From an uncultured virus (IMG/VR IMGVR_UViG_3300008113_000068) (lineage: Duplodnaviria > Heunggongvirae > Uroviricota > Caudoviricetes), in the IMG/VR virus record IMGVR_UViG_3300008113_000068: a DNA stretch of 64,000 nt. One strand, written 5' to 3'. The position numbers were made by a program, and so were the translations under genes. Positions 1-64,000 of this stretch are shown piece by piece. Position 1 is the first letter of the stretch. Every line of letters begins with the position of its first letter. The notes under the pieces were generated by a model. That model did not search any database. It was not told the DNA's origin and was given only the letters and a program-made list of their open reading frames with translations.

Positions 1-108
1 TATGGTGATAACCAAGAGTTAGAAGAACCTTTCAAGAAGATTTTGGAAGGTATTGAAGAGGTGAGAAAAATACAAGATAAATATTGGTCACACTAAACAA
101 CAAGAACA

Positions 109-273
109 ATGAAAGTATTTCTACTATATGTTCGAAAAGAAAATAGAACAACTGATTATTATGATGTTGGGGCAATATGGTGCTTACACACAAAACAACC
201 CTTATACAAAATAGTATGGAATAAATGGTTCTTCAATAGAAGAATAGTGTTATGCATATTAAAAAACAACTAA
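109..273 (+). CDS. Small hypothetical protein, 54 aa (not in ORF track)
   Basis: ATG lies inside the junction repeat; the frame is open to TAA at 271-273. Confidence 0.45.
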   Translation: MKVFLLYVRKENRTTDYYDVGAIWCLHTKQPLYKIVWNKWFFNRRIVLCILKNN

Positions 274-656
274 ACAATAAAAATGATATTTAAAAATGTG
301 AGGTGTACATATTCAAGCCTTATCTTAAACATTAATAAACTTAAAAAAATATAATTTATGAGCAAATTTAAAAAAGTATATTCTACAGTAAGAAAATCTG
401 AACTTATCAACAAATATGTTGGTAAACATTGCATAGAGGAATATAGAGAAATAGTAAATAAAAATGGTGAAAAAATAACACAAGGGCTATGATTATCATT
501 ATCACACAAGAAAAGCCGGTAAAGAAACCTAAGTCATCACCAGCAACACCGGAGGAGATGGGAGTAAAACAAGAAGAACAAAAAAAAATTGAGCAAATAG
601 TATCACTTGCTAGATTAATTATGTTCCTTAGTAAATAACCTTTAAACAACAATAAA

Positions 657-884
657 ATGAAAACAGCAGTAGAATGGTTAGTTAGTGAACTAATGAGTAA
701 AGGTATCATAAATCTCGATGGATGGGTTTGGGATGATAATATATCTATTGTAGAAATTATGGAACAAGCCAAAGAAATGGAGAAGGAGCATATTAAAGAT
801 GCTTGGGATAGTGCTTATGGAGGAGATAGTTATTATAGTGGAGAAAGTTATTACAACGGAACCTTTAAACAACAAGAACAATGA
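657..884 (+). CDS. Hypothetical phage protein (MKTAVEWL... type)
   Basis: TAVEWL...QAKEMEKEHIKDAW...TFKQQEQ, a pattern common in Bacteroidota phage early genes. Confidence 0.75.
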   Translation: MKTAVEWLVSELMSKGIINLDGWVWDDNISIVEIMEQAKEMEKEHIKDAWDSAYGGDSYYSGESYYNGTFKQQEQ

Positions 885-1054
885 AAACAGATAAGTCAAG
901 GAAAATAGAGAAAATACTTTTTTTCTTAAAAAACAAAATACTTTATTGCAAAGCAAATTTTTTAAAGCCACATTATTTTCAGCAACAATTAGAAGTTGAA
1001 ACAAACAAATGGTTCAAGCAAAGAAGTGAAGAATATAAACAACAAGAACAATGA
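881..1054 (+). CDS. Small hypothetical protein, 57 aa, ending KQQEQ (not in ORF track)
   Basis: ATGA overlaps with both neighbours; bounded by junction repeats. Confidence 0.55.
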   Translation: MKTDKSRKIEKILFFLKNKILYCKANFLKPHYFQQQLEVETNKWFKQRSEEYKQQEQ

Positions 1055-1269
1055 AAGAGAAACGCAAAAAATTAGATTTAACGATGTTTACATCTATTAC
1101 AACAGATAAACTCCATGAAGTACCTTTGATTGAGTTATATCCAAGTTTATCTACAATTGCAGACATGTATGGGTTTGATTTTATCATGACTCCTCTTGGA
1201 ATCATTTCACGTGAAGGTGATTTTGATATAGCAGTTAAAGTTTTGAAGCGTTCAGTAATGTGTAATTAA
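1051..1269 (+). CDS. Hypothetical protein
   Basis: ORF starts in the junction repeat and is co-oriented with its neighbours. Confidence 0.6.
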   Translation: MKEKRKKLDLTMFTSITTDKLHEVPLIELYPSLSTIADMYGFDFIMTPLGIISREGDFDIAVKVLKRSVMCN

Positions 1270-1290
1270 TAACCAACAAAAATAAAAACA

Positions 1291-1485
1291 ATGAAAGTAG
1301 AAATCTTAATGAATGGTTCAACAAAAATCGTTTTGTTGCCAGAAAATGCAATTGAAAAAGCAATCTTAGAAAACATGTCAAAAGCTGAAGTGGATACGTT
1401 TATGATTAAACAGCAAACACACATCTTAGACAAAGTAATTCAAGACGGATTGGTAATTAGTTCTAAAAAGGTAAACGCAGTTTAA
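1291..1485 (+). CDS. Hypothetical protein
   Basis: A-rich leader and tight packing. Confidence 0.65.
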   Translation: MKVEILMNGSTKIVLLPENAIEKAILENMSKAEVDTFMIKQQTHILDKVIQDGLVISSKKVNAV

Positions 1486-1486
1486 C

Positions 1487-1720
1487 ATGAGCTACGATAG
1501 TAAATCAAGTGAGGCAATAATGGCTTTTGACCTTACCTTTTCATTTTACAGACCTAGACACGAAGAAGAGTTTTCATTTTTAAGTTTAGAGAATGCAAAT
1601 GAATGTGCATTGATAGCATTGGAGCATTTGAAAACAGAAAACCAAGATAGGTTTGATTTCTACTGTCGCGTTGAAGAAATAATCCGATGGAATTTAAAAA
1701 CACTTAAAAAATTAAAATAA
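1487..1720 (+). CDS. Hypothetical protein
   Basis: Tightly packed ORF. Confidence 0.6.
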   Translation: MSYDSKSSEAIMAFDLTFSFYRPRHEEEFSFLSLENANECALIALEHLKTENQDRFDFYCRVEEIIRWNLKTLKKLK

Positions 1721-1729
1721 ATTAGTATT

Positions 1730-2362
1730 ATGGCACACATAGAACACAACTTTTTCCCCCTTAAAGTATTTGTACGAAACGAATACCTGTATCAACATAA
1801 AAAAGGTAAAGGAGAATTAACAGCAGGCGTTATTATTTCAGTAAGATGTATGCCAGGACAAGCTGCATTGTTTCAAGTATTATTAGAGAATGGTGTACTT
1901 AGAGATAAACTACCTAGTCACGCGTTATTGCATGAACCTGAAATGCCAAATCCAGATTTACCATTTCATTACTTACAGATATGGAATTGCTTTTCATACA
2001 ACTTTACCCTCTTACATCTTTCTTATCTATACGATACACGAGTTGAAGTGTACATGAAGGACCATAAGTTTTATGCAGGTAGTTATTATGGAACGATAAA
2101 TTGGGCATCTAGTGATGCAAACACTGACCTAACTTTAGCAGAAGACCCATTAGAACACAAATCTCATCACATCATTTTACTTGATAATGGACAAATTGCT
2201 TTGCAACCAAACAATAGAATCAAATGGTCAGAACCTAGCTTTGTAACTAAACCATTCCCTGAGAAACCAGATTACCTAGTAAACAAAGATTACTACAACT
2301 GTGAAGGTTTTGAGAAATGGAATACGGAAGATTCAGAAAGAATGTTTTACGATAACGAATAA
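1730..2362 (+). CDS. Conserved-looking hypothetical phage protein
   Basis: 210 aa; ends in HKSHHIILLDNGQIALQPNNRI, a motif I recall from aquatic phages. Confidence 0.75.
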   Translation: MAHIEHNFFPLKVFVRNEYLYQHKKGKGELTAGVIISVRCMPGQAALFQVLLENGVLRDKLPSHALLHEPEMPNPDLPFHYLQIWNCFSYNFTLLHLSYLYDTRVEVYMKDHKFYAGSYYGTINWASSDANTDLTLAEDPLEHKSHHIILLDNGQIALQPNNRIKWSEPSFVTKPFPEKPDYLVNKDYYNCEGFEKWNTEDSERMFYDNE

Positions 2363-2555
2363 AAATGGAAAATTACCCAAAATGGTTGAATAACCTTATT
2401 TACTTTTTAGCAGGAATAGGTTTTTATGGTGTTTTTATGTATTATTTCTTGTAATGTCATGACTTACTATGAGTTAAAGTAATTAGTTTTACTAGTTACA
2501 ATTGACATCTCTTTATTGTATAATACAAAAAAACTTAACGATTCAAAGATACAAA

Positions 2556-3434
2556 TTAAATCGGGAACTTGGTACTATCGATTGATTTATATGTAACATC
2601 TTTTCCTCCTGTTGCATCTCTACGTGTATCGATAACTAAAATTCTACTACCAATAGGTTTCACAGGAGCACCACGTTCAACGTGCCATCCCTTTGAGCCA
2701 TCCTCGTAATCATTTTTGTAAGTTCCGGTAATCATCAAGTGAATTTGTTTTTGCTTATAGTAGTAACCTTTCGAAGCATGGTGCTCAATTGCATCACGGG
2801 AAACATTGGTACATTTATTTTCGTGGATATGTCCCATAGCAAATACATCAAAATCCTCATACATCTCTAAGGCTCTAGTAAGATTGATTTCACCACGCGT
2901 AACAATTCCACCGCCTCCGCTTCCATGGAAATATTTTACCTTGGTAGCCAATGAGTTATTTGGTCTAAACTGTTGACGAATGATTAACCAACCGCCATAT
3001 CCTCCGGTCTGTACATTGCTTATATTCTTGTAATTTAGTAAATCAACGAATCGCTGAAGTACATCTGTCTCCTGACGTTTAATAATAGCAGTCTCGTGAT
3101 TACCATAACCAACAACGGTCATTAAGTGTGCATACGGTGAGAAGAAATCTACCGCAGTCTCTACGATAGAGTCTAGATATTTAATGTTGTTATGCTCAGG
3201 TCGTATATCAGACTTAGTGCCACGTGGATCCCATTTTCCTTGCATTAAACAAAATGTATCTCCATTAAACATCATAGGGATAGATTCTTTAACGCAGTAA
3301 TCTAAATCTCTTCTTAGCAAATCCCAATCACACTTAGGATTGTCCCAGTGTATATCTGAGAACATTGCCAATTTAACCTTTGTGCCAGAAATATTCAACT
3401 CATGAATATTCTTAGCGTGTTTAATTAACTCCAT
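2556..3434 (-). CDS. Calcineurin-like metallophosphoesterase
   Basis: SDIHW, NGDTF, GNHE, FHG and MGHIH motifs. Confidence 0.85.
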   Translation of the reverse strand: MELIKHAKNIHELNISGTKVKLAMFSDIHWDNPKCDWDLLRRDLDYCVKESIPMMFNGDTFCLMQGKWDPRGTKSDIRPEHNNIKYLDSIVETAVDFFSPYAHLMTVVGYGNHETAIIKRQETDVLQRFVDLLNYKNISNVQTGGYGGWLIIRQQFRPNNSLATKVKYFHGSGGGGIVTRGEINLTRALEMYEDFDVFAMGHIHENKCTNVSRDAIEHHASKGYYYKQKQIHLMITGTYKNDYEDGSKGWHVERGAPVKPIGSRILVIDTRRDATGGKDVTYKSIDSTKFPI

Positions 3435-3445
3435 AAATTAGTCAT

Positions 3446-4042
3446 TTAATTAAGAACCTTGTTACAATAATCCCAATTTATTACATTGAAAATGTTTTTC
3501 ACATACATCTCTCTTTCTGCATTATACTTCAAGTAATAGGCATGTTCCCAAACATCAATACCTAAAATTATATCAACATCCATGTACATTTTTGGATTGT
3601 CTTGGTATGGTGTTTCGGTTATCATTATTTTACCAGTTCTTTTTGAAATAACTAACCATACCCAACCTGAACCAAATCTTTTCTTCGCAGCTTCAAGAAT
3701 TAATTTTTGAAAATTTGCGTAACCGTTGAAATTTGTATCAATAACTTTTTTTATCAACCCGTAAGGTGGATTTGTTCTTGATGTTTGTGGTTTTAACATT
3801 TCCCAAAATAAGCTGTGATTGTAATACCCACCAGCATTATTGCGTATTGTAGTAGAATAGTTATCAATTGTCTTAATCAATTGATGAATGGTCATTTGTT
3901 GAACCTTCTCTTTTGCAACGGCTTCGTTAAGGTTTTTTAAATAAGTCAAGTAATGCTTATTGTAATGAATGAACATCGTTTCCTCATCTATGAAAGGTTC
4001 TAATGAAGAATAGGAATATGGTAATTTTTTTGCTAAATACAT
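3446..4042 (-). CDS. sodA: Fe/Mn superoxide dismutase (Mn-type signatures)
   Basis: LPYSYSSLEP, HYNKH, GGYYNHSLFW, FGSGWVWL, QDNP and DVWEHAYY. Confidence 0.92.
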   Translation of the reverse strand: MYLAKKLPYSYSSLEPFIDEETMFIHYNKHYLTYLKNLNEAVAKEKVQQMTIHQLIKTIDNYSTTIRNNAGGYYNHSLFWEMLKPQTSRTNPPYGLIKKVIDTNFNGYANFQKLILEAAKKRFGSGWVWLVISKRTGKIMITETPYQDNPKMYMDVDIILGIDVWEHAYYLKYNAEREMYVKNIFNVINWDYCNKVLN

Positions 4043-4053
4043 AATATGTGTTT

Positions 4054-4088
4054 AAAAAGGGTGATTGTTTTTTATAACGAACACCCTT
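4054..4088 (-). terminator. Probable intrinsic terminator after the lysis cassette
   Basis: AAGGGTG...CACCCTT inverted repeat with a T-run on the minus strand. Confidence 0.55.
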
Positions 4089-4099
4089 GTTATTTTTGA

Positions 4100-4549
4100 T
4101 TATTTGAGTTGTGTAATCAACAACGTTGTAATGTTAACTGTAATTCCTGAAATAATCGCTGTCCATTTGTAGCGCTTTTGTTTCTTTATTTCTTGCATCA
4201 GAATTGATTTCTCATCCTGGCACAATTTTTCTAAATTCTTGTTTTCAATGATAATGTCTGTGTATGCTTTTTTGATTTTATCATCATGAATTATAATTGC
4301 GTTTTGATTTATGATGATTGAATCTTTTTCATTCAACTCTTTCAATTGAATCTCATTCAGTTGTTCTAAATGTTTTTTGCTTTCGTTAATAATTGCAAGT
4401 TTACGCCCTTGTTCTAAATCAAAAATAATTACCGTATCTGATTCGATAACTTGAATACATGGGTATTTACTCGTCTTTACCTGTGAAAATGCATCAGATG
4501 TAAGCAAAAGGCAAAAAACACATGTTACAACCTTAATTAAGTTCTTCAT
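4100..4549 (-). CDS. Signal-peptide, coiled-coil, C-terminal TM protein (spanin-like position)
   Basis: N-terminal signal and C-terminal hydrophobic helix; overlaps the upstream TM coiled-coil gene downstream of the endolysin. Confidence 0.5.
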   Translation of the reverse strand: MKNLIKVVTCVFCLLLTSDAFSQVKTSKYPCIQVIESDTVIIFDLEQGRKLAIINESKKHLEQLNEIQLKELNEKDSIIINQNAIIIHDDKIKKAYTDIIIENKNLEKLCQDEKSILMQEIKKQKRYKWTAIISGITVNITTLLITQLK

Positions 4550-4886
4550 TGAAATAATTTTCTAGTTTATTTGAATTAAAATCATTTATATCTTTCACTT
4601 TGTTAACGTAAATCACATTCACTTTAGATTTTAAATGTTTCAAACTATCCAATGCAACATACGACTTTTGAATTAAGGTTTGTTTTTTCACAATTTGCAC
4701 CTCAAGATATTTAATCTGTTTTTCTCTTTTTGCAATAATGTCCAAATAGTTTTGCATGTATTTCTGCATGTATAAGTTAGACAAACTTTTTAATTCATTC
4801 TTCTCGCTGTTTGTTCTATTCCACAATAATAAACAGACCGCTAAAATAGCAGTTAACAAAATGTTGTATAACCTGGTTGTAGTCAT
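4533..4886 (-). CDS. N-terminal TM coiled-coil protein (Rz/i-spanin-like)
   Basis: Single TM followed by heptads, directly after the endolysin. Confidence 0.5.
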   Translation of the reverse strand: MTTTRLYNILLTAILAVCLLLWNRTNSEKNELKSLSNLYMQKYMQNYLDIIAKREKQIKYLEVQIVKKQTLIQKSYVALDSLKHLKSKVNVIYVNKVKDINDFNSNKLENYFNEELN

Positions 4887-4887
4887 T

Positions 4888-5352
4888 TTATTTGTAAGGT
4901 ATGTAGGTTGTTCTATTACCTACTTTTTTAGCTCGAAGTATTTGTTTACGTTGTTTACCAGTTGATTCATACGAAACATGTACCCAATCCGGATTTATAT
5001 CAGATCCAAACTCATATATTAATTGGTCAAATTCTAAATTATCACGAATAAATTCAAACACTTGCCTGTTAGTAACCTCTGTTGAATCCATGTCAATGTC
5101 GGCAGCTTCACCAGAACAATGCTGAGATGTTAAAGATGCTCCTTTAGTTTTTGCGTTTAAAGCCAAACTACGATAACCAGAACTAAGAAATATGGATCTA
5201 CCAAAATGCACACGAATAGGTTCTAAAACGTGTTCACAAAGTAATTTCATGTTTTCTTGATGCTGAACTATTGGTTGATTTGAAATACCTAATCTTTTTG
5301 CAGAATCACTTCTTGTAAACTCTGCCAATTCAAAATGCTCACTTAATTTCAT
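4888..5352 (-). CDS. Endolysin, peptidase M15A family
   Basis: LSEHFELAEF, SSGYRS, SQHCSGEAAD and WVHVS. Confidence 0.9.
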   Translation of the reverse strand: MKLSEHFELAEFTRSDSAKRLGISNQPIVQHQENMKLLCEHVLEPIRVHFGRSIFLSSGYRSLALNAKTKGASLTSQHCSGEAADIDMDSTEVTNRQVFEFIRDNLEFDQLIYEFGSDINPDWVHVSYESTGKQRKQILRAKKVGNRTTYIPYK

Positions 5353-5354
5353 AA

Positions 5355-5579
5355 CTATTTCTTTTTTGTGAATTTATCTAATGATGTTAAACCTAATGAA
5401 CCAAACGCCAGTAACGCAACTGCATTTATTAATGCATCTGATGGTTTAATATCTCCATGAGTTGTTGTGTTCATTATCAAAGCTGTAATAAGTGCTAATG
5501 TGCATAATAAACCTGCGACTCTTTTAGATGAAAACATCCCGGTTTCATCCATAAATATTTCTTTGAAGAATCTAATCAT
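5355..5579 (-). CDS. Putative holin (2 TM)
   Basis: SSKR then two TM helices and a basic C-terminus; adjacent to the endolysin. Confidence 0.65.
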   Translation of the reverse strand: MIRFFKEIFMDETGMFSSKRVAGLLCTLALITALIMNTTTHGDIKPSDALINAVALLAFGSLGLTSLDKFTKKK

Positions 5580-5659
5580 AATTTAGTTATTGATTAAATA
5601 CTTTAAAGTCAGGTGTATTTGCTACTTGTGTTGTGTCCATTTATTTTTAATTAAAATAT

Positions 5660-6265
5660 TTATACTAAAACATATCCATTTGGATCTTTCTTACCTTTGT
5701 TATACATCGCAAGTAAATCTGTTGTACTTAAACCATTTGGTTTGATGTAAAAATGAACAGGGTCATGATAATTACCAAATGCTCCTCCACCACCCCAGGA
5801 TAAACCTAAGTCTTTTGACAATTGGACAACTTTAGAATCATTCCATTGTTTATCGGGTGTATTCTTTAACAAAAATATTTTACCATCTTTGTTTTTGACA
5901 TTAATATCAATTGCAAATCCATAATTGTGACTTGAATAACCGGGTTTTGCGTTTGCTGAATTTTGATTGTGAAGTCTTGTTTGTTCTGCAAATGTTCTAT
6001 AACCAGAAGTTGCATAAGCTGATAAACCTAATTGTTTTTCAATCTTTGTAAAAAATTCAGCTATTTTATTGCGAAATTTTGGGTGTAGTTTTTGCACAAT
6101 CCCACGTGTATGCGCATCTTTATACCATTTGGTATCTTTGTCAAACCAATATTCAGATGATTCGTCTAAGTTACTCTTATTAAGTAAAATGTTACCTACA
6201 ATAATTGTAGCAACAAGTATACCTGCAAGTATTAATAACGTTTTTTTATTTGACTTCATTATCAT
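5660..6265 (-). CDS. Membrane-anchored M15 (VanY / L-Ala-D-Glu type) peptidase
   Basis: N-terminal TM; SGYRTFAEQ, SSHNYGFAID, WGG and DPVHF. Confidence 0.85.
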   Translation of the reverse strand: MIMKSNKKTLLILAGILVATIIVGNILLNKSNLDESSEYWFDKDTKWYKDAHTRGIVQKLHPKFRNKIAEFFTKIEKQLGLSAYATSGYRTFAEQTRLHNQNSANAKPGYSSHNYGFAIDINVKNKDGKIFLLKNTPDKQWNDSKVVQLSKDLGLSWGGGGAFGNYHDPVHFYIKPNGLSTTDLLAMYNKGKKDPNGYVLV

Positions 6266-6633
6266 CTACGTGTTTGTAATAATATCTGGTCAAGTTTATC
6301 ATCCATTTTAGAAACTTCAAGTTCTAACTTCATGATTTTCTCCTCCAACGTCTTTACTTCATATTGTGATACACCTTTAAAAACATCAACTGCTTGAATA
6401 TCATTCTTGATTATTGTAACATCTTGTTTAACTTCTTTGATGTCTTTCGTGTGTTCATCTAACGTTTCTGATGTGTTATAATAAAATCCATATCCAACGG
6501 ACATGGCGCAAACAACTGCAACTATTCCACTAATAAAATTTGTGTATTGTGTTGCTTTTTTAATGTGACTTTGTAATTCAAGATGTTCTGTATTCATATA
6601 AATTAATTTAAACACAAAATGCGTACTCAACAT
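6262..6633 (-). CDS. TM plus coiled-coil protein (start probably about 6597)
   Basis: One TM followed by heptad repeats. Confidence 0.65.
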   Translation of the reverse strand: MLSTHFVFKLIYMNTEHLELQSHIKKATQYTNFISGIVAVVCAMSVGYGFYYNTSETLDEHTKDIKEVKQDVTIIKNDIQAVDVFKGVSQYEVKTLEEKIMKLELEVSKMDDKLDQILLQTRR

Positions 6634-6680
6634 TGTTGGTACGCACTTAGATATTATTTAGTTGTTTGTTTTACCATGTA

Positions 6681-6914
6681 TCAATCACCCAAAACTTCTG
6701 ATAGAGGTATTTCTCTAACTAGTTTTGGACCTTTTTCTTCTAGTTTGTAAACCCAGAACCTCATTGTAAACGTATCATCAACTGGTTTAATCATGATAAA
6801 CAAATCTTTGTGTGTACAATTTAATTCCTCTGATAACTTCTCTAATGTAGTTTGAATTGTGTCGTGAGTTATTTGCTCTTTATCAATTAAACTACCTAAT
6901 AAATTTCCTAACAT
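6681..6914 (-). CDS. Hypothetical protein
   Basis: Clean ORF within the operon. Confidence 0.65.
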   Translation of the reverse strand: MLGNLLGSLIDKEQITHDTIQTTLEKLSEELNCTHKDLFIMIKPVDDTFTMRFWVYKLEEKGPKLVREIPLSEVLGD

Positions 6915-6938
6915 ACTGATTGATTTTTATATTGAATA

Positions 6939-7466
6939 TTATTTTTTACCTAAAATAGCAGGTACTCCTTGTGTCCATTCATAAGGATAAGGCACAGGAA
7001 TTGTGAAGATACCTAACTTAATTTTAAATGTTGAATCCATTTTGATTTTTAACTTCTGAGGCGATGTTAATGCTTTGATTAAATTGCCTTGGAATTTCGC
7101 GTATAAATCTTTTGGATCTACAGTAATTGTCAATGGAATATCTGAAACTGCATTTGCTTTTAAAACAACAGGCACATCACTTTTGATTTGAGTAATGAAC
7201 TTATCATCAACATAAATATCATATTTTTGACCAACAAGATTAATGTCTATGTCTGTATTATTTTCATAGGCATAAACAATATCAAAAGTAACAGCATCTA
7301 AACTGGCTTTTTTAATCAAAAACGACTTAACCTTGTAAGTGTTTTTCATCAATTTAGCATATTGTTTCTTTAACCACAATGCAGTGCTTATTGTAACACC
7401 AACTGTTGCCACTAATAAAACGTACTTTAAATTCTTGTTCAATTTCATATTAATCAAAATTATCAA
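6939..7466 (-). CDS. Membrane-anchored LEA_2/WHy-like protein (start probably 7448)
   Basis: N-terminal TM then the beta pattern ENNTDIDINL..YDIYVD..I...VVLKANAVSDIPL. Confidence 0.6.
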   Translation of the reverse strand: MIILINMKLNKNLKYVLLVATVGVTISTALWLKKQYAKLMKNTYKVKSFLIKKASLDAVTFDIVYAYENNTDIDINLVGQKYDIYVDDKFITQIKSDVPVVLKANAVSDIPLTITVDPKDLYAKFQGNLIKALTSPQKLKIKMDSTFKIKLGIFTIPVPYPYEWTQGVPAILGKK

Positions 7467-7508
7467 TTTATATCATGCCTATTTATTTTTTAATGTTATG
7501 TTGTAAAA

Positions 7509-8342
7509 TTACGAGTTTTTCTTGTAATTAAACTTTTCAAAATACCATTTGTACGTATCATACAACCAATTACATATATCAACGCCTAAAACGTGTTTAA
7601 AATCGGGTTGATTAAGTGTTAACGAAGGTCTGATTGTGTGTAAATCAGCAGTCAAACCATAAACCTCATCATCCTCTTTTGTAATCTGTTGAATATTATC
7701 AAAATCATGCTCAAATTGTGGCAATCCTAAATACTCATATACTCTACGCATCTCAAATTCTGGGTTCAAACATAAATCTTCATAACGAATAAAAAGAACT
7801 TTTGAATCTTGACCTAAACGAATCATTTCTTGAATTCTTTCTACTGCACGACCAATAGTATTTGTTGTAGCCATCCATTCATCCACACGTTTGTGAACGA
7901 TTGTACCACGACCTGTCGAATCATCTCGAATTGGGTCGTGTTTCAATGGGTTTTTTCTATAAATCTTTTCATAAGAAGAAACAACAGAACGTAAATCGCG
8001 AACTAAACAGATTACTTTTGGATCTGGATAAAACGATTCTAAGAAAGGTCGGTAAACTCCCCAACCTCTACTCTTGTCCATTACATACTTCTTATCGGTA
8101 ATTCCGTTGAAATACCCTTCCATCCCTTGTTTACAGAAATTAATGAATCCTTGTTCCATCAATTGTGCATCTTGAGCTTTAAACTCAGGAGATGTTGTAA
8201 AATTTGCTCTCGCCCCAAATACCAATTCCAACATACCAGATGTCGGAGTAACGTAGAAATCAGGATTTTGTCCTATGATATTTTGGAAAATAGTACTACC
8301 ACTCCTTGGCATACTACTTTGAAAATATATTTTATCAATCAT
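7509..8342 (-). CDS. PAPS-dependent sulfotransferase
   Basis: MPRSGST (5'-PSB loop), DKSR, VRDLRSVVSS (3'-PB) and RYEDL. Confidence 0.9.
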   Translation of the reverse strand: MIDKIYFQSSMPRSGSTIFQNIIGQNPDFYVTPTSGMLELVFGARANFTTSPEFKAQDAQLMEQGFINFCKQGMEGYFNGITDKKYVMDKSRGWGVYRPFLESFYPDPKVICLVRDLRSVVSSYEKIYRKNPLKHDPIRDDSTGRGTIVHKRVDEWMATTNTIGRAVERIQEMIRLGQDSKVLFIRYEDLCLNPEFEMRRVYEYLGLPQFEHDFDNIQQITKEDDEVYGLTADLHTIRPSLTLNQPDFKHVLGVDICNWLYDTYKWYFEKFNYKKNS

Positions 8343-9223
8343 TATTGTGCTTTTACAGCTTCAATGATTTCTTCTACGTTGAATATTTCTTTCTCATCAT
8401 TATAAGGAAACTCCAACAAGTTACCAGCGATGTTGTATTTTGAGAATACAGCTTGCTTCAACTCAGGTGTTGCAGTTTCTTTATTTGCTTGAATGTTAGT
8501 GTTATTTTCATAACCAAAAACACTAGGTTTATTACCAATCCAACAAACAACAGAATTAAGATCCAATGCTTTCGCAACGTGTTGTGCAAAAGAATCAATT
8601 AGCAAACGTTTTGAAGACAATTGAAGTAATACTACCAATGCACGAAAATCTGACGTTACAGGCGTTGTATCATTCAATGGCAATTGGTCTTCTCTACGAA
8701 TATGAACTACATTGTATTCTTCTTTAAATGCGTTTACAACTTCCTGAGCTGTTTGATTTGGAATATCACGCATCCATGAATACTTAATTTGTTGGTCAGA
8801 TCCACCTCCGTTGGTATGAATAACGAATAATGGTTTGTCTGATTTGAATTGTTGGGAATAAAAATTAATTTCTCTGTTAGTTAAATACAATTTAGGTTCT
8901 TCACCGTTGTATTCAACACCAAACATCTCACACCATGTTTTGATTAAGTGACACTCTTGTTGAATGTGACTTGTTTCTAAATACGGATTATGTAAGAATG
9001 TTTTTACTTTTTTACCTTCAATGAAATCCTGGTAAAAATAATTTAGGTTATTATGTGAAAGACATTTATCTACATGTGGGTTACACAAGAAAACTTCTGG
9101 ATAAGAAGTAATAACGATAAGTTGGTCTTTTGGGTATTGTTTTTTAATTGCCTCGCATACAGCAGTTGCCATAATTGATTTACCAATACCACCGTCAATT
9201 TGAAAAATTACATTTGTTTGCAT
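8342..9223 (-). CDS. GT-B glycosyltransferase (GT9 / heptosyltransferase-like)
   Basis: GGIGK..MAT, NPHVD and IDSFAQHVA..L...SVV.W. Confidence 0.75.
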   Translation of the reverse strand: MQTNVIFQIDGGIGKSIMATAVCEAIKKQYPKDQLIVITSYPEVFLCNPHVDKCLSHNNLNYFYQDFIEGKKVKTFLHNPYLETSHIQQECHLIKTWCEMFGVEYNGEEPKLYLTNREINFYSQQFKSDKPLFVIHTNGGGSDQQIKYSWMRDIPNQTAQEVVNAFKEEYNVVHIRREDQLPLNDTTPVTSDFRALVVLLQLSSKRLLIDSFAQHVAKALDLNSVVCWIGNKPSVFGYENNTNIQANKETATPELKQAVFSKYNIAGNLLEFPYNDEKEIFNVEEIIEAVKAQ

Positions 9224-9243
9224 TCTTATTTGTTTTTGAATTA

Positions 9244-9591
9244 TTAAATATTTGCTGTTTCTTCTACTACAACTGGTTCAACATAAGCTTGAACTTCAGC
9301 TACTAATGCATCAATCAATGTTGCGTTTAATTCACTATATTCAGTTCTCCAACCTTCTACTCCTTGTTGACCTGATTGCCAATCAGCAAAGATGTTATTA
9401 AAGATGTTGATTGCGTGATATTCTTCTGTCGCTGTATTACCTTCTGGTTTAAAAGAATAAACGTTATCAACCACTGGTTGAAGTGTTATTAAAACTGATG
9501 AAGGAACTTTTTTGTTAAAATCTGTTCCAATTAATTGAGTTTCTCCATATCCAAAAATATGTAATGTACTCCATGTTGTTTCTGTTGCCAT
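9244..9591 (-). CDS. Hypothetical protein (possible fibre accessory or chaperone)
   Basis: Lies immediately downstream of the fibre genes. Confidence 0.65.
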   Translation of the reverse strand: MATETTWSTLHIFGYGETQLIGTDFNKKVPSSVLITLQPVVDNVYSFKPEGNTATEEYHAINIFNNIFADWQSGQQGVEGWRTEYSELNATLIDALVAEVQAYVEPVVVEETANI

Positions 9592-9638
9592 TTTTTTTGT
9601 TTTTATTTTATTTGTTAAAATTAATTATTATTTTTCAT

Positions 9639-12600
9639 TTATACTACAATTTGTAATGAAGTACCACTTCTCCAAACTGCACCACTTGGTAAACCTGCTG
9701 ATGATGTTGGAATACTCATAATTGATAAGTTATTTACAAAAGTTGTACAATTTCTATCTGCTGTAATATCAGAACCAACTATAAAAGATTTAATTCTTCC
9801 ACCAAAAATTTGATTATTAGCTCCACCAAAAATACCAGAAAAACAAGATGCTACACTATTAAAATATCCACCACTAATTGTAGAATAACAATTAGTTACT
9901 GAGTTACTTCCACCACCTAAAATACTACTATAAAGTCCTGTTGCACTATTTGTACATCCTCCCGCTACAACAGTAGCAAAAGCACTAACATTGTTTGACC
10001 TACCGCCACCGATGAATCCACAATCAGCACCATTAGTATGACAAAGACCACCAGTAATTACACCTCCTATACCATTTGATATAAAATTGCTACCTCCTCC
10101 TCCAATAAAACTTCTATCACCAAAATAACCCTGAAAACCAGAAAATCCTATATTGTTTAAATACCCACCTGCTATTACACTGCAACAAGTAAAGTTTGTG
10201 ATACAATTGCCATTTCCACCACCAATAAACGATTGACAAGTACAAGTGGTTATACTATTTGCTCGTCCTCCTGAAATGCTTGATTCTGGAGAACAGTTTC
10301 GATTAAAAATACCACCTGAAACACTTGAACCACAACCTGTCGCCATATTTTGAAAACCACCGCCTATTGTTGAATATTGACCTGCATTAAATACTGTTGG
10401 ATTTACTGAAAATGTACAAGTTGGTAAATCAAAAGTTCCTGCACAAGTGTTATTTCCTACTCCACCTCCAATTACTGCTCCATAAGATAAACAACCAGAT
10501 GTACAATTATATGCAAAGTTGCAGTTACCTCCACCTATGAATCCATCAATTGAATTATTTACATTTTTTCTTCCACCTACAATGGTTGAACGAAATCCGC
10601 TTGATGTATTTAAACATCCGCCACCAATGAAAGACAGACATCCTGAAGCCACTTGACAAGCACCTCCAGAAATAGTTGATATATAACCACTTGAAGTGTT
10701 CGTAAATCCACCACCAATGGATGCAAAACACTGACTTGTTATGTTTCTAAATCCGCCACCTATGGATGAATATTCTGCACTTGATGTATTACAAGTTCCG
10801 CCAACAATTGCTGAACCTCGTGTAAATGTTCTATTAAAGAATCCTCCCCCGATAAAAGTAAATGTATGAATTGATGAATTACTATTACCTCCCGAAATAG
10901 TTGATAATATAGCACAATCACCTGAAATTACATTTTGATAACCACCACCAATTGTATTTCCTGCATTTGTAGCGCAATTGCTTGTGCCTCCTGCAATTGT
11001 ATTTGGGTAAAATTGTACATAATCAACAGAACCTGTACGGATAGTATTTGCATAACCACCTCCAATTGTATGAGAACCATAAGTTTGAGAACAATAACCA
11101 CTCCAAGTCGTTTCTATAAGATTACTTTGTCCGCCACCAATAGTATAACCACACCATCTGTTATTATAACCCGAATTAGTTCCACAAATCCTATTACCAA
11201 CACCGCCATTAATTGATGATTTTTGAACCTCACAACATATAAAATTACATTCTCCACCACTAATACTTGAAAATGCACCCGTTGCTCTGTTTTGAAATCC
11301 TCCACCCACAAATGAGTATTGTCCTGCATTACATTTTGTTGGTGCAACGCTAAATGCACATGAAGCTAATGACCATGTACCACCTGTTGTGTTATTTCCA
11401 ACACCACCAACGACTACTGCTCCATACGACAAACATCCACTTGTAACATTGCATACATTATTGCAGTTACCGCCACCAATAAAACCATCAATTGAATTAT
11501 TTATGTTTTTACATCCACCTACAATTACGGAACGTAATCCGCTTGACGTATTTATTTGTCCGCCACTTACTACTGAAATATCACCACTCGAAATGTTTCC
11601 AACTCCACCGCCAATTACACTTAAAGCACCACTTGACGTATTACTTTGTCCTCCCGATATTGTTGAACAATTACTGCTTATTGTATGGCTGACACCACCC
11701 CCAATACTGCCATATTCTGCTAAAACTTTATTTGCACGACCTCCACTTATAGTTCCCCCACAACACAAAGAGCAATTAGCATATCCTCCACTTATAGTTG
11801 ATGATTCACTATTTGCTCCTATAAAATTATTAATACCACCTCCAATAAAGTTAAATCCTTCACTTAAATAATATGAAGTAGTTCCGCATATTCTATTGTT
11901 AAATCCACCTGCAATAGTGTCCCTTCCATTATAAAAACTACAAGTGCTATCTGAAGTAACACTAATACAATTACTCGTTCCACCTCCTATAAATCCACCA
12001 CAAGTATCTCTAAAATCTCTAAAACTCTGAATAATATTTGATTGACCACCACCAATTGTTGAATATTGTGTAATTGACATTGAATTACCATTACCTCCAA
12101 CTATGCTACTTGAAAAAACATTAGATAAAGAGTTAGCACAACCACCACCAATAAACGAACTTCCAATTGATGCAGTCATTCTGTTGCAACAACCACCGAC
12201 TATTGATGATGCAACAACCGAAGAAGAATTACAAAAAGCATTTTGAAAACCTCCTCCAATAAAATTATATAAAGAACAAGTAGTTGATGTAATTGTAGGA
12301 GCTACTGTAAAACAACAACTTGCTAATGTCCAAGTACCACCTGTTGTATTGTTACCTACACCACCTACTACAACAACTCCAAATGCTAAACATCCACTTG
12401 TTGCGTTACATATATTATTGCAATTACCTCCACCAATAAAACCATCAAATGCATTGTTATAATTTTTTTTTCCTCCAACTATTGTTGATTGTAAACCAAT
12501 GGCTGCATTTGAAAATCCACCTCCAATAAAAGAATTACAACCAGTTGAACTATTGCAAAAACCTCCAGAAACAACGGACCTTTGTCCACTCGTTATATTT

Positions 12601-12998
12601 TTTTCCCCACCACCTAAGAAACTTATATTTCCACTACTTGTATTACAAAATCCACCACCAATAACGGTGTAATTATTAGATATTGTATTACAAAATCCAG
12701 CACCGATAAATGCCATTCTTGAATTAGTAGTTTCTATATTACATTGACCTCCTACAATAGTTCCAAAATCTCCGAAATATCCAGAAGATGTGCAATTTGA
12801 ATCACCTCCACCTATAAATGAATAATTAGCATTTGCTTTATTGTTTTGACCGAAAACTGTTGAATAATTACCGGATGCAGTATTACCTGCACAAATTCTC
12901 ATCGTTGAAGTTAAACCACTTCCGCATTGTACTATCCAACAACATGATGCCGGACCAGATCCACCTCCACCGCCTGATTGAAAACCAAATTCACTCAT
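9639..12998 (-). CDS. Gly/Cys/Asn-rich repeat fibre or spike protein B, 1119 aa
   Basis: About 15-aa S-x-I-G-G-G-x-x-N beta-roll repeats (YadA-head-like); C-terminal IPTSSAGLPSGAVW. Confidence 0.8.
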   Translation of the reverse strand: MSEFGFQSGGGGGSGPASCCWIVQCGSGLTSTMRICAGNTASGNYSTVFGQNNKANANYSFIGGGDSNCTSSGYFGDFGTIVGGQCNIETTNSRMAFIGAGFCNTISNNYTVIGGGFCNTSSGNISFLGGGEKNITSGQRSVVSGGFCNSSTGCNSFIGGGFSNAAIGLQSTIVGGKKNYNNAFDGFIGGGNCNNICNATSGCLAFGVVVVGGVGNNTTGGTWTLASCCFTVAPTITSTTCSLYNFIGGGFQNAFCNSSSVVASSIVGGCCNRMTASIGSSFIGGGCANSLSNVFSSSIVGGNGNSMSITQYSTIGGGQSNIIQSFRDFRDTCGGFIGGGTSNCISVTSDSTCSFYNGRDTIAGGFNNRICGTTSYYLSEGFNFIGGGINNFIGANSESSTISGGYANCSLCCGGTISGGRANKVLAEYGSIGGGVSHTISSNCSTISGGQSNTSSGALSVIGGGVGNISSGDISVVSGGQINTSSGLRSVIVGGCKNINNSIDGFIGGGNCNNVCNVTSGCLSYGAVVVGGVGNNTTGGTWSLASCAFSVAPTKCNAGQYSFVGGGFQNRATGAFSSISGGECNFICCEVQKSSINGGVGNRICGTNSGYNNRWCGYTIGGGQSNLIETTWSGYCSQTYGSHTIGGGYANTIRTGSVDYVQFYPNTIAGGTSNCATNAGNTIGGGYQNVISGDCAILSTISGGNSNSSIHTFTFIGGGFFNRTFTRGSAIVGGTCNTSSAEYSSIGGGFRNITSQCFASIGGGFTNTSSGYISTISGGACQVASGCLSFIGGGCLNTSSGFRSTIVGGRKNVNNSIDGFIGGGNCNFAYNCTSGCLSYGAVIGGGVGNNTCAGTFDLPTCTFSVNPTVFNAGQYSTIGGGFQNMATGCGSSVSGGIFNRNCSPESSISGGRANSITTCTCQSFIGGGNGNCITNFTCCSVIAGGYLNNIGFSGFQGYFGDRSFIGGGGSNFISNGIGGVITGGLCHTNGADCGFIGGGRSNNVSAFATVVAGGCTNSATGLYSSILGGGSNSVTNCYSTISGGYFNSVASCFSGIFGGANNQIFGGRIKSFIVGSDITADRNCTTFVNNLSIMSIPTSSAGLPSGAVWRSGTSLQIVV

Positions 12999-13008
12999 AT
13001 ATATTTTA

Positions 13009-16000
13009 TTAAACTATATTTAATACGTTTCCATTCTTCCAAACTGCCCCACTTGGTAAACCTGCTGATGATGTTGGAATATTCATAATGGATAAGTTAT
13101 TTACAAATGTTGCACATGGTCTATTTGATGTAATATTAGATCCAACAATGAATGCACAATCATTAGAGGCCGTGTTAAAAGCACCTCCAAAAACACCAGA
13201 ATAAGGTGCATTAGCAGTATTACGTTTACCTCCAACTACTATTGTATACTCATTACTTGCAGTTTGACAAAAACCTCCCCCAACAAATGTGTAATAACCA
13301 CTTGCAGTATTACGTTTACCTCCACCCATTACTGCCGTTCCTCCACTTGCATTATTGAGATACCCACCACTTATGGTAGAAAAAGTACCACTGGCTGTAA
13401 TACTCGCACCAGATCCGACAAAACTTGCATTACCAGTTGCTGCATTATTATTTCCGCCAGCTACTGTTGCACTTTGATTAGATGCACTATTTCCTTGTCC
13501 TCCAACTACTGTAGAACTTATACCAGAAGCAGTATTTTGATAACCTCCACTTACGGTAGCATTTGTAGCACATGAATTATTTTTTAATCCTCCAACTATT
13601 GTTGAACCGTATGAACTTGATGTATTACATCTACCACCAGCTACTGTTGACTGAGAAGCACTAGCTTTGTTCTGAAATCCACCACCAACGAATGAATATA
13701 TACCCGCATTACATATAGTTGGTGCTACTGTAAATTGACAACTTGCTAAAGACCATGTTCCACCTACAGTATTATTACCTACACCTCCTGTTACTACAGC
13801 CCCATAAGCAAGACAGCCACTTGTTGAGTTGCATGTGTTATTACAGTTACCTCCACCGATAAAGCCATCAATTGAATTATTTAGATTTTTAAATCCTCCA
13901 ACTACTGCTGAACGTAAACCACTAGCTGTATTACATTGACTAAATACTGTTGAATAATCACCAGATGCAGTATTTGTTGCACCACATCTTAAAGTAGATG
14001 TAGCGCCTGCTCCTAATACAACAATTCCACCACCTCCGCCACCAGCAGTATAAGGAACAAGTAAACCATTTGTAGAAACACAAATCCCACAACCGGTACA
14101 AGCACTTGCACTAACTATTGTCAAGTCATTAACAAAGGTTGTACAAGCTCTATTTGTTGTGATGTTACTACCAACAATAAACGAACAAGCTTGATTTACA
14201 ACATTTGTACTACCACCTAAAATACCTGAATATAATGAAAATGCACAATTTGAAATACCTCCTAAAATTACAGATCCCTCTCCTGATACTTGATTTTTAC
14301 AACCACCTACGATAATTGACAGGCTCGATGATGCTCTGTTTTGAAATCCACCTCCTATAAAAGATACACAACCTGCAGTACAACGAGTTGGAAAACCAGT
14401 CCAATTACAATTATATGAAGACCAAGTTCCTCCTGTTGTGTTGTTACCAATACCTCCTACAACAACTGCTCCTGTGGTTTGTCCTGCAGCAAAAGTACCA
14501 CATGTAGTATTATAATTACCTCCTCCAATAAATGTGTCAACAGCATTAGATAAATTATAATATCCTCCGCTTATTGTTGAACATTTATTAGATATAGTAT
14601 TACATCCTCCCCCTCCGATTACAGAACCACAACCCATAGTAGACAATAAAGTATTACAGCAAATTAAATTACAACAACCTCCATTAATAGTTGAATAATA
14701 ACTAGATGTTGTATTACATCTACCTCCTGTTACATTTGATAAACGACCACTTGATGTATTTTGAGAACCTCCACTTATAGTTGAACGATAACCACTGGAT
14801 GTATTACTAACTCCACCACCTACAAACGAACCTTGATTACTTGCTACATTACCATCTCCTCCAACAATCGCTGAAAAACCACCACTAGCATTATTGAGAT
14901 ATCCACCACTTACAATAGAAAATTGAGCAGTAGCATTATTTGCAAAACCTCCACCTATTGTTGCGCCAACACCTGTTGAATTATTTTGTTGACCACCGCC
15001 TATTGTATTTGGATAAAATGCAGCATAATCAGAGCTTACAGTATAACCAGCTAAATTTTGAAATCCTCCGCCAATAACATGTTGTGCATTATATGTAGAA
15101 TAACAACCACTAAATGATGTATTAATTGAATTTAAAAACCCACCTCCAATAAATGAATATGGACGCCAAACAGAATAACTAGCTGAGTTTGTACCTGACA
15201 TAGAGTTTTGCACACCGCCAGCTATAGTGGATAAAAATAACTGTGAACTAAGAGTATTATTTTGACCTCCAGTAATTACATTGTTTAAACCACCAGCGAT
15301 GTTATTACCTTGACCACTTCCAATAAAACTATATTGTCCAGCATTACAATTAAAACAACCTCCTCCAATTGTTGCCCCAAAGACAGTTGTGCGATTACAA
15401 AGACCTCCTCCAATTGTTGAATAACATCCACTAGCGGTATTATTATATCCGCCTCCAATTGATGAGTTTTGTCCTGAAGAAGTATTTAGATTACCTCCAC
15501 TTATTGTGGATCCCAAATTTGTTGCACTGTTTTGAAATCCTCCTCCTACGAATGAGTATGAACCTGCGTTGCAAATTGTTGGTGCAACACTAAATGCACA
15601 TGAAGCTAATGACCATGTACCTCCTGTGGTATTATTTCCTACACCACCTACTACAACTGCTCCAAAAGATAAACACCCGCTTGTTGAATTACAAACATTG
15701 TTACAATTTCCACCACCTACAAATCCATCTATTGAATTGTTCAAGTTTTTGAAACCTCCACCATTTGTTGAGCGAAATCCGCTTGATATATTACATCTTC
15801 CTCCTGATACAGTTGAAAAACAATTATTTGCTGTATTTTGATACCCGCCACTTACCGTTGAACCATAACCACTTGATGTAATGAGCCTACCTCCACCTGC
15901 CGTTGAATATGTACCACTTGCCACAGCAACTGAACCTCCAGCTACTGTTGAACCACTTGCACTTGAAGTATTTTGTCTACCTCCACCAACCGTTGAATAA

Positions 16001-17463
16001 CCACTACTTGATGTATTAAAAAGTCCACCTGATATTAATGAACAATTACCATTGGCGACATTACAATATCCTCCACTATTAGTTGACTTGCAACCACTCG
16101 CTGTATTACATTGACCAAATACTGTTGAAAAATCACCAGATGCTAAATTTGTTGCTCCACATCTTAAAGTAGATGTAGCACCTGTTCCTAACACAACAAT
16201 TCCAGATCCACCTCCACCAGCGGTGTATGGAACAAGTAAACCATTTGTTGAAACACAAACACCACAACCACTACAAGCTGCTGCACTTACTATTGTTAAA
16301 TCATTAACAAATGTTGTACAAGCTCTATTTGTTGTGATGTTACTACCTACAATAAATGAACACGCACTTGATGCTATGTTACTAATACCACCTAAAATTC
16401 CTGTTGCATTACCACTTGCAGTATTTAAACATCCACCACCTATAAATGAGTTTGCTAAACTCGCTGTATTAGACCATCCTCCTGCAATTGTATCTACACA
16501 ACCACTCGCTACATTACAAAGTCCACCTCCAATTGTTGAGAATCCTCCACTTGTATTATTATTAAATCCTCCTCCAATTGTTGTGCCACTATTTGAAGAT
16601 GTATTTTGAGAACCACCACTAACTACTGCATTATTTGATGTTGCTCTATTTTGAAATCCGCCTCCTATGAATGAGTATTGACCTGCATTACAAATCGTTG
16701 GTGCAACAGTAAATGCACAAGATGCTAAAGACCATGTTCCGCCGAAAGTATTGTTACCAACACCACCAACAACTACCGCTCCGTAAGCAAGGCAACCCGA
16801 TGTTGAATTACAAACATTATTGCAATTTCCACCTCCAATAAAACCATCAAAAGAGTTGTTAAGATTTCCTCTTCCACTACCAATAAATGACCGATAACCA
16901 GATGCAGTATTAGAAGCTCCACCTCCAAGTATTGAACTTTGTCCAGAAGCAATGTTAGCAACACCTCCAAGTACACTTGAACCTGGACTACTAGCCGTAT
17001 TACTAAAGCCACCTAATACAGAAGTATAACATGCGGTTGAAGAATTATTTGAACCTCCACCAATTGTGGACATTAGTCCAGATGCCGTATTAACATAACC
17101 TCCCGAAATAGTTGAACTAGTTTGAGGTGCAGTATTTTGACGACCACCACTTACTGTTGCAAAAAAAGCAGATGCTGTGTTAGAAAAACCACCACTTACT
17201 GTTGAGTATTCACCACATGCTGTATTACTATTACCGAATGCAGTTGAGCAATTTCCTGATGCAATATTACTATTTCCACATCTTAATGTCGAACCACAAC
17301 CCGCTCCTAATACAACAATTCCACCTCCAGCAGTTGAGCAAACAGTAACTACTCCAACACCACATGCGGGTGAAATAGCAATGTTTGTACCAGCAACTAA
17401 TTGAGTTACGCCACCACCACCAGATCCACCACCGGATCCTGACTGAAAACCAAATTCACTCAT
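13009..17463 (-). CDS. Gly/Cys/Asn-rich repeat fibre or spike protein A, 1484 aa
   Basis: Same repeats, same MSEFGFQSG start and same C-terminal motif as its paralog; built from three tandem segments. Confidence 0.8.
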   Translation of the reverse strand: MSEFGFQSGSGGGSGGGGVTQLVAGTNIAISPACGVGVVTVCSTAGGGIVVLGAGCGSTLRCGNSNIASGNCSTAFGNSNTACGEYSTVSGGFSNTASAFFATVSGGRQNTAPQTSSTISGGYVNTASGLMSTIGGGSNNSSTACYTSVLGGFSNTASSPGSSVLGGVANIASGQSSILGGGASNTASGYRSFIGSGRGNLNNSFDGFIGGGNCNNVCNSTSGCLAYGAVVVGGVGNNTFGGTWSLASCAFTVAPTICNAGQYSFIGGGFQNRATSNNAVVSGGSQNTSSNSGTTIGGGFNNNTSGGFSTIGGGLCNVASGCVDTIAGGWSNTASLANSFIGGGCLNTASGNATGILGGISNIASSACSFIVGSNITTNRACTTFVNDLTIVSAAACSGCGVCVSTNGLLVPYTAGGGGSGIVVLGTGATSTLRCGATNLASGDFSTVFGQCNTASGCKSTNSGGYCNVANGNCSLISGGLFNTSSSGYSTVGGGRQNTSSASGSTVAGGSVAVASGTYSTAGGGRLITSSGYGSTVSGGYQNTANNCFSTVSGGRCNISSGFRSTNGGGFKNLNNSIDGFVGGGNCNNVCNSTSGCLSFGAVVVGGVGNNTTGGTWSLASCAFSVAPTICNAGSYSFVGGGFQNSATNLGSTISGGNLNTSSGQNSSIGGGYNNTASGCYSTIGGGLCNRTTVFGATIGGGCFNCNAGQYSFIGSGQGNNIAGGLNNVITGGQNNTLSSQLFLSTIAGGVQNSMSGTNSASYSVWRPYSFIGGGFLNSINTSFSGCYSTYNAQHVIGGGFQNLAGYTVSSDYAAFYPNTIGGGQQNNSTGVGATIGGGFANNATAQFSIVSGGYLNNASGGFSAIVGGDGNVASNQGSFVGGGVSNTSSGYRSTISGGSQNTSSGRLSNVTGGRCNTTSSYYSTINGGCCNLICCNTLLSTMGCGSVIGGGGCNTISNKCSTISGGYYNLSNAVDTFIGGGNYNTTCGTFAAGQTTGAVVVGGIGNNTTGGTWSSYNCNWTGFPTRCTAGCVSFIGGGFQNRASSSLSIIVGGCKNQVSGEGSVILGGISNCAFSLYSGILGGSTNVVNQACSFIVGSNITTNRACTTFVNDLTIVSASACTGCGICVSTNGLLVPYTAGGGGGGIVVLGAGATSTLRCGATNTASGDYSTVFSQCNTASGLRSAVVGGFKNLNNSIDGFIGGGNCNNTCNSTSGCLAYGAVVTGGVGNNTVGGTWSLASCQFTVAPTICNAGIYSFVGGGFQNKASASQSTVAGGRCNTSSSYGSTIVGGLKNNSCATNATVSGGYQNTASGISSTVVGGQGNSASNQSATVAGGNNNAATGNASFVGSGASITASGTFSTISGGYLNNASGGTAVMGGGKRNTASGYYTFVGGGFCQTASNEYTIVVGGKRNTANAPYSGVFGGAFNTASNDCAFIVGSNITSNRPCATFVNNLSIMNIPTSSAGLPSGAVWKNGNVLNIV

Positions 17464-17481
17464 ATATATATTTTTTAAGTG

Positions 17482-17754
17482 TTATTTAGCAATCACCTGA
17501 AATACTCCACCCGCTGTTGAATCAATTGTAATAGTTCCTAATGTATATCCAGAATCTGCATTTAACAAAATAGGTTGACCTACTGTCAAAGCTGCAGTAC
17601 CTAAAGTTGCACCTGGTGTAGCTGCTGTACCTAAAATGGTTGCAACTCCTGATAATAAATTGATTGAAACAACGCTTAATCCCATTGTTTCTGTAAGAAC
17701 GAATGTAGTATTTGTAAATGTTGCGGTAAATACACTTTGTGTTTTAAAACCCAT
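17482..17754 (-). CDS. Small beta-rich protein (possible vertex or fibre base)
   Basis: 90 aa, Thr/Gly/Val-rich; first gene of the fibre operon. Confidence 0.65.
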   Translation of the reverse strand: MGFKTQSVFTATFTNTTFVLTETMGLSVVSINLLSGVATILGTAATPGATLGTAALTVGQPILLNADSGYTLGTITIDSTAGGVFQVIAK

Positions 17755-17794
17755 AATTTCTATTTTTTACTTATTAAGATAAAATATCTTAATG

Positions 17795-17802
17795 CAAATA
17801 TA
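17795..17802 (-). promoter_or_regulatory. Bacteroidota -7 promoter box TATATTTG
   Basis: TAnnTTTG about 40 nt upstream of the fibre operon. Confidence 0.55.
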
Positions 17803-17870
17803 ATAATTGCGCACATACTACCTGTGTTTAAAAAGTTATAAAACCAATTTAACACATAAGTATGAACGTG

Positions 17871-18362
17871 TTATTCTTTCTTTCTTAATACAAAAAATGC
17901 AATAGCACCTAATACCACTACAACACCAACTCCAATTGCTATTTTCGTGTTCTTAGACATTGGTTCTGTTGTTTTTGGTGTAGATGTATCATCACCTTTC
18001 AATGCCTTCGCTAATTCAACATCTGATGCCTTATCTTGTGATAATCCTTTATTCAAATCTGCGCGAGATTGAATTTCTGCTGTTTTAGCTCCTTTTTTGA
18101 CAAATCTTGCGTCTTGTCTTCGTTTTTTGTTTGATTGTCTTCTTGCTTTACCACCATCTGCCGGATAAAAATTATCTTGGTCATAATAGTTAGGTGTGTT
18201 TTGTGCAGCGGATGCTGCAACCATTGTTACAATACCATCTTCATTTGCATAATTTCCATCAGCAGGATAGAAATCATCTTGGTCTAATGTTCTACGTGTA
18301 TCAGATGGTGATGATTGCTCAATTGAAATGTTTTCACCATCAAGTTCTAAATTTGTTTTCAT
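17871..18362 (-). CDS. Virion membrane protein: acidic leader, basic segment, C-terminal TM
   Basis: FYPADG twice and YANEDG; PMSKNTK followed by TM and RKKE. Confidence 0.7.
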   Translation of the reverse strand: MKTNLELDGENISIEQSSPSDTRRTLDQDDFYPADGNYANEDGIVTMVAASAAQNTPNYYDQDNFYPADGGKARRQSNKKRRQDARFVKKGAKTAEIQSRADLNKGLSQDKASDVELAKALKGDDTSTPKTTEPMSKNTKIAIGVGVVVVLGAIAFFVLRKKE

Positions 18363-18928
18363 TTCTTCTTTATTAATTTAATGTATAAAACATATAAAGC
18401 AACTACACCAATTGCAATTACTATAATTTGTTTTGAATCAGTTTTTTTACCAGTAACTGCTGGTTTATACTTTTTGGCTTCTTCATCTAATTGCTTTAAA
18501 TTGTTACTTTTAATAACAGATAAAACCTTAGGTACATAATCGTTTGCTTCTGCATACCCTGCTTTAGCAATCGCTTGAATTTGTTCTTCTGGTGTTTTCG
18601 CTTTGAACACTCCCGCGTTTTCATACCTTTTGTTCTTTTGCAAGAATGAAGTATGGTCTGATACAGAATCAGCAGGCGATGGATATTTACGAAATACAGA
18701 TACTTTATTTGCATCATTGGGTGTTTTCAACGAAATAGTTTCACCTGTCCATCCAACACCCTTTTTAATGCCAAAAAAATTGTTACCTAAACGAGCATTT
18801 GCAGATGCACCCCAACCACTTTCTAATATCATTTGTGACATCTTTACACTTGGGAATATTCCCGTGTTATAAGTTGCTTTAATAACATCGTCTTTGTGCT
18901 TTGATATGAAATCTGTTTGTTTACTCAT
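18359..18928 (-). CDS. GH73 glucosaminidase/muramidase (FlgJ-like) with C-terminal TM
   Basis: QMILESGWG, NNFFGIK, FRKY and GYAEANDY, then a TM anchor. Confidence 0.88.
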   Translation of the reverse strand: MSKQTDFISKHKDDVIKATYNTGIFPSVKMSQMILESGWGASANARLGNNFFGIKKGVGWTGETISLKTPNDANKVSVFRKYPSPADSVSDHTSFLQKNKRYENAGVFKAKTPEEQIQAIAKAGYAEANDYVPKVLSVIKSNNLKQLDEEAKKYKPAVTGKKTDSKQIIVIAIGVVALYVLYIKLIKKK

Positions 18929-18931
18929 TTG

Positions 18932-19699
18932 TTATGCTTTTACGAAGTAATTAGCCAATCCCCATTTGTAATTACCACCATTGTCTGGTAAATAAAACCC
19001 ATTTGCTTTTACTTTTACAGCAACTTCAATTGGATTAATATCTAAAACAACATCACCTGTTTTTGTTCTAAATGTTTTACCACCCCAAACAAATGCAGAT
19101 TTATCATTATCAAGATTAAATGCCCATAATTTTAACCAACTTGGATCTCGCTTTTCTAAGTATTCTCTTTTCACTTTTGACCCTGTTCCTTTTGCAAGAA
19201 TTAAGCTAATAGCTTTTTCAACGTCAGCAGGAATAGTTGTACCACCGCCAACAGTTGAAGGTGAATAACTAGAACCAAATAATGTAAATGCAGATTTAGT
19301 TGAAGGTCCATAAATACCATAACCTTTTCCACCAACATGGCGATTTGGTTCAGAAGGTGTACCTACACGTATGTTTTTATACTTACCATCAGTATCTTTA
19401 ATCCATAAAGGATGATTTTTATCCATCCAATCCTGGAACGCTTTAATTTTTTCAACTGTATTCAATGCAGTTGGCGTTGTAACAACTGTACCACCACCAC
19501 CTGTACCACCGCCACCAGTAGTTATAGTTGTTGGTTCACCATTTGGAGTTGAATCTTCAGAATCAGGAATACCATCTCCATCGGTATCAACTATTCCTGG
19601 TTTAGATGATTTAGATTTATTGTAGAAATAATATACTACACCTCCAATAACAATTAATGAACCACCAATAAGCAATAATCTTTTAGTGTTATCGTTCAT
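18932..19699 (-). CDS. N-terminal TM protein with a DxDGDG motif and a peptidoglycan-binding-like segment
   Basis: DTDGDGIPD; IKAFQDWM...GIYGPSTKSAF. Confidence 0.6.
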   Translation of the reverse strand: MNDNTKRLLLIGGSLIVIGGVVYYFYNKSKSSKPGIVDTDGDGIPDSEDSTPNGEPTTITTGGGGTGGGGTVVTTPTALNTVEKIKAFQDWMDKNHPLWIKDTDGKYKNIRVGTPSEPNRHVGGKGYGIYGPSTKSAFTLFGSSYSPSTVGGGTTIPADVEKAISLILAKGTGSKVKREYLEKRDPSWLKLWAFNLDNDKSAFVWGGKTFRTKTGDVVLDINPIEVAVKVKANGFYLPDNGGNYKWGLANYFVKA

Positions 19700-19704
19700 A
19701 ATGA

Positions 19705-19920
19705 TTATTTTTTAACTGTTCCTTTTGCTGGAGCTGATTTTTTAGCTTGAATAGCGGATTGTGCATAAGCACCTGCTACACCACCTAATACTGCTAAACC
19801 TACTACTAAATACATTTTAGAAATACCTGTGTATTTCTTAACTGCGAAATAAGTCAATCCTGCTCCTGCAATTGTTCCAATTACATTTGCTTTTACTTTG
19901 TTTGTTGCTGTTTTTAACAT
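19705..19920 (-). CDS. Small 2-TM virion membrane protein
   Basis: Two Gly/Ala-rich hydrophobic helices with Lys-rich ends. Confidence 0.7.
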   Translation of the reverse strand: MLKTATNKVKANVIGTIAGAGLTYFAVKKYTGISKMYLVVGLAVLGGVAGAYAQSAIQAKKSAPAKGTVKK

Positions 19921-19950
19921 CTCTTTAAATTTTAAATAGTTTGTAAATAA

Positions 19951-20058
19951 TTATTTCTTAACTTGTTTGATAACAAGGAAAGTTAACAATCCGATAATGA
20001 TTAGATTGTGTACGTTTTGTCCACCAAGGAACGTGTTAGGGTTTTTAATGTCAAGCAT
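19951..20058 (-). CDS. 35-aa TM microprotein (not in ORF track)
   Basis: MLDIKNPNTFLGGQNVHNLIIIGLLTFLVIKQVKK fills the intergenic gap. Confidence 0.6.
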   Translation of the reverse strand: MLDIKNPNTFLGGQNVHNLIIIGLLTFLVIKQVKK

Positions 20059-20094
20059 CTTTTCTGGGTTTTTGTTTGTTAATAAAATTGTTAA

Positions 20095-20295
20095 TTAATC
20101 TTTTGTTACTGTTATTACTTTGTCTTTCATTGCGTAATTGAACGCTGCCACACCAACTAAAATAGCGATTACTGGCATAATTCCTTCACGAACATTTTTT
20201 ACAGAAAGCAATTGCATTCCTGCTCCTACTACTAATGCAGCAGATCCTGCGATTGTAGCGATTTTTACTGTTTTTTGAACTGTCGGGTTTTTCAT
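20095..20295 (-). CDS. Small 2-TM membrane protein
   Basis: Two hydrophobic helices. Confidence 0.7.
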   Translation of the reverse strand: MKNPTVQKTVKIATIAGSAALVVGAGMQLLSVKNVREGIMPVIAILVGVAAFNYAMKDKVITVTKD

Positions 20296-20311
20296 TTGAT
20301 TTGATTTTTAA

Positions 20312-20806
20312 TTATATTCTGTATTTAACTTTGTTGTTCATTAAAATTGTGTTTATTTTCTTAACTTCTGTTGAATCCATTTCACTTCGTATGAATTGAG
20401 TTAACGTCTTTTTACGACCAATTCCCCATTCATAAACTGTTCGTGTAGGTTTTCCCCATGCTTTTAACAATGCTAAATAATCTGCATTATTTTTAATTTT
20501 TCTAAATACAGAGTAAATTGCCTCTTCATCTGTACCAACATCATAACCTGCTTCTTGAATATTGTTAGCAAAAGTTGCATATTGTGAAGCACCATAAGTT
20601 AAAGGTGTTTTCTTAATTTCTGTTTCAAGTTCATCTTTAATTTGTTTATCTTCTGTTGCATCACGTAAAGGTTCTTCACCTAATTTCTGTGTCACTTTGT
20701 AAATAATATAACCAAGACCAGCAAGAATACCTACTGAAATAACTCCTTTTGCCCAAGGTGGTAAACCTTGAAATGATTGTTGTGCGAATTTTGTATTTAC
20801 TGCCAT
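20312..20806 (-). CDS. TM-anchored annexin-like domain protein
   Basis: GxxxGTDEEAIYSVF resembles the annexin GxGTDE motif. Confidence 0.55.
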   Translation of the reverse strand: MAVNTKFAQQSFQGLPPWAKGVISVGILAGLGYIIYKVTQKLGEEPLRDATEDKQIKDELETEIKKTPLTYGASQYATFANNIQEAGYDVGTDEEAIYSVFRKIKNNADYLALLKAWGKPTRTVYEWGIGRKKTLTQFIRSEMDSTEVKKINTILMNNKVKYRI

Positions 20807-20826
20807 TTTATTTTGTTTTTAATTAA

Positions 20827-21891
20827 TTATACTACCCAAGCGCTTAATCCATCTAAATTGACTACAAAACCTCCTATATCAGTTTCTTCAGCAGGGTCAC
20901 AGTCAAATAAAAATTGATTAGTATTATAAGGTATTGTCCATTGACGAGTATAATTTACATTACTAATTGAACTTTGTGTATATCCACCAGTTGAATTATC
21001 CCAACCAACTACATATTGACCTGCTTTTACTCTTGATATTAATTGTCTAGCACCACCTGAGCCAATACCTATTACAGAATTTGGAATATAAGGTGAAGAT
21101 TCAACATCTTTATATGTTTGCAACAAAAGTTGGTTTGTATCGGTTAAAACAACATTAAGAGGTGCAGATAAAGCAACTCCTGCGTTTGCATCTCTTGTTT
21201 TAACAACTCTACTGCATATTTGAAATCCAGTATTATATGTTTTATCAATATTAATATTGTAGATGCTAGGAAAAATATCATTTCCTAAATTGAAAGCTAA
21301 TGAACCATTTGAATTTAATAAACAACCTCCTGTTCCTTGATAAACATACGCATACGGATCTAGTGTGTAGAAAGCACCAATACCAGATTCAGTCATAGGA
21401 ATTAATGTTGTTCCACTTAAAGTTGCTGATAAAGGTACAATTGCGTTTCCTCTAAAGAAAACTTGTTTACCATATAATCTAAATTGTGGTTTACGAGGTT
21501 CAGCGCTAGAAATCCAACTAAATCCTAATAAATCAACCCAACCTGAATCTGATAAATTAATTGCTAATGGTTCACAAACAAAAGTTGTGTTTCCACTAAT
21601 TCGAACAATGCAACTACCACCATTTACATTTAATATAACACTTGATTGAGCGTTAATTGTTTGCCCAGTTCCTGCGTTGATTGTAATATTATTGGTAGCT
21701 GCGTTATTGGAATTATCAACTACATATAATTTCCATGTAGTCATCCAGTAATCATTTGGAATATCTAAAAGGTTAATTGTAACTGGACCCGCACTTGTGT
21801 TACAATACAAAACGACATCATTATTCGTTAACACAGGAGTTCCGGTGACAATTCTTGATGGGTTTTGATACTGTTGTGCGTACATGCTCAT
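20827..21891 (-). CDS. Beta-rich structural protein (spike or penton candidate)
   Basis: CNTSAGPVTINL..IP...VVD.SNNAATNNITI and DSGWVDL motifs, typical of phage spike or fibre bases. Confidence 0.6.
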   Translation of the reverse strand: MSMYAQQYQNPSRIVTGTPVLTNNDVVLYCNTSAGPVTINLLDIPNDYWMTTWKLYVVDNSNNAATNNITINAGTGQTINAQSSVILNVNGGSCIVRISGNTTFVCEPLAINLSDSGWVDLLGFSWISSAEPRKPQFRLYGKQVFFRGNAIVPLSATLSGTTLIPMTESGIGAFYTLDPYAYVYQGTGGCLLNSNGSLAFNLGNDIFPSIYNINIDKTYNTGFQICSRVVKTRDANAGVALSAPLNVVLTDTNQLLLQTYKDVESSPYIPNSVIGIGSGGARQLISRVKAGQYVVGWDNSTGGYTQSSISNVNYTRQWTIPYNTNQFLFDCDPAEETDIGGFVVNLDGLSAWVV

Positions 21892-21893
21892 AA

Positions 21894-22970
21894 TTACAAT
21901 AATCTTTTACTTTCGCGTGCTTCTTCGTAGAAGACACCTTTAATTTGTACTTGTTCGTAAAAATATACCATAGTCACTCTCATTCCTGCAAAAATGGTGT
22001 AATTAATCACATCCATTCCATCTGGGATAAAAGGTCTATTCAAACTATCCTGTAAATCAAATGCAATCACATAGTTAAATGTTTGCATATTATCAATTTT
22101 CAATGATAAGTTTACCGGGTCAATTTTCTTATAACCTTGCATATTCTTATTAATGAACTTCATTGCCAATGCTTGTTGTTTTATCAATTGTGCAGAAGGA
22201 CCATCGAATGTAAAATAAGCACTGTGTATAATTGGTGGGTTTGCGAGTAAGTTAAATAATATATCACTATACTGCGCATTTCCACCAGCTACGGTTACTC
22301 TGTTGTTCAAATTTTGTGAAGTTGAGTAAAGGTAATCCAATGGCATAGAAGGGTCAAAAAGGTTCAAATTGAAATCAATATCTGTTTCGTTATTAATTTC
22401 TAAAATCAACTCTTTTAGTTTCTTTCCATTTTTGTAACCAACTTGTTTTATCTTTTCATCACGTTTGTCTTGCGATAAAATGAATTTTGAAACACCTTCA
22501 ACAATAACCTCTCTATCTCGTGGTACAATAACCTTTGAAATGAGTTTTTGATTTCTGCCTTTAATTGTTGCGTTTCTTTCAACAGGAACGTCTTTAATGA
22601 CTTTTCTGCGTGTGAAACGTTTAGTTACATTACTCCTACTTAAAACTTCATTAGATGCGCTCTTTTGCACATCTCTTGTTCTTTTGACTGCTTTGACTAC
22701 TTGTGGACGTTTGAATCTCCTCCTTGCAGTACCTTCAACAATCACACTTCTATTCTGAGGTACAATTACCTTTTGAATTTTCGTATTTACTTTTGTGAAA
22801 TTTGTTTTAAAATTTTCACCATCCAATGAACTAAAATCTATATCCTCAACCGATTCATCGAAATCATCAAAGTTATCACTATCTTCATAAGAAGATTCAG
22901 AACCAGATCCATACAGGAATTGATTCAAGCGACCTTTTAAATCATACTCATCAATATCAAATAATTCCAT
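21894..22970 (-). CDS. Capsid-protein paralog: acidic leader, basic region, C-terminal jelly-roll-like domain
   Basis: C-terminal ~165 aa align by eye with 28896..29609; internal repeat KVIVPxxRxVIVEG occurs twice. Confidence 0.6.
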   Translation of the reverse strand: MELFDIDEYDLKGRLNQFLYGSGSESSYEDSDNFDDFDESVEDIDFSSLDGENFKTNFTKVNTKIQKVIVPQNRSVIVEGTARRRFKRPQVVKAVKRTRDVQKSASNEVLSRSNVTKRFTRRKVIKDVPVERNATIKGRNQKLISKVIVPRDREVIVEGVSKFILSQDKRDEKIKQVGYKNGKKLKELILEINNETDIDFNLNLFDPSMPLDYLYSTSQNLNNRVTVAGGNAQYSDILFNLLANPPIIHSAYFTFDGPSAQLIKQQALAMKFINKNMQGYKKIDPVNLSLKIDNMQTFNYVIAFDLQDSLNRPFIPDGMDVINYTIFAGMRVTMVYFYEQVQIKGVFYEEARESKRLL

Positions 22971-22981
22971 TTATTTCCTTT

Positions 22982-23770
22982 TTAGTTGCGTTTCGCGAAC
23001 TCTTGATTCTCAAATTTCTGAATGTAATCCATAATCTTACGCATACGTTCAATGTTTCCTTTAGTTTGAGCTTTAAGGAACACGTTTGCAAAGACACAAA
23101 TAGCATCAATTTTTGAGAAACCTAATCCAAGGTAAATATACAAAGCATTTATGTCAGCACCAATTTCATCATTAATTTCTAAACCAATTTTAGGGTTCTT
23201 ATATTTATGAGAAAACTCATGCAATAATATAATTAAACGCATTGGAATTGTGTATTTATCAAACTTAACTTTCGCTGTTTCGATAATACCACTCTTATGT
23301 CCAATACGCGCAGGTGTGTTCATCACTTGACCTGATTTCTGGTCAGTAATTACGTTAAAGTATTTAATTGTAAATAACTTATCTTGCGTTGTCCAAACAC
23401 GTCCACTATCAGCTGCTTTAGTAAAACCACTAACTTGACTGAAAGGAATGGCTAAGGAAAGAAAATCACGTGTGTCTGAATCTAACCAAACGTTGTATGT
23501 GATTAAGTCACTTTCTTTTAATTCAACCTTAAAATCATTATCACCTGGATTATCTGCGTTTAAACAACCAATGAATAATTTTTGTGGTGAAACAGGAAAA
23601 TTGAAATGAATAGTACGTGTGCCTTTCACAACAATTTCTCTATCTGCGTATTTTGAATTTGGTTTTTGAAATTCCTCAGCCCAAACACGAAACTTTTTCT
23701 CGCCTGAACAAGTAATAGTTATGTATAAACTAAACTTATTATTTGAAGAATTATATTCTTTACCAAACAT
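22982..23770 (-). CDS. Zn metalloprotease (HExxH...ExxAD); candidate virion maturation protease
   Basis: ILLHEFSH...DEIGAD, in the middle of the structural block. Confidence 0.7.
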   Translation of the reverse strand: MFGKEYNSSNNKFSLYITITCSGEKKFRVWAEEFQKPNSKYADREIVVKGTRTIHFNFPVSPQKLFIGCLNADNPGDNDFKVELKESDLITYNVWLDSDTRDFLSLAIPFSQVSGFTKAADSGRVWTTQDKLFTIKYFNVITDQKSGQVMNTPARIGHKSGIIETAKVKFDKYTIPMRLIILLHEFSHKYKNPKIGLEINDEIGADINALYIYLGLGFSKIDAICVFANVFLKAQTKGNIERMRKIMDYIQKFENQEFAKRN

Positions 23771-23775
23771 ACTGC

Positions 23776-24507
23776 TTAGTTCTTTTTAACAACAGAATAA
23801 ATAATCAAACCTAAAACTGCAACACCACCTACAATTAAAATAGTTTTTGTTGTTTTTGACATTGGTTTCGCATCATCTGCTGGAGGTGTTACTGGTGGAG
23901 CTGTATCCGTTGTTGGAACTGTACCACCTAATTTATCTACAATGTATGATGTTCCTGATGTTAATATAATTTGACCATTTTCTGATTTTCTAAACTTTTC
24001 AAATCCACCTTTCAAAGAATTCCAAAATTGACCTTCTTTTTTCGCTTTATCAGCTTGTTGTTTTGCTGTCGGTCCTCCAGGAATGTTTTGCAAATTCGCA
24101 AGATATTGTGAAGGAGGAATAGAAATTGTTCCCGTTGGCAAACCTGCTTTCAATGGATTTGTTTTACCTAATGGATTACCATCAGCGTTTTCAAATACAT
24201 CACCATAACTTGTGAACTCACCAAAATCAAACGAACCATCAGAATAGTTTCTTCCTGAATACAAATACTGGTCCATTGGTGTTAATACTTCACCATTTGA
24301 ATCAATTTCATTAAGATACATAAATTCATTTTTTGTTATCTCTTTGTCATTATCAAAAACAGGATTTGTTCCTTTAATAACGAAATCACCTACTGCAACT
24401 TGTTGTATTGCTCCCGGTAAGTCAAATTTAGGGTCATTTAATTTGTAATCATTAACGTCTGGTTGCGCTGGATTAACTAAAACTGGATATTTTGTTACTA
24501 TGTTCAT
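23776..24507 (-). CDS. Virion membrane protein with C-terminal TM
   Basis: FENADG; PMSKTTK followed by TM and KKN. Confidence 0.7.
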   Translation of the reverse strand: MNIVTKYPVLVNPAQPDVNDYKLNDPKFDLPGAIQQVAVGDFVIKGTNPVFDNDKEITKNEFMYLNEIDSNGEVLTPMDQYLYSGRNYSDGSFDFGEFTSYGDVFENADGNPLGKTNPLKAGLPTGTISIPPSQYLANLQNIPGGPTAKQQADKAKKEGQFWNSLKGGFEKFRKSENGQIILTSGTSYIVDKLGGTVPTTDTAPPVTPPADDAKPMSKTTKTILIVGGVAVLGLIIYSVVKKN

Positions 24508-24517
24508 CTTTCTAATT

Positions 24518-25042
24518 TTAAATAAATTCTTGTTTGTTAACTATTTGAACTTTTGGTTTACCATTTGATGTGCGATACACAATATATGCAGCAGCAACCG
24601 CTCCTGCTAATGCACCATACATTTTATATTTTTTGTCAGGTTCTGGAATCCAACCTTGTTTCTCTGCAACCACAACACCAACAACACCAACTAATGCACC
24701 AAGTAACATAGCATCAATGTAACGTACTTTTGGATTTGTAGGAACTGAAACTTTTTTCGTTTCACCTGTTGTAGACCCACTAAATGCACTCATTTCATTT
24801 GCGCGTGTTTCTGCACCTACCTGTTTTGTTACAATTTCTTTGACTGTATCAAGACCTACAATTGCATTGTTTTCAGCTAAAATAAATGCAGGTTTGTTGT
24901 TTGCATGTTTTAACTCACCACGAAATTGTTGACCTTTTCTAAACGTTTTAAACTTTACTTGTTGTGGGTTATGAGGCATTCCTGTAACCTCAACGTAAGG
25001 AGCTTTAAAATCGTGTGTTGATATATATGTTTTCTGTGCCAT
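24518..25042 (-). CDS. Membrane protein with 2 C-terminal TM
   Basis: Small N-terminal domain, MSAFSG, then two helices. Confidence 0.7.
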   Translation of the reverse strand: MAQKTYISTHDFKAPYVEVTGMPHNPQQVKFKTFRKGQQFRGELKHANNKPAFILAENNAIVGLDTVKEIVTKQVGAETRANEMSAFSGSTTGETKKVSVPTNPKVRYIDAMLLGALVGVVGVVVAEKQGWIPEPDKKYKMYGALAGAVAAAYIVYRTSNGKPKVQIVNKQEFI

Positions 25043-25043
25043 A

Positions 25044-25148
25044 TTATTTAATTAATCGTGGTTTTTTTGCGTCTTTTGCTTTCTTGTATTCATTATAAAT
25101 GATTACTCCTAATCCTGCAACTGCTAAAATTGATAATATCTTTTTCAT
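25044..25148 (-). CDS. 34-aa TM microprotein (not in ORF track)
   Basis: MKKILSILAVAGLGVIIYNEYKKAKDAKKPRLIK; ATGA overlap with the upstream gene. Confidence 0.65.
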   Translation of the reverse strand: MKKILSILAVAGLGVIIYNEYKKAKDAKKPRLIK

Positions 25149-25543
25149 TTTTTAGATGATTTATAAATTACAAATCCAATAATTCCTAATACAACAACTC
25201 CACCTGCAATTAAACCTATTTTCATGCCTTTTGACATTGGTTGTTTTGTATCTGTTGTAGGCGTTGTATCAGTTATGGTAGTTGTAGGTTGAGTATTAAC
25301 ACTACCACCTAAATCAACACATTTTTGCCATTCTACACGTGCTTTTTTACTTAATGGTTTTTTACCACAACGTTGTTCAGCATCTGTGTAACTTCTTTGT
25401 TTACCTGCTAACGTAGAACCAATTCCGGTTAAAACATCCGCGCCTGCTTTTAATGCATCCGGATTCATTTGTTTTCTTTCTTTTGCTGGTTTATCACCTT
25501 CTGCGTTTGAAAAAATAACTGGTTTGTCTGTTATGATATTCAT
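25145..25543 (-). CDS. Virion membrane protein with C-terminal TM
   Basis: FSNAEG at residues 11-16; PMSKGMK followed by TM. Confidence 0.7.
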   Translation of the reverse strand: MNIITDKPVIFSNAEGDKPAKERKQMNPDALKAGADVLTGIGSTLAGKQRSYTDAEQRCGKKPLSKKARVEWQKCVDLGGSVNTQPTTTITDTTPTTDTKQPMSKGMKIGLIAGGVVVLGIIGFVIYKSSKK

Positions 25544-25544
25544 T

Positions 25545-26210
25545 TTATTTCTTTTTTCGAATTTGATAAACTGTTACCCCTAATACGATTAATCCTAACA
25601 ATGAACCTCCAATTAGATAAACCAATTTTTTAGTTTTCGTTTTGTTTTCTTCGTCTTTTTGTTTTGCTGCTAAATTTGCTTGTTTAGCTTGTAAAGCAGA
25701 TGCAATCATTGCTTGTTTCGCTTCTTGTTGTTTTTGTGCAATTTCTAAACCACCATACTTTTTTTTGTTCTTGCTTTCTTGAACATTAGAGCCTAATTTT
25801 AAACCTTGTCCAACTGTTTCTGCAATAGCCGTTATTGGATCTACTGCATTAGAATAATTTTCATCAACAAAATATGTTCTCATAACGTGGTATCCATTTT
25901 TAACGTTTTCATCTGATAATTTTGCATCACCATCAAAATTTACTTCTTTGTTTTGCATATTTACCAAAAGTGATGCTCCAACCATTAAGTTTTTGTTATA
26001 AGGAACATTAGTGACAAATCTGTCAATCAATTCCAAATCACTATCACTCATTTCGCCCGGTACACCAGATTCATTTAACAAATGCACAAAATCCTTTTTT
26101 CTACGAATCAATGTTGCGCCTAATTCATGCATTAAGACTTCATTTGCCGAAGTATAATCACCTTTGTTAAGGCATATATTGAAATCATCGCAAAAATCAG
26201 TATAAAGCAT
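25545..26210 (-). CDS. Virion membrane protein with C-terminal TM
   Basis: VNFDG and YSNAVD; coiled coil, then TM and RKKK. Confidence 0.7.
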   Translation of the reverse strand: MLYTDFCDDFNICLNKGDYTSANEVLMHELGATLIRRKKDFVHLLNESGVPGEMSDSDLELIDRFVTNVPYNKNLMVGASLLVNMQNKEVNFDGDAKLSDENVKNGYHVMRTYFVDENYSNAVDPITAIAETVGQGLKLGSNVQESKNKKKYGGLEIAQKQQEAKQAMIASALQAKQANLAAKQKDEENKTKTKKLVYLIGGSLLGLIVLGVTVYQIRKKK

Positions 26211-26215
26211 TTATT

Positions 26216-26323
26216 TTATTTTTTTGAATGTTTAAGTTTAATAAAGAACATTGCTAAATATCCAATAGCAAAACTTGCGTAAATTGCTAATAATACTTTA
26301 TCTTCTTGTTTAACTTTAGACAT
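26216..26323 (-). CDS. 35-aa TM microprotein (not in ORF track)
   Basis: MSKVKQEDKVLLAIYASFAIGYLAMFFIKLKHSKK fills the gap. Confidence 0.6.
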   Translation of the reverse strand: MSKVKQEDKVLLAIYASFAIGYLAMFFIKLKHSKK

Positions 26324-26325
26324 AA

Positions 26326-27690
26326 TTACATTTTAATCCATTTGTATTGTTTGTTCAATGCAATGAAACCAACCGTAAGTAAAACACCAACTGCAATACT
26401 ACCTAAATCAATTCCTTTTGTAAATGAACCATCAGCGCCTAAATATACTTCTCTAATTGCTGGTGCATCGTAATCCAAAACATTGTCTAACGCGTTAATT
26501 CCTGTTCCTGTTGCATTTGATGTGCTTTCAGAAGGAACTACAATACGATTTTTTTCAATAACTGGATTCAAATCTGCATTTACAGCAGTTACATCACCTG
26601 CATATCCTCTACCTCTACTTGGTCGAACACATTTTGCTTTTGCTCTTTTACGTGCCATCATAACTTCTCTTTTACGAGCTGTTATTACCTCAGGTGAACC
26701 ATCAGCATTTGAATAATTACCACATGCGTTAGCATAATCAACTAATTCACCATTCAAATCCTTCAAACGTTTTGCACGAATTAAAATAGTTTTTGAAATT
26801 TCTTGTGGATTACCTGTTGCATTTTGACGTTGTAATTTCAATGCTTCGATTAATTTCTCGTTCCAAACTGTTTTATCAGCTAAATCTTGAACTGTTGGGT
26901 TTACAACGATGTCGTTAACGTCTTGCATTTCGTTATATCTATCTTCTGCACCCATTACACCATCAAAATTTTCACCTTCATATTCATCAACGTAAACTTC
27001 CTCTGAATCATAATCTTCTATTGCATCCTGATAACCTTGTTCGTATGCATCGTCTAATTCTGGTTCTGAACCATAAATGTCTTGTGAATCATCTTCTGAC
27101 CCATATTCAGGTCCATCGTATTGTGTTTCATCACCGTAATAACTTCCTTGACCTGTTTGACCTCCTGAAATTCCACCATCATTATAACCTTGACCACCAT
27201 CATCATAACTAGCACCATCTTGATATTCTGCTGGTTTTGCTTGTGGTTCAATTGGTAAATCACCCATTTCACCTGGGACTGTTTGGTCTAAACCAGAATC
27301 AGAAGGGTTACGTAAACCTCTTTTATATGCACGTGTGTCTGCTCTTTGCATTCTACGTCCTGTTCGAGATTCAGTACCCATTTCACGTTTTGTTAAACGT
27401 TTATCTTTTCTTGCAGTTTGTAATTGCGTTCTACCTTCAATTCTACCTGCTTGAATTTGTTGTCTTCCTGCAACTCTTTCTGCTCTTGTTTCTTGTCTAG
27501 CTTCACGTCTTGCTCCTTTTACTTCTTGACGGTTAGAAATACGTTCTAATTTGCGTTGTTTACGTTTTGCACGTCCAGTCCCATCAGCATACGAATAACC
27601 TCCTACACCATATCCGAAAGCATCTTCAAAAGAAACTGCTTCTGTTCCATTAGAAACTGGTCCTAATTTTACAATTCTTAATTCTCCCAT
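26326..27690 (-). CDS. Charge-segregated virion precursor protein (Arg-rich, acidic, coiled coil, C-terminal TM)
   Basis: YSYADG, YANACG, YSNADG, SNATG and LGADG motifs. Confidence 0.7.
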   Translation of the reverse strand: MGELRIVKLGPVSNGTEAVSFEDAFGYGVGGYSYADGTGRAKRKQRKLERISNRQEVKGARREARQETRAERVAGRQQIQAGRIEGRTQLQTARKDKRLTKREMGTESRTGRRMQRADTRAYKRGLRNPSDSGLDQTVPGEMGDLPIEPQAKPAEYQDGASYDDGGQGYNDGGISGGQTGQGSYYGDETQYDGPEYGSEDDSQDIYGSEPELDDAYEQGYQDAIEDYDSEEVYVDEYEGENFDGVMGAEDRYNEMQDVNDIVVNPTVQDLADKTVWNEKLIEALKLQRQNATGNPQEISKTILIRAKRLKDLNGELVDYANACGNYSNADGSPEVITARKREVMMARKRAKAKCVRPSRGRGYAGDVTAVNADLNPVIEKNRIVVPSESTSNATGTGINALDNVLDYDAPAIREVYLGADGSFTKGIDLGSIAVGVLLTVGFIALNKQYKWIKM

Positions 27691-27708
27691 TTTGAATTTC
27701 TTTATTTA

Positions 27709-28179
27709 TTAATTTCCTGCGACTACAGTACCTTTTCTGTTTCTGTCTACAACGTATGCTGATGCATACCCAATTAACGCACCTGCGAAAATGTACATAA
27801 CAGTTTTCTTTGTATCACATTTTTTGTACTTGCAATATGCAAATCCAGCTAATGCACCTAATACTAATCCTGTTGTTTTTACTTTATTGAATGTTTCAGC
27901 AGGAATCAAATTAACTACAGTTGAGCTTCTTTGGCTATCTGCTCCTAATGTTACTTCTGTTGTTTCCATGGGAGTTATGTTTTTTAAATAAATAATTTTA
28001 TTATCGTTAGTTACAAATAATCTATATGTGAAAGGTTCTCCTCTACGAAGTCCTTGTACGTTCTTTATTTCACCAGACAATACATTTTCTTTACCTATGA
28101 CTTCATTTGTTTCTGTGAAGTTTTTATGTTCGGTGTTCGGTATTAAAACTTTACTATCTTGGTTTACTAATACTTTCAT
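27709..28179 (-). CDS. Membrane protein with 2 C-terminal TM
   Basis: Architecture like 24518..25042; contains LGADS. Confidence 0.7.
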   Translation of the reverse strand: MKVLVNQDSKVLIPNTEHKNFTETNEVIGKENVLSGEIKNVQGLRRGEPFTYRLFVTNDNKIIYLKNITPMETTEVTLGADSQRSSTVVNLIPAETFNKVKTTGLVLGALAGFAYCKYKKCDTKKTVMYIFAGALIGYASAYVVDRNRKGTVVAGN

Positions 28180-28181
28180 AC

Positions 28182-28694
28182 TTATTGATTTTTTACAGCT
28201 TTTAATACAAATACATACGTTATTCCTAATAGTCCTAATAACATCATAGGCACAATTAATCCTTCAATTCCAATTTTTGTGGATGTAGGACCTTCTGCGT
28301 TTAAAAAGTTTTTATCTGTATATGGTTGATTTTGGCATTGAGGACACATGCAATCGCCTGTTGCATTAGATTTAACTTCCTCTACTAGTACCTGTTTTGA
28401 TGTTTCTTCAATAGCAGGCTTTACATTTTTAAGAATCCAATTCTTATGTGGATGAATATCAGCTAACTTTTTTTCAAGTTCAACCTTATCTTGTGTGTTG
28501 AAGTATAACTCAGCAAGTTTTAATTCAAGGTCTTTGTAGTTTTTAGCATCCGATTGACCGTATTCCTTTAATATCTTACGAGATGGACCCGTTGCTTCGT
28601 TAGCAAGAACAGTCATGAGTGTTATCTCTTGACCACCATTCCTAACTTTATTTTTATCCGAACTCATATTGTTATTATTTCGCTTTGTAAACAA
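28182..28694 (-). CDS. Virion membrane protein with C-terminal TM (start probably about 28667)
   Basis: SNATG, CxCxxC, FLNAEG and a TM. Confidence 0.7.
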   Translation of the reverse strand: MFTKRNNNNMSSDKNKVRNGGQEITLMTVLANEATGPSRKILKEYGQSDAKNYKDLELKLAELYFNTQDKVELEKKLADIHPHKNWILKNVKPAIEETSKQVLVEEVKSNATGDCMCPQCQNQPYTDKNFLNAEGPTSTKIGIEGLIVPMMLLGLLGITYVFVLKAVKNQ

Positions 28695-28803
28695 TCATTC
28701 CTGTTTTTGTCTTTGTTGCTACATACGTTTTACCATTATGCGTAAAAGACTTTGCACCTTCTTTACGTGCTTTGTTCATTTTTGTGAAATATTCGTTTGC
28801 CAT
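28675..28803 (-). CDS. 42-aa basic protein, possible DNA-binding core protein (not in ORF track)
   Basis: MANEYFTKMNKARKEGAKSFTHNGKTYVATKTKTGMIVYKAK. Confidence 0.6.
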   Translation of the reverse strand: MANEYFTKMNKARKEGAKSFTHNGKTYVATKTKTGMIVYKAK

Positions 28804-28836
28804 GGTTCTGTTTTTTTAGTGAATGTATTTGTTATT

Positions 28837-28873
28837 AAAAAAGGGCAGAGCAAATAATATTACCCTGCCCTTT
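28837..28873 (-). terminator. Intrinsic terminator after the capsid candidate
   Basis: AAAGGGCAG...CTGCCCTTT hairpin followed by a T-run on the minus strand. Confidence 0.75.
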
Positions 28874-28895
28874 AATATGTAGGTTGAATAGATGA

Positions 28896-29609
28896 CTATC
28901 CTGTAATTCCTTTAACCGCTTGAGCAGTTTGGATGATTACTGGAGCAACATTTTTACCTGACAAACGCGGAGCGCGAGCCATGTTCAATGAGCGACCACC
29001 GTTCAATGCAGCCTTAGATGACATAACCTCTACTGGGAACATAGAGATAACAAATACAGCTGAACCTGCTAAAGTGAAGGTGATGTATGTGTTACCATCT
29101 ACTGTAACTGGTTTAGTCACATCTAAGATGTCTGATTGTTGCTGGTAAGCATCACGAGCGATAGACAAGTTCAACGGAGTTGAATATTGTTTACCATTCG
29201 CATCAACGTGGTTCAACTGCAAAGTTTGTGATAACTGAGAAGCTGTCGTTGATTGAAAACGCCATTTACCAATCTTGAACGCTTTGTTGTTCGATTGTGT
29301 TAACAAACGACCGTAAGTACCACCTTGTAAGTTGGTAATTACTACTGCTGCAGGGTTACCGAAGTTAGTTGCAATACTATAGTCGTTGAATCCGAATAAT
29401 ACAGCTGTTACTGCTGCAGTTGTCGTGTTTTGGTACTGGATTACGTATGGGTCAGACACCATTGAAGATGCGTTTGGTCCTGAAGCGTAAGACATATCAT
29501 CATTATCGAAATAAGACATGTTTCCTTCGTATGAATCGTATGAGTCAAATCCGCTCATTCTCTCTGTTCCATTAATGTAACCGTGTAGTTCTTTTTCTAC
29601 TGAGTTCAT
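28896..29609 (-). CDS. Putative major capsid protein (single jelly-roll candidate)
   Basis: Soluble and beta-strand-rich. Many C-ending codons (TTC, AAC, TAC) in an AT-rich genome, its own terminator, first large gene of the virion block. Confidence 0.6.
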   Translation of the reverse strand: MNSVEKELHGYINGTERMSGFDSYDSYEGNMSYFDNDDMSYASGPNASSMVSDPYVIQYQNTTTAAVTAVLFGFNDYSIATNFGNPAAVVITNLQGGTYGRLLTQSNNKAFKIGKWRFQSTTASQLSQTLQLNHVDANGKQYSTPLNLSIARDAYQQQSDILDVTKPVTVDGNTYITFTLAGSAVFVISMFPVEVMSSKAALNGGRSLNMARAPRLSGKNVAPVIIQTAQAVKGITG

Positions 29610-29794
29610 TTTGTGAAGTTTTTGTTGTTAAAAATTTAGTTAATTGCCTTTTTCATATTGTTACTTCGAAAAGTTTCTGTGTTCCATGCTACTAATAAAA
29701 AATCGTCTATTTCAAAACGCATCTATTTTCATCTTCTAAAACGCAACGAGTTCAATATGACTTTTACTCGCTATGGCGATTTGCTTTCCTTGAA

Positions 29795-29899
29795 TTATTT
29801 CTTAATTCGTGGAGCAACAAATCTTTGGTGTACTGCTAAACCAACCATAACTGCTGCAAGCACTACTAAAAATTGTTTTCCGTGTTCTTTCGTCAACAT
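29795..29899 (-). CDS. 34-aa TM microprotein (not in ORF track)
   Basis: MLTKEHGKQFLVVLAAVMVGLAVHQRFVAPRIKK, just downstream of a promoter box. Confidence 0.65.
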   Translation of the reverse strand: MLTKEHGKQFLVVLAAVMVGLAVHQRFVAPRIKK

Positions 29900-29925
29900 A
29901 TCTTTTTTATTAAAAGTTTATGAAA

Positions 29926-29933
29926 CAAATTTA
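29926..29933 (-). promoter_or_regulatory. Bacteroidota -7 promoter box TAAATTTG for the virion operon
   Basis: TAnnTTTG between a terminator and the 29899 start. Confidence 0.5.
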
Positions 29934-29981
29934 TTAATCAATTAGAACGTTGAATTTTAAATATGTTGTACGGAAATGCAT

Positions 29982-30016
29982 AAAAAAAGCACCAATACAA
30001 TTAAGTAAAGGTGCTT
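29982..30016 (-). terminator. Intrinsic terminator
   Basis: AAGCACC...GGTGCTT hairpin followed by a T-run on the minus strand. Confidence 0.6.
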
Positions 30017-30042
30017 CGTGTACATTTAATGTATAGTTTATT

Positions 30043-30216
30043 TTATTCTGATTTTTTGTCTTTATATTGTTTTAAGACATAATCTGCATATTCCTTCATT
30101 AAATAGTTTAAACTGGGTTGTTTCATTACATCATCAATGCAACATACAAGGGTAGTTTTTTGCATTTCAATACCATAATCTTGTAAAAATTCAGCTGGTG
30201 ATTTTAGTTCTTCCAT
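30043..30216 (-). CDS. 57-aa hypothetical protein (not in ORF track)
   Basis: MEELKSPAEFLQDYG..., abutting the upstream stop codon. Confidence 0.55.
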   Translation of the reverse strand: MEELKSPAEFLQDYGIEMQKTTLVCCIDDVMKQPSLNYLMKEYADYVLKQYKDKKSE

Positions 30217-30217
30217 A

Positions 30218-30964
30218 TTATTTATAATCTAACCCGTAAACGCCCCAAGGTGAATTATCATGTCGCACCACAATTGATGTGTCTAAAAAGATAGGTATTT
30301 TGTTTGCTGCACAATCTTCCGCGAAATATGTATCTGGGTGATTGTTTACATCTTCAATATATCTGAACTTCACTTTTTCAAAAACTAATTTTGAAATCAA
30401 AATGCATCCTAATCCTGCATGTGCTACTTTTTTTACCGTCCCATCGCAAAAACATAAATCTTCATTAGCCATAAAGTTCAATGAACTAATGAATTTTGGT
30501 GCAAGATTGATTGTGCGTTGAATCATAGGTTTGCGGTAAATACCATTATCTACGTAATACAATGCACTTATAACGGGTTTCATCTCACAATACAACCTTT
30601 CTATAATATCATCAGGCGGAAATAAATCTGTTTCTAAATGCAACAAGTAGTCATATTTGAATTTCAATGTATAATCCCGGCAATCGTTATGTGATAAAGC
30701 CATTTTTGCAATTATACTATCTGATTTGAAATTATGTATTTGAAGTGTATTTATTGCTTCGAACTTCTTATCATCACCATAGTTATCTTTGTAATAATCA
30801 TTCATGTATGCAGTAAATATTCCGCCATCATTCGTGTTATCAAATAATTTAACTTCGAAATTAGGATACTTAAATTTCATGATGTTATCCAAATACTCCT
30901 CAAAGCAATATTTCTTTGCAGATGCTGTTGGAGCAGCAACTAATACTTTCGGAAAAACATTCAT
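30218..30964 (-). CDS. GT-A (GT2-like) glycosyltransferase
   Basis: YDYLLHLETD, GLGCILI, DTYFAED and IFLDTSIVVRH. Confidence 0.8.
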   Translation of the reverse strand: MNVFPKVLVAAPTASAKKYCFEEYLDNIMKFKYPNFEVKLFDNTNDGGIFTAYMNDYYKDNYGDDKKFEAINTLQIHNFKSDSIIAKMALSHNDCRDYTLKFKYDYLLHLETDLFPPDDIIERLYCEMKPVISALYYVDNGIYRKPMIQRTINLAPKFISSLNFMANEDLCFCDGTVKKVAHAGLGCILISKLVFEKVKFRYIEDVNNHPDTYFAEDCAANKIPIFLDTSIVVRHDNSPWGVYGLDYK

Positions 30965-30966
30965 GA

Positions 30967-31380
30967 CTAAACGTATTCTTTCAACTTGTTGTACATAATG
31001 ACTAATACCTCATCATTTGTATCTGCTTCTTTGAAGTTTGCGCGTTTCATTAAACTCATCAACACTTCATTCTTCTCTGCTTTAACCCATGCTTTTTTAA
31101 CTACCTCTTTGAAGTTTTTCTTCGCAGATGCTAAATCTAATTCAAATTGACGAGAATAATTTTCGAAGTATTGATTTTTCTGAAACAAGATTTTTTCCAA
31201 TACATCTATTTCTTGAATGGTTTTGATTTTCAATATTTTATCTTCGTTTTGTTCGCGTAAAGATTTAGAATCTTTTTCCTCTTCAATAAATTTCAAACGT
31301 TCTTTGTATGAACTCAATAAATCTCTCATCGGTTGCATTGTTTCTTGCAACTTCTTCATGTAAGGTGTTTCTGTTTTCAT
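30967..31380 (-). CDS. Coiled-coil hypothetical protein
   Basis: Charged helical ORF within the operon. Confidence 0.65.
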   Translation of the reverse strand: MKTETPYMKKLQETMQPMRDLLSSYKERLKFIEEEKDSKSLREQNEDKILKIKTIQEIDVLEKILFQKNQYFENYSRQFELDLASAKKNFKEVVKKAWVKAEKNEVLMSLMKRANFKEADTNDEVLVIMYNKLKEYV

Positions 31381-31382
31381 AC

Positions 31383-31820
31383 TTATTTACGTTTTAATTC
31401 AATTTTTGATTCTTTAAAAATGGCTAATTCTTTTTCAAATTTTTGAATCATTTTGAGTCTGTCTTTAATATAAAATGCCTCAATGCCCCAGAATGATGCT
31501 GCAAAAAGATAGTATTTACATGAAGAATTTTCAATCAACCATTCTTGCATTTCGATTTCTTTTTCAGGTGTCATTTCACCTTCTAACGTTTTCCATAAGA
31601 TGCGTACACGAAATTTGTCTTTCCCTCGCAATCTATCAATTTGGTCTTGAAGTTCGATTGCTTTTTTGTATGCATCTGAATCTTTTGCATCTGTTCCTTC
31701 TTCAAATGTACCATACACCAATATTTCTAAAAGAACGCGTGGTGCGATTATTTTTGGAAAAACTAATTGTTGTTCTTCTTGATTTGGAACATCTTCCTGT
31801 TCTACTTTTTGTACTTCCAT
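31383..31820 (-). CDS. Hypothetical protein (possibly a degenerate GT-A fragment)
   Basis: LEILV...LIENSSCKYYLF pattern. Confidence 0.55.
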   Translation of the reverse strand: MEVQKVEQEDVPNQEEQQLVFPKIIAPRVLLEILVYGTFEEGTDAKDSDAYKKAIELQDQIDRLRGKDKFRVRILWKTLEGEMTPEKEIEMQEWLIENSSCKYYLFAASFWGIEAFYIKDRLKMIQKFEKELAIFKESKIELKRK

Positions 31821-31835
31821 GTTTATTTGTTTTTG

Positions 31836-32147
31836 TTAAATATTATCAATCATATATTCTTGCACAAAGAAAATCGAAACCTCTTTGACTGTTAATGAAT
31901 CTGTTACTCCAAATGCTTTATTAAACTGATATAAAAAATCTGAATTACCTCTCCAATATTTTAAAATCAATCTCGTAATACTTTGTTCAATTTCAAAACA
32001 ATCTTCCCAATCTTCTGTAATTGAATATCCATGCGCGTCTATTTCTGTAAAGTAATTACATTGCATTCCGCGAAATAACTTTTCAATTTTTGCTGGTGAA
32101 TGAATTTCTAAAATTTCATGAACCTCATTCCTTATTTGATTTATCAT
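31836..32147 (-). CDS. Hypothetical protein
   Basis: ORF within the operon. Confidence 0.6.
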   Translation of the reverse strand: MINQIRNEVHEILEIHSPAKIEKLFRGMQCNYFTEIDAHGYSITEDWEDCFEIEQSITRLILKYWRGNSDFLYQFNKAFGVTDSLTVKEVSIFFVQEYMIDNI

Positions 32148-32153
32148 TTTACA

Positions 32154-32846
32154 TTAATCAATTTTAATTCTTCCTATCGAACCATGTTTGTAAAATTGTT
32201 CTTCAATTTCTGGTAATAGGTATTGTTTTCTTAATGTTGCAGGTCCATGTCCAATTTTTGCGCCAATTTTACGTAATGCTTCATTAAATACTTTCGCGCG
32301 TTGTTTTTCGTCTTTTACTTTACCTATGCGATTTAATTCCATCACCATCAATCTATTTGCATTGAATCCTCTGATGTCTTTTGATTTTGCATCAAACTTA
32401 TGCAAATAACGATTTACTTTGTCTGCTTTGATTTTAAAACCATCTTTCGTAACGAATACAAATGAATCATTTCGCTTCATTAAATCGCGTAACATCATCG
32501 CACATGTGACGTCTGTGAATTGTTTTTCATGTTCAACACCACTCTTACCCACATAATTCAATGTGACTGTGTTTCTATCTACAGTAATGTGTTTGCGTTT
32601 AAATTCAGTTACCCCGAAATGACCATTTTTCGCAGATTCGGAATTACCTACACGTTCTGATGTTAACATCATAATTCTAACAACAAGTGCAGTTAGGCGT
32701 GTTTTATCATCTGATGAATATAAATCAGCTTTTAGTTTTCTTTTCAACCTATCAATTTTATCGCGTAGGTTGTAAATAGAATCGCGTTTTAATTCCCAAC
32801 GCTTATCTAAATCATATTCTTTAATTTTCAGTTCCATGGAAGTCAA
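32154..32846 (-). CDS. DNA topoisomerase IB, catalytic domain only
   Basis: Catalytic pentad present: ERVGN (R), GKSG (K), KDIR (R), IGH (H), RKQYL (Y). Confidence 0.85.
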   Translation of the reverse strand: MTSMELKIKEYDLDKRWELKRDSIYNLRDKIDRLKRKLKADLYSSDDKTRLTALVVRIMMLTSERVGNSESAKNGHFGVTEFKRKHITVDRNTVTLNYVGKSGVEHEKQFTDVTCAMMLRDLMKRNDSFVFVTKDGFKIKADKVNRYLHKFDAKSKDIRGFNANRLMVMELNRIGKVKDEKQRAKVFNEALRKIGAKIGHGPATLRKQYLLPEIEEQFYKHGSIGRIKID

Positions 32847-33453
32847 TATTTGCTTTTACAAATTCGTTAATTAAAAATACGCCATCTTTTGTTTTCTTTG
32901 GGTACAGAGCTTCATTTTCTATCTCAAGTGGTATGAATGTCTGTTTACGTATGTAAAAATTCGTTAGACCCGAAAAAGCGAACTTTAATGAAAACTCTGC
33001 ATATTGAAAACCCGTATGGTCAAATAATTTATCAAACATACCCATTTGTTCTGTAAGATGTTTCATGTGAAACATCATAATGCCTTCAATGATGTTATTT
33101 TCTGCAAGCCAAACGTTAACCAACTCATCATCTGTAAAAAGTACGGGCGAAAGTTTCAATTTCTCTTTTCCATGTCGTATGCCTACAATTCCTGGGTCTA
33201 CAACATTTTTTATGTTAAAAAGCAAATCCTCACACCAATCGTTATCCACCAATGCGTTTGCAGGAAACAATACACATATTTCTTCTTTTACTTGAATCAA
33301 CAAACTGTTTACAGAATCGCACAATGAATTTTTGTATTCCGTTGTGTAAATATTTATATTACACTTTGTCTTTGCTTGAAGGTTTTCAATTACGTATTGC
33401 GTTTCAATTGCATTTTCATTCGTAACAATGCATACTGCTATTTCTTCTAACAT
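32821..33453 (-). CDS. Divergent GT-A-fold protein
   Basis: SVNSLL, NALVDNDWCEDL, GIVG and GMFDKLF...EFS pattern; no intact DxD. Confidence 0.5.
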   Translation of the reverse strand: MLEEIAVCIVTNENAIETQYVIENLQAKTKCNINIYTTEYKNSLCDSVNSLLIQVKEEICVLFPANALVDNDWCEDLLFNIKNVVDPGIVGIRHGKEKLKLSPVLFTDDELVNVWLAENNIIEGIMMFHMKHLTEQMGMFDKLFDHTGFQYAEFSLKFAFSGLTNFYIRKQTFIPLEIENEALYPKKTKDGVFLINEFVKANIDFHGTEN

Positions 33454-33455
33454 AC

Positions 33456-33719
33456 CTATTCATTTTTTAATGCGAATGCGTAAATCTGCATTGAATCCTG
33501 TAATTCTTTGTTCTTTTCAGCTAACGCTTTTTTAATTTTTGCAATAGACATTTCGCATTGAATACGTTGTATATCTATTTCATTACGTTCATATTCATTC
33601 TTTGAGTTCAAATCCCAATTCATCAAATGAATTTTCAACTGCAGACATTCTTGAATGTTTTGCAAATTGAACATACTTTTCATTTGCAGTTCAATATTTT
33701 CATTTTGGATTGTTTCCAT
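33456..33719 (-). CDS. Coiled-coil hypothetical protein
   Basis: ORF within the operon. Confidence 0.6.
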   Translation of the reverse strand: METIQNENIELQMKSMFNLQNIQECLQLKIHLMNWDLNSKNEYERNEIDIQRIQCEMSIAKIKKALAEKNKELQDSMQIYAFALKNE

Positions 33720-33937
33720 TACTTATTGTGAATATGCGAAATGCTATATGGTATTGAAAATGGCAAAATGAAGTAAACTAAAAAAAGTGTAAAAATCAGT
33801 TGAATCGGTTTTTGTTTGTTTTTTATCGTTTTCCAATCCTCAAATACTAAATAAGCATCGTTTCTAAAATAAATCAGAATTAAACCAATGAACGCTAATG
33901 TTGTCCAAATTTCAAAAAGTATCAACCATGTTTGCAT
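33719..33937 (-). CDS. Small 2-TM protein
   Basis: Two hydrophobic helices, directly downstream of the ATPase. Confidence 0.6.
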   Translation of the reverse strand: MQTWLILFEIWTTLAFIGLILIYFRNDAYLVFEDWKTIKNKQKPIQLIFTLFLVYFILPFSIPYSISHIHNK

Positions 33938-33940
33938 AAT

Positions 33941-34789
33941 CTACTTATTTGTGTTACCGTAAAACTGTTCGTAAAATTGTTTTTGTAATACGAGCATAGC
34001 TTCTGGTTTACTCGTTCCATTCATTTCAACATACTCCTTTAATTCACGTTTGTTGATATTCAAATACTTTTCACATGCATCCAAAAATTCCTTTTTCGTG
34101 AACTTACCTTCAATCTTATTTTCAAAACAATGAATGTACACAAAGAATCGTTTATCTTGATTGTAGTATCTTGTCTTAACTAGTATTTCAGCAATTTTGT
34201 ACAATGCTAGGTTTGCGATTTTACCTTTAATATCATTCACATTATCTTGTTGATAATGTAAACGCATCCAACGTGAATTTGAATACATACGTGGTTCAAC
34301 TGCGCGAAGTGATTGATATGAAATTAACATGTCTACACCTCGGTGACGTAAGTTTACCAATCCCCCTACAATTTCCTCCATGTGCGTAACATTCAAGATA
34401 TAGGTGTTGATATCTTCAACAACAAGCAAACCATTTTTGTAGTAACGAATGATGTATTCTAATACCTTTTTCTTTTCAGGTATAGAAAGGTTCTTTGCAT
34501 CAATACGTCTACATTCAACTATATCCGATAAACTCCATTCGGGAATATCTCGTAAAGCAATAACTCGTGGGTTGAAGTTTTCAATATCATTACGCGCAAA
34601 TTGTTCTTTTGTATACTCACCATTAGTATCCATAATAAGACATTTCCTTCCCCTAACTTTGTTGAAGAATTTATCTGCAACGTATGATTTAATGATATAC
34701 ATGTTCTGATAGGTTTTACCTACACCTTGTACACCAGTTGTGACCATCATCCCAGCTGCGCGTTCTTTATTTTTAACTTCCTTTGCCAT
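33941..34789 (-). CDS. FtsK-HerA superfamily, A32 / PRD1-P9-like genome packaging ATPase
   Basis: Walker A GVQGVGKT, Walker B LLVVED, then LRHRGVDMLISYQ (Arg finger plus conserved Gln) and PRMYSN. Confidence 0.8.
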   Translation of the reverse strand: MAKEVKNKERAAGMMVTTGVQGVGKTYQNMYIIKSYVADKFFNKVRGRKCLIMDTNGEYTKEQFARNDIENFNPRVIALRDIPEWSLSDIVECRRIDAKNLSIPEKKKVLEYIIRYYKNGLLVVEDINTYILNVTHMEEIVGGLVNLRHRGVDMLISYQSLRAVEPRMYSNSRWMRLHYQQDNVNDIKGKIANLALYKIAEILVKTRYYNQDKRFFVYIHCFENKIEGKFTKKEFLDACEKYLNINKRELKEYVEMNGTSKPEAMLVLQKQFYEQFYGNTNK

Positions 34790-34792
34790 AAA

Positions 34793-35998
34793 TTATTCTT
34801 TTGTTACAACAACTTGCTCAATTTCTAACATATCATCATCAGCAACTAATTCATTTTGTAATTCTTCAATTGTTGCATTTGGCACTCCATTTACTTCTGA
34901 ATACACTTGATTTACAGGTTGTTCAGGTTGCTCATATTGAGGTTGTGGTTGCGGTTGTTCATATTGTTGTTGTTGTGGTTGTCCATCATTCATCATTCTC
35001 AATTGACTTAACAAACTATTCGTTTGAGATTTCAAAGATAATAATATTGCGCCTTTTTTCACTAAAACACCTCCAACAATTATCATAAGTTCTTGAGTTG
35101 CAGTAGGAGCGATACCTTTTTCCATGAATACCTCAGCAAGTGCCTCACTCATGTCACGTTTCTCTTCCTCTTCAAATTTACCTAATTGTTCTGCTGCAAG
35201 ACATTGTTGTTGAAAGAATTGTTTAACAGTTGCATCTTGACCATTTTCAAGTGTTACAAGTATTGAAAGGTTCATTTCACCTGACAATTCGTATTCTGCT
35301 AATTTCGCATCATTGATATCTTTGTTTGCATACCAAACGAAACCTTTTTCAGCTAATGCACAAACAGCCTCAACGATATATTTTGCAAATTTCTTCGTTG
35401 ATTTCTTTTGTTTAGAACCGGACATTTCATCAAACGATGGGTTTAAAGGTTCTTTACGTTCACGTTTTTGATTAGGTTGTTGTTTTTGTGAATCTTCATT
35501 TTTCCCTTGTTGTGTTTTTTCAACAGGTTCCTCTGAATCATCATCTGGTAATTGAAACGCTTCATCGAATGAAAGAGGTTCAGCAAAATCACTTCTTGCA
35601 GGACCTTTCTGAGTCATGTCGTCTTTAGACAAACCACCCTCTAATGTATAATCATAGGTTGTAGGTTCTTGGCGATTAAATGGGTCAATAAATGAGCCAT
35701 CATCTTCAAAAATATCGTCTTTTTCAATTTTTGTTGTAACTTCTTTATCATCAACATTAATGCTTTCTGATTTGCTTTTTGCCATATCCTTATTTTTTAT
35801 TTCTACAAATTCTGTATCTTGAACAGCGTACATTCTGTGCATTGCCTCTAATTCATCGTAATTTGATGCAGGAACAAAACTTTCAGCAGCTTCTGGGTTA
35901 CCTTGTAGGCGTTTATCAATGATTGGTTGAATCTCTTGAATCATGCGCATTTCCTTGTAATTGCGCTTACCTTTTTTTGCATAAATCTTAATGCTCAT
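34793..35998 (-). CDS. Acidic protein with a hydrophobic C-terminal segment (packaging or assembly accessory candidate)
   Basis: Directly upstream of the ATPase; low-complexity acidic and Gln/Pro linkers. Confidence 0.6.
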   Translation of the reverse strand: MSIKIYAKKGKRNYKEMRMIQEIQPIIDKRLQGNPEAAESFVPASNYDELEAMHRMYAVQDTEFVEIKNKDMAKSKSESINVDDKEVTTKIEKDDIFEDDGSFIDPFNRQEPTTYDYTLEGGLSKDDMTQKGPARSDFAEPLSFDEAFQLPDDDSEEPVEKTQQGKNEDSQKQQPNQKRERKEPLNPSFDEMSGSKQKKSTKKFAKYIVEAVCALAEKGFVWYANKDINDAKLAEYELSGEMNLSILVTLENGQDATVKQFFQQQCLAAEQLGKFEEEEKRDMSEALAEVFMEKGIAPTATQELMIIVGGVLVKKGAILLSLKSQTNSLLSQLRMMNDGQPQQQQYEQPQPQPQYEQPEQPVNQVYSEVNGVPNATIEELQNELVADDDMLEIEQVVVTKE

Positions 35999-36443
35999 AC
36001 TCTATATTTTTATTTTCGTTTGCAAAATTTTCTATGAATTTTTGATTTAGTAGTTCATATTTTTCAATAAACAATCTATCTGGTTTTAAATTCATATCGG
36101 CTGTTTTATGTCTTACAATCGCTTGATGAACTACCGAATGCCAATTACTAAATACTTTATCTGCAATATATCTCGTTGATAAACCTAAATTAAAATGCAG
36201 TAGACAATATGCAAGTTGTTTTGCTTCACTGATGTCTCCGCGTACATTTTTTTTCTTTAATGTGCGAATATTCGTGTTAAATTCCTTGCTGACTATCTCT
36301 AAGATGTAATAAATCTCTTGAGTTTTATCGTCTTTTTTGTTGAGAAAAGAAACGATTGCTTCGTTTAATTCCCTAACAGTATAGTTTTTTAATCCTTCTT
36401 GGATGTTTTTCAATAACTCCTCAATGTCTTTTTCTTTGCTCAT
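35988..36443 (-). CDS. DnaA C-terminal-like HTH DNA-binding protein
   Basis: ISEAKQLAYCLLH...LS...IA..F..HSVV. Confidence 0.6.
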   Translation of the reverse strand: MSKEKDIEELLKNIQEGLKNYTVRELNEAIVSFLNKKDDKTQEIYYILEIVSKEFNTNIRTLKKKNVRGDISEAKQLAYCLLHFNLGLSTRYIADKVFSNWHSVVHQAIVRHKTADMNLKPDRLFIEKYELLNQKFIENFANENKNIEYEH

Positions 36444-36465
36444 ATCATGACATAATACTCATATA

Positions 36466-36547
36466 CAAAAATAAACAAATATTTTGTATATCGACATAAC
36501 GTAAATATTTCAAATTATTTGTTGAAAAAATTGAATTGTTATTTTTG
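36466..36547. promoter_or_regulatory. Divergent promoter pair: TATTTTTG on minus (36466-36473) and plus (36540-36547)
   Basis: A TAnnTTTG box upstream of each divergent gene. Confidence 0.5.
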
Positions 36548-36561
36548 TTAAAATAGGTAGT

Positions 36562-36849
36562 ATGGAAAATTCAGTTATAAAGAATGACAAACAGTTATTC
36601 TTTAACCAAGTCAAAGGTATTATTCATGAAATGAATGATTCTGAGGATTTCTGTAATATCGTTTTACAAGTTGGTCATGAGAACACTCGTAATATTAGTT
36701 TTGTAACTAAAAAGCAACGATTTGATGAGGTTTCATCTGATTTTGCATTGAATGATAAGGTTGTTGTTAAATATTACCTCTCATCAAGAAAAAAGCATGA
36801 TAGATGGTACACGACTGCGACCATACTTGATATTCAAAAAGATTTGTAG
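36562..36849 (+). CDS. OB-fold, SSB-like protein (DUF3127-like)
   Basis: DKVVVKYYLSSRK..DRWYT. Confidence 0.6.
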   Translation: MENSVIKNDKQLFFNQVKGIIHEMNDSEDFCNIVLQVGHENTRNISFVTKKQRFDEVSSDFALNDKVVVKYYLSSRKKHDRWYTTATILDIQKDL

Positions 36850-36857
36850 AGAAAAAT

Positions 36858-37073
36858 TTATTCGTGTTTGCATTTCAATTGACCGCATGTTGAACATACT
36901 TTCGGGTCAATGATTTTTACTTCTTTTAAAGTTACCCATTTGTGTTTGCATCCAACATTCATAGAATCATGAATTGATTTTGCGATTAATTCTCTATCTG
37001 CACGTTCTAAATATGTTTCGTTTACATACAATGGGATAGCATTTAGAATTGTGTTGTACAATTTAGCATTCAT
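36858..37073 (-). CDS. Small Zn-ribbon hypothetical protein
   Basis: CKHKW...CSTCG. Confidence 0.6.
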   Translation of the reverse strand: MNAKLYNTILNAIPLYVNETYLERADRELIAKSIHDSMNVGCKHKWVTLKEVKIIDPKVCSTCGQLKCKHE

Positions 37074-37084
37074 GGGTTAAAACA

Positions 37085-37405
37085 TTAATCGTTGTACATA
37101 AAGTCATCTACATCTAATTCATTTTCTTGCTCCCATAATTCCCAGTCAATAAGATTTATCATCTGTGTTTCAATCAAAACAAGTTCATGATTAGATAGTG
37201 TGTTCGGCATACCTGATTTTAAATCATCATACTGAACACACTTGTAACCTGTAATTTTTACTGCGTGATTTTTTTGTTGGTTGATAAACAAATCTAATTC
37301 AAGGTTTTCTAAGAAAAATGTTTTTAAGTATTCACCTTTCGAATTTGTGAATATGACTTCACATGAATCTTCGTAACCTGTAAAATTTGATATGTTAACA
37401 GCCAT
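37085..37405 (-). CDS. Hypothetical protein
   Basis: ORF within the operon. Confidence 0.6.
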   Translation of the reverse strand: MAVNISNFTGYEDSCEVIFTNSKGEYLKTFFLENLELDLFINQQKNHAVKITGYKCVQYDDLKSGMPNTLSNHELVLIETQMINLIDWELWEQENELDVDDFMYND

Positions 37406-37416
37406 GCACTTTTGAA

Positions 37417-37650
37417 TTATTGCAGAACGTTAGTACCTGCATAATGATACACAGCCCATCTCGTTCTTTTTTCAAAAATCATTTCAGTGGTAATTAAATG
37501 TCCACGTTCTTTTAAGATAAAGATAATCGCAGATAAACGAGTTGCATTATACAATTGAATTGCTTCCCATGAAGTAATTGTTTTCTTCTCTTGCAAGTGA
37601 AGTAAAACTAAGTTAGTTTTGTTTTCGAATGATTCATTGTTTGTTTCCAT
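37417..37650 (-). CDS. Winged-helix HTH protein
   Basis: ITSWEAIQLYNATRLSAIIFILKERGH.I.T. Confidence 0.75.
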   Translation of the reverse strand: METNNESFENKTNLVLLHLQEKKTITSWEAIQLYNATRLSAIIFILKERGHLITTEMIFEKRTRWAVYHYAGTNVLQ

Positions 37651-37677
37651 ACTTATTTGTTTTTAAAAGTTATTGTA

Positions 37678-37685
37678 CAAATATA
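37678..37685 (-). promoter_or_regulatory. Bacteroidota -7 promoter box TATATTTG
   Basis: About 28 nt upstream of the 37650 start. Confidence 0.55.
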
Positions 37686-37748
37686 CAAGCACAATTTAAT
37701 ATTCAAAATAAAAAAATTAGATATTTTTCAACATTGAAATGTTAATAA

Positions 37749-37940
37749 CTATTCTCGACTATTTTTCAATTTGCTTAACTGAAGTGTTTTGATTTCTTTG
37801 TCCAATGCCATTAATTCTTTTTGAGCTTTATTATGTTTCTTTTGCTCAAGATGAACTAACAATGCTACAAACCCACCTAATGCACCTAAGGTTGCAATAA
37901 TCCATTTTACTTTGTTCTCTTTAAGTATGTCCAAGTTCAT
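37749..37940 (-). CDS. Small TM plus coiled-coil protein
   Basis: One TM. Confidence 0.65.
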   Translation of the reverse strand: MNLDILKENKVKWIIATLGALGGFVALLVHLEQKKHNKAQKELMALDKEIKTLQLSKLKNSRE

Positions 37941-37948
37941 GTCGCTAA

Positions 37949-38116
37949 TTAATTTTGTTCTACTTCTTTGATGCGATTTCTGTTTTCAATGAATTTGTAT
38001 CCAGCGAAAACAACCACACCTAATGCTAAAATCCAAATCAAGGCACCACCTTTTTTTGAACCCGCTGAACCACTTCCTGAAGCTGTTCCTAATGCTGTGT
38101 TAAAATGTTTAATCAT
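37949..38116 (-). CDS. 55-aa TM protein (not in ORF track)
   Basis: MIKHFNTALG...KKGGALIWILALGVVVFAGYKF. Confidence 0.6.
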   Translation of the reverse strand: MIKHFNTALGTASGSGSAGSKKGGALIWILALGVVVFAGYKFIENRNRIKEVEQN

Positions 38117-38119
38117 TTG

Positions 38120-38671
38120 TTAGTTTAATTTTAAATTAAAATTCTTGTTACTATCTTCAAGCAAAGAATATTTTGTAGTTACGATTCCGTTTTTATCGTT
38201 TTCCTCATAACTATCCCACAATTCTTTGTATGTGTTTTTTGCTCTGCTTCGTAGTTCATCAATTGTGTATGATGTTTTACCCGATTCCATCAATCTATCC
38301 AATTCCTCTTCAATTCTCAATCCAATTTGGTCAGGTTGTGCAACATCATCTTTCTTATTCGAAACTTTGTTGTCTGAACCTTTTGCATTTTGATTTTCTA
38401 AGTCATCTAACACATCATCGGCATCAATAGGCATATCATCATCATTGTTGTCTGTATCATGCAGATAATCCAATATTTCGTATGTTACCCACTTATCCAT
38501 CGCTGCAATTTTCTTTACAGTTGCAGATGAAACAGTTTTACCTTTACGTTCAAGCATGGAAACAGCGCGTAAAACTTTGTTAAGTTCTTCAACACCTGTT
38601 TGTGCATCCTCTGGAAGTTGATTTAATCGTAAATCGTTTTCTTCCATCAATTTTTTATACCTAAATTCCAT
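38120..38671 (-). CDS. Acidic hypothetical protein
   Basis: 183-aa ORF with a promoter-like box at 38690-38697. Confidence 0.7.
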   Translation of the reverse strand: MEFRYKKLMEENDLRLNQLPEDAQTGVEELNKVLRAVSMLERKGKTVSSATVKKIAAMDKWVTYEILDYLHDTDNNDDDMPIDADDVLDDLENQNAKGSDNKVSNKKDDVAQPDQIGLRIEEELDRLMESGKTSYTIDELRSRAKNTYKELWDSYEENDKNGIVTTKYSLLEDSNKNFNLKLN

Positions 38672-38704
38672 ATACTTTGTTTTTTATTTCAAATTTAATC
38701 ATTT

Positions 38705-41700
38705 TTAGCTATTACCTTTGTGTTTCCATCCTGACATTGAACCACCGCTAGCCATTTTATTAGTTTGTTGTTCAAAAAGATTTATCAAATCATCTTCATC
38801 TAACATTGCATTTTGTAAAACACCATTGCTACTTTGATTTGTTGAATAATATCTTTTCCAATAACCTTTTTCTTCTTTGTTTGGGATGATAGTTTGAAAA
38901 TATTTTTGACCATTAACTTCAATAAGTGTTTTTAATTTACCTTCTTTTTTCAGTTTTTGTAATTTGGTTTCACCAACTCCACCGCCATTAGCAAAGTGAT
39001 AAATTTCATCGTCCGTTTTATCATCGGTCACAAAAACTCTAACATCTTTCAATCCTAAATCTGCAAAATCTTCTTTGGCTACTTGAACCAATTTGGATAA
39101 ACCATTTTTGTCGTTAGTAGATGAATGAAAAAATGGTTTTTTACCTTTAACTTCTCCAAAAATATGATAACGCTTTCCGATTTCACCTTTGAGAGGTACT
39201 CCACCGCCATTAACCATTTTGTTTGATTCACCATTATTTGCAATAGAAGTAAATTGTTTCTCGTTATACTTTTTAGCTGTGTACTTGATTCGATAATATT
39301 TTTTATCTCCTGGTGATAAAGTTGCGTTCATACGTTTTGCATAATCTTTTGCTTTTTCTTCTGCATCAGTACCATCAAACGTTTTAACCAATTTATTCAT
39401 CGCTCTATCAAAAAGACCATTTTTTTCACCAATAGAACCACCACTCATAACTACGCAATATTGTGAATTACCAACTCCACCACCGCTAGCCATTTCATTT
39501 GATTGTAACCAGTTTTCAGATTGTTGTTTTAAATCTTCAACTGCATCCTTTTTTGTTTTTTTAGTTGAAGTGAATGTTTTAATAATATTTTCAGGATATC
39601 TTTTTTGTGAATTTTTATCAAAAACTTCTAAACGAAAATCTTTACGCGCTAATGTTCCGTCAAATCTAAATACAACTTCTCCGATATTTTCTTTTACGTA
39701 TTTGTAAGTTGGATTTGAATAAATTGTGTTTCTGCTTGTATCATTTACCCAAATAATTTGCGAACCTGGTTTCCTATCATCGTTGGTTTCTTTAATTCTA
39801 TTCATTACTTTATTTGCAAAAGATCCACCTTCAGACATTTTTGTTTTTACTACTCCTTGTAAATTATACAAATCTATAATCCTTTCGAATTTATCGTAAA
39901 ATGAATCTTCTTTATTAATAGGTTTAATTATTTCATCAAAAATTCTCACTTTACTTTTTGAAAGCTTGTATTTTACTCCTAATTCATCTAATTGTTTAGT
40001 GATATTTTGAACAACTTGTCCACCGCGTGACATTTTTCCGCCTTTAGCAAGTGATTCTTGTGAAATCATTGCCATAACAATATTTATAGAAATATAACCT
40101 TCTTTGTCAAAGAATAGTCTTGCGAATTTTCTAATACGTTCAATGTTACTTTCACTAAGTGTTTCACCATCCTCATTCATATTATCCCATTCTTGTACGC
40201 CTTTTGCGAAAGCAGAATCAAAATTTGTCAATTTTTCAGATAAGTATTTCGGTCCCGGATAATAAGTATCGTTGTAATCTAACCAGTATTCTGAGTCAAA
40301 TTGATTTGGTACCTCATTAGCTCTAGAAACATTTAATGCTTGTTTTACTGTTAAAGAAGTAATTGAGTATCCAGACAAATCATAAACAGCTTCTATTGCG
40401 TTTTTATCGTTTTCATCTGCATAAAATGTATATGATTCTAATTCGCCTTTATGGTAATCAGATTCTGATTCTAATCCGCTCTTATATTTTATATTGTATC
40501 CGTCGTCATCATAATCCCAATCCAATGAAACTAAATTTTTAGCTTTTGATAGTTCATCATATAATTTAACTAAAATTGTTGTTTTGTCATTATCATCTTC
40601 TTCAACATTCATCGTAATTGTCTTACCACCTTTATTTCCAATCATCATGTGTGCAAGGAAAGTATATATCTCATCTTTTTCGAAACCTTCATCTTCTAAT
40701 GAGATAACAATGTATTTTGCATTATTGATAAATTCATCAAGTGTTTCATTTGGAGCCAATTCTTCCATTCTCAAAATCCCACCTGTTGAAACATTGTTTT
40801 CATCAATCATTCCACCAAACGCCATCTTTCCACCATTTTTGTAAATAGGTTTTTTCATGTCTGCTTTGTTTTCACCATCAAGGTAATGTGTGACATCAGA
40901 CAAATCTGTTGTTGCGCGTTCCATTTTTGCAACTACCCAAGGTTCAACAACTGTTTTACTTGTTAATACTTTGTGTAATTCTTCAACATGATGTTTTGCT
41001 TCAACTGCTTGTGAATGTAACATCTCGTTGTTTTCTTCTTGAATGTTACCGCCATCTTCAAATAATCCAAAACGTTTTTTACGTTCACTTGGCATAGATT
41101 TTTTCTTCATAGTACCTAATGAAATAACATCCATATCTTTTTGTGCTAACACTGTACGTCCATTTTCGATGTCTACAATGTAATCACCCTCATCTGTTAT
41201 TTGTGCAATAACTCCTTTGTATTCATCACCTTGGTAATCAATTACAATTTCTTGACCTACAACACCGCCTTTCTCTAAACGAACTGCAAGATTAACATCT
41301 GAACGAATTGGTCTTACTTCGCGATATACAGTTCCGTTTCTCTTACCTTTAGCAATTTGAGTCATTGTAGGTTTATCATAATTACCACGACCTTTGAATC
41401 TCCATCCAACAGGTTTTGCAGGACGTTCAAGGTCTGTTCTAATTGTACTTTTACCCATCGTTTTCAAAAATGAATATTCGGGTTTTTTAGATAACCTACG
41501 AATTAAATCATTGAAATCTGATTTTGGTAACGCTTTTATTTCTGCGCGTTGTGCCAATAACGTTTTTGCAAGTTGTGGCGCAGATTTTGATGCATCCTTC
41601 AACTCGTCTTTTAAACGTGCTTGTTTCTTCTTTAAAGCGGTTTTCAACGTTTCGTTTGTTGTTTCGCTTAACTTGCGTTCAATAACTGCAAGTTCTTTTG

Positions 41701-41722
41701 TGATTGCTGTGCTTCTTAACAT
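38705..41722 (-). CDS. Mosaic polyvalent protein or polyprotein with about 11 [MFYL]xxGG junctions
   Basis: LEKGG, FEDGG, YKNGG, MAFGG, LAKGG, MSRGG, MSEGG, MASGG, MVNGG, FANGG and MASGG separate unrelated modules. Confidence 0.75.
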   Translation of the reverse strand: MLRSTAITKELAVIERKLSETTNETLKTALKKKQARLKDELKDASKSAPQLAKTLLAQRAEIKALPKSDFNDLIRRLSKKPEYSFLKTMGKSTIRTDLERPAKPVGWRFKGRGNYDKPTMTQIAKGKRNGTVYREVRPIRSDVNLAVRLEKGGVVGQEIVIDYQGDEYKGVIAQITDEGDYIVDIENGRTVLAQKDMDVISLGTMKKKSMPSERKKRFGLFEDGGNIQEENNEMLHSQAVEAKHHVEELHKVLTSKTVVEPWVVAKMERATTDLSDVTHYLDGENKADMKKPIYKNGGKMAFGGMIDENNVSTGGILRMEELAPNETLDEFINNAKYIVISLEDEGFEKDEIYTFLAHMMIGNKGGKTITMNVEEDDNDKTTILVKLYDELSKAKNLVSLDWDYDDDGYNIKYKSGLESESDYHKGELESYTFYADENDKNAIEAVYDLSGYSITSLTVKQALNVSRANEVPNQFDSEYWLDYNDTYYPGPKYLSEKLTNFDSAFAKGVQEWDNMNEDGETLSESNIERIRKFARLFFDKEGYISINIVMAMISQESLAKGGKMSRGGQVVQNITKQLDELGVKYKLSKSKVRIFDEIIKPINKEDSFYDKFERIIDLYNLQGVVKTKMSEGGSFANKVMNRIKETNDDRKPGSQIIWVNDTSRNTIYSNPTYKYVKENIGEVVFRFDGTLARKDFRLEVFDKNSQKRYPENIIKTFTSTKKTKKDAVEDLKQQSENWLQSNEMASGGGVGNSQYCVVMSGGSIGEKNGLFDRAMNKLVKTFDGTDAEEKAKDYAKRMNATLSPGDKKYYRIKYTAKKYNEKQFTSIANNGESNKMVNGGGVPLKGEIGKRYHIFGEVKGKKPFFHSSTNDKNGLSKLVQVAKEDFADLGLKDVRVFVTDDKTDDEIYHFANGGGVGETKLQKLKKEGKLKTLIEVNGQKYFQTIIPNKEEKGYWKRYYSTNQSSNGVLQNAMLDEDDLINLFEQQTNKMASGGSMSGWKHKGNS

Positions 41723-41741
41723 GTTCTAAAATTAATAATTT

Positions 41742-43637
41742 TTACTTTCTATTATTTATTTCTTTTTCAATATCAACTAGTTGAATAGTTAATTCATTGT
41801 ATTCATCATCATCTTCATTAAACTCTTGTTTTGCATCTAATGTTTCGCTGTATAACGCGTAAAGTTTATTTTTTGTCATTTTACTTAATTGCAATTGAAA
41901 ATCATTTTCAGGTGTTGATGTTTGTACAGGTTTTACGATTGTGATTCCTTTTACAAATTCATCATTAAGTAACTTGTTAATCGCACCAATTGTTAATTTA
42001 CCTTCAAGTTCTGTACCTTGTTGTGTTCTTAACGTATAAGATTTGTATTTAGGATTGTTGCGTTTGAATTTAATAACTTCATACTCACGTCCACTCCAAT
42101 TTAACTTTTTACCTACTAAATCCTCTGGTTTCCACTCTTTTTTGGTTGTAGTTGTTGGTGCAGGTTGAGATGATGCAGTAGATGTAGTCGTTTGAGGTTG
42201 TGCAGGAGGTGGCGTTGTTTCTTTCCATGTCCATGTTCCTGTTTTACCTATATTGATTGAATACCAGTTACCATCGTTACCTTTGAACTTAGTAGATAGT
42301 AATTCAATTTGCACTGCTGACGTAGAATGTTTTTCTGCAATCTTTTTTAACTCTCCTGCTGATTGTGTTGGTGATTTTCTATCGCCTTTATTAGGTGTAA
42401 ATGAATACGTGTATGTTAATTCTGATTGCGCAGGATATGTTTCGGGATTTGCTGCGGATTGCGTTGGTAATGGGTTTTTAGTAAAGTAATCTATATGACT
42501 TGACCATTGTGCTTTACCTAAGTAAATATTATTATTTTCTAATGACTGTACTGCTTCATCTAAATTTTTAAATCTCTCTTTTGAATATATTTCAGAAAAT
42601 GATTTTCCTAAATATGTATTAAACTCAGATTCAGGTATTCCAAGTGTTACACTAATTCCTTCTGCATCTAATTCTTCTCTTGTTTTAAAACGCCAAGTAG
42701 TTGTTTCACTTACATTTTGAAAAATATCATCGTAGAATATTTCATTGTTCGAATCTTGTGTAAAATATGATGAAGACTCGGTTTTTGATAATATTCCCTC
42801 ATCATCAACAAAAATGTATTTATAATCTAATACCTTTTTGTTACCATTTGACCATAAACCACCTAAGCTAAAAATAAGTTCTTGGAATTTTTTTGACTTA
42901 TCTTGTGTATCAAAATAAATTTTCGTATTGTAAAAATCAGATAATTGTACTTGTTCTGTTTCACTTACATTTGAGAATATTTCTTCGTAAATTCTTTCCT
43001 CTTTATCACTATCTTCCCAGGATTCTTGACTTAAAAAATATAGAGCACCATAATTATTTAAAGCTAAATACTTTTCATCAGTATTATTGACTAATTTTTT
43101 TTTCGATTCATCTTCCACATCATAATCTACCCATTCAGCACCTAAACTTAAAACTAATTCTTGAAATCTTTTTGATTTTTCAGGTGTATCAACTATGATT
43201 TTACTATATTTGAAATCATCTAGCGTCCATTGTTTAGTCTCACTAGTTTGTCCTTCGTATAAAACCCACCCACCAGTTTCAATTTCCTCTAATACATCCT
43301 CTATCTTTTTAAATACATTTCTAGGTTGGTTCTTATTACCCGCAAAGAATTGAACATAAACTCCAATTTTATTGTCTTTTATTTCAGTTATAGTATAAGT
43401 TATTTCTGTATTTGGTGGTTCTTCGCCTACCATATTTCTACGAAACACATCGCCTACCTTAAATGGTAATTCATCAACTTCAACAGGTAATTCATCACCA
43501 CCTAATTTTTTATTTAAGTAATTCAAAGCAAGGTTAATCGCAGAATATAAATCTGGATTTGCTGATTTTATTTCCTTTAATCTTGGTTCGTTAACAGCTT
43601 TCCATTCAGCTACAACTTGTTCTTTTGTATTTTCCAT
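41742..43637 (-). CDS. Multidomain protein with two ~80-aa repeats and an RxSP...GNDG module
   Basis: The repeats are shared with 48215..51772. Confidence 0.7.
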   Translation of the reverse strand: MENTKEQVVAEWKAVNEPRLKEIKSANPDLYSAINLALNYLNKKLGGDELPVEVDELPFKVGDVFRRNMVGEEPPNTEITYTITEIKDNKIGVYVQFFAGNKNQPRNVFKKIEDVLEEIETGGWVLYEGQTSETKQWTLDDFKYSKIIVDTPEKSKRFQELVLSLGAEWVDYDVEDESKKKLVNNTDEKYLALNNYGALYFLSQESWEDSDKEERIYEEIFSNVSETEQVQLSDFYNTKIYFDTQDKSKKFQELIFSLGGLWSNGNKKVLDYKYIFVDDEGILSKTESSSYFTQDSNNEIFYDDIFQNVSETTTWRFKTREELDAEGISVTLGIPESEFNTYLGKSFSEIYSKERFKNLDEAVQSLENNNIYLGKAQWSSHIDYFTKNPLPTQSAANPETYPAQSELTYTYSFTPNKGDRKSPTQSAGELKKIAEKHSTSAVQIELLSTKFKGNDGNWYSINIGKTGTWTWKETTPPPAQPQTTTSTASSQPAPTTTTKKEWKPEDLVGKKLNWSGREYEVIKFKRNNPKYKSYTLRTQQGTELEGKLTIGAINKLLNDEFVKGITIVKPVQTSTPENDFQLQLSKMTKNKLYALYSETLDAKQEFNEDDDEYNELTIQLVDIEKEINNRK

Positions 43638-43644
43638 TTATGAC

Positions 43645-43968
43645 TTATTGATTGTCTATAATTTCAATGTTCTCTATGTTTTCAACCAAACAACGACCTA
43701 AGAATGCATATTTTTCAAAAGGATTAGGAAAAAACTCTTTGAAATTAATTAACATACCGTTCTGTGTTATTTGATACAAATTAGATTCAACAACAGGAGC
43801 CAAACTATTGACTTCAGTAGATTCGTATTGCACAAATATATCTGTAGGAAAATCAGAATTAGTCATAACGCCAATGTTATATATTTTACCATTTCCTGAT
43901 TTTTCGTACTGACTCAATCTGAACATCAAACCTTTTAACTCTAACTCTTGTGCTTTGTATAATCTCAT
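43645..43968 (-). CDS. Hypothetical protein
   Basis: ORF within the operon. Confidence 0.65.
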   Translation of the reverse strand: MRLYKAQELELKGLMFRLSQYEKSGNGKIYNIGVMTNSDFPTDIFVQYESTEVNSLAPVVESNLYQITQNGMLINFKEFFPNPFEKYAFLGRCLVENIENIEIIDNQ

Positions 43969-43972
43969 TTTT

Positions 43973-45640
43973 TTATATTTTAGTTAGTTCTTCAATTAGC
44001 TTTTCAGCTATTTCATTCCGCTTTTCAATCTGTTCTGGTGGTGTTGCAAAAATACCTCCTCCACCAAAAATTGTCATTTCATTGATTTTCTCTGTAATAT
44101 ATTTGATTGGGTTTTCATAAGAGTAACCCACACTAATCGTATCCCCGTAAGCATTATATTGTAAAGGAGCTTTTACAAATGCTAAAAATTCTGTCAATAC
44201 CTCTTGGAAAAGTATGTTTTTTTCAACTCTAATCAAAAATTCAATCTCTTGAAGAATGGATTGTTGTTGTTTTATAATTTCGCGATAAACTTTAGTTGGT
44301 TTATTTGAGTTAAAAATATCAAATTTGTCTTTGATTGTAAATGCAGATATTTTCATCCACATTTCAAACCATTTATTTACTGAAGGTTCATTTTTAATCA
44401 ACTCTGAAATATCACTTTTATTAAATGCGTTCCGAATCCTATATTTGAAATCATCCCATTTTATATTCAAAGGTAAATCATGAAAATATATTAAACCTTG
44501 TGGTATAACTTCTTTTGCTTTCCAAATACCTTTTTCTGAATATTGTGCATATTTCTGTCTGAAACGTTCAAAACCTTCTTGATATTGTTTTTCTGTCCAA
44601 TCTGGATTTCCTCCTATGTTCAAAGAACCTGATGCTAATTCATGAAATCGCATATTATAAACTGCATGCTCATATAAATCTATATAAGACCTTGAACCTA
44701 CTGCGAAAAACCTTGGTTTATCAATTTCTTGCCCATATTCTTTAACGCACATAGGCATAATCGTATAACTACTATTTGGTTGATTATATTTTACCCATTC
44801 ATCATACAAAGGTAAAGTTATTCCTGTTAAAACATCTTTTTTCTTTGGTTTAGGTGAGTTTGCTGCAATTACAAAACGTGTAACATACAATTTAGTCAAT
44901 GTACCCATTTTTTCAAGATATTCAGCTGCCATTAACATAGGTATATGCCTTACAGCGAAAGAGAAATCATCGCTCATTCTAGTATAATAATGAGCTGAGT
45001 AAATTTCGACATAACGAACCTTACCACCTTGTCTTTTGTATTTCAAGTATGGTTTTTTAGTTTTAGATGCGAACTTTACTTTATTCGTTGGCATTGAAGG
45101 TATAATCAAACCAGTTCCCTCTTGTATTTTTGTTTGAAGGTTAGGTTGTTCTTGTAAAAGTTTAGTTAATCCTTTTTGCCTACGAACACAAATGTATTCT
45201 GTGCCTGTTTTATCGTCTTTATAAATAAAATTATTTACCCCTTGAATTACTACTTTATTAACATAATAATTAGGTACAACACCACTTGGAACATTATAAC
45301 TATCAAATAAATTCGGTTGGTCGTTTTTTAATTGCTCACTGTAAAATTCATGAACACGAAATAATTGTTGTGAAGCTAAACTAAAATCAAAAACACCAAT
45401 AGGTCTATCTGTAAATTCTAATTTACTTTTATCATTTTCGCCACCTAAATTGAAATTAATCGCATTACCTTCAAATAAATTTGAAAGACTTCTATCATAA
45501 ATATCATTTTTATACCTGAGTACGTATGCATCAAATGAGCCATTTCCTTTTTGAGAATCATAATATTCTTTAAATTCCTCTACGGTATCTAAAGCCCACC
45601 CATATAATTGCGCGTCTGACCAGTGGTTATATACACCCAT
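43973..45640 (-). CDS. Large hypothetical protein, possible divergent vWA-type partner of the AAA+ ATPase
   Basis: Position directly after the MoxR-type ATPase; no clear MIDAS motif. Confidence 0.5.
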   Translation of the reverse strand: MGVYNHWSDAQLYGWALDTVEEFKEYYDSQKGNGSFDAYVLRYKNDIYDRSLSNLFEGNAINFNLGGENDKSKLEFTDRPIGVFDFSLASQQLFRVHEFYSEQLKNDQPNLFDSYNVPSGVVPNYYVNKVVIQGVNNFIYKDDKTGTEYICVRRQKGLTKLLQEQPNLQTKIQEGTGLIIPSMPTNKVKFASKTKKPYLKYKRQGGKVRYVEIYSAHYYTRMSDDFSFAVRHIPMLMAAEYLEKMGTLTKLYVTRFVIAANSPKPKKKDVLTGITLPLYDEWVKYNQPNSSYTIMPMCVKEYGQEIDKPRFFAVGSRSYIDLYEHAVYNMRFHELASGSLNIGGNPDWTEKQYQEGFERFRQKYAQYSEKGIWKAKEVIPQGLIYFHDLPLNIKWDDFKYRIRNAFNKSDISELIKNEPSVNKWFEMWMKISAFTIKDKFDIFNSNKPTKVYREIIKQQQSILQEIEFLIRVEKNILFQEVLTEFLAFVKAPLQYNAYGDTISVGYSYENPIKYITEKINEMTIFGGGGIFATPPEQIEKRNEIAEKLIEELTKI

Positions 45641-45643
45641 CTT

Positions 45644-47032
45644 TTAGTTAGATTGAGATTGTTTATATTTTGTAATCAATGTTTGTGCTTCTGCAATTTC
45701 AGATGGTGTGTTGAAATCATTTGCAACTTTCATACCTGAATGAATGTATGGCATTTTGTTTTTCTCTGCAACTATTTTTTTGAAACCATCATAATCAACC
45801 ATAGTTATAATTGATTCTTTTTGAGCGGGTTTGAATAGGTTGAAGAATTCATCCATTGTATCAACCAATGTTTTTGGACTTGAAATCAAATTTGCTTTTC
45901 CTGTTTGAATTTCATCCATTACATCTCTATATGTGCGATATGTTTCTTTTGAATTAATCATAATACGCATTGAAACGAATGCTTGTGATTGTGCGCGAAG
46001 TTCAACGATTGCTTCACGTACTTTAATAAGGAAAATCCAAATGAAAGCATATCCCGACATAATTACATTGTATTCAAACTGATAATCATATCCAATTTTG
46101 TATGTTGAACCTACAAAACGGTCTTGTAAAGATAAATCTTGTTTGAAGTTCGCTTCATAATCTGGGTCAATAGTATTTAACGGAACGTTACCGGTTGCAA
46201 TAACGAAAAGATTTTGTAGGAATAATTGTACACCTTTACCATTTCTGATTGAAGGTCTAATTAACAATCCAGTTGCTGGGTTTTCAGAAAAGTTTTTAAC
46301 CTTCGCTAATGCATCATTCATGATACCTGCTGTATTCGGGTCAATTTTTGGTAACTCATCAAGTAACAAAACAACACCATCTACTCGTCTTGCACTTCCG
46401 TCAGATTCATAAATCACGTTTTCCCACGACATTGATACGCGACCTTCTTGGTATCCTTCAATCGTTTGACCACCTAAAATATCAAGAGGCGATGTATATT
46501 GTGAACAGTTCACAGTAATTAACTCCCAACCTAATAATTTAGCAATTTCTTCTGCCATGTATGTTTTACCTGTACCTGCAGCACCATATAAATATGAATT
46601 GTTTCTAGCTCTCATATCACTCAACAACATTTGAGTTAATGGCTTTTGCAAAAATGCATCAGTTGTTGATGTTACTTTCGGTTGTGCGTTGAGTTGAGTG
46701 ATTGTAAGTTCAATCTTACGACTGCTTTGAATTAATGCGCGTAAACTATCAGATAAATCAGTTTCATTGATTTTACGTGCTTTCAACACATCTTCAATTT
46801 CTTTACGTACATCTACCCCACTTGTAAATCCTTTTGAAATAGCTTTGTTTAATGCATCAAGAATTGCTTGTGCATCTGGGTCTTGTGTTACACCTGCTGA
46901 TTGATTGTGAATTGCAACTTTACCTTCTGTTTCAAGCATTCTCAATTGTGATTGCGCACTTGCAACAGCTTGTGGGTTTGCATTTTTATCAATGATTGCT
47001 TGTAATCTTTCTATTTGTTTTTCCTTATCCAT
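45644..47032 (-). CDS. MoxR / CbbQ / CobS-type AAA+ ATPase
   Basis: GAAGTGKT, VNCS, LLLDE, IATGN and LQDRF. Confidence 0.88.
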   Translation of the reverse strand: MDKEKQIERLQAIIDKNANPQAVASAQSQLRMLETEGKVAIHNQSAGVTQDPDAQAILDALNKAISKGFTSGVDVRKEIEDVLKARKINETDLSDSLRALIQSSRKIELTITQLNAQPKVTSTTDAFLQKPLTQMLLSDMRARNNSYLYGAAGTGKTYMAEEIAKLLGWELITVNCSQYTSPLDILGGQTIEGYQEGRVSMSWENVIYESDGSARRVDGVVLLLDELPKIDPNTAGIMNDALAKVKNFSENPATGLLIRPSIRNGKGVQLFLQNLFVIATGNVPLNTIDPDYEANFKQDLSLQDRFVGSTYKIGYDYQFEYNVIMSGYAFIWIFLIKVREAIVELRAQSQAFVSMRIMINSKETYRTYRDVMDEIQTGKANLISSPKTLVDTMDEFFNLFKPAQKESIITMVDYDGFKKIVAEKNKMPYIHSGMKVANDFNTPSEIAEAQTLITKYKQSQSN

Positions 47033-47033
47033 G

Positions 47034-48218
47034 TTATATATTTTTGAAATCGCTTACCATTTGTTTTACGAATTGATTTCTTGTTAAATCAGACCCGTTG
47101 AATTTATTTTTTAGTTCATTTACATTTACATTATTCAAAGTTAAAAAAGAATCAAATATTCTTTCAGTCCTTAATGAAGATTCAATATCATCAGGAGATA
47201 AACCTGTTTCTTCTGATAATTGTTGAATTGCACCTTTATAATCAACATTTTGAACTCTACCTTGTGATTCACTTTGACCATCGCTTAAATCGCCTCCAGT
47301 TTCATCTGGGTTTCTTTGAGGTTGTTCACCCGGTTGAGGTTGTTCGCCCGGTTGAGGTTGTTCGCCTGGTTGAGATTGTTCGCCCGGTTGAGGTTGTTCG
47401 CCTGGTTGAGGTTGTTCACCCGGTTGAGGTTGTTCACCCGGTTGAGGTTGTTCGCCCGGTTGAGGTTGTTCGCCCGGTTGAGGTTGTTCACCCGGTTGAG
47501 GTTGTTCGCCCGGTTGAGGTTGTTCACCTGGTTGAGGTTGTTCGCCCGGTTGAGGTTGTTCGCCTGGTTGAGGTTGTTCGCCCGGTTGAGGTTGTTCGCC
47601 TTCTTGTTCGGGTCCTTCTGTTCCACCCGGTTGTCCCGGTTGATTAACTGATTCTAATGCAATAATAAACGTTGTACTATCATTTGATGCATCTTCATAT
47701 TTCACATCATCAACCAATGCTAAATTCCATTTTGTATTAAATGGTTCAGATAGATTAGGGTCATTTGTGAAATCAAGTTCAGCAAATTTTGGTTTAGTGT
47801 TTTGAACATCATAATTATCAATATTCATTTCTAATGCTAATTCTTGTGTGTTATCTTGTTTCAATAAGAAAACAAATGACTTACCATTTTTCTCAACTGT
47901 GACCATCAATACTTGAACTTCTGGTTCCTCTCCTCCTTGTTGTGGGTTTTCTTGTTTTTGTGTTTCTTCGAACAAATCTTCAAACTTTTCCCACGCTTGT
48001 TTTAAATCATCAGTGTTAAAAATAGTATCTTCTGATTTGGTAATGACATTACCTTCTAAATCTTCAACTACTTTGTCAACAATAAACGAAATTCCACCTG
48101 CTAACTGAACTGCAAATAAAGATATGAGTATTTTTTTATCATCAGATGGATATTTGTAAATATACTCTGTTCTAGCACCTACTTTATTAACTGTTAAGTT
48201 TGATTTATCTAAAATCAT
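47034..48218 (-). CDS. Acidic protein with a (GEQPQP)16 linker
   Basis: Tandem hexapeptide repeat in frame. Confidence 0.75.
   Translation of the reverse strand: MILDKSNLTVNKVGARTEYIYKYPSDDKKILISLFAVQLAGGISFIVDKVVEDLEGNVITKSEDTIFNTDDLKQAWEKFEDLFEETQKQENPQQGGEEPEVQVLMVTVEKNGKSFVFLLKQDNTQELALEMNIDNYDVQNTKPKFAELDFTNDPNLSEPFNTKWNLALVDDVKYEDASNDSTTFIIALESVNQPGQPGGTEGPEQEGEQPQPGEQPQPGEQPQPGEQPQPGEQPQPGEQPQPGEQPQPGEQPQPGEQPQPGEQPQPGEQPQPGEQPQPGEQSQPGEQPQPGEQPQPGEQPQRNPDETGGDLSDGQSESQGRVQNVDYKGAIQQLSEETGLSPDDIESSLRTERIFDSFLTLNNVNVNELKNKFNGSDLTRNQFVKQMVSDFKNI
47316..47600. repeat. 18-bp coding tandem repeat, about 16 copies
   Basis: Unit TGAGGTTGTTC(G/A)CC(C/T)GGT, with variation mostly synonymous in the GEQPQP frame. 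Confidence 0.95.
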
Positions 48219-51200
48219 AATTTACCTCCTCTTTTTAAATAAAAACTTCTCATCGCTGAAATAGCTAATTTATGTCTGCTTGGTTCTGCGATTTTTGCTG
48301 AATTTGAATTGAAAACAATGTATGCTTTCGTTTTGTATGCGTCAGAGTTTGCATCTACTGATGGATTATCTTCATAATATACAATTCCATCACAAACGTT
48401 CTTATCTTTCAGCACTTGCAACATTTCAGGGCTATTTCGTAAATACATCCACGCTTTGAATTTTCTATTTGGGTCGGTTAACGCTTTATTGATTTTAAGT
48501 TCATCAGCATCAAGACCTGTCTGTAAATACATCCAATCAATAAAATCATCTGGTGAAACATCATTAATTTCAAAATATGTTAAATCCAATGGTGTTCTAA
48601 TATTCAAGAAGAATGGATATACGTAACCTTGTGTTCCTTGTTCTTGACCTTTCATTTCCGCAAACCAATTTGAGTATGCTTCATTTTCTGCAAAGTACAT
48701 AGCGGGAAATCTATCAAATTTAAAGAATGAGAATTCTGCTCCCGTTCCATGATACACAACTAATGGCTCGTAATTTTTACTTACAACGACCGAACATGGA
48801 ACATTTTCGTATGATGAATTTCTGTAATTGTATGCTAACGTAAAGTTACCAAACCAATTTTGAAATTCTTCAGTCATTGTCCAATCATAAATATTTTTCG
48901 GCAATGCAGTTGGTTGTCCATCAGGTGCAAATCCATCATTGTAAGGTTTTAAATCATACCTTGCTTGTGGTTTAACTGATGATGCACTGAATAACTCGTC
49001 TAATAAATTAAATTCGCCTTCATTTTTCTTTTTCAATTCTAAATCAAGTACATCAAGTTTGTCTTTCAATTCTTTCGCTTGCGTTTTTAACGAAAGCATA
49101 TTTTCTGAATCTGTTCCTGGTGTATTTTCAATCAAGAAAACAATATCATTATATTCATCATGAATTAATTCTCTTTCTGTTTTTACTTCAGAAATGTCTT
49201 TATGAGATGATTTTGTTTTTTGTTCATTTGCAACTTCTTGAACAACTTCTTTACTAGGTGTTTCTATTACTTCGAAAATATCTTTGAAGAATATCTCTTT
49301 GTTTTTTCTTTGTGAAAAGTGACCTTTATCAGTTGAGTGAAATATACTAAAATCATCATCAAGGAATAAAAATGGTTTGTCGATATATTGTACAATATTT
49401 TTGCCATTCCAGTTAAACCCTAATGTTAAAATTAATTCTTGAAAAGCTTTTGATTGTTCTTCTGATAACAAATTAATTTTTGTATCAAATAATTCACTTG
49501 GAGTTATTTCACGTTTAAGTTTAAACGTTTGTTTACCCGTTGTTCCTTTCAATTGAAATAAATCATCGAAGAATAATTCTTTACTTGGCCTATTTTCGTA
49601 AAAATCTTTAGCAGGAGGAGTATCTTTATCAAAACCAAGTATTTGTTCGCCGGCACCAAATTCATCATCTACATACAAATATTTTCCATTTGTATTTTGG
49701 ATTGTTTTAATACCACGTCCCCAAGTAATTCCTAATTCAATTGCTATTTTTTGAAAAGCTGCTGATTGCTCAGGAGTATCTACAATTATTTTAGTATTGT
49801 ATAAATCAGGCGCAAATATAGATTTTTTAAGTTCGTAAATATCTGCTGGTGGTTGAACTGATGTTGCAGGTGTTACAGCCGAACCTAATGGTGCATTTCC
49901 TCTATAATTTTCAATGAATTTATCGCGTGGTGAATCTTTTCTTTTACCACCTTCAGTTAAATCGTTAAAAATTACCCATTTATCTGTAATGTTCGTAATT
50001 TGAATATCAATCCTACCTTTTCGCGTTTGCAATTGACCTTTATCACCAATCTTTGCTTCACCTCCGTAAGTAGTTATTAAACCACCACCTGCGTATTCAT
50101 CTTCATCTAAACGATAGAAGTCAAGTTCATCAGCATCGTAAGTTTTTTCAGTTCCATCAACAAATTTCAAATGGAATTTACGACCATAATCTTTTACAAT
50201 TACACCCATTTTGTTTTCAGAAACAACTCTTGCACTATCACCAATTTTAGCTTTTTGCCATTCGACATTACCACCACCTTTAAGTTTTTTAGGTGCATAT
50301 ATTCTAGAATTATCAGTATTACAATTGTGACAAACATATTTATCAAATTCCTCTGACTTGTTTGTGTTCCAATTCCAATCACATTTTATGCATGTGATTT
50401 CTTGACCTATTTTTCCTCCTGTTTCCATTTTTAAATGGCGTTTTATGGCATTTTTAAATTTGGAATAATCTGAATATTCCGTTATCCTCATATTAAAACC
50501 TAAATTGCCATCTTCGCCTACTTTTGGATAAGTAGAAATTTGATAATTATTACCATTTTTTCTAGCAGAAGCGTATTTTGATAATCTAACTCTTTGATTA
50601 TTTTCAATTTCTTTCAAAACTAATTCAATTTTTCCGCCTTGCTCCATTTTAAGTTCGTCTTTATCAACCTTAGCTGCTTTTCCACCCATAACTGAGCTGT
50701 AAACTCTTGCCATTGCCCATTGTTCTTTTGAAGTGACATTAGGTCTTACACTAGATGGATTTGTTTTGTATGCACCAATTCCTTTATCGTAAATCTGTTG
50801 CAAACCTTTCATTGAAACGCCTGTATCTTTTGATACTTGTTCTAAGCTGTGCGATTGACCTTTTTTATACTTGTATTTGGTGTTGTATTTGTCTTTGTAC
50901 GTAACCACATTACCGCCTTCAGACATTTTACTATCTATATAATTTTTGTAGTATTCCTTTAACGCTTTTACAGTTTTGAAATTTTGTCCATTGAAAGAAT
51001 AACCAAGTCTATTCATCATAGTTCCTTTATATTCTACCCAATTTGTTGCTTTATCTGTTTCTTTTTTATATCTTAATTCGTTCTTGTCAAGATTAAAGAT
51101 GACTTTTTCATCAACTCCACCGCCTTCAGACATTTTAGATGCTTGTTTGTGTTTCCAACCTTTCTTAGCGATTTTCTCTTCAATCAGTTGTTTCATATAA

Positions 51201-51772
51201 GGCCATCCTTTTTCAACCTTATCACACCATTTCAACATCGCAACTACACCTTCAATTCTAAAATCATGAATATGTCTTGCAACGTATGAACGCCATTTGA
51301 TATACATCCATTTCTCTGAATCCAACCAATAACCGCGTTCTGAAACACGTTCTAAATTATTGAATGCTTCATTACCAAAAATGTTACCACCTAACTTCCA
51401 AATATCCGGATATGATTTTTTAATCTTTTTTGCGTAACTAACAATCCATTTGTTTGGAATATGATTAGGATTAAATTCTATGATGTTTCCACCATCTGAA
51501 TATTCATCTGGGTCTTCATCTGCACCTTCTGGTGGACCTATTGCAACTCCATTACCTGCTGATTGATTGATACGAGATAACTCTTTCCAGTATTTTTTTG
51601 ATGCTTCGCGATTAATAATAACTTCACCACCTTCTAACTCAACGGGTTTGTTACCTGCGTCTGTTACCACTGCTTTTATACCTCCTAATGGATTTCCTTG
51701 TTCATCGTAATGTCTTTTACCTACAAGCCATCCGCCTTTCTTACCATCATTAGTTTCGATTTTCTTTGCCAT
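48215..51772 (-). CDS. Polyvalent protein or polyprotein with xxGG junctions and a C-terminal ART-PolyVal-like ADP-ribosyltransferase domain
   Basis: FQNWFG, EPLVVYHGT, MYFA, YPFFLNIRTP, DGIVY and YIVFNS. Upstream are a Zn ribbon, SH3/KOW-like modules and repeat modules. Confidence 0.75.
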   Translation of the reverse strand: MAKKIETNDGKKGGWLVGKRHYDEQGNPLGGIKAVVTDAGNKPVELEGGEVIINREASKKYWKELSRINQSAGNGVAIGPPEGADEDPDEYSDGGNIIEFNPNHIPNKWIVSYAKKIKKSYPDIWKLGGNIFGNEAFNNLERVSERGYWLDSEKWMYIKWRSYVARHIHDFRIEGVVAMLKWCDKVEKGWPYMKQLIEEKIAKKGWKHKQASKMSEGGGVDEKVIFNLDKNELRYKKETDKATNWVEYKGTMMNRLGYSFNGQNFKTVKALKEYYKNYIDSKMSEGGNVVTYKDKYNTKYKYKKGQSHSLEQVSKDTGVSMKGLQQIYDKGIGAYKTNPSSVRPNVTSKEQWAMARVYSSVMGGKAAKVDKDELKMEQGGKIELVLKEIENNQRVRLSKYASARKNGNNYQISTYPKVGEDGNLGFNMRITEYSDYSKFKNAIKRHLKMETGGKIGQEITCIKCDWNWNTNKSEEFDKYVCHNCNTDNSRIYAPKKLKGGGNVEWQKAKIGDSARVVSENKMGVIVKDYGRKFHLKFVDGTEKTYDADELDFYRLDEDEYAGGGLITTYGGEAKIGDKGQLQTRKGRIDIQITNITDKWVIFNDLTEGGKRKDSPRDKFIENYRGNAPLGSAVTPATSVQPPADIYELKKSIFAPDLYNTKIIVDTPEQSAAFQKIAIELGITWGRGIKTIQNTNGKYLYVDDEFGAGEQILGFDKDTPPAKDFYENRPSKELFFDDLFQLKGTTGKQTFKLKREITPSELFDTKINLLSEEQSKAFQELILTLGFNWNGKNIVQYIDKPFLFLDDDFSIFHSTDKGHFSQRKNKEIFFKDIFEVIETPSKEVVQEVANEQKTKSSHKDISEVKTERELIHDEYNDIVFLIENTPGTDSENMLSLKTQAKELKDKLDVLDLELKKKNEGEFNLLDELFSASSVKPQARYDLKPYNDGFAPDGQPTALPKNIYDWTMTEEFQNWFGNFTLAYNYRNSSYENVPCSVVVSKNYEPLVVYHGTGAEFSFFKFDRFPAMYFAENEAYSNWFAEMKGQEQGTQGYVYPFFLNIRTPLDLTYFEINDVSPDDFIDWMYLQTGLDADELKINKALTDPNRKFKAWMYLRNSPEMLQVLKDKNVCDGIVYYEDNPSVDANSDAYKTKAYIVFNSNSAKIAEPSRHKLAISAMRSFYLKRGGKL

Positions 51773-51793
51773 TTACAAAACACTTTATGTTCA

Positions 51794-51801
51794 CAAATGT
51801 A
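51794..51801 (-). promoter_or_regulatory. Bacteroidota -7 promoter box TACATTTG (second box at 51845-51852)
   Basis: TAnnTTTG upstream of the polyvalent/AAA operon. Confidence 0.5.
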
Positions 51802-51952
51802 AGTAGAAAAATAATAGGATTTGATTTTTATTCGATATTTATACAAATATACAAGTGCGAGGTGTACAGAATAAATAATTATTTACGTAAGATGTCTTTG
51901 ATTTGAATTTATAATTTTGTATATGATTAATTATCATTAATTTAGGTTTATT

Positions 51953-52108
51953 ATGAAAACAGGAAATAGAGCACTAATCATAATCGGAGCACTTATTGGT
52001 GTTACGGGATTAGGTTATTTAGGTTATTGGCTTTACAAAAGAAGTCAAACAACATCTGGTAACCCAGATAAGGATAATCGTAAAATATTAATCACTAGAA
52101 ATAAATAG
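51953..52108 (+). CDS. 51-aa TM protein (not in ORF track)
   Basis: MKTGNRALIIIGALIGVTGLGYLGYWLYKR...; stops 1 nt before the SLT start. Confidence 0.65.
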   Translation: MKTGNRALIIIGALIGVTGLGYLGYWLYKRSQTTSGNPDKDNRKILITRNK

Positions 52109-52109
52109 T

Positions 52110-52817
52110 ATGGCAGTTTCGACATTATCCGTACCTCAAGCAAATTTAACTTCACCTTCATCATGGGGTAGCAGACAAAGTATTGCAAAAATGGTTGAAA
52201 AAATTGTTGCAGATTTTGGGCCTCATTTGAAAATGGCATCTCAAAATTCAAAAATTCCTGTTGAAGTCCTTGCTTCGTTTATTGCGGTTGAATCTGGTGG
52301 TAATCCAACTGCCGGTGGTGCAGGAAGCGTAACACAAGGTTTAATGCAATGGAATAGACAGTATGCAAAAAACTTCCTTGAAGCTGAAAAGAAAAAAGGT
52401 CGTATGACTCCCGAAGAAGAAGCTAAATTAAATTCATACGGAATCAAGTTTGATGCAAGTGGTAACACACGTACAATAACTCAAGCAGACCAAGTTAAAC
52501 CAGGTTTAAACATTCTAATTGGTTCAATTCTATTGGGTCAATATGCAGATAGTTTATACGATGGTGGTAAATTCACAGGTAAATGGGCAATTGATGATAA
52601 AGACCAATTGCGATTAGATAGAATTATCGCTGTTTACAATGGAGGCGCTTATGGTGATACGGGTAAGAAAGCGCGTACCGGTAATCACCCAACTGCTTTT
52701 GCATTAGCGAATGCTGTGAATACAGTTACACGAAGTTATATTGCGAAGATGTTAGGTGCAAATGGAGCGATGGATGTTGCTTCAAAAGAAGTTGCAGCAA
52801 AAATTAATTCATTGTAA
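52110..52817 (+). CDS. Lytic transglycosylase (SLT, GH23-like)
   Basis: IAVESGGNP, GLMQ, NILIG, AVYNGG and TRSYIAKM. Confidence 0.88.
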   Translation: MAVSTLSVPQANLTSPSSWGSRQSIAKMVEKIVADFGPHLKMASQNSKIPVEVLASFIAVESGGNPTAGGAGSVTQGLMQWNRQYAKNFLEAEKKKGRMTPEEEAKLNSYGIKFDASGNTRTITQADQVKPGLNILIGSILLGQYADSLYDGGKFTGKWAIDDKDQLRLDRIIAVYNGGAYGDTGKKARTGNHPTAFALANAVNTVTRSYIAKMLGANGAMDVASKEVAAKINSL

Positions 52818-52898
52818 CAAATTTTTTATATATTTGTTATGGTTATTCGATTATTGGGGAGTTTATAGCTTTACTTTCTCATTATTCATTCATTGTTT

Positions 52899-52928
52899 TA
52901 AGGGTAGGTTTTTAACTTACCCTTTTTT
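52899..52928 (+). terminator. Intrinsic terminator between convergent operons
   Basis: AAGGGTAGG...CTTACCCTT followed by a T-run. Confidence 0.65.
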
Positions 52929-52966
52929 CGTAACCTGATAAAATATAAACTTTCATGTTGTTGTGT

Positions 52967-53461
52967 TTATTGAAATATAATTATCGAACCTTTGAATGCC
53001 CATCTCTTTTCTGCTTTCTCGTACCAGATATCAGAATCATTTTTACGAAATGTATCTTTTACGCCTTTTGTTATGTTATCCGTATCTGGTTTAACTTCAC
53101 AAGGCATACCATTCATGCGTTCTTTCTTTTTCATCGACCAGGAATTAGGCATAGGTATCAAATACAAAGCATCTAACGTTTGACCTAATTCAAACTGCAT
53201 TTCCTTAGCTTGCCATATCAATAGATTCTTAAAGGCGTAATAATTCGTTACAACCTTTCTTTGACGCTTCATTGGGTCAATATGATTTGGATTTGTTTTC
53301 CATTTATCTGATTGCGATAAACGAGGTGCGCCCATTGGAATAACATCGAACAGATAAAAACGCCTTTTATGGTCAAGTACGTATCTTTCACATTCAACTT
53401 TTAATGGTTCACCATCGTTGAAGTGACATTGACCAAAACTATTTTTTATCCTTTCTTGCAT
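52967..53461 (-). CDS. rusA: RusA-like Holliday junction resolvase
   Basis: PMPNSWS.KKK and KPDTDNITKGVKD...NDS.I. Confidence 0.8.
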   Translation of the reverse strand: MQERIKNSFGQCHFNDGEPLKVECERYVLDHKRRFYLFDVIPMGAPRLSQSDKWKTNPNHIDPMKRQRKVVTNYYAFKNLLIWQAKEMQFELGQTLDALYLIPMPNSWSMKKKERMNGMPCEVKPDTDNITKGVKDTFRKNDSDIWYEKAEKRWAFKGSIIIFQ

Positions 53462-53574
53462 ACTTTATTTTTTTAAACTCAGTTTTAATAATTTCTGTAA
53501 TGCAATAAAAAGTAAATGCAATACCAACTATTAACATAACTGGAATAACCATAAAAATAGCATAGAAAATATTC

Positions 53575-54375
53575 TTAATTATTTGTTTCATTTTTAAATA
53601 AAAAGTCTGGTAATTTATTTTTTGGTTTGTATTCTGCGCGTTTTGCCACTTTAATCATTTTTCGAATATCGTAATAATTATCAATATCCTTTCTTGGATG
53701 GAATATATTATTAGGTAAAAGCAAAAATTCATCCAAACCCCATTCACCCATCCATACAATGCTTTTTAATTCAATTGCATCTATAACTTTTAACTTATTT
53801 TGTAAAGCGAGTGTGTTGAACATAACTTCAATGTAAAGAAGTGAATTATTTTTGTTTTTGTAATCTTGCACTAAATTTAACATTTTACGTGATAAGCCAC
53901 ACGCGCATACCATTGAATATGCATAAGGACCTTCGATTTTTGGATAAATATCACGCCAATGCCAATCCATCATTTTCCCATCATTTTTAAAATTGTTAGG
54001 TGTAACTAAATCGAAGTATGAATATTTCAAATGTAAATTTTGAATTACTTCAACTGATGGTATAAAGCAATCGTCTTCAAAAACCCATACAAAATCATAT
54101 TCTGATGCAAATTCACAAAAGAACAAAAGCATTTTATCCCAGGCTATTGGGTTTTTTTTGATATGTGTTGAAGTTGAATTAATGTTTGAATCTATATACC
54201 CCCATTTTTGACATTTTTCATCATCTATGTAAATAATTCCATCATTTACAACCTCATATTCTTGCTCATCATCGCAAATTACAAAAACATCAAAACCTGT
54301 ATCACGCACTTCTTTTGCAAACTTCAATGTATCATCCTGAGGTGTTGTGGTAAGAAATGCTACTGCTGTTTTCAT
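53575..54375 (-). CDS. Glycosyltransferase-like protein (GT-A)
   Basis: AWDK, YDFVWVFEDD and FHPRK. Confidence 0.6.
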   Translation of the reverse strand: MKTAVAFLTTTPQDDTLKFAKEVRDTGFDVFVICDDEQEYEVVNDGIIYIDDEKCQKWGYIDSNINSTSTHIKKNPIAWDKMLLFFCEFASEYDFVWVFEDDCFIPSVEVIQNLHLKYSYFDLVTPNNFKNDGKMMDWHWRDIYPKIEGPYAYSMVCACGLSRKMLNLVQDYKNKNNSLLYIEVMFNTLALQNKLKVIDAIELKSIVWMGEWGLDEFLLLPNNIFHPRKDIDNYYDIRKMIKVAKRAEYKPKNKLPDFLFKNETNN

Positions 54376-54512
54376 TTTACTATTTTATCTAATCGAACAA
54401 TAACTTGTAAATCACCAAATTGAACTTTAACGTGTTTTTTAGTTACTTCAAGTATAACACATTCAACAACTTTACAAAATATCTTGGCTTTTACTACATC
54501 TCCTTTTTTCAT
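54372..54512 (-). CDS. 46-aa KOW/SH3-like protein (not in ORF track)
   Basis: MKKGDVVKAK...; ATGA overlaps at both ends. Confidence 0.55.
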   Translation of the reverse strand: MKKGDVVKAKIFCKVVECVILEVTKKHVKVQFGDLQVIVRLDKIVK

Positions 54513-55354
54513 TCAAATTCTAATTTACCTGTGTTTGCTAAATTCGTTTTTTCTGTAAACGATTGTGTTTCTTTAATTTCAATTGGTTCTAATGCAACGT
54601 CTTTCATTGCAGTTGTTTTCTTAGGTCTAAATGCCATATCAACAGTTGTATCACCATCTTTAATCGCTTGACCTATTCCTATCAATACAACTAAATCATC
54701 TTGTGTGACATGTTCAATTGCAGCTTTACCTACAACCGTTAGAATTTCGCGTTCTGTTAATTCGTATGTTGAAGCAAAACCATCAAATACTTTTTTGCGT
54801 TTTGCCATCAATTTCGTATCATCTGAAAGGTCACCTGTAATTTTGTGTTTCGCTTCATTGTAAACCTTATCAACGATTGCGCGAGGAATTACATTCAAGA
54901 TAGCATTACGCATCGCAATAGAATTAGCTGCATTACCCGTTACGGTAATCATATCTTCATTCATGCGACCAGATTTAGTCATAATACTTCTTTTTACTTC
55001 AACTTTGATTGCAAGGTTGTTTTCTAAATCAAATGCAATTGCCTGTGATGTTAATGTTTTTTGGTCAATCGTAATAACTTTCGCTTCAATACGTAAGTTT
55101 CCCCAATTCTGCGCAAGTATTTTTGCTAAGTGAACTGTAGGTCCTGTAATGACTTTTCCCGCGCGTGGTAATGAATATGTGCATGTAGATGCAGTTTCAT
55201 AATCCATCGTTACGATAACTACTGAATTTTCTATTGCGCGTTTCAAATTACGCGGGTATGCTTTTGCTGTTGCTATTTGTGTATCAATTACTGCTTTGTC
55301 TTGGTTATAAATAACCGACATGTCTTGTACTTCTGTGATTGTAATATCTTCCAT
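54509..55354 (-). CDS. Putative single-strand annealing recombinase
   Basis: QIATAKAYPR, YSLPRAGKVITGP and ILAQNWGN; paired with the exonuclease. Confidence 0.55.
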   Translation of the reverse strand: MEDITITEVQDMSVIYNQDKAVIDTQIATAKAYPRNLKRAIENSVVIVTMDYETASTCTYSLPRAGKVITGPTVHLAKILAQNWGNLRIEAKVITIDQKTLTSQAIAFDLENNLAIKVEVKRSIMTKSGRMNEDMITVTGNAANSIAMRNAILNVIPRAIVDKVYNEAKHKITGDLSDDTKLMAKRKKVFDGFASTYELTEREILTVVGKAAIEHVTQDDLVVLIGIGQAIKDGDTTVDMAFRPKKTTAMKDVALEPIEIKETQSFTEKTNLANTGKLEFE

Positions 55355-56196
55355 TATAAAATTGTAATTAATTGTGAATCTTTTAGTGTATCAAAATATG
55401 TGTCTAAAGAACCTAAGGAATAGCATTCTTTGAGTAATTCAAATTCATTGTAACTAGGCCAATAATTATTGTCTTGACAGAATTTCAATAAATCTAATCC
55501 CATCCTGTATTGTTCGCGCCCGTAGTCATACATCTCATCATTCAATCCATACAATGCAACTTCGTATGGTGCAGTTTTTGAACATGCTGCAAAAATGTAA
55601 TTCTCGCGCCCAATGAAGTCACAGTAATAAGCAGCTGAAAGTGAATAGGAGTATGTGAATACATCTGATTTGAATTTTCTTGCAGAAGAATCAAGACAAC
55701 TTTTAATATCAACGATTGTACTTTTTGTTGAACTTAAAATATCTGGGCGTAATCTTATTTTTAAACCCGTTATCTCATCAATCGTATAACAAGACACCTC
55801 TCTGTGAGAATCCTTCATTAATTCCACAAGAGAATTGTTTTTCAAGGCGTTTTCAGATATCAACCTAATCATTTCCATTTCATCTTCATAAAGAATCGTT
55901 TTTCCTACTGAAGTTTCATTGAATTCTGCAATCTGCTGTTTTCCTTCTTTTGTTCTTGCATCAACTTTTGGATAAACCACATAATTCGTTTTAAACAATT
56001 GAGGTTCTAGAATTAATTCATGCAAACCAGAACCTATGTTAAAATGCCTACCTGTTGATTTTTCAACTTTTTCGTTTCTCTCGTAATAATAGTAGCGCGG
56101 TGATTTTAGAAAGTTTTTGATGTCTGACGCTGATACATGGTCTTTTTTGCCTAAGTATTCTTCAAACGTGTCTTTGACAAATTCAGGTTTAATCAT
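55354..56196 (-). CDS. RecE / exonuclease VIII-like PD-(D/E)xK nuclease
   Basis: SASDIK, GSGLH..ILEP, RLRPD, IVDIKS and AAYY. Confidence 0.85.
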   Translation of the reverse strand: MIKPEFVKDTFEEYLGKKDHVSASDIKNFLKSPRYYYYERNEKVEKSTGRHFNIGSGLHELILEPQLFKTNYVVYPKVDARTKEGKQQIAEFNETSVGKTILYEDEMEMIRLISENALKNNSLVELMKDSHREVSCYTIDEITGLKIRLRPDILSSTKSTIVDIKSCLDSSARKFKSDVFTYSYSLSAAYYCDFIGRENYIFAACSKTAPYEVALYGLNDEMYDYGREQYRMGLDLLKFCQDNNYWPSYNEFELLKECYSLGSLDTYFDTLKDSQLITIL

Positions 56197-56425
56197 GATT
56201 GTTTTTTTTAAAGATGATTCTATAAATACCGTAAATGTTAATTGCGATGATGATTAAACTCAAAGTCATGTGAGAAAGATTTTGAATATGAATATCATAA
56301 TACACCCATCCCACATCACCAATTAACCAAATAATCATTGCTAATTTCTTGAAGTCGATTGCATTGATAATATATCCACATAAAATCAAACTGGTTGACA
56401 ACCATCCTATGAACTCCATTACCAT
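56189..56425 (-). CDS. Small PnuC-like 3-TM membrane protein
   Basis: IGW....ILCGY, IWLIGD..W and NIYGIY. Confidence 0.55.
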   Translation of the reverse strand: MVMEFIGWLSTSLILCGYIINAIDFKKLAMIIWLIGDVGWVYYDIHIQNLSHMTLSLIIIAINIYGIYRIIFKKNNHD

Positions 56426-57000
56426 TTGATTAAGATTAAGCCAAAAGCAATAGAAATTACGCGTTGTGGTTTTGAAATTGGTTGTACTTCTTTGATAACT
56501 TCTTGTTGAACTTTAACTTGTACTTCTTCTTGTGCATCGGATTTTTGTTCTTTTGCATCGGATACCTCTGACTCTATTTGTATGCAATTTACTTCTGATG
56601 ATGGCATTTTAATAACTTTCCATTCTTCTTCTGAAATTTCAGTTTGTTCAAATATACCTTGCTGTTGTTGCAGTTCAAGTTTCTGTTGTTTAATTTTCAA
56701 TTGATGTTTTGCGTTACCTTCCTTATTTATTTTGATAATTTCATCCATCAATTTTTTAGCCATGTAGATATTTGGTTGTATCGTATTCCACGTGTATGAA
56801 TAAGTTGATTTACCTCTACCTAAACCAAGAACTTTTGTGCGTTCAAGAACTTTATGCCTAACTAATATTGGGAATACAACTGTTGTGACATTGTGGCTTT
56901 TACAAAATTCCTTATACCCATGCATTTTTAATCCATTGTTGGTTTTTGTATAAACATCCCACAATATGGTCATGAATCTTTCTTCTGAATACCTTTTCAT
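56419..57000 (-). CDS. Hypothetical protein
   Basis: ORF within the operon. Confidence 0.65.
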   Translation of the reverse strand: MKRYSEERFMTILWDVYTKTNNGLKMHGYKEFCKSHNVTTVVFPILVRHKVLERTKVLGLGRGKSTYSYTWNTIQPNIYMAKKLMDEIIKINKEGNAKHQLKIKQQKLELQQQQGIFEQTEISEEEWKVIKMPSSEVNCIQIESEVSDAKEQKSDAQEEVQVKVQQEVIKEVQPISKPQRVISIAFGLILIKW

Positions 57001-57036
57001 TCTTATTTGTTTTTATGGTTATTTGATAATTTAATA

Positions 57037-57663
57037 TTAAAAGAAAACACCGTTTGAAAGAACTTTATATGTGTTCTGACCTACTTTTTTGAACAAACCC
57101 ACTTTAACTAAATAGTTAATTGTTTTTTTGTGATAGCTTGGTTTGTACATAATATCTTGCTGAATCTTGTCTGCACCAAATTTTAAATCAATGAATCTTT
57201 TGCATACTTCATTCATATCAATTGGTTTCAAAGGGTAATCTTTCTTTTCATCAATAATTTCTACTTCTGCCAAATGATAGATTTTTAAAGCTTCGTTAAA
57301 AAAGAAATGTTGTTTTTTAGTCAAGCTATACTCTTTACCGTTAATCATCATGACTGTATTTTCTTTCTTGTTTTTCGTGAACTTCTCTTTTTTGTACGTT
57401 CCTTTTAAAACTTCTTTGTGTTCAACAATCTGTCCAACTTCAACCCATGTTTCATCAACTAATTTTTCGTTTGAGTTTTTGTCATTGAAATCTTTAACAA
57501 TCTGTTTTTTCTCTTTAACCCAAGGAAGGTCTTCATCAGAATCATTTTCATCCATACTAACTACATCGTAAATAGGTAATGGTTGTTCTTTTGATTCTGG
57601 TTTTGATTTTTTAGTGAACAAAGATTTAATCCATGTTGCAACTGTGTAAAGCACTCTTTTCAT
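57037..57663 (-). CDS. Hypothetical protein (possible C-terminal winged helix)
   Basis: INYLVKVGLFKKVGQNTYKV. Confidence 0.6.
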   Translation of the reverse strand: MKRVLYTVATWIKSLFTKKSKPESKEQPLPIYDVVSMDENDSDEDLPWVKEKKQIVKDFNDKNSNEKLVDETWVEVGQIVEHKEVLKGTYKKEKFTKNKKENTVMMINGKEYSLTKKQHFFFNEALKIYHLAEVEIIDEKKDYPLKPIDMNEVCKRFIDLKFGADKIQQDIMYKPSYHKKTINYLVKVGLFKKVGQNTYKVLSNGVFF

Positions 57664-57673
57664 TTATGTTTGT

Positions 57674-57958
57674 TTATTGGTTACTGATTGAATTATCTTC
57701 CTCTACTTCAGTGTAGGAAGCATTAAAGATATCTGGTTTACATGGATAATACTCATCATATATACCGCGTATTACAAAATCACCATGGCGCACAATGTGT
57801 TCACCTTCTAAGGTACTTATAATAATTATGTTTTCTGATTCAATAATTTTGTGTGGGAAGTCACCAATAAACTTGCTAACTTGTTGAACGTTTTCAGTTA
57901 AATATTGAATTGCTTCAATTTCAATAGGCTTTTTAATGTACTTTTTAACTTTGTTCAT
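57674..57958 (-). CDS. Conserved phage protein (YxKKP...TLEG...YPCKPDIF family)
   Basis: Motifs as named. Confidence 0.8.
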   Translation of the reverse strand: MNKVKKYIKKPIEIEAIQYLTENVQQVSKFIGDFPHKIIESENIIIISTLEGEHIVRHGDFVIRGIYDEYYPCKPDIFNASYTEVEEDNSISNQ

Positions 57959-58012
57959 CTTTATTAATTTTTTTCAAATATAATTGTTTTTTGTATAAAC
58001 GTACAATTTTTT

Positions 58013-58279
58013 TTAAATATTTTTTTCATCAGGTTGTTTATGAATAAATACCTCCTCAACTGGTCGTTTCAAGACAGTAGATATTTTGATTGCGATAGGC
58101 AATGAAATACTTCTTCTCTGACCATTAATGATTCGAGATAAATGTGCTGCATTACCATCAAGTGCTAAATCTGCTAATTCTTGCTGAGACATTCCTATTT
58201 CGTTTAAAATAATTCTAATTCTGTTGCTGTGTAATTTCTCTTTTGGTTTTTTGACTTTTACTACTTTCTCCTCTTCCAT
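58013..58279 (-). CDS. XRE-family HTH regulator
   Basis: MSQQELAD...LSRIING...SLPIAIKIS.VL. Confidence 0.85.
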   Translation of the reverse strand: MEEEKVVKVKKPKEKLHSNRIRIILNEIGMSQQELADLALDGNAAHLSRIINGQRRSISLPIAIKISTVLKRPVEEVFIHKQPDEKNI

Positions 58280-58282
58280 AAC

Positions 58283-58900
58283 TTATTTTTTATCGGTGTT
58301 TAAATTTAATGTGTGATTTTCTGTGTTTTTACCATCATTTACTTTTTGTTCTAAAATATAAAATCCGGTGTTTTCATGCATACGTATTTCTAATTTGTCT
58401 TGTACTAATTCCATAAAATCATGTAACTCATCTGCGTTGAAACCAGAAAGCATGATTCCTTTGTTTCCTTTTACTTTGATTGACATATAGTCATTGAAAT
58501 CAACATAGTAAAATTCTTCATCTATTTCGATATTCTTTTTTAACGCGTTTGATTTTAACTTGATTGTTTTATTCAATCGAGTTACATCCATTTTAACTTG
58601 CTTATCACAATCCATTAGGTTTACAATTGTTCTACATGCATGTAAAACAGTCGCGTGGTCTTTTTTCCCAAATAGTTCACCTATTGCACTCAAACTGTAA
58701 TTTGTATGTGTTTTTATTAATTGCATCGCAACTTGTCTTGGAAAACATATTTCTCGTTTTCGCGTTTTCATTTTCAAAAAATGCTCTTCAATATTATAAT
58801 ACTTACAAGTTAGCTTGATGATGTAATCTGCTAACCGTATATTATGCGTTGAATTAGAAAGCATAATCATCTCAGCAACGCTATTTCTATTCTTTTTCAT
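58283..58900 (-). CDS. DnaA C-terminal domain protein
   Basis: RKREICFPRQVAM...SLSAIGELFGKKDHATVLHA. Confidence 0.85.
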   Translation of the reverse strand: MKKNRNSVAEMIMLSNSTHNIRLADYIIKLTCKYYNIEEHFLKMKTRKREICFPRQVAMQLIKTHTNYSLSAIGELFGKKDHATVLHACRTIVNLMDCDKQVKMDVTRLNKTIKLKSNALKKNIEIDEEFYYVDFNDYMSIKVKGNKGIMLSGFNADELHDFMELVQDKLEIRMHENTGFYILEQKVNDGKNTENHTLNLNTDKK

Positions 58901-58902
58901 TT

Positions 58903-60387
58903 TTAAAATGGTGTTTCGGTTTCTAATGATGGACTAAAAAAATCTTCATTAGGTCTGATAGCTTTTGTTTCAGATTCAAATTCATCTTGTTGCACAAATG
59001 TACGATTATTATCTTCTTGTGCAAAAGGTTTTGAGGAGCCAAATGAATGATTTGTTAATTTAGTTTGCTCATGTAGGAATGTTAATGGTATTTCACCTAA
59101 TTCACCATTTCTATGTTTTGCAATAATCAACATAAATAAACCTTCTGTTTGAAATTGATTACTTCCTATTTCATATTGTTCTATTCCATAATATTCTGGT
59201 CTATAACAAAACAATACCATATCGGCATCCTGTTCTATTTGTCCTGATTCACGTAAATCCTGTAACATTGGTTTTTTATCACCGCGCATTTCAACACCAC
59301 GACTTAATTGTGATAATGCAATAACAGGTAAATTCAATTCCTTTGCAAGTGATTTTAATCCACGACTAATTTCTGCAATTTCTTGTTCGCGACTTGTTGT
59401 TCTAACTCCCGACCTCATTAATTGTAAATAATCAATTACGATTAATTGAATGTTTGATTCCTTCTTTAACTTTCTTGCTTTACCTTTTAATTCAAGAAGT
59501 GAAATGTTTGGTGTATCATCAATGAAAATAGGTGTTTGTTTTAAATCACCTGCTTTCGTTGTTATTTGAACTATTTCATTTTCTGCTAATTGTTTCTTTA
59601 CAATTTTTGAAACGTTAACTCCTGATAGGAATGATTGCATCCTAGAAACTAATTGCTCATTTGACATCTCAAGTGAAAATATCGCAATAGGCATTTGTAA
59701 TTCCATTGCAGGATGAATACACATTGATATTGCTGCTGCTGTTTTTCCCATTGATGGTCGTCCGGCAAGAATAATTAAATCTGAATTTTGCCAACCATTC
59801 GTGACATTGTCTAATAAATGTAAACCTGTTGGTACACCTGATTTTTGTTTCGTCTTTAATATCTCAATGCTTTTAGCAATTATTTCATCATGAACTGCAC
59901 CTACATTTTTTATTTCATAATTAACTACTTTCTTTAACGCATCATCTAAATCGGTTTGTGTTTCATTAAATAGTTCAAATACATCTTGTGATTCATCAAA
60001 TGACTTTTGTAATGCATTACTTCCAATAGTAATTAAATTACGTCTTAATGCCTCTTCTTGTAAAATGCGAATATGATGTTCAATGTTTGACGTTGAGCCA
60101 ATCTTTGATGTTAAATCAGAAATGAATAACGCTCCTCCTGCTTTTTCTAAATCATTATTGCGTTGTAATTCTTTTATAATTGTAACTAAATCAATTGAAA
60201 CATTCTTTTTGTAAAGGTCAATAATTGCCTTTGCAATAACCTTGTTTTTCTCCTCGTAGAATAGATTAATTGAAAATTCTGATATAATCCTATCAATGAC
60301 TGTACTATCAATTAAAATCGAACCCAATACAACTTCCTCTATCCCCGATGCTTTTAATTCTAATTCATCATTGTTTCTTTTTTTCAT
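58903..60387 (-). CDS. dnaB: Replicative DNA helicase
   Basis: GRPSMGKT, SLEM, VIDYLQL, LSQLSR, LRESGQIEQDAD and KHRNG. Confidence 0.97.
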   Translation of the reverse strand: MKKRNNDELELKASGIEEVVLGSILIDSTVIDRIISEFSINLFYEEKNKVIAKAIIDLYKKNVSIDLVTIIKELQRNNDLEKAGGALFISDLTSKIGSTSNIEHHIRILQEEALRRNLITIGSNALQKSFDESQDVFELFNETQTDLDDALKKVVNYEIKNVGAVHDEIIAKSIEILKTKQKSGVPTGLHLLDNVTNGWQNSDLIILAGRPSMGKTAAAISMCIHPAMELQMPIAIFSLEMSNEQLVSRMQSFLSGVNVSKIVKKQLAENEIVQITTKAGDLKQTPIFIDDTPNISLLELKGKARKLKKESNIQLIVIDYLQLMRSGVRTTSREQEIAEISRGLKSLAKELNLPVIALSQLSRGVEMRGDKKPMLQDLRESGQIEQDADMVLFCYRPEYYGIEQYEIGSNQFQTEGLFMLIIAKHRNGELGEIPLTFLHEQTKLTNHSFGSSKPFAQEDNNRTFVQQDEFESETKAIRPNEDFFSPSLETETPF

Positions 60388-61007
60388 AACCCTAATATTT
60401 TCCCTTTCGATTTTACTGTTTCTCCAACTAATGTAACTTTCGCAATATTATTAGGAACCCAATAAATAAAATGCTTCGCACATTCACCAGCATCTACATA
60501 AACTGTACTTACTGCCATTTGCTCTTTTATGAATAATTCAATCATATTCAATATTTGATTCTTAGTCATCCTTTGTTTCATTCCTATTAAATCAATCAAA
60601 CTTTGATTCTCTTGTAATTCCTTTTGAAATTGTTCTGGTGTTTTTTTTAAGTTAATGACATTAGTTTGTTCTCTGTTTAATAAACTCCTATCAATCAATT
60701 GCCCCCACATGTTGTTAAAAGTAATTCTATTCAAAGAAATAGTTACAATTTTTGCATGGTGTAGTTCAACGAAATTCGATTCCCATTTTGGATAGTTCGG
60801 AATTTCTGAAATAAACATTTCAAAAGACATTGCATTTTCATCCAATGAGTCTTTTCCTTTGAAGTGTTTGATGAGGCAATTGATATAAAGAGATTTAGTC
60901 ATTGAAGATATTTTGCAATCTTTCTTTGCATCAAATATCTGTTCAATCACATCAAGTGTAATTAATGAAAGCATGTTTCTCATTACACACCTGTTTTCTG
61001 ATTCCAA
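60384..61007 (-). CDS. Putative replication initiator or helicase loader
   Basis: Overlaps the dnaB start; assignment from position only. Confidence 0.45.
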   Translation of the reverse strand: MESENRCVMRNMLSLITLDVIEQIFDAKKDCKISSMTKSLYINCLIKHFKGKDSLDENAMSFEMFISEIPNYPKWESNFVELHHAKIVTISLNRITFNNMWGQLIDRSLLNREQTNVINLKKTPEQFQKELQENQSLIDLIGMKQRMTKNQILNMIELFIKEQMAVSTVYVDAGECAKHFIYWVPNNIAKVTLVGETVKSKGKILGL

Positions 61008-61699
61008 ATAACTACATGTAAACGTTCTGAGTATCTCAGTTGGTTTTTACGACATAACTCAGCAACCAACAATCTTGTGCGTAATAATTCTTCTTGTGAT
61101 GAACCTGCTGGCATCAAAACAACTTGGTCCATTAAAATGTGATGTCCATAATCATCAATCACTTCATCAAAATCTGATTCTTTTTCAATAACAAATTTGA
61201 AAATAGTGCTTGACAATTGATTTTTAAATAAATTCAATGCATTGGGATTTATTCTAACCTTTTTTGTATTCTGTTCACCTGCGTTTGATAGTTTAGGTGA
61301 TACGTTCCAATAATCAACCCATCCTAACATATCTTCACTTGGTTCTATAGTTGCATTTGTTTCAATTTCAATGATTGGATATACTCTGTATTTTTCGAAA
61401 AAGTAATTAAAAAATTCAACAATCATCTTTTGATGTATTAAAGGTTCTCCACCTGTAACAACCAAATGAACTTTGTGCTTTAAAAGTAACTTCTCATACT
61501 CCTCACCTAATACTTCTTCAAATGGTAATGCTTTTGATTTACGCCATACCTCAATCGTATCGCAAATCCATGATTCTGATTGGCAGAGGATATTGCATCC
61601 ACCTAATCGTAAAAATACAGCAGGTATTCCCATCGTTTGGCCTTCGCCTTGAATAGAATAAAATACTTCTGATACGGGTAATTTTTTTACAGTGCTCAT
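60983..61699 (-). CDS. queE: 7-carboxy-7-deazaguanine synthase (radical SAM)
   Basis: EVFYSIQGEG, FLRLGGCNILC...CDT, TGGEP, IETN and VSPKL. Confidence 0.92.
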   Translation of the reverse strand: MSTVKKLPVSEVFYSIQGEGQTMGIPAVFLRLGGCNILCQSESWICDTIEVWRKSKALPFEEVLGEEYEKLLLKHKVHLVVTGGEPLIHQKMIVEFFNYFFEKYRVYPIIEIETNATIEPSEDMLGWVDYWNVSPKLSNAGEQNTKKVRINPNALNLFKNQLSSTIFKFVIEKESDFDEVIDDYGHHILMDQVVLMPAGSSQEELLRTRLLVAELCRKNQLRYSERLHVVIWNQKTGV

Positions 61700-62754
61700 A
61701 ATTCGTAAATGTCTTTAAGTTTTTCAATTATTTTATCTGGTGTGATTCGGTAAGGAACTTGCCATTCACTTATGAAAGTAAAATCTTTAATTCCTACATT
61801 GTCTTGAATTTCTTCAAGGTTCATTTTTTCCTCTACAATTTTTGTATCGGGATACTTTGTTGTTAAATATGCCTTTGATAGAATTTTACATGCGTTTACA
61901 ATTTGTTCCGCATCTTCATATATCCAAAGTATGTTGTCAATTAATTTAAAAGCGGTGATTGAATCTTCCTGTTCTTCATTTACTTCCTCAGGTGGCGTAC
62001 CAAACAAGATATCTAATTCAATTTCTTTTTCTGCCATATCGAATGGTTCAACATAAGGTTGTATTGTTTGTTCGACATTACCATTTAATTCAAAAAATAA
62101 ATCAGACATTCCTATAACTTTTTCCTCTTCAACAGGTATATCAGTTATTTTGTCTAAGTCAGTTGGGAATACAAAATCTTCTTTTACTTCTAATGTTTGT
62201 TCGATTTGCATTTCTAAAACTTCCTCTTGCCATTGTTGTAATGGCTCTTCTTCTTCTTCGATAATATCAAACATTGAAATTTGTCCTTCGATTTGTTTGT
62301 TTTGTTCAAACGCATCCCAATCAAATTCAGTCATAGAAATCATCTTCTTTGCCTGGCGAACATCGTATGGTAGGTAGTTGCAAATTTCTTCAAGTTTGTG
62401 TGTGTCTGAAATTTGTTTCAACATCTCGCCAATGAATACGTAATTGGTCAAAAAATAATCTCTTGAAATTTCAATTCTAACTAAGTTTTTTTGTTCATCC
62501 GATAAAATACCCATGTTAATACCCAAAACCTCATCAAAACCCAATTCTTTTAGCGCTTTGCATATTTTTGAACCTTCTAAACATTCGTAACCTGTTTCAG
62601 TTTCACAAACAACCACGTTTTTCAATTGTCCACGTAATTGAATTGACTTTTTCATCTTTTCAAATAACAAAGAATCGTTTTCTTTAATGTTGCGTTCTGA
62701 AAACTGAATGTCTGCAATTTTTAAATATTCCACTCTATTCCCCTGCTTCTCCAT
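61696..62754 (-). CDS. ParB-like N-terminal domain protein with an acidic tail
   Basis: MKKSIQLRGQL.NVVV...YECLEG..I.KALKELG; the DGxHR motif is degenerate. Confidence 0.6.
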   Translation of the reverse strand: MEKQGNRVEYLKIADIQFSERNIKENDSLLFEKMKKSIQLRGQLKNVVVCETETGYECLEGSKICKALKELGFDEVLGINMGILSDEQKNLVRIEISRDYFLTNYVFIGEMLKQISDTHKLEEICNYLPYDVRQAKKMISMTEFDWDAFEQNKQIEGQISMFDIIEEEEEPLQQWQEEVLEMQIEQTLEVKEDFVFPTDLDKITDIPVEEEKVIGMSDLFFELNGNVEQTIQPYVEPFDMAEKEIELDILFGTPPEEVNEEQEDSITAFKLIDNILWIYEDAEQIVNACKILSKAYLTTKYPDTKIVEEKMNLEEIQDNVGIKDFTFISEWQVPYRITPDKIIEKLKDIYEL

Positions 62755-63545
62755 AATTCAGTTATGTATTTTTCTAAGTTAATGTAATATTGCAATGCTT
62801 CATGAAAATCAGTTGTTGGGTCGTAGTACAAAAGATTATTTCGTGTAAGATTTTTCTTTGGTATTTTTTCAAGTTCATGATAATCAAACAACTCACCAAA
62901 CCTACCTACATTAATCCACGAACTGCTATCAGCTGAATAACATGGGAATTTTTCAAGTGAATCTTTTGCAGTCAATCCCAATACATGCGTTCTAACCGTA
63001 TCTTTTACTTGATTGAATACTTCGCCTAACCACTTGTTGCGACTTTCAACAGATTGGTCATTTGCGGGTGAAATACCAATGTAATTTAAGTCATTACATT
63101 CCTTGGTAATCAAGTCAAGGTATTTTAAATCCTCAAACTGGTGAAACGTGTGAATGGTTGAATGCCCTTTCGATTTTATGTAATGGTAATTTTCAATACC
63201 TTTTTCACATGCAGTTACAATTTGTGTTTTTGTTGGTTTTGTTCCTTTAATATGTGGAATAACGTCTAAGTTGATAAAGTAAATATCATGTATGGTATTT
63301 ATCTTCTTCACCTTATCAATAAATTCGACATAATGGTCAATATCAATTTTCAAACCCCTGTTCCATGCTGAAAAGGCGCCCGAGTCAATTAATATCAAAA
63401 ATTTCTTGTGTGTGTATGTTGCTAAATGTTCAACTTGATTAATTACTTTCTTGTCCTCGTATGAGAATAGATAGCTTGTAGCACCATGTGCCACAAGCCA
63501 ATCTAATAACTCATTCTTTTTTACAGCAGAAAAGATTATTCTCAT
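62721..63545 (-). CDS. TGT-fold transglycosylase (DpdA-like 7-deazaguanine insertion enzyme candidate)
   Basis: LIDSGAFS, NLDVIP, HVLGLT and YSADSSSW; lies between queF and queE. Confidence 0.75.
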   Translation of the reverse strand: MRIIFSAVKKNELLDWLVAHGATSYLFSYEDKKVINQVEHLATYTHKKFLILIDSGAFSAWNRGLKIDIDHYVEFIDKVKKINTIHDIYFINLDVIPHIKGTKPTKTQIVTACEKGIENYHYIKSKGHSTIHTFHQFEDLKYLDLITKECNDLNYIGISPANDQSVESRNKWLGEVFNQVKDTVRTHVLGLTAKDSLEKFPCYSADSSSWINVGRFGELFDYHELEKIPKKNLTRNNLLYYDPTTDFHEALQYYINLEKYITELWRSRGIEWNI

Positions 63546-63982
63546 TTCTCAATTGAAAATGATTGTAACCCACCTTCAGTACATGTTACATCAATACCAC
63601 CACGTGTGTTGTACTTCGTAATAACAGTTACATTATCATGACCAAGAACTTTACATAAATCTTTGTACATGCGATAAGTTACACCTTCTTGATAAATACC
63701 TACGTTTCTGTATGAAAGGAAATAGTATTTCAATGCTTTCAATTCTAACGCAACATTTGTTGATGGGTAATACTTAATGATGATTCTTGCGATGTCTGGT
63801 AATCCCGAAAATGGACACACTGCTGAAAACTCATGTGTATCAATTTCGATTAACTGATTTTTTGATGGAAATTCAAAGGTGATTAATTCCTCTGTGCGAA
63901 TTGCATCTTCTGTTTGAAAAGCCAAAACTTTTCCTTCTGCCACTTGACCTACTTTCGGGTCGATACTACTTACTGGATCCAT
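63542..63982 (-). CDS. queF: preQ0 reductase (type I)
   Basis: EFSAVCPFSGLPD, QueF motif ELKALKYY, YQE and RGGI. Confidence 0.9.
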   Translation of the reverse strand: MDPVSSIDPKVGQVAEGKVLAFQTEDAIRTEELITFEFPSKNQLIEIDTHEFSAVCPFSGLPDIARIIIKYYPSTNVALELKALKYYFLSYRNVGIYQEGVTYRMYKDLCKVLGHDNVTVITKYNTRGGIDVTCTEGGLQSFSIEK

Positions 63983-64000
63983 TATATTTGTTTTTATTGG

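Follow-up and report, generated by a model that had tools for sequence, protein, structure and literature searches.

A short peptide signal, aromatic-S-N-A-x-G, recurs in the proteins of an uncultured virus (IMG/VR IMGVR_UViG_3300008113_000068) and is confined to the structural block of the window, a term used here for the whole stretch of 64,000 nt, one strand, that was analysed. The block spans positions 17871..29609 and contains the gene of a candidate maturation protease. From this arrangement we tentatively infer that the virus-encoded zincin (the 22982-23770 product) may cut many particle proteins at the signal, a reading in which both the cutting and the role of the enzyme are deduced, and which is plausible rather than firm.

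Re-translation from the window coordinates recovered all 19 motif instances listed in an earlier note on this DNA, from the two copies of FYPADG to MSYASG, in the ORFs to which they had been assigned. The enrichment that this note proposed to check was judged against composition-preserving shuffles of the same proteins. To the comparison, drawn from a window set of 90 greedy ORFs, the block contributed 17 minus-strand ORFs with 3,669 aa in total and the rest of the window 71 ORFs with 16,796 aa; two small plus-strand ORFs within the block were excluded from both sets. The pattern [FY]xxA[DE]G was found 8 times in the block against a shuffle mean of 0.20, with none of 1000 shuffles reaching 8, and was absent from the 71 outside ORFs, where the shuffle mean was 0.44. 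The strict form [FY]SNA[DE]G occurred twice in the block (0.00 in shuffles). Because the motif had been defined post hoc on the window, a test without any window input was added. It used a weight matrix trained only on 37 unique 10-mers, all from capsid-like leaders in relatives with a protease no more than 42% identical. The matrix gave 4 matches in the block, where the shuffled value was 0.07 and no shuffle out of 200 exceeded 1, and no match outside it versus 0.34 in shuffles. The FENADG of the 23776 product was recovered by this matrix with a score of 12.1.

These counts bear on the explanation that chance, composition or common ancestry of the carriers produced the motif, which is given a negligible probability and was rejected. 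The post hoc first definition speaks for chance, and a paralogous anchor region common to three small proteins speaks for ancestry. All-against-all BLAST revealed this C-terminal anchor in the 17871, 23776 and 25145 products and, apart from a weak match between the 17871 and 26326 products, nothing else, so that describing the carriers as otherwise mostly unrelated was fair. The motif segments fall outside the paralogous regions, which argues against ancestry. Against chance, the shuffles never attain the observed counts and the independently trained matrix finds the signal again. Moreover, in 1,682 non-capsid proteins from 63 related metagenomic loci, the strict motif was found 141 times against 19.0 +/- 4.5 expected (shuffle maximum 32), whereas four permuted-order controls remained at background, with 10-22 instances in the same proteins.

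All carriers are encoded on the minus strand. The 237-aa jelly-roll protein, apparently the precursor of a capsid-like protein (28896..29609), bears YDSYEG (29523-29540) and MSYASG (29478-29495), both ahead of the fold. In its AF2 model, the sole one made for a carrier, a helix at residues 3-18 and a stretch with pLDDT below 50 (residues 16-50) precede a beta core at 53-205 (pLDDT about 90), and the motifs, at residues 24-44, lie in the disordered stretch just ahead of this fold. The core resembles viral jelly-roll capsid proteins weakly, with Z of 5-6.2 and a Foldseek E of about 1e-3. Homologues occur in 63 of 64 loci, with leaders holding 2-5 motif copies, and the predicted jelly roll suggests that this protein may build the capsid shell. 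A 358-aa protein (21894..22970) consists of an acidic leader, FSSLDG (22818-22835), a basic region and, at the C-terminus, a paralogue of the 237-aa jelly roll that an iterated profile built on that family reaches in 16 loci; the protein also shows a weak CFA20 jelly-roll match. Its site reads D[IFL]DFSx[LFIVM]xG in 15/15 unique near-clade orthologues.

Most ORFs of the block have one hydrophobic segment, often C-terminal, an indirect hint of a possible internal lipid membrane. The 170-aa protein (28182..28694) has its membrane segment at the C-terminus, and SNATG (28356-28370) and FLNAEG (28290-28307) are located right ahead of this anchor; among 27 unique family members the pre-anchor site is kept in most, with variants such as YSNAEG, FLNASG, YFNATG and MSSAEG between unalignable flanks. 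The 156-aa membrane protein (27709..28179) has TLGADS (27934-27951), and the orthologous site in its family (16 unique members) is TLGAD[SGA], YSNADA or LNA[NT]G. Five sites are found in the 454-aa protein (26326..27690), which comprises a leader, a basic region, an acidic region and a C-terminal anchor: YSYADG (27580-27597), YANACG (26719-26736), YSNADG (26698-26715), SNATG (26506-26520) and YLGADG (26428-26445). In 14 unique members of this family, site 32, directly ahead of the basic region, reads [FY]S[ENQ][ALF][RKDQ]G, and site 416, ahead of the anchor, reads SN[AVMF]xG. The 221-aa tail-anchored protein (25545..26210) shows the weak variants VNFDG (25929-25943) and YSNAVD (25839-25856). 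The latter aligns with FSNAGG, YSNSVG, FENAEG and YLDADG in relatives and is the weakest instance, since the window copy misses the final G. In the 132-aa tail-anchored protein (25145..25543), which shares its paralogous anchor with the 17871 and 23776 products, FSNAEG occupies residues 11-16 (25496-25513). The 174-aa membrane protein (24518..25042) carries MSAFSG (24776-24793), the orthologous site being [TVIQ]SN[AFL]xG in 16 unique members, and FENADG (24178-24195) is found in the 243-aa tail-anchored protein (23776..24507). Finally, the 163-aa tail-anchored protein (17871..18362) combines FYPADG (18255-18272 and 18153-18170) with YANEDG (18234-18251); a basic stretch follows the second FYPADG, and locus L001 retains both copies.

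Outside the block, the minus strand at 33941..34789 encodes a 282-aa ATPase of the HerA/FtsK type (Pfam DUF87, HerA central domain, 30.9 bits for a cut-off of 23.2), likely the genome-packaging ATPase of this tailless virus type. Its homologues are present in 50/64 loci and adjoin the capsid-like gene in relatives. The jelly-roll fold, the many small transmembrane proteins, the nearby HerA-type ATPase and synteny together point to the carriers being virion proteins, and the source is probably a membrane-containing bacterial virus, which would be tailless and Varidnaviria-like.

The earlier note had also proposed to look for conservation in homologues, where the motif is indeed kept; neither of the two computational outcomes that the note named as refuting its idea, a lack of enrichment or of conservation, was observed. 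The position of the motif persists in orthologues despite diverged flanks with insertions and deletions around the site, a behaviour typical of short linear recognition motifs. The core is aromatic-S-N-A-x-G, with an invariant G; the residue two positions earlier is small or hydrophobic, and S four and F/Y five positions earlier are usual. The [DE] initially placed before G does not belong to this core, because D, E, S, N, T, K and R all occur there in orthologous sites and the position is unconstrained. Among the 87 protein clusters with members in 5 or more loci, 20 contain strict matches. None occurs in the protease (0/54), the ATPase (0/41 unique members), the 401-aa family (0/39) or the LEA_2 family (0/42); 56 of the 141 instances lie within the first 60 residues of their protein. 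A relative on a 375-kb contig, with a protease 38% identical, has 15 strict matches versus 3.9 +/- 2.1, of which 11 fall within the 17 kb that immediately precede the protease gene on its upstream side. A 329-aa protein of this distant relative contains about ten tandem 12-residue motif repeats in a layout like that of the 454-aa window protein. Flanks of the motif are more polar than random positions of the same proteins (0.630 vs 0.580, p 9e-9). The idea that it closes an acidic leader before a basic segment holds for four or five window proteins and fades to a weak trend across relatives, where leader charge is -0.12 per 10 aa vs +0.32 at random positions and the downstream side shows no difference.

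It is very unlikely that the motif is a structural or metal-binding turn (DxDxDG, EF-hand-like) or a modification site such as a glycosylation signal or an isoaspartate switch. N at position 3, D at 5 and G at 6 do match an EF-hand loop, and the tandem repeat YLNADGDLRKVD extends the match to position 8, which is hydrophobic, and position 12, which is acidic. However, position 1 is aromatic instead of Asp, orthologues show K, R, S or T at the D ligand position and E, Y, G or P at the N position, and the conserved residues (S and A) are the non-ligand ones. As for modification, the window encodes glycosyl- and sulfotransferases, but N-x-S/T is met only sporadically, and D-G/N-G chemistry cannot operate in the S-G, K-G and R-G variants.

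The candidate enzyme is a 262-aa zincin-like protein (22982..23770, minus strand) with HEFSH at residues 184-188 and E202, and it is the sole HExxH protein among the 90 window ORFs. The HExxH gene that had been noticed in the middle of the block thus corresponds to a conserved zincin-like protein, found mid-block in every relative examined. Residues H184, E185, H188, E202, D206 and R242 are invariant in 55 family sequences of 27-59% identity. An AF2 model (pLDDT 97.2) comprises an N-terminal beta-sandwich (residues 1-90) and an alpha/beta catalytic domain (about 98-262), where the HExxH sits in helix 175-194 and E202 opens helix 202-215. Its invariance and position in the model suggest that E202, a Glu on the next helix, may act as the third zinc ligand. 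Residues 101-255 best match BepA (M48, 6sar) with a Z of 8.3, rmsd 4.5 over 123 aligned residues, a middling value that the structure-comparison tool itself describes as typical of top scores for models without a clear relative; 3c37 (Z 6.8) and ZMPSTE24 (6bh8, Z 6.4) follow. A BFVD search returned an M48-domain protein (E 2.5e-3), and Foldseek matches in the PDB were confined to the N-terminal sandwich. A PDB sequence-profile search gave no match with this protein, nor did Pfam at E 0.01 or at E 1, PHROG or NCBIfam. Among the 55 family members, sub-threshold matches touched the zincin families PhageMetallopep (6/55), M56 (5/55) and SprT-like (4/55), and M48 in 1/55 (E 0.12).

In placing a Glu on the helix after its HExxH, the protein is akin to M48 peptidases (BepA/YfgC, HtpX, Ste24) and other clan MA zincins. 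It differs from M48 in having neither sequence membership, membrane segment nor TPR domain, in an N-terminal beta-sandwich unique to its family and in a third-ligand candidate just 14 residues past the second His. The zincin family touched by most members is PF18894, 'Putative phage metallopeptidase' (best E 0.0047), although all these matches stay below the cut-off and the window protein gives none.

It is also conceivable, if clearly unlikely, that the motif is the cleavage site of another enzyme, from the host or an unrecognised viral one, and that the HExxH protein has a different job, such as breaking down envelope or defence proteins of the host during entry or exit. Enzymes of the signal-peptidase type follow a general -3/-1 rule, which the small residue at -3 and the G at -1 resemble; the N-terminal sandwich of the HExxH protein looks like carbohydrate-binding modules, and motif and zincin are linked by neighbourhood and co-occurrence only. 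Nevertheless, the leader sites lack a preceding hydrophobic signal-like segment, and neither Pfam nor PHROGs identified a further protease-like gene in the window, whose M15 and glucosaminidase genes are cell-wall hydrolases. The zincin gene is, in addition, the most widely conserved of the module, with homologues in 64/64 loci. Of 20 further loci found via the capsid-like protein, 14 contain it, and the remaining 6 break off under 2.8 kb beyond the capsid-like gene; as no relative is devoid of it, presence and absence of motif and protease cannot be correlated.

In the proposed maturation by the zincin, aromatic-S-N-A-x-G would be the recognition signal of this one viral zinc metalloprotease and would be located in flexible segments of ten or more structural proteins, namely leaders at the N-termini of both jelly-roll capsid-like proteins and a number of small membrane proteins, as well as linkers immediately before C-terminal membrane anchors. 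A cut at or beside the signal, during or after particle assembly, would remove the leaders, which may serve as assembly or charge-masking propeptides, and would release soluble domains from their anchors. The scissile bond might lie after G, or between N and A with a hydrophobic residue then in P1'; gluzincins usually prefer a hydrophobic P1'. T4 and phiKZ-like phages chop their propeptides into small pieces, and the several sites per leader, together with the roughly ten tandem sites in one relative's protein, fit a propeptide chopped small.

Tandem copies (2-5 in leaders, about ten elsewhere) fit multivalent binding equally well. According to the main rival explanation, which we regard as somewhat doubtful, the motif is a docking or incorporation signal that binds a common partner (the capsid shell, a scaffold, a membrane patch or the beta-sandwich of the protease itself) and brings a variety of proteins to the assembling particle with no or an incidental cut, acting like capsid-targeting sequences or encapsulin cargo peptides. 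The presence of the motif on unrelated proteins of one module, in disordered stretches and in copies repeated at a 12-residue period suited to avidity, and its absence from non-structural proteins, would all be expected of such a signal. On the other hand, the sites occupy processing-like junctions (leader/fold, leader/basic region, soluble domain/anchor), no candidate receptor was found, and the module invariably includes a conserved protease gene, its catalytic residues intact, whose product needs substrates.

Cleavage by the zincin would have counterparts in known systems. The adenovirus cysteine protease, adenain, has consensus sites in pIIIa, pVI, pVII, pVIII, pX and pTP. The proposal shares with it one viral protease for many particle proteins, a short consensus ending in Gly and the trimming of leaders off capsid-associated as well as basic core-like proteins in a virus whose capsid consists, here putatively, of jelly rolls. 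The present case differs in its consensus, in a candidate enzyme of the zincin type, in a bacterial host and in many putative substrates that are membrane-anchored. The analogy with adenovirus and poxvirus drawn at the outset is apt for the mechanism only. Poxvirus morphogenesis also uses a metalloprotease, G1, so that the use of a metalloprotease offers no clean contrast with poxviruses. Prohead proteases recognise L/I-x-E sites (T4 gp21) or S/A/G-x-E sites (phiKZ gp175). They resemble the present case in a compact consensus spread over many head proteins and in propeptides and scaffolds cut at several sites; in contrast, they are serine proteases of assemblin fold acting within HK97-fold capsids, whereas the window yields a candidate zinc enzyme and no HK97, portal or terminase signal.

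P23-77 and SH1 (Helvetiavirae) are tailless viruses that contain a membrane and have two single-jelly-roll capsid proteins. With them, the virus has in common two paralogous predicted jelly-roll proteins, albeit through weak fold matches here (Z 5-6), a HerA/FtsK-type ATPase and many small membrane proteins; their genomes, according to published abstracts, measure 16-31 kb as opposed to 65 kb to possibly 375 kb here. Our literature search found no description of this virus family, nor of proteolytic maturation in membrane-containing phages. By term search, protease, proteoly-, cleav- and propeptide are absent from the main text of a 2019 review on these phages, and the searched text of two later papers mentions no viral maturation protease; within the same searched texts, no proteolytic maturation is described for viruses of the P23-77/SH1 type. 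This agrees with the earlier statement that such maturation was not known in membrane-containing phages. About ten likely particle proteins sharing one peptide signal beside a conserved zinc-protease-like gene suggest that particles of this lineage may mature by proteolytic trimming.

Seventeen minus-strand ORFs occupy the block of putative structural genes at 17871-29609 of the window, and only a glucosaminidase among them could be placed in a known family by Pfam and PHROGs. Most of these ORFs encode one hydrophobic segment, frequently C-terminal and followed by lysines. All 19 instances of a short peptide signal with the core aromatic-S-N-A-x-G, which an earlier note had described in this block, were found again in the ORFs named there. 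Scored as [FY]xxA[DE]G, the motif occurs eight times in the 17 ORFs (3,669 aa) versus a mean of 0.20 in composition-preserving shuffles, none of 1000 reaching eight, and not once in the 71 ORFs (16,796 aa) outside the block, where the shuffle mean was 0.44; neither set includes two small ORFs that lie within the block on the plus strand. Since this pattern had been picked after looking at the sequences, an independent weight matrix was trained on leader sequences of capsid-like proteins (37 unique 10-mers), taken solely from relatives with a protease identity of 42% or less. It gave four matches in the block versus 0.07 expected (no more than one in any of 200 shuffles), and none in the rest of the window versus 0.34 expected. 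A chance origin of the motif, with a probability close to nil, is rejected, and the original observation is confirmed and reinforced. The carriers are indeed mostly unrelated, a C-terminal anchor region being common to three small proteins only, so that paralogy accounts for little; the products of 17871-18362, 23776-24507 and 25145-25543 have in common a paralogous C-terminal module made of P-M-S-K-x-x-K, one transmembrane helix and a lysine-rich end. The acidic leader followed by a basic segment, also advanced as a frequent setting of the motif, did not turn out to be general. The glucosaminidase-family cell-wall hydrolase at 18359-18928 lies inside the block, has a C-terminal hydrophobic anchor of its own, and is possibly a particle-associated lysin.

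The motif is also conserved in homologues. Across 63 related metagenomic loci (1,682 unique proteins, with the capsid-like family and the near-identical locus L001 left out), the strict form [FY]x[NGS][AVM][DENS]G occurs 141 times, as compared with 19.0 +/- 4.5 in shuffles (maximum 32 in 100) and 10-22 matches for four order-permuted control patterns. It is found in 20 of the 87 protein clusters spanning at least five loci, and in none of the 54 protease, 41 ATPase, 39 401-aa family and 42 LEA_2 family members; a relaxed regular expression was over-permissive, matching for example 24 of 41 ATPases, and no claim is built on it. In alignments of orthologues the position of the motif stays fixed while the flanking residues and lengths drift. 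In this regard, the 170-aa family (28182-28694 in the window) keeps it ahead of the C-terminal anchor, the 454-aa family (26326-27690) between leader and basic region and again before the anchor, the 358-aa family (21894-22970) as D-x-D-F-S-x-hydrophobic-x-G after the acidic leader, and the 174-aa family (24518-25042) as S-N-A-x-G. The last G is invariant, with A or another hydrophobic residue two positions upstream and usually N, S and an aromatic residue (or M) ahead. The consensus originally proposed, [FY]-S-N-A-[DE]-G, was therefore close, except that [DE] is dispensable, since D, E, S, N, T, K and R all occur directly before G. In the 139 unique strict instances, S is preferred (4-fold) at position 2, which the pattern leaves unconstrained, and the two residues ahead of the aromatic favour E, D or N. 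This pattern of substitution at orthologous sites makes readings as a calcium loop, a glycosylation sequon or a site of Asn-/Asp-Gly chemistry weak, and a structural, metal-binding or modification element is altogether a very improbable explanation of the motif.

The carrier seen in most detail is the 237-aa product of 28896-29609 (minus strand), whose model was built from 44 aligned sequences. It starts with a short N-terminal helix (3-18) and a segment with pLDDT below 50 (16-50), where both motifs lie, followed by a beta core modelled with confidence (53-205) and a floppy tail; in this one model the leader is accessible. The core matches jelly-roll coat proteins of viruses with modest scores (GFLV Z 6.2, PR772 chain O 5.7, phiCjT23 5.7, STIV 5.5 and FLiP 5.3), and in Foldseek picornavirus-like capsid proteins come best, with a likewise modest E of about 1e-3. 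Because these fold scores are modest, the assignment as a capsid protein is one that we infer from fold, conservation and synteny together. The C-terminal half of the 358-aa protein falls in the same family, which points to two paralogous jelly-roll proteins. The strict motif is present in 36 of the 51 unique members of the family, and all clades keep the same leader layout: an amphipathic helix, the first motif, an acidic and aromatic stretch, the last motif and 5-17 variable residues, directly after which the fold begins at an invariant S-x-P-Y. In the ESM Atlas, the 237-aa and 401-aa proteins reach only unnamed viral clusters. For the 401-aa protein a double jelly-roll was considered and found no support; the Atlas model is poor (pLDDT 0.53), and its neighbours, at low TM scores, include helical proteins. 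The main rival to a cleavage site, namely that the motif is a docking or incorporation tag, leaves its placement at domain junctions unexplained.

The only HExxH in the window belongs to the 262-aa product of 22982-23770 (minus strand), in which the candidate catalytic residues H184, E185, H188 and E202, together with D206 and R242, are invariant in 55 sequences of 27-59% identity. In its very confident AF2 model (pLDDT 97.2, pTM 0.93), a beta-sandwich (1-90) is followed by a linking helix and a small sheet, after which come the HExxH helix (175-194) and a helix with E202 as its first residue, an order that we take to be the one expected of a gluzincin. Exhaustive structural comparison of residues 101-255 placed E. 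coli BepA (M48) first (Z 8.3, rmsd 4.5, 123 aligned), with two more M48-type entries ranking lower (Z 6.8 and 6.4), and matched the sandwich to carbohydrate-binding and GOLD-type domains. Foldseek against the PDB matched the N-terminal sandwich only, and BFVD listed an M48-domain protein at E 2.5e-3. By sequence, the product reached no Pfam, PHROG or NCBIfam family, a profile search of the PDB gave nothing meaningful, and matches of family members to zincin families stayed below threshold (PhageMetallopep in 6 of 55, M56 in 5 and SprT-like in 4). As no sequence family was reached and these zincin matches are sub-threshold ones in members only, we call it a zincin-like protein of a new family, and not a member of M48. 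The protein itself has FSQVSG (window 23426-23443, residues 110-115), whose F110 and G115 are (nearly) invariant among family members. This hexapeptide lies where the helix linking sandwich and catalytic domain ends, and is folded in the model; it may have a structural role or serve as an autoprocessing site or pseudo-substrate.

A word-indexed search retrieved 785 homologues of the HExxH protein, and a second search 501 cluster representatives at 50% identity; among the matches listed in both, all are short (about 100-310 aa, mostly near 260), and the sole name attached to those of the first is 'hypothetical protein'. Scans of viral contigs yielded 64 loci with protease identities from 98% down to 29%, and the capsid-like query added 20 contigs. 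The order 401-aa family, ATPase, capsid-like protein, small membrane proteins, protease is conserved; every one of the 64 loci has the protease, and 63 have the capsid-like protein. In 14 of the 20 extra contigs the protease lies 3.3-6.5 kb downstream of the capsid-like gene; the other six end less than 2.8 kb after that gene, and no relative was found that has it and lacks the protease. A docking tag, which we regard as unlikely, would leave this always-present protease without substrates. Cleavage of the motif by some other enzyme is held to be rather improbable. Binning labels place 17 loci in metagenome-assembled genomes: 11 of Bacteroidota or related (including Ignavibacteria), four of DPANN archaea, one of Chlamydiae and one 'uncultured bacterium'. 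The four in DPANN genomes (L125, L128, L129 and L132, labelled Woesearchaeota, Pacearchaeota or 'archaeon') were probably mis-binned by their low G+C, which calls for caution in assigning hosts.

One relative, with a protease 38% identical to that of the window, lies on contig G001:C16 (L133, L146-L164), of 375,071 bp, a uniform 31.5% G+C, 94% coding density and 652 ORFs. No housekeeping genes were recognisable among 17 large proteins sampled, and from its sequence the contig looks viral throughout, not like a host chromosome. A polyvalent protein of 3,006 aa, a GIY-YIG endonuclease and a PPDK-like enzyme are among those sampled. Capsid-like paralogues number about ten on this contig, which also encodes two paralogues of the protease that lack HExxH; it may represent a jumbo tailless virus and not a prophage. 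The strict motif occurs in it 15 times versus 3.9 +/- 2.1, and 11 of the 15 fall within the 17 kb immediately upstream of the gene for the protease. A 329-aa protein (G001:C16:123779-124768, the L152 region) has the layout of the 454-aa protein of the window: an N-terminal DSFSNAKG, a basic region, an acidic region, about ten tandem 12-residue motif repeats of the YLNADGDLRKVD type and a membrane anchor. Such tandem copies are explained by a docking tag at least as well as by cleavage.

The minus strand carries almost all genes of the window, at a G+C of 30-37%. Pfam and PHROGs identified bacterial-type replication and cell-wall genes (DnaB, DnaA-C, RusA, M15 peptidases, SLT and glucosaminidase) and a HerA/DUF87 ATPase (33941-34789), and no HK97 capsid, portal, terminase or tail hallmark; tRNA genes are absent from the window. 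Among 50,697 deposited phage records, the DNA of the block has no counterpart and the ATPase, the HExxH protein and the 237-aa protein have no tblastn match; DnaB as a query against GenBank phages gave distant, uninformative matches only. Two very large proteins (9639-12998 and 13009-17463; 1,119 and 1,484 aa), built from GGxxNxAS-type repeats rich in Gly, Ser, Asn and Cys, with further large-scale internal repeats and with homologues in 16 related loci, are probably fibres or spikes. Other genes encode a eukaryotic-type topoisomerase IB catalytic core (32154-32846; Pfam Topoisom_I, E 7e-21), unlike the other, bacterial-type replication genes; a polyvalent protein of 1,185 aa that combines DUF5824 with an ADP-ribosyltransferase domain, ART-PolyVal (48215-51772); an Fe/Mn superoxide dismutase (3446-4042); a LEA_2-domain protein with homologues in 50 of 64 loci (6939-7466); and a sulfotransferase (7509-8342). 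Consecutive ParB-like, tRNA-guanine-transglycosylase-like, QueF-like and radical-SAM-like genes (61696-63982 and 60983-61699) suggest 7-deazaguanine modification of the viral DNA.

The simplest account joining these facts is a maturation system, plausible and specific, to which we give slightly less than an even chance. Many structural proteins would be recognised by one viral zincin through the hexapeptide, in their flexible leaders and juxtamembrane linkers, and be cut there. The two jelly-roll proteins and the core-like basic proteins would thereby lose propeptides, and soluble domains would come free of their anchors. That cutting takes place, which enzyme performs it, which bond is scissile and that the carriers sit in the virion are what we infer. 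Proteases encoded by the virus itself and acting at consensus sites are a hallmark of maturation in tailed phages, herpesviruses, adenoviruses and poxviruses. By mechanism the proposed system comes nearest to that of adenoviruses, whose protease has Gly-ending consensus sites in many precursor proteins, and to those of T4 and phiKZ-like phages, whose prohead proteases have short consensus sites, but all of these enzymes are of cysteine or serine type and not zincin-like as here; the poxvirus metalloprotease belongs to a different, inverted-motif family. To our knowledge, and in the literature searched, proteolytic maturation is undescribed in membrane-containing bacterial viruses, and no phage is known to use a zincin for it. 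A 2019 review on membrane-containing phages is, in its main text, free of the terms protease, proteoly-, cleav- and propeptide, and in the NO16 and Jorvik papers a search by terms turned up no viral maturation protease. No description of the virus family, the motif or the enzyme was found in the full-text literature outside subscription journals.

Altogether, we tentatively propose that an abundant uncultured lineage of tailless, membrane-containing jelly-roll bacterial viruses, of ~65 to perhaps 375 kb, matures its particles by means of a new-family zincin cutting at least ten capsid, core-like and membrane proteins at aromatic-S-N-A-x-G. Should the motif instead serve for docking, it would act as a cargo tag throughout the virion, likewise unreported for such viruses. 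If the proposal is true, motif and enzyme would serve as markers of an uncultured virus group that is large (501 clusters of the protease at 50% identity) and has no match in 50,697 phage records, and the predicted mature ends of about ten particle proteins would aid cryo-EM and metaproteomic interpretation. Moreover, a well-defined site and a compact 262-aa enzyme would make a readily testable system. The lineage would then provide the first case of proteolytic maturation among membrane-containing prokaryotic viruses, and its zincin would be the first to mature capsids in any phage, with an origin independent of the maturation systems of adenoviruses, poxviruses and tailed phages.

Follow-up and report, generated by a model that had tools for sequence, protein, structure and literature searches.

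In the low-GC genome of an uncultured phage, two large genes encode strings of small effector modules, and the borders between these modules carry a conserved eight-residue motif whose consensus over 241 relatives is K-[M/Y/F]-x-x-G-G-x-[V/I]. This motif sits in linkers predicted to be disordered, is specific within the genome to the two proteins (P0001 and P0002; Table 1), and marks the points at which modules, as judged by comparison with related phages, have been inserted, deleted or swapped. The window referred to throughout is the whole stretch of 64,000 nucleotides that was analysed.

Two polyvalent proteins and their relatives

By their domain content and that of their relatives, P0001 and P0002 are phage "polyvalent proteins" as Iyer et al. 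2017 define them. The original prediction described them as mosaic polyproteins; the multi-domain mosaic stands, whereas the label is better replaced by "polyvalent proteins" in view of the Pfam families found in both lineages. A polyvalent protein, as found in phages and conjugative elements, unites many unrelated enzymatic and binding domains in a single polypeptide, and built-in peptidases of zincin-like (MPTase) or assemblin-like type have been proposed to process it (PMC5512222). The present families resemble those treated in the main text of that paper in being phage-encoded, in their domains (ART-PolyVal, Kinase-PolyVal, LPD11, ArdA, RadC and RelA/SpoT) and in a predicted processing into separate domains. 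Pfam searches of P0001 and P0002 detected neither type of built-in peptidase. The words "linker" and "glycine" do not occur in the main text of PMC5512222, which therefore describes no conserved junction motif, and no paper describing a junction motif of this kind in polyvalent proteins was found.

In each protein, an N-terminal part that is conserved and specific to the family precedes a variable series of small modules that fold independently. In the two proteins together, these modules comprise an ADP-ribosyltransferase, DUF5824, a Zn ribbon, SH3/Tudor-like barrels and helical bundles, and they are read as serving anti-defence or host takeover. The N-terminal domain of P0002 is common to 900 relatives; its residues 100-205 are helical in the AlphaFold model (pLDDT about 90), and a profile search returned no PDB relative. 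The ART-PolyVal match reaches 43.6 bits against a Pfam cut-off of 31.2, and fold comparison of the barrel at aa 565-625 gives weak matches to the Tudor, BAH and KOW types of domain, with Z scores of 7.2-7.5, within the noise level of the tool. P0001 itself has no match in Pfam or PHROG. It has 170 relatives, and some of the best 120 of these contain ArdA, RadC, RelA_SpoT, LPD11, DUF6496 or Zeta toxin; Kinase-PolyVal, Zeta toxin, GNAT, topoisomerase IB, ArdA, RadC, RelA/SpoT and LPD11 are found across the relatives of the two proteins.

Table 1. Features of P0002, P0001 and the intervening region (nucleotide positions in the window; scores are position-matrix scores)
Feature	Residues (aa)	Nucleotides	Strand	Remarks
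P0002, 1185-aa polyvalent protein, family 1		48215..51772	-	ORF; Pfam ART-PolyVal + DUF5824
P0002 conserved N-terminal domain, family-defining "anchor"	1-205	51158..51772	-	64 invariant columns, 61 sequences
P0002 junction EYSDGGNI	90-97	51482..51505	-	score 13.6; pLDDT<50 segment 72-96
P0002 GWKHK peptide		51146..51160	-	between N-terminal domain and first following junction
P0002 junction KMSEGGGV	213-220	51113..51136	-	score 20.8; left border of module swap vs L002
P0002 DUF5824 module	266-371	50660..50977	-	Pfam envelope, E 2.2e-13; folded part 290-375, pLDDT 75-92
P0002 junction KMSEGGNV	282-289	50906..50929	-	score 19.1; low-pLDDT segment 280-288; right border of the L002 swap that starts at KMSEGGGV
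P0002 junction KMEQGGKI	375-382	50627..50650	-	score 16.5; left border of 73-aa module absent from L002
P0002 junction KMETGGKI	448-455	50408..50431	-	score 17.0; right border of 73-aa module absent from L002
P0002 Zn-ribbon module, CxxC...CxxC	454-496	50285..50413	-	sequence; pLDDT 78-88
P0002 junction KLKGGGNV	496-503	50264..50287	-	canonical via last two Gly; start of low-pLDDT segment 494-531
P0002 junction EYAGGGLI	559-566	50075..50098	-	low-pLDDT segment 549-563
P0002 SH3/Tudor/KOW-like beta-barrel module	565-625	49898..50080	-	pLDDT about 90
P0002 DLTEGGKR, non-junction	604-611	49940..49963	-	regex match; score 2.5
P0002 ART-PolyVal ADP-ribosyltransferase domain	1002-1162	48287..48769	-	Pfam E 6.5e-11; pLDDT 81-94
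P0002 C-terminal YLKRGGKL		48218..48241	-	regex site; then just two residues
Five genes between P0001 and P0002		41742..48218	-	Pfam/PHROG scans
P0001, 1005-aa polyvalent protein, family 2		38705..41722	-	ORF
P0001 junction RLEKGGVV	148-155	41258..41281	-	score 12.9; border of low-pLDDT segment 138-151
P0001 SH3-like beta module	154-207	41102..41263	-	five strands, pLDDT 76-88
P0001 junction LFEDGGNI	220-227	41042..41065	-	score 15.0; low-pLDDT segment 208-225
P0001 tandem junctions IYKNGG-KMAFGGMI	293-306	40805..40846	-	scores 11.0, 20.0
P0001 tandem junctions SLAKGG-KMSRGGQV	557-570	40013..40054	-	scores 10.9, 15.5
P0001 junction KMSEGGSF	628-635	39818..39841	-	score 13.1; right border of 266-aa block missing in relative
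P0001 junction EMASGGGV	743-750	39473..39496	-	score 18.2; left border of block replaced in relative
P0001 junction KMVNGGGV	835-842	39197..39220	-	score 17.1
P0001 junction HFANGGGV	909-916	38975..38998	-	score 16.2
P0001 C-terminal cap KMASGG-SMS-GWKHK-G	989-1003	38714..38758	-	then NS and stop codon

A motif selected as a peptide

A regular-expression search for [MFYL]..GG finds 11 sites in P0001, as originally counted, and nine in P0002, where eight had been listed. In two of the latter, LKGGG and YAGGG, the fit holds only when the GG of the motif is aligned with their last two Gly residues. Another regex match, LTEGG at aa 605 of P0002, was rejected as a junction: it forms the turn of a beta-hairpin (strands E599-604 and E610-615) in the barrel, where pLDDT is about 90. 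The specificity of the motif is apparent from M..GG, which occurs six times in P0001 and four times in P0002, whereas the 69 remaining window ORFs of at least 100 aa have no copy. A position matrix was also trained on relatives alone, leaving out the window proteins and their two near-identical relatives; its 16 top sites among window ORFs of at least 50 aa all fall in P0001 (11) and P0002 (five), with scores of 10.9-20.8, and the best score elsewhere is 6.1.

Both proteins contain about 8% Gly and 11-12% Lys, a composition that might yield such pentamers by chance, yet the probability of this explanation is negligible. Across 200 shuffles each, 1.03 +/- 1.03 sites are expected in P0001 and 1.20 +/- 1.03 in P0002, about one per protein, and 122 family proteins hold 945 sites against 135.5 expected. 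The window's two giant Gly-rich ORFs, with 94 and 116 GG, contain neither M..GG nor a high-scoring site. Bacteroides phage BF1-TP2 has an unrelated polyvalent protein of 3633 aa that, unlike P0001 and P0002, is without the motif (four sites against 2.25 expected).

The consensus is sharply bounded. At 1040 GG sites with unrelated flanks, position -3 is M/F/Y/W in 705 (background 12.5%), position -4 is K/R in 454 (background 15.1%) and position +3 is I/V/L/M/F in 703 (background 25.2%), with information confined to -4 to +3 and none beyond; Pro accounts for 0-1% of the motif core against a background of 2.9%. At 10 of the 20 window sites the hydrophobic residue follows a Lys, in agreement with the earlier remark that Lys often stands before the motif. 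Four different Gly codons are used at each Gly position, and the alternatives ATG, TAY and TTY at -3 have no base in common; the motif is thus selected as a peptide, and selection acts at the protein level.

AAA-ATG at many junctions raises the very improbable alternative of internal translation starts, giving nested products with a shared C-terminus, or of gene fission and fusion. Met is indeed more frequent at -3 than any other residue (31% of the 1040 sites), AAA precedes it at nine of ten M sites in the window, and three of 286 family proteins start exactly at the motif M (MEDGG..., MENGG...), although these short proteins may be truncated gene calls. Non-initiating Y or F occupies -3 in 36% of the 1040 sites, intermingled with M inside single proteins, and internal starts would leave the GG-x-[V/I] half unexplained.

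Module borders and module exchange

The predicted placement of the motifs at domain boundaries is borne out by Pfam and AlphaFold. Three of 251 sites lie inside Pfam envelopes, where 45.5 would be expected, and 1-9 residues separate the domain end from the next motif in most Pfam-domain rows. Low-confidence linkers hold 19 of the 20 window sites: eight of nine in P0002 overlap segments with pLDDT<50, as do all 11 in P0001, the latter being a weak test given the low quality of the model for P0001 (mean pLDDT 52, with 531 of 1005 residues below 50). Most module borders have a single site; tandem sites are represented by 100 of 1825 internal segments that are at most 12 aa long. The C-terminal half of P0002 (aa 610-1178) contains domain borders without the motif.

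In comparison with a relative whose flanks are almost identical, five of six indel or swap events are bordered on both sides by GG motifs. Among HSPs of at least 95% identity, a motif is present within 6 residues of 62 of the 63 internal ends and at 23 of the 26 internal starts, compared with 8-12% of random positions. The suggestion of a module-swapping joint, with gain and loss exactly at the motifs, is therefore strongly supported. Between IYKNGG and KMAFGGMI, which are in tandem in P0001, a relative has a 50-aa DUF6496 module (DUF6496 at aa 305-345 of P0123). Topoisomerase IB is a free gene in the window (32154-32846) and a motif-bracketed cassette in P0052; in P0075 the motif is at the N-terminal border of this domain only. 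Overall, inter-motif segments form 444 clusters, 15 of which are common to both families.

Exchange at the motif is the sole function actually shown, and it would suit a universal adaptor that is never cut, an intact hinge persisting as cassettes are swapped in frame; such beads on a string may also help threading through a narrow delivery channel. The disorder predicted for the linkers and the lack of a candidate junction-cutting protease in the scanned window ORFs and two related contigs agree with this account, and a RecE-like exonuclease in the window (55354-56196) could favour short-homology recombination. Nevertheless, the account is rather unlikely: a hinge requires no K at -4, no M/Y/F at -3, no V/I at +3 and no exclusion of Pro, the coding DNA is conserved no further than the peptide demands, the motif is retained at C-termini with nothing to hinge, and other linkers in the same protein manage without it.

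Possible cleavage, tagging and delivery

The preferred reading, to which about an even chance is assigned, takes P0001 and P0002 as polyvalent strings with an endopeptidase site at each motif, a removable GWKHK tag and delivery together with the DNA. A dedicated putative endopeptidase would recognize and cut the motif, and cutting would yield separate small proteins, as at viral polyprotein sites and polyubiquitin junctions. Terminal GWKHK may act as a removable targeting or packaging tag, and delivery with the DNA is suggested by analogy with T4 Alt and by Iyer et al. 2017. The points counted for cleavage are the one site at most borders, the bounded Pro-free core, the motif kept at the very C-terminus with 2-11 residues after it, the other linkers of the same protein that lack it, and a DUF5824-like segment in the head polyprotein of Roseobacter phage CRP-701 (N-terminal part, protease-like part and capsid protein), which fits a location inside the capsid. 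Apart from the CRP-701 segment, these features together form the pattern of viral polyprotein sites.

Several known systems process comparable sites. Adenovirus adenain, ASFV pS273R acting on pp220/pp62, and coronavirus PLpro act on Gly-Gly sites of the form hydrophobic-x-G-G, and the adenain/PLpro consensus has its hydrophobic residue at P4. The present motif likewise has a hydrophobic residue upstream of Gly-Gly at the junctions of multi-module precursors, but in a register shifted by one (hydrophobic-x-x-G-G), so that this residue would be P5 if the cut follows GG. Polyubiquitin and ubiquitin-like precursors consist of modules in a row ending in G-G, the last followed by a few trimmed residues; P0001 and P0002 share this arrangement, whereas their modules are mutually unrelated and non-beta-grasp. 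C39 double-glycine leaders, cut after G-G, also have hydrophobic positions upstream, but they are single and N-terminal and have conserved positions out to about -15, while the motif here is internal, repeated and without information beyond -4.

The original prediction looked to a Ulp1/adenain-like protease elsewhere, and none was detected. The scan compared 57 of the 71 window ORFs of at least 100 aa with Pfam, and subsets of the ORFs with PHROGs and NCBIfam; these ORFs gave no Ulp1, adenain, C39 or S78 protease, no deubiquitinase or JAB peptidase, and no protease domains other than M15 cell-wall peptidases. Two related contigs (71 and 51 kb) had no match to C48, C5, C39 (PF03412) or S78, and RadC-like JAB modules occur in a few relatives only (P0217, P0226). 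No head genes were recognized in the window, and since no other window protein has a canonical site, nothing ties the motif to a head-maturation protease.

As predicted, GWKHK stands beside a motif in both proteins (P0002 aa 205-209, P0001 aa 998-1002). In family 2, 44 of 120 proteins end in GW[KR]H[KR] plus at most four residues, and GG lies 1-4 residues ahead in 37 of these 44; in family 1, 27 of 121 proteins end in [FY]L[KE][KR]GGK[LV]. The putative role of encapsidation tag, earlier offered for the GG motif, fits terminal GWKHK better. SNADG, from which the motif had been set apart as a second signal, occurs just once in the window and in another ORF, and thus there is no sign of a related first signal.

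That GWKHK is found only at termini or adjoining a motif is also compatible with docking, in which junctions and cap would bind a common partner that loads, unfolds or ejects the chain, such as the inside of the capsid or of an inner membrane, the portal, or the MoxR-like AAA+ ATPase whose gene lies between those of P0001 and P0002. The sharp Pro-free core would suit a peptide bound in extended conformation. Of the intervening genes, one encodes a protein of 394 aa with PGEQPQ repeats and another the MoxR/CobS-like AAA+ ATPase of 462 aa; two further ORFs measure 555 and 107 aa, and the remaining gene encodes a mosaic protein of 631 aa that lacks the motif. The order of polyvalent gene, acidic-repeat protein and AAA+ ATPase is kept in two relatives (L002 and L004). 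Docking is nonetheless judged unlikely, as a tag has no reason to occupy nearly every module border and nowhere else.

For delivery, a close parallel is phage T4, whose internal proteins are small anti-defence proteins that are packed in the head and injected, with a terminal capsid-targeting sequence removed by gp21 at a short motif. These are encoded by separate small genes with one N-terminal tag each, whereas P0001 and P0002 are strings with an internal motif, and their packaging would be by analogy; the T4 protease also cuts head proteins, whereas the motif is in no other window protein. The ADP-ribosyltransferase Alt of T4 is packed in the head and injected (PMC5512222). If the cleavage reading is true, the conserved eight-residue motif would be a cutting signal in addition to the point at which modules are swapped.

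Architecture and setting of the two proteins

P0001 and P0002, the 1005-aa and 1185-aa products of two genes separated by five others, have, as read from their sequences, the architecture of polyvalent proteins in the sense of Iyer et al. 2017 (PMC5512222), from which the class name for such multi-domain architectures is taken. In P0002, Pfam and the structural model together reveal domains of disparate activity, namely ART-PolyVal (aa 1002-1162; 43.6 bits against a Pfam cut-off of 31.2), DUF5824, a Zn ribbon and beta barrels. The protein collection contains 900 relatives of P0002 (family 1), which have an N-terminal domain of about 205 aa in common and diverge afterwards. P0001 matches no Pfam family at E <= 0.01 and no PHROG; its 170 relatives (family 2) share the first three modules, and LPD11, ArdA, RadC, RelA_SpoT and DUF6496 occur in relatives with these N-terminal modules. 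Across 29 relatives, Pfam recognizes ART-PolyVal, Kinase-PolyVal, Zeta toxin, GNAT, topoisomerase IB, Eco57I methylase, DUF5661, DUF6496, LPD11, ArdA, RadC, RelA/SpoT and DUF2958, in combinations that vary between proteins.

The setting is that of a phage, in keeping with a class encoded by phages, plasmids and conjugative elements. The window has a GC content of about 31%, has its genes almost exclusively on the minus strand and encodes DnaB, a RecE-like protein, RusA, an endolysin and queuosine-pathway genes, and the relatives lie on IMG/VR viral contigs. GenBank phages gave no DNA match to the locus and no protein match to P0001, and their proteins matched P0002 over its ART and DUF5824 parts only. 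A profile search of genome contigs yielded no match with the single N-terminal domain as query and two MAG contigs, one labelled Saprospiraceae, with an alignment as query. The P0002 N-terminal domain found no relative in the PDB by profile search (low-complexity noise only), the ESM Atlas offered nothing usable for this domain or for a 555-aa ORF, and fold searches with the whole 1185-residue P0002 model returned only generic helical-hairpin and Tudor/KOW-like matches. In the related locus L004, the family-1 gene of a 63%-identical relative is split into two overlapping ORFs away from any motif, which may reflect a frameshift or a sequencing error.

Among the neighboring genes, the one for a PGEQPQ-repeat protein stands between P0002 and an AAA+ ATPase gene. 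The same order (polyvalent, repeat protein, AAA+ ATPase) is found in the related loci L002 and L004; in L004 the middle protein is acidic and its repeats differ. The QueE-like, transglycosylase-like and GTP cyclohydrolase genes suggest 7-deazaguanine DNA modification. Superoxide dismutase and sulfotransferase genes are also present.

Coordinates of the features discussed, in the window and in two other loci
Feature	Locus	Position	Strand	Details
Fe/Mn superoxide dismutase gene	window	3446-4042	-	
Sulfotransferase gene	window	7509-8342	-	
GG-rich giant ORF	window	9639-12998	-	1119 aa; 94 GG, zero junction motifs
GG-rich giant ORF	window	13009-17463	-	1484 aa; 116 GG, zero junction motifs
ORFs with one membrane-spanning-like segment	window	17871-29609	-	14 ORFs
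ENADG	window	24189	-	once
SNADG	window	26712	-	once, in a 454-aa ORF
Free-standing topoisomerase IB gene	window	32154-32846	-	
HerA/FtsK-type ATPase	window	33941-34789	-	282 aa
P0001	window	38705-41722	-	1005-aa ORF
AAA+ ATPase gene	window	45644-47032	-	MoxR/CobS-like
Repeat protein	window	47034-48218	-	394 aa; about 20 tandem PGEQPQ repeats
P0002	window	48215-51772	-	1185-aa ORF
QueE-like, tRNA-guanine-transglycosylase-like and GTP cyclohydrolase genes	window	60983-63982	-	
Split family-1 gene	L004	2998-5884		ORFs of 622 aa and 360 aa
'Major capsid protein' gene, Roseobacter phage CRP-701	L008	2084-4708		874-aa fusion

The junction peptide and its position relative to domains

The pattern [MFYL]..GG matches 11 times in P0001, as the original prediction had counted, and nine times in P0002, where eight had been given; shuffled sequences average 1.03 and 1.20 matches, which excludes a chance origin. 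M..GG is absent from every other window ORF of at least 100 aa. The sequence logo was built from GG sites of 241 proteins, keeping those with pairwise flank identity below 40% (1040 sites). It shows K at -4 (38%), M/Y/F at -3 (31/20/16%), A/E/K at -2, the two glycines and V/I/L (30/20/9%) at the second residue past GG, and its information is confined to these eight positions, with none outside. When M/F/Y/W occupies -3 (705 sites), the share of K at -4 climbs to 49.5%, and the core of the motif contains just 0-1% Pro, compared with a background of 2.9%. A position matrix trained on relatives alone places its top 16 window sites in P0001 and P0002 (scores 10.9-20.8), the best score elsewhere in the window being 6.1.

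Conservation acts on the peptide and not on the DNA, because the Gly codons vary and ATG, TAY and TTY have no bases in common. As to what such a peptide does, a docking motif is an unlikely reading and an internal translation start a highly improbable one; single proteins mix M, Y and F at the hydrophobic position. The same mixing led to rejection of a lineage-specific 'dialect' of this residue: M/Y/F use is without over-dispersion in family 1, and relatedness may account for the limited over-dispersion in family 2. A distant relative on the Saprospiraceae-labelled MAG contig predominantly uses a [Y/F]-x-K-G-G version. The polyvalent protein of Bacteroides phage BF1-TP2 (3633 aa) lacks the motif (4 sites against 2.25 expected), and the motif is therefore a property of this lineage and not of the whole class.

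Several further observations concern GG and related signals in the window. GGC encodes the motif's first Gly at 8 of 20 window sites, compared with 9 of the 131 remaining Gly codons, and is modestly enriched over five loci (10/36 against 27/270). The two GG-rich giant ORFs probably encode Gly-rich fibre-like proteins. SNADG, earlier regarded as a first signal, and ENADG both lie outside the two polyvalent proteins.

Junctions avoid recognized domains. In 28 proteins with Pfam matches, just three motif sites of 251 are located within Pfam envelopes (45.5 expected), each of them where a DUF5824 match is loose, in its N-terminal part, and the distance from a domain end to the next motif's hydrophobic residue is mostly 1-9 residues. 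The expectation that AlphaFold domain boundaries would coincide with the motifs is largely borne out in P0002 (mean pLDDT 67, below 50 for 28% of residues), where eight of nine sites lie within segments of pLDDT <50 that flank confident blocks. It fails at the ninth, LTEGG at aa 605, which forms a hairpin turn within a barrel, and three linkers (aa 628-650, 740-748 and 837-863) are motif-free. In P0001, all 11 sites overlap segments of pLDDT <50, which is a weak test in so poor a model (mean 52, 53% of residues below 50).

Module exchange at the junction

One IMG/VR contig contains both genes with flanks almost identical to those of the window, and the two protein pairs differ by six whole-module events. 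These comprise the insertion of a DUF6496 module (50 aa) between YKNGG and KMAFGG, a block of 266 aa with the non-canonical GNKGG at one border and KMSEGG at the other, the replacement of what lies between MA[S/N]GGG and the terminal KMA[S/T]GG, a module swap between two KMxxGG sites, the loss of a 73-aa module between KMEQGG and KMETGG, and a change at P0002 aa 838-861 away from any motif. Family-wide, breakpoints were taken from alignments of at least 95% identity that stop while both proteins go on: 62 of 63 alignment ends and 23 of 26 starts fall at a motif, compared with 12% and 8% of random positions, the events counted being non-independent since the proteins are related. At 85% identity, the corresponding figures are 203/308 and 112/194. 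The predicted gain and loss of modules at the motifs in related genomes is thus observed, in five of the six differences and in nearly all recent breakpoints, and the junction is shown by sequence comparison to be a place of module exchange. A DNA-level recombination site was rejected, given that junction codons vary and indel borders lack long repeats.

The 241 proteins contain 2,066 motif sites, with a median of 8 and a range of 3-19 per protein, and cutting at these leaves internal segments with a median length of 80 aa; the segments fall into 444 clusters, of which 15 occur in both families. The free-standing topoisomerase IB of the window is 45-48% identical to relatives' cassettes, which have the motif on both sides in the related protein P0052 and, in P0075, a motif seen only at the N-terminal border.

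The motif also occurs at protein ends. The C-terminus ...[FY]L[KE][KR]GGK[LV] is present in 27 of 121 family-1 proteins; a hinge hardly accounts for a junction at the extreme end of a protein, which is consistent with tail trimming or with a scar left by a cassette. That the junction is an adaptor left uncut is rather unlikely. GW[KR]H[KR], a short cap peptide, occurs in 77 copies in the 241 proteins, and the 76 copies listed are terminal or near GG, barring a few internal ones. Among the best 120 of the 170 family-2 relatives, 44 end in ...GG-x(1-4)-GWKHK-x(0-4) or the same without GG, and ten family-1 proteins start with M-x(1-4)-GWK[HF]K. In P0002 and some others, GWKHK follows the N-terminal domain and precedes the first junction.

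Candidate cleavage, a putative protease and the possible particle

The junction peptide most resembles a polyprotein cleavage site, a reading that is evenly poised between right and wrong. It is favored because the peptide is specific and stands at nearly every small-module border, and because it is proline-free, retained at termini and missing from other linkers. Known systems differ from it. The substrate consensus of clan CE (adenain, ASFV pS273R, Ulp1) is hydrophobic-x-G-G with the cut before the next residue, whereas the hydrophobic residue of the junction lies three before the first Gly, one position further out. C39 double-glycine systems have a single N-terminal leader, hydrophobic positions conserved to about -15 and a C39 peptidase; in contrast, the junction recurs inside the proteins and has no informative position past -4, and PF03412 is unmatched in two related contigs. 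T4-type head-protease cargo involves a cut-site motif in capsid, scaffold or portal proteins together with a prohead protease; in the window no canonical junction occurs outside P0001 and P0002, which, the head genes being unrecognised, weighs only weakly against a T4-type reading.

The Ulp1/adenain-like protease predicted to be encoded elsewhere did not appear at the level of family matches. C5, C48, C57 and C63 have no Pfam match in the 57 ORFs scanned of the window, which is about 5.5 kb short of its contig, and M15 lysins are the sole protease domains found among window ORFs (Pfam, PHROGs, NCBIfam). Two related contigs (71 kb and 51 kb) match none of C48 (PF02902), C5 (PF00770), C39 (PF03412) and S78 (PF04586). 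CheckV rates these contigs only 42% and 27% complete; many family members nonetheless lie on contigs of 68-73 kb. Pfam also detects no peptidase family within P0001 or P0002 at E <= 0.01; according to PMC5512222, a zincin-like or assemblin-like built-in peptidase is a common theme among polyvalent proteins and not a defining one.

The virus could be an internal-membrane, non-tailed one of about 70 kb, as gene content suggests. Each of the 14 minus-strand ORFs has one hydrophobic membrane-spanning-like segment, mostly C-terminal, and one of them is a glucosaminidase. The 282-aa ATPase is of the HerA/FtsK type (DUF87/HerA, E 3.6e-7; TrwB weak), in size and type like the packaging ATPases of membrane-containing phages; this protein and a 401-aa ORF have no PDB match by phmmer. 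Terminase, portal, HK97 capsid and tail genes are not recognisable in the window, and neither Terminase_6N nor the HK97 capsid families matched anything in the relatives of 71 kb and 51 kb. It is this combination of ORFs, ATPase and missing terminase, portal and HK97 capsid that may indicate such a particle.

With head genes unrecognised, packaging of P0001 and P0002 is a prediction from the polyvalent class, whose members are proposed to enter the host along with the DNA. One hint in favor of packaging comes from the CRP-701 head polyprotein, in which a DUF5824-like segment occupies the N-terminal part and the fusion appears, on reading of the sequence, to continue as a prohead-protease-like region and then the capsid protein.

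It is believed that cutting turns polyvalent proteins into individual effectors, a general cut-site code for them being undescribed; full-text literature searches and look-ups within PMC5512222 turned up no account of a junction motif conserved in polyvalent proteins. It is quite unlikely, yet conceivable, that the junctions form a true cleavage code, coupled to a combinatorial polyprotein-style arsenal and a GWKHK particle tag. The code would then be read by a protease of an as yet unrecognised family, new effectors would plug in at the cut sites, and the terminal GWKHK would be a removable tag keeping cargo in a particle that may be internal-membrane and non-tailed. A widespread group of Bacteroidota viruses of about 70 kb would thus express a combinatorial anti-defence arsenal in the manner of eukaryotic-virus polyproteins. 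The sharply defined eight-residue junction, which recurs some 2,000 times across the 241 proteins, offers concrete peptides for testing, and the clusters of mostly uncharacterised small modules supply a list of candidate counter-defence proteins whose boundaries are precisely placed. Natural sequence data here reveal in-frame shuffling of anti-defence modules within a phage lineage, with recent breakpoints falling almost all on the junction.
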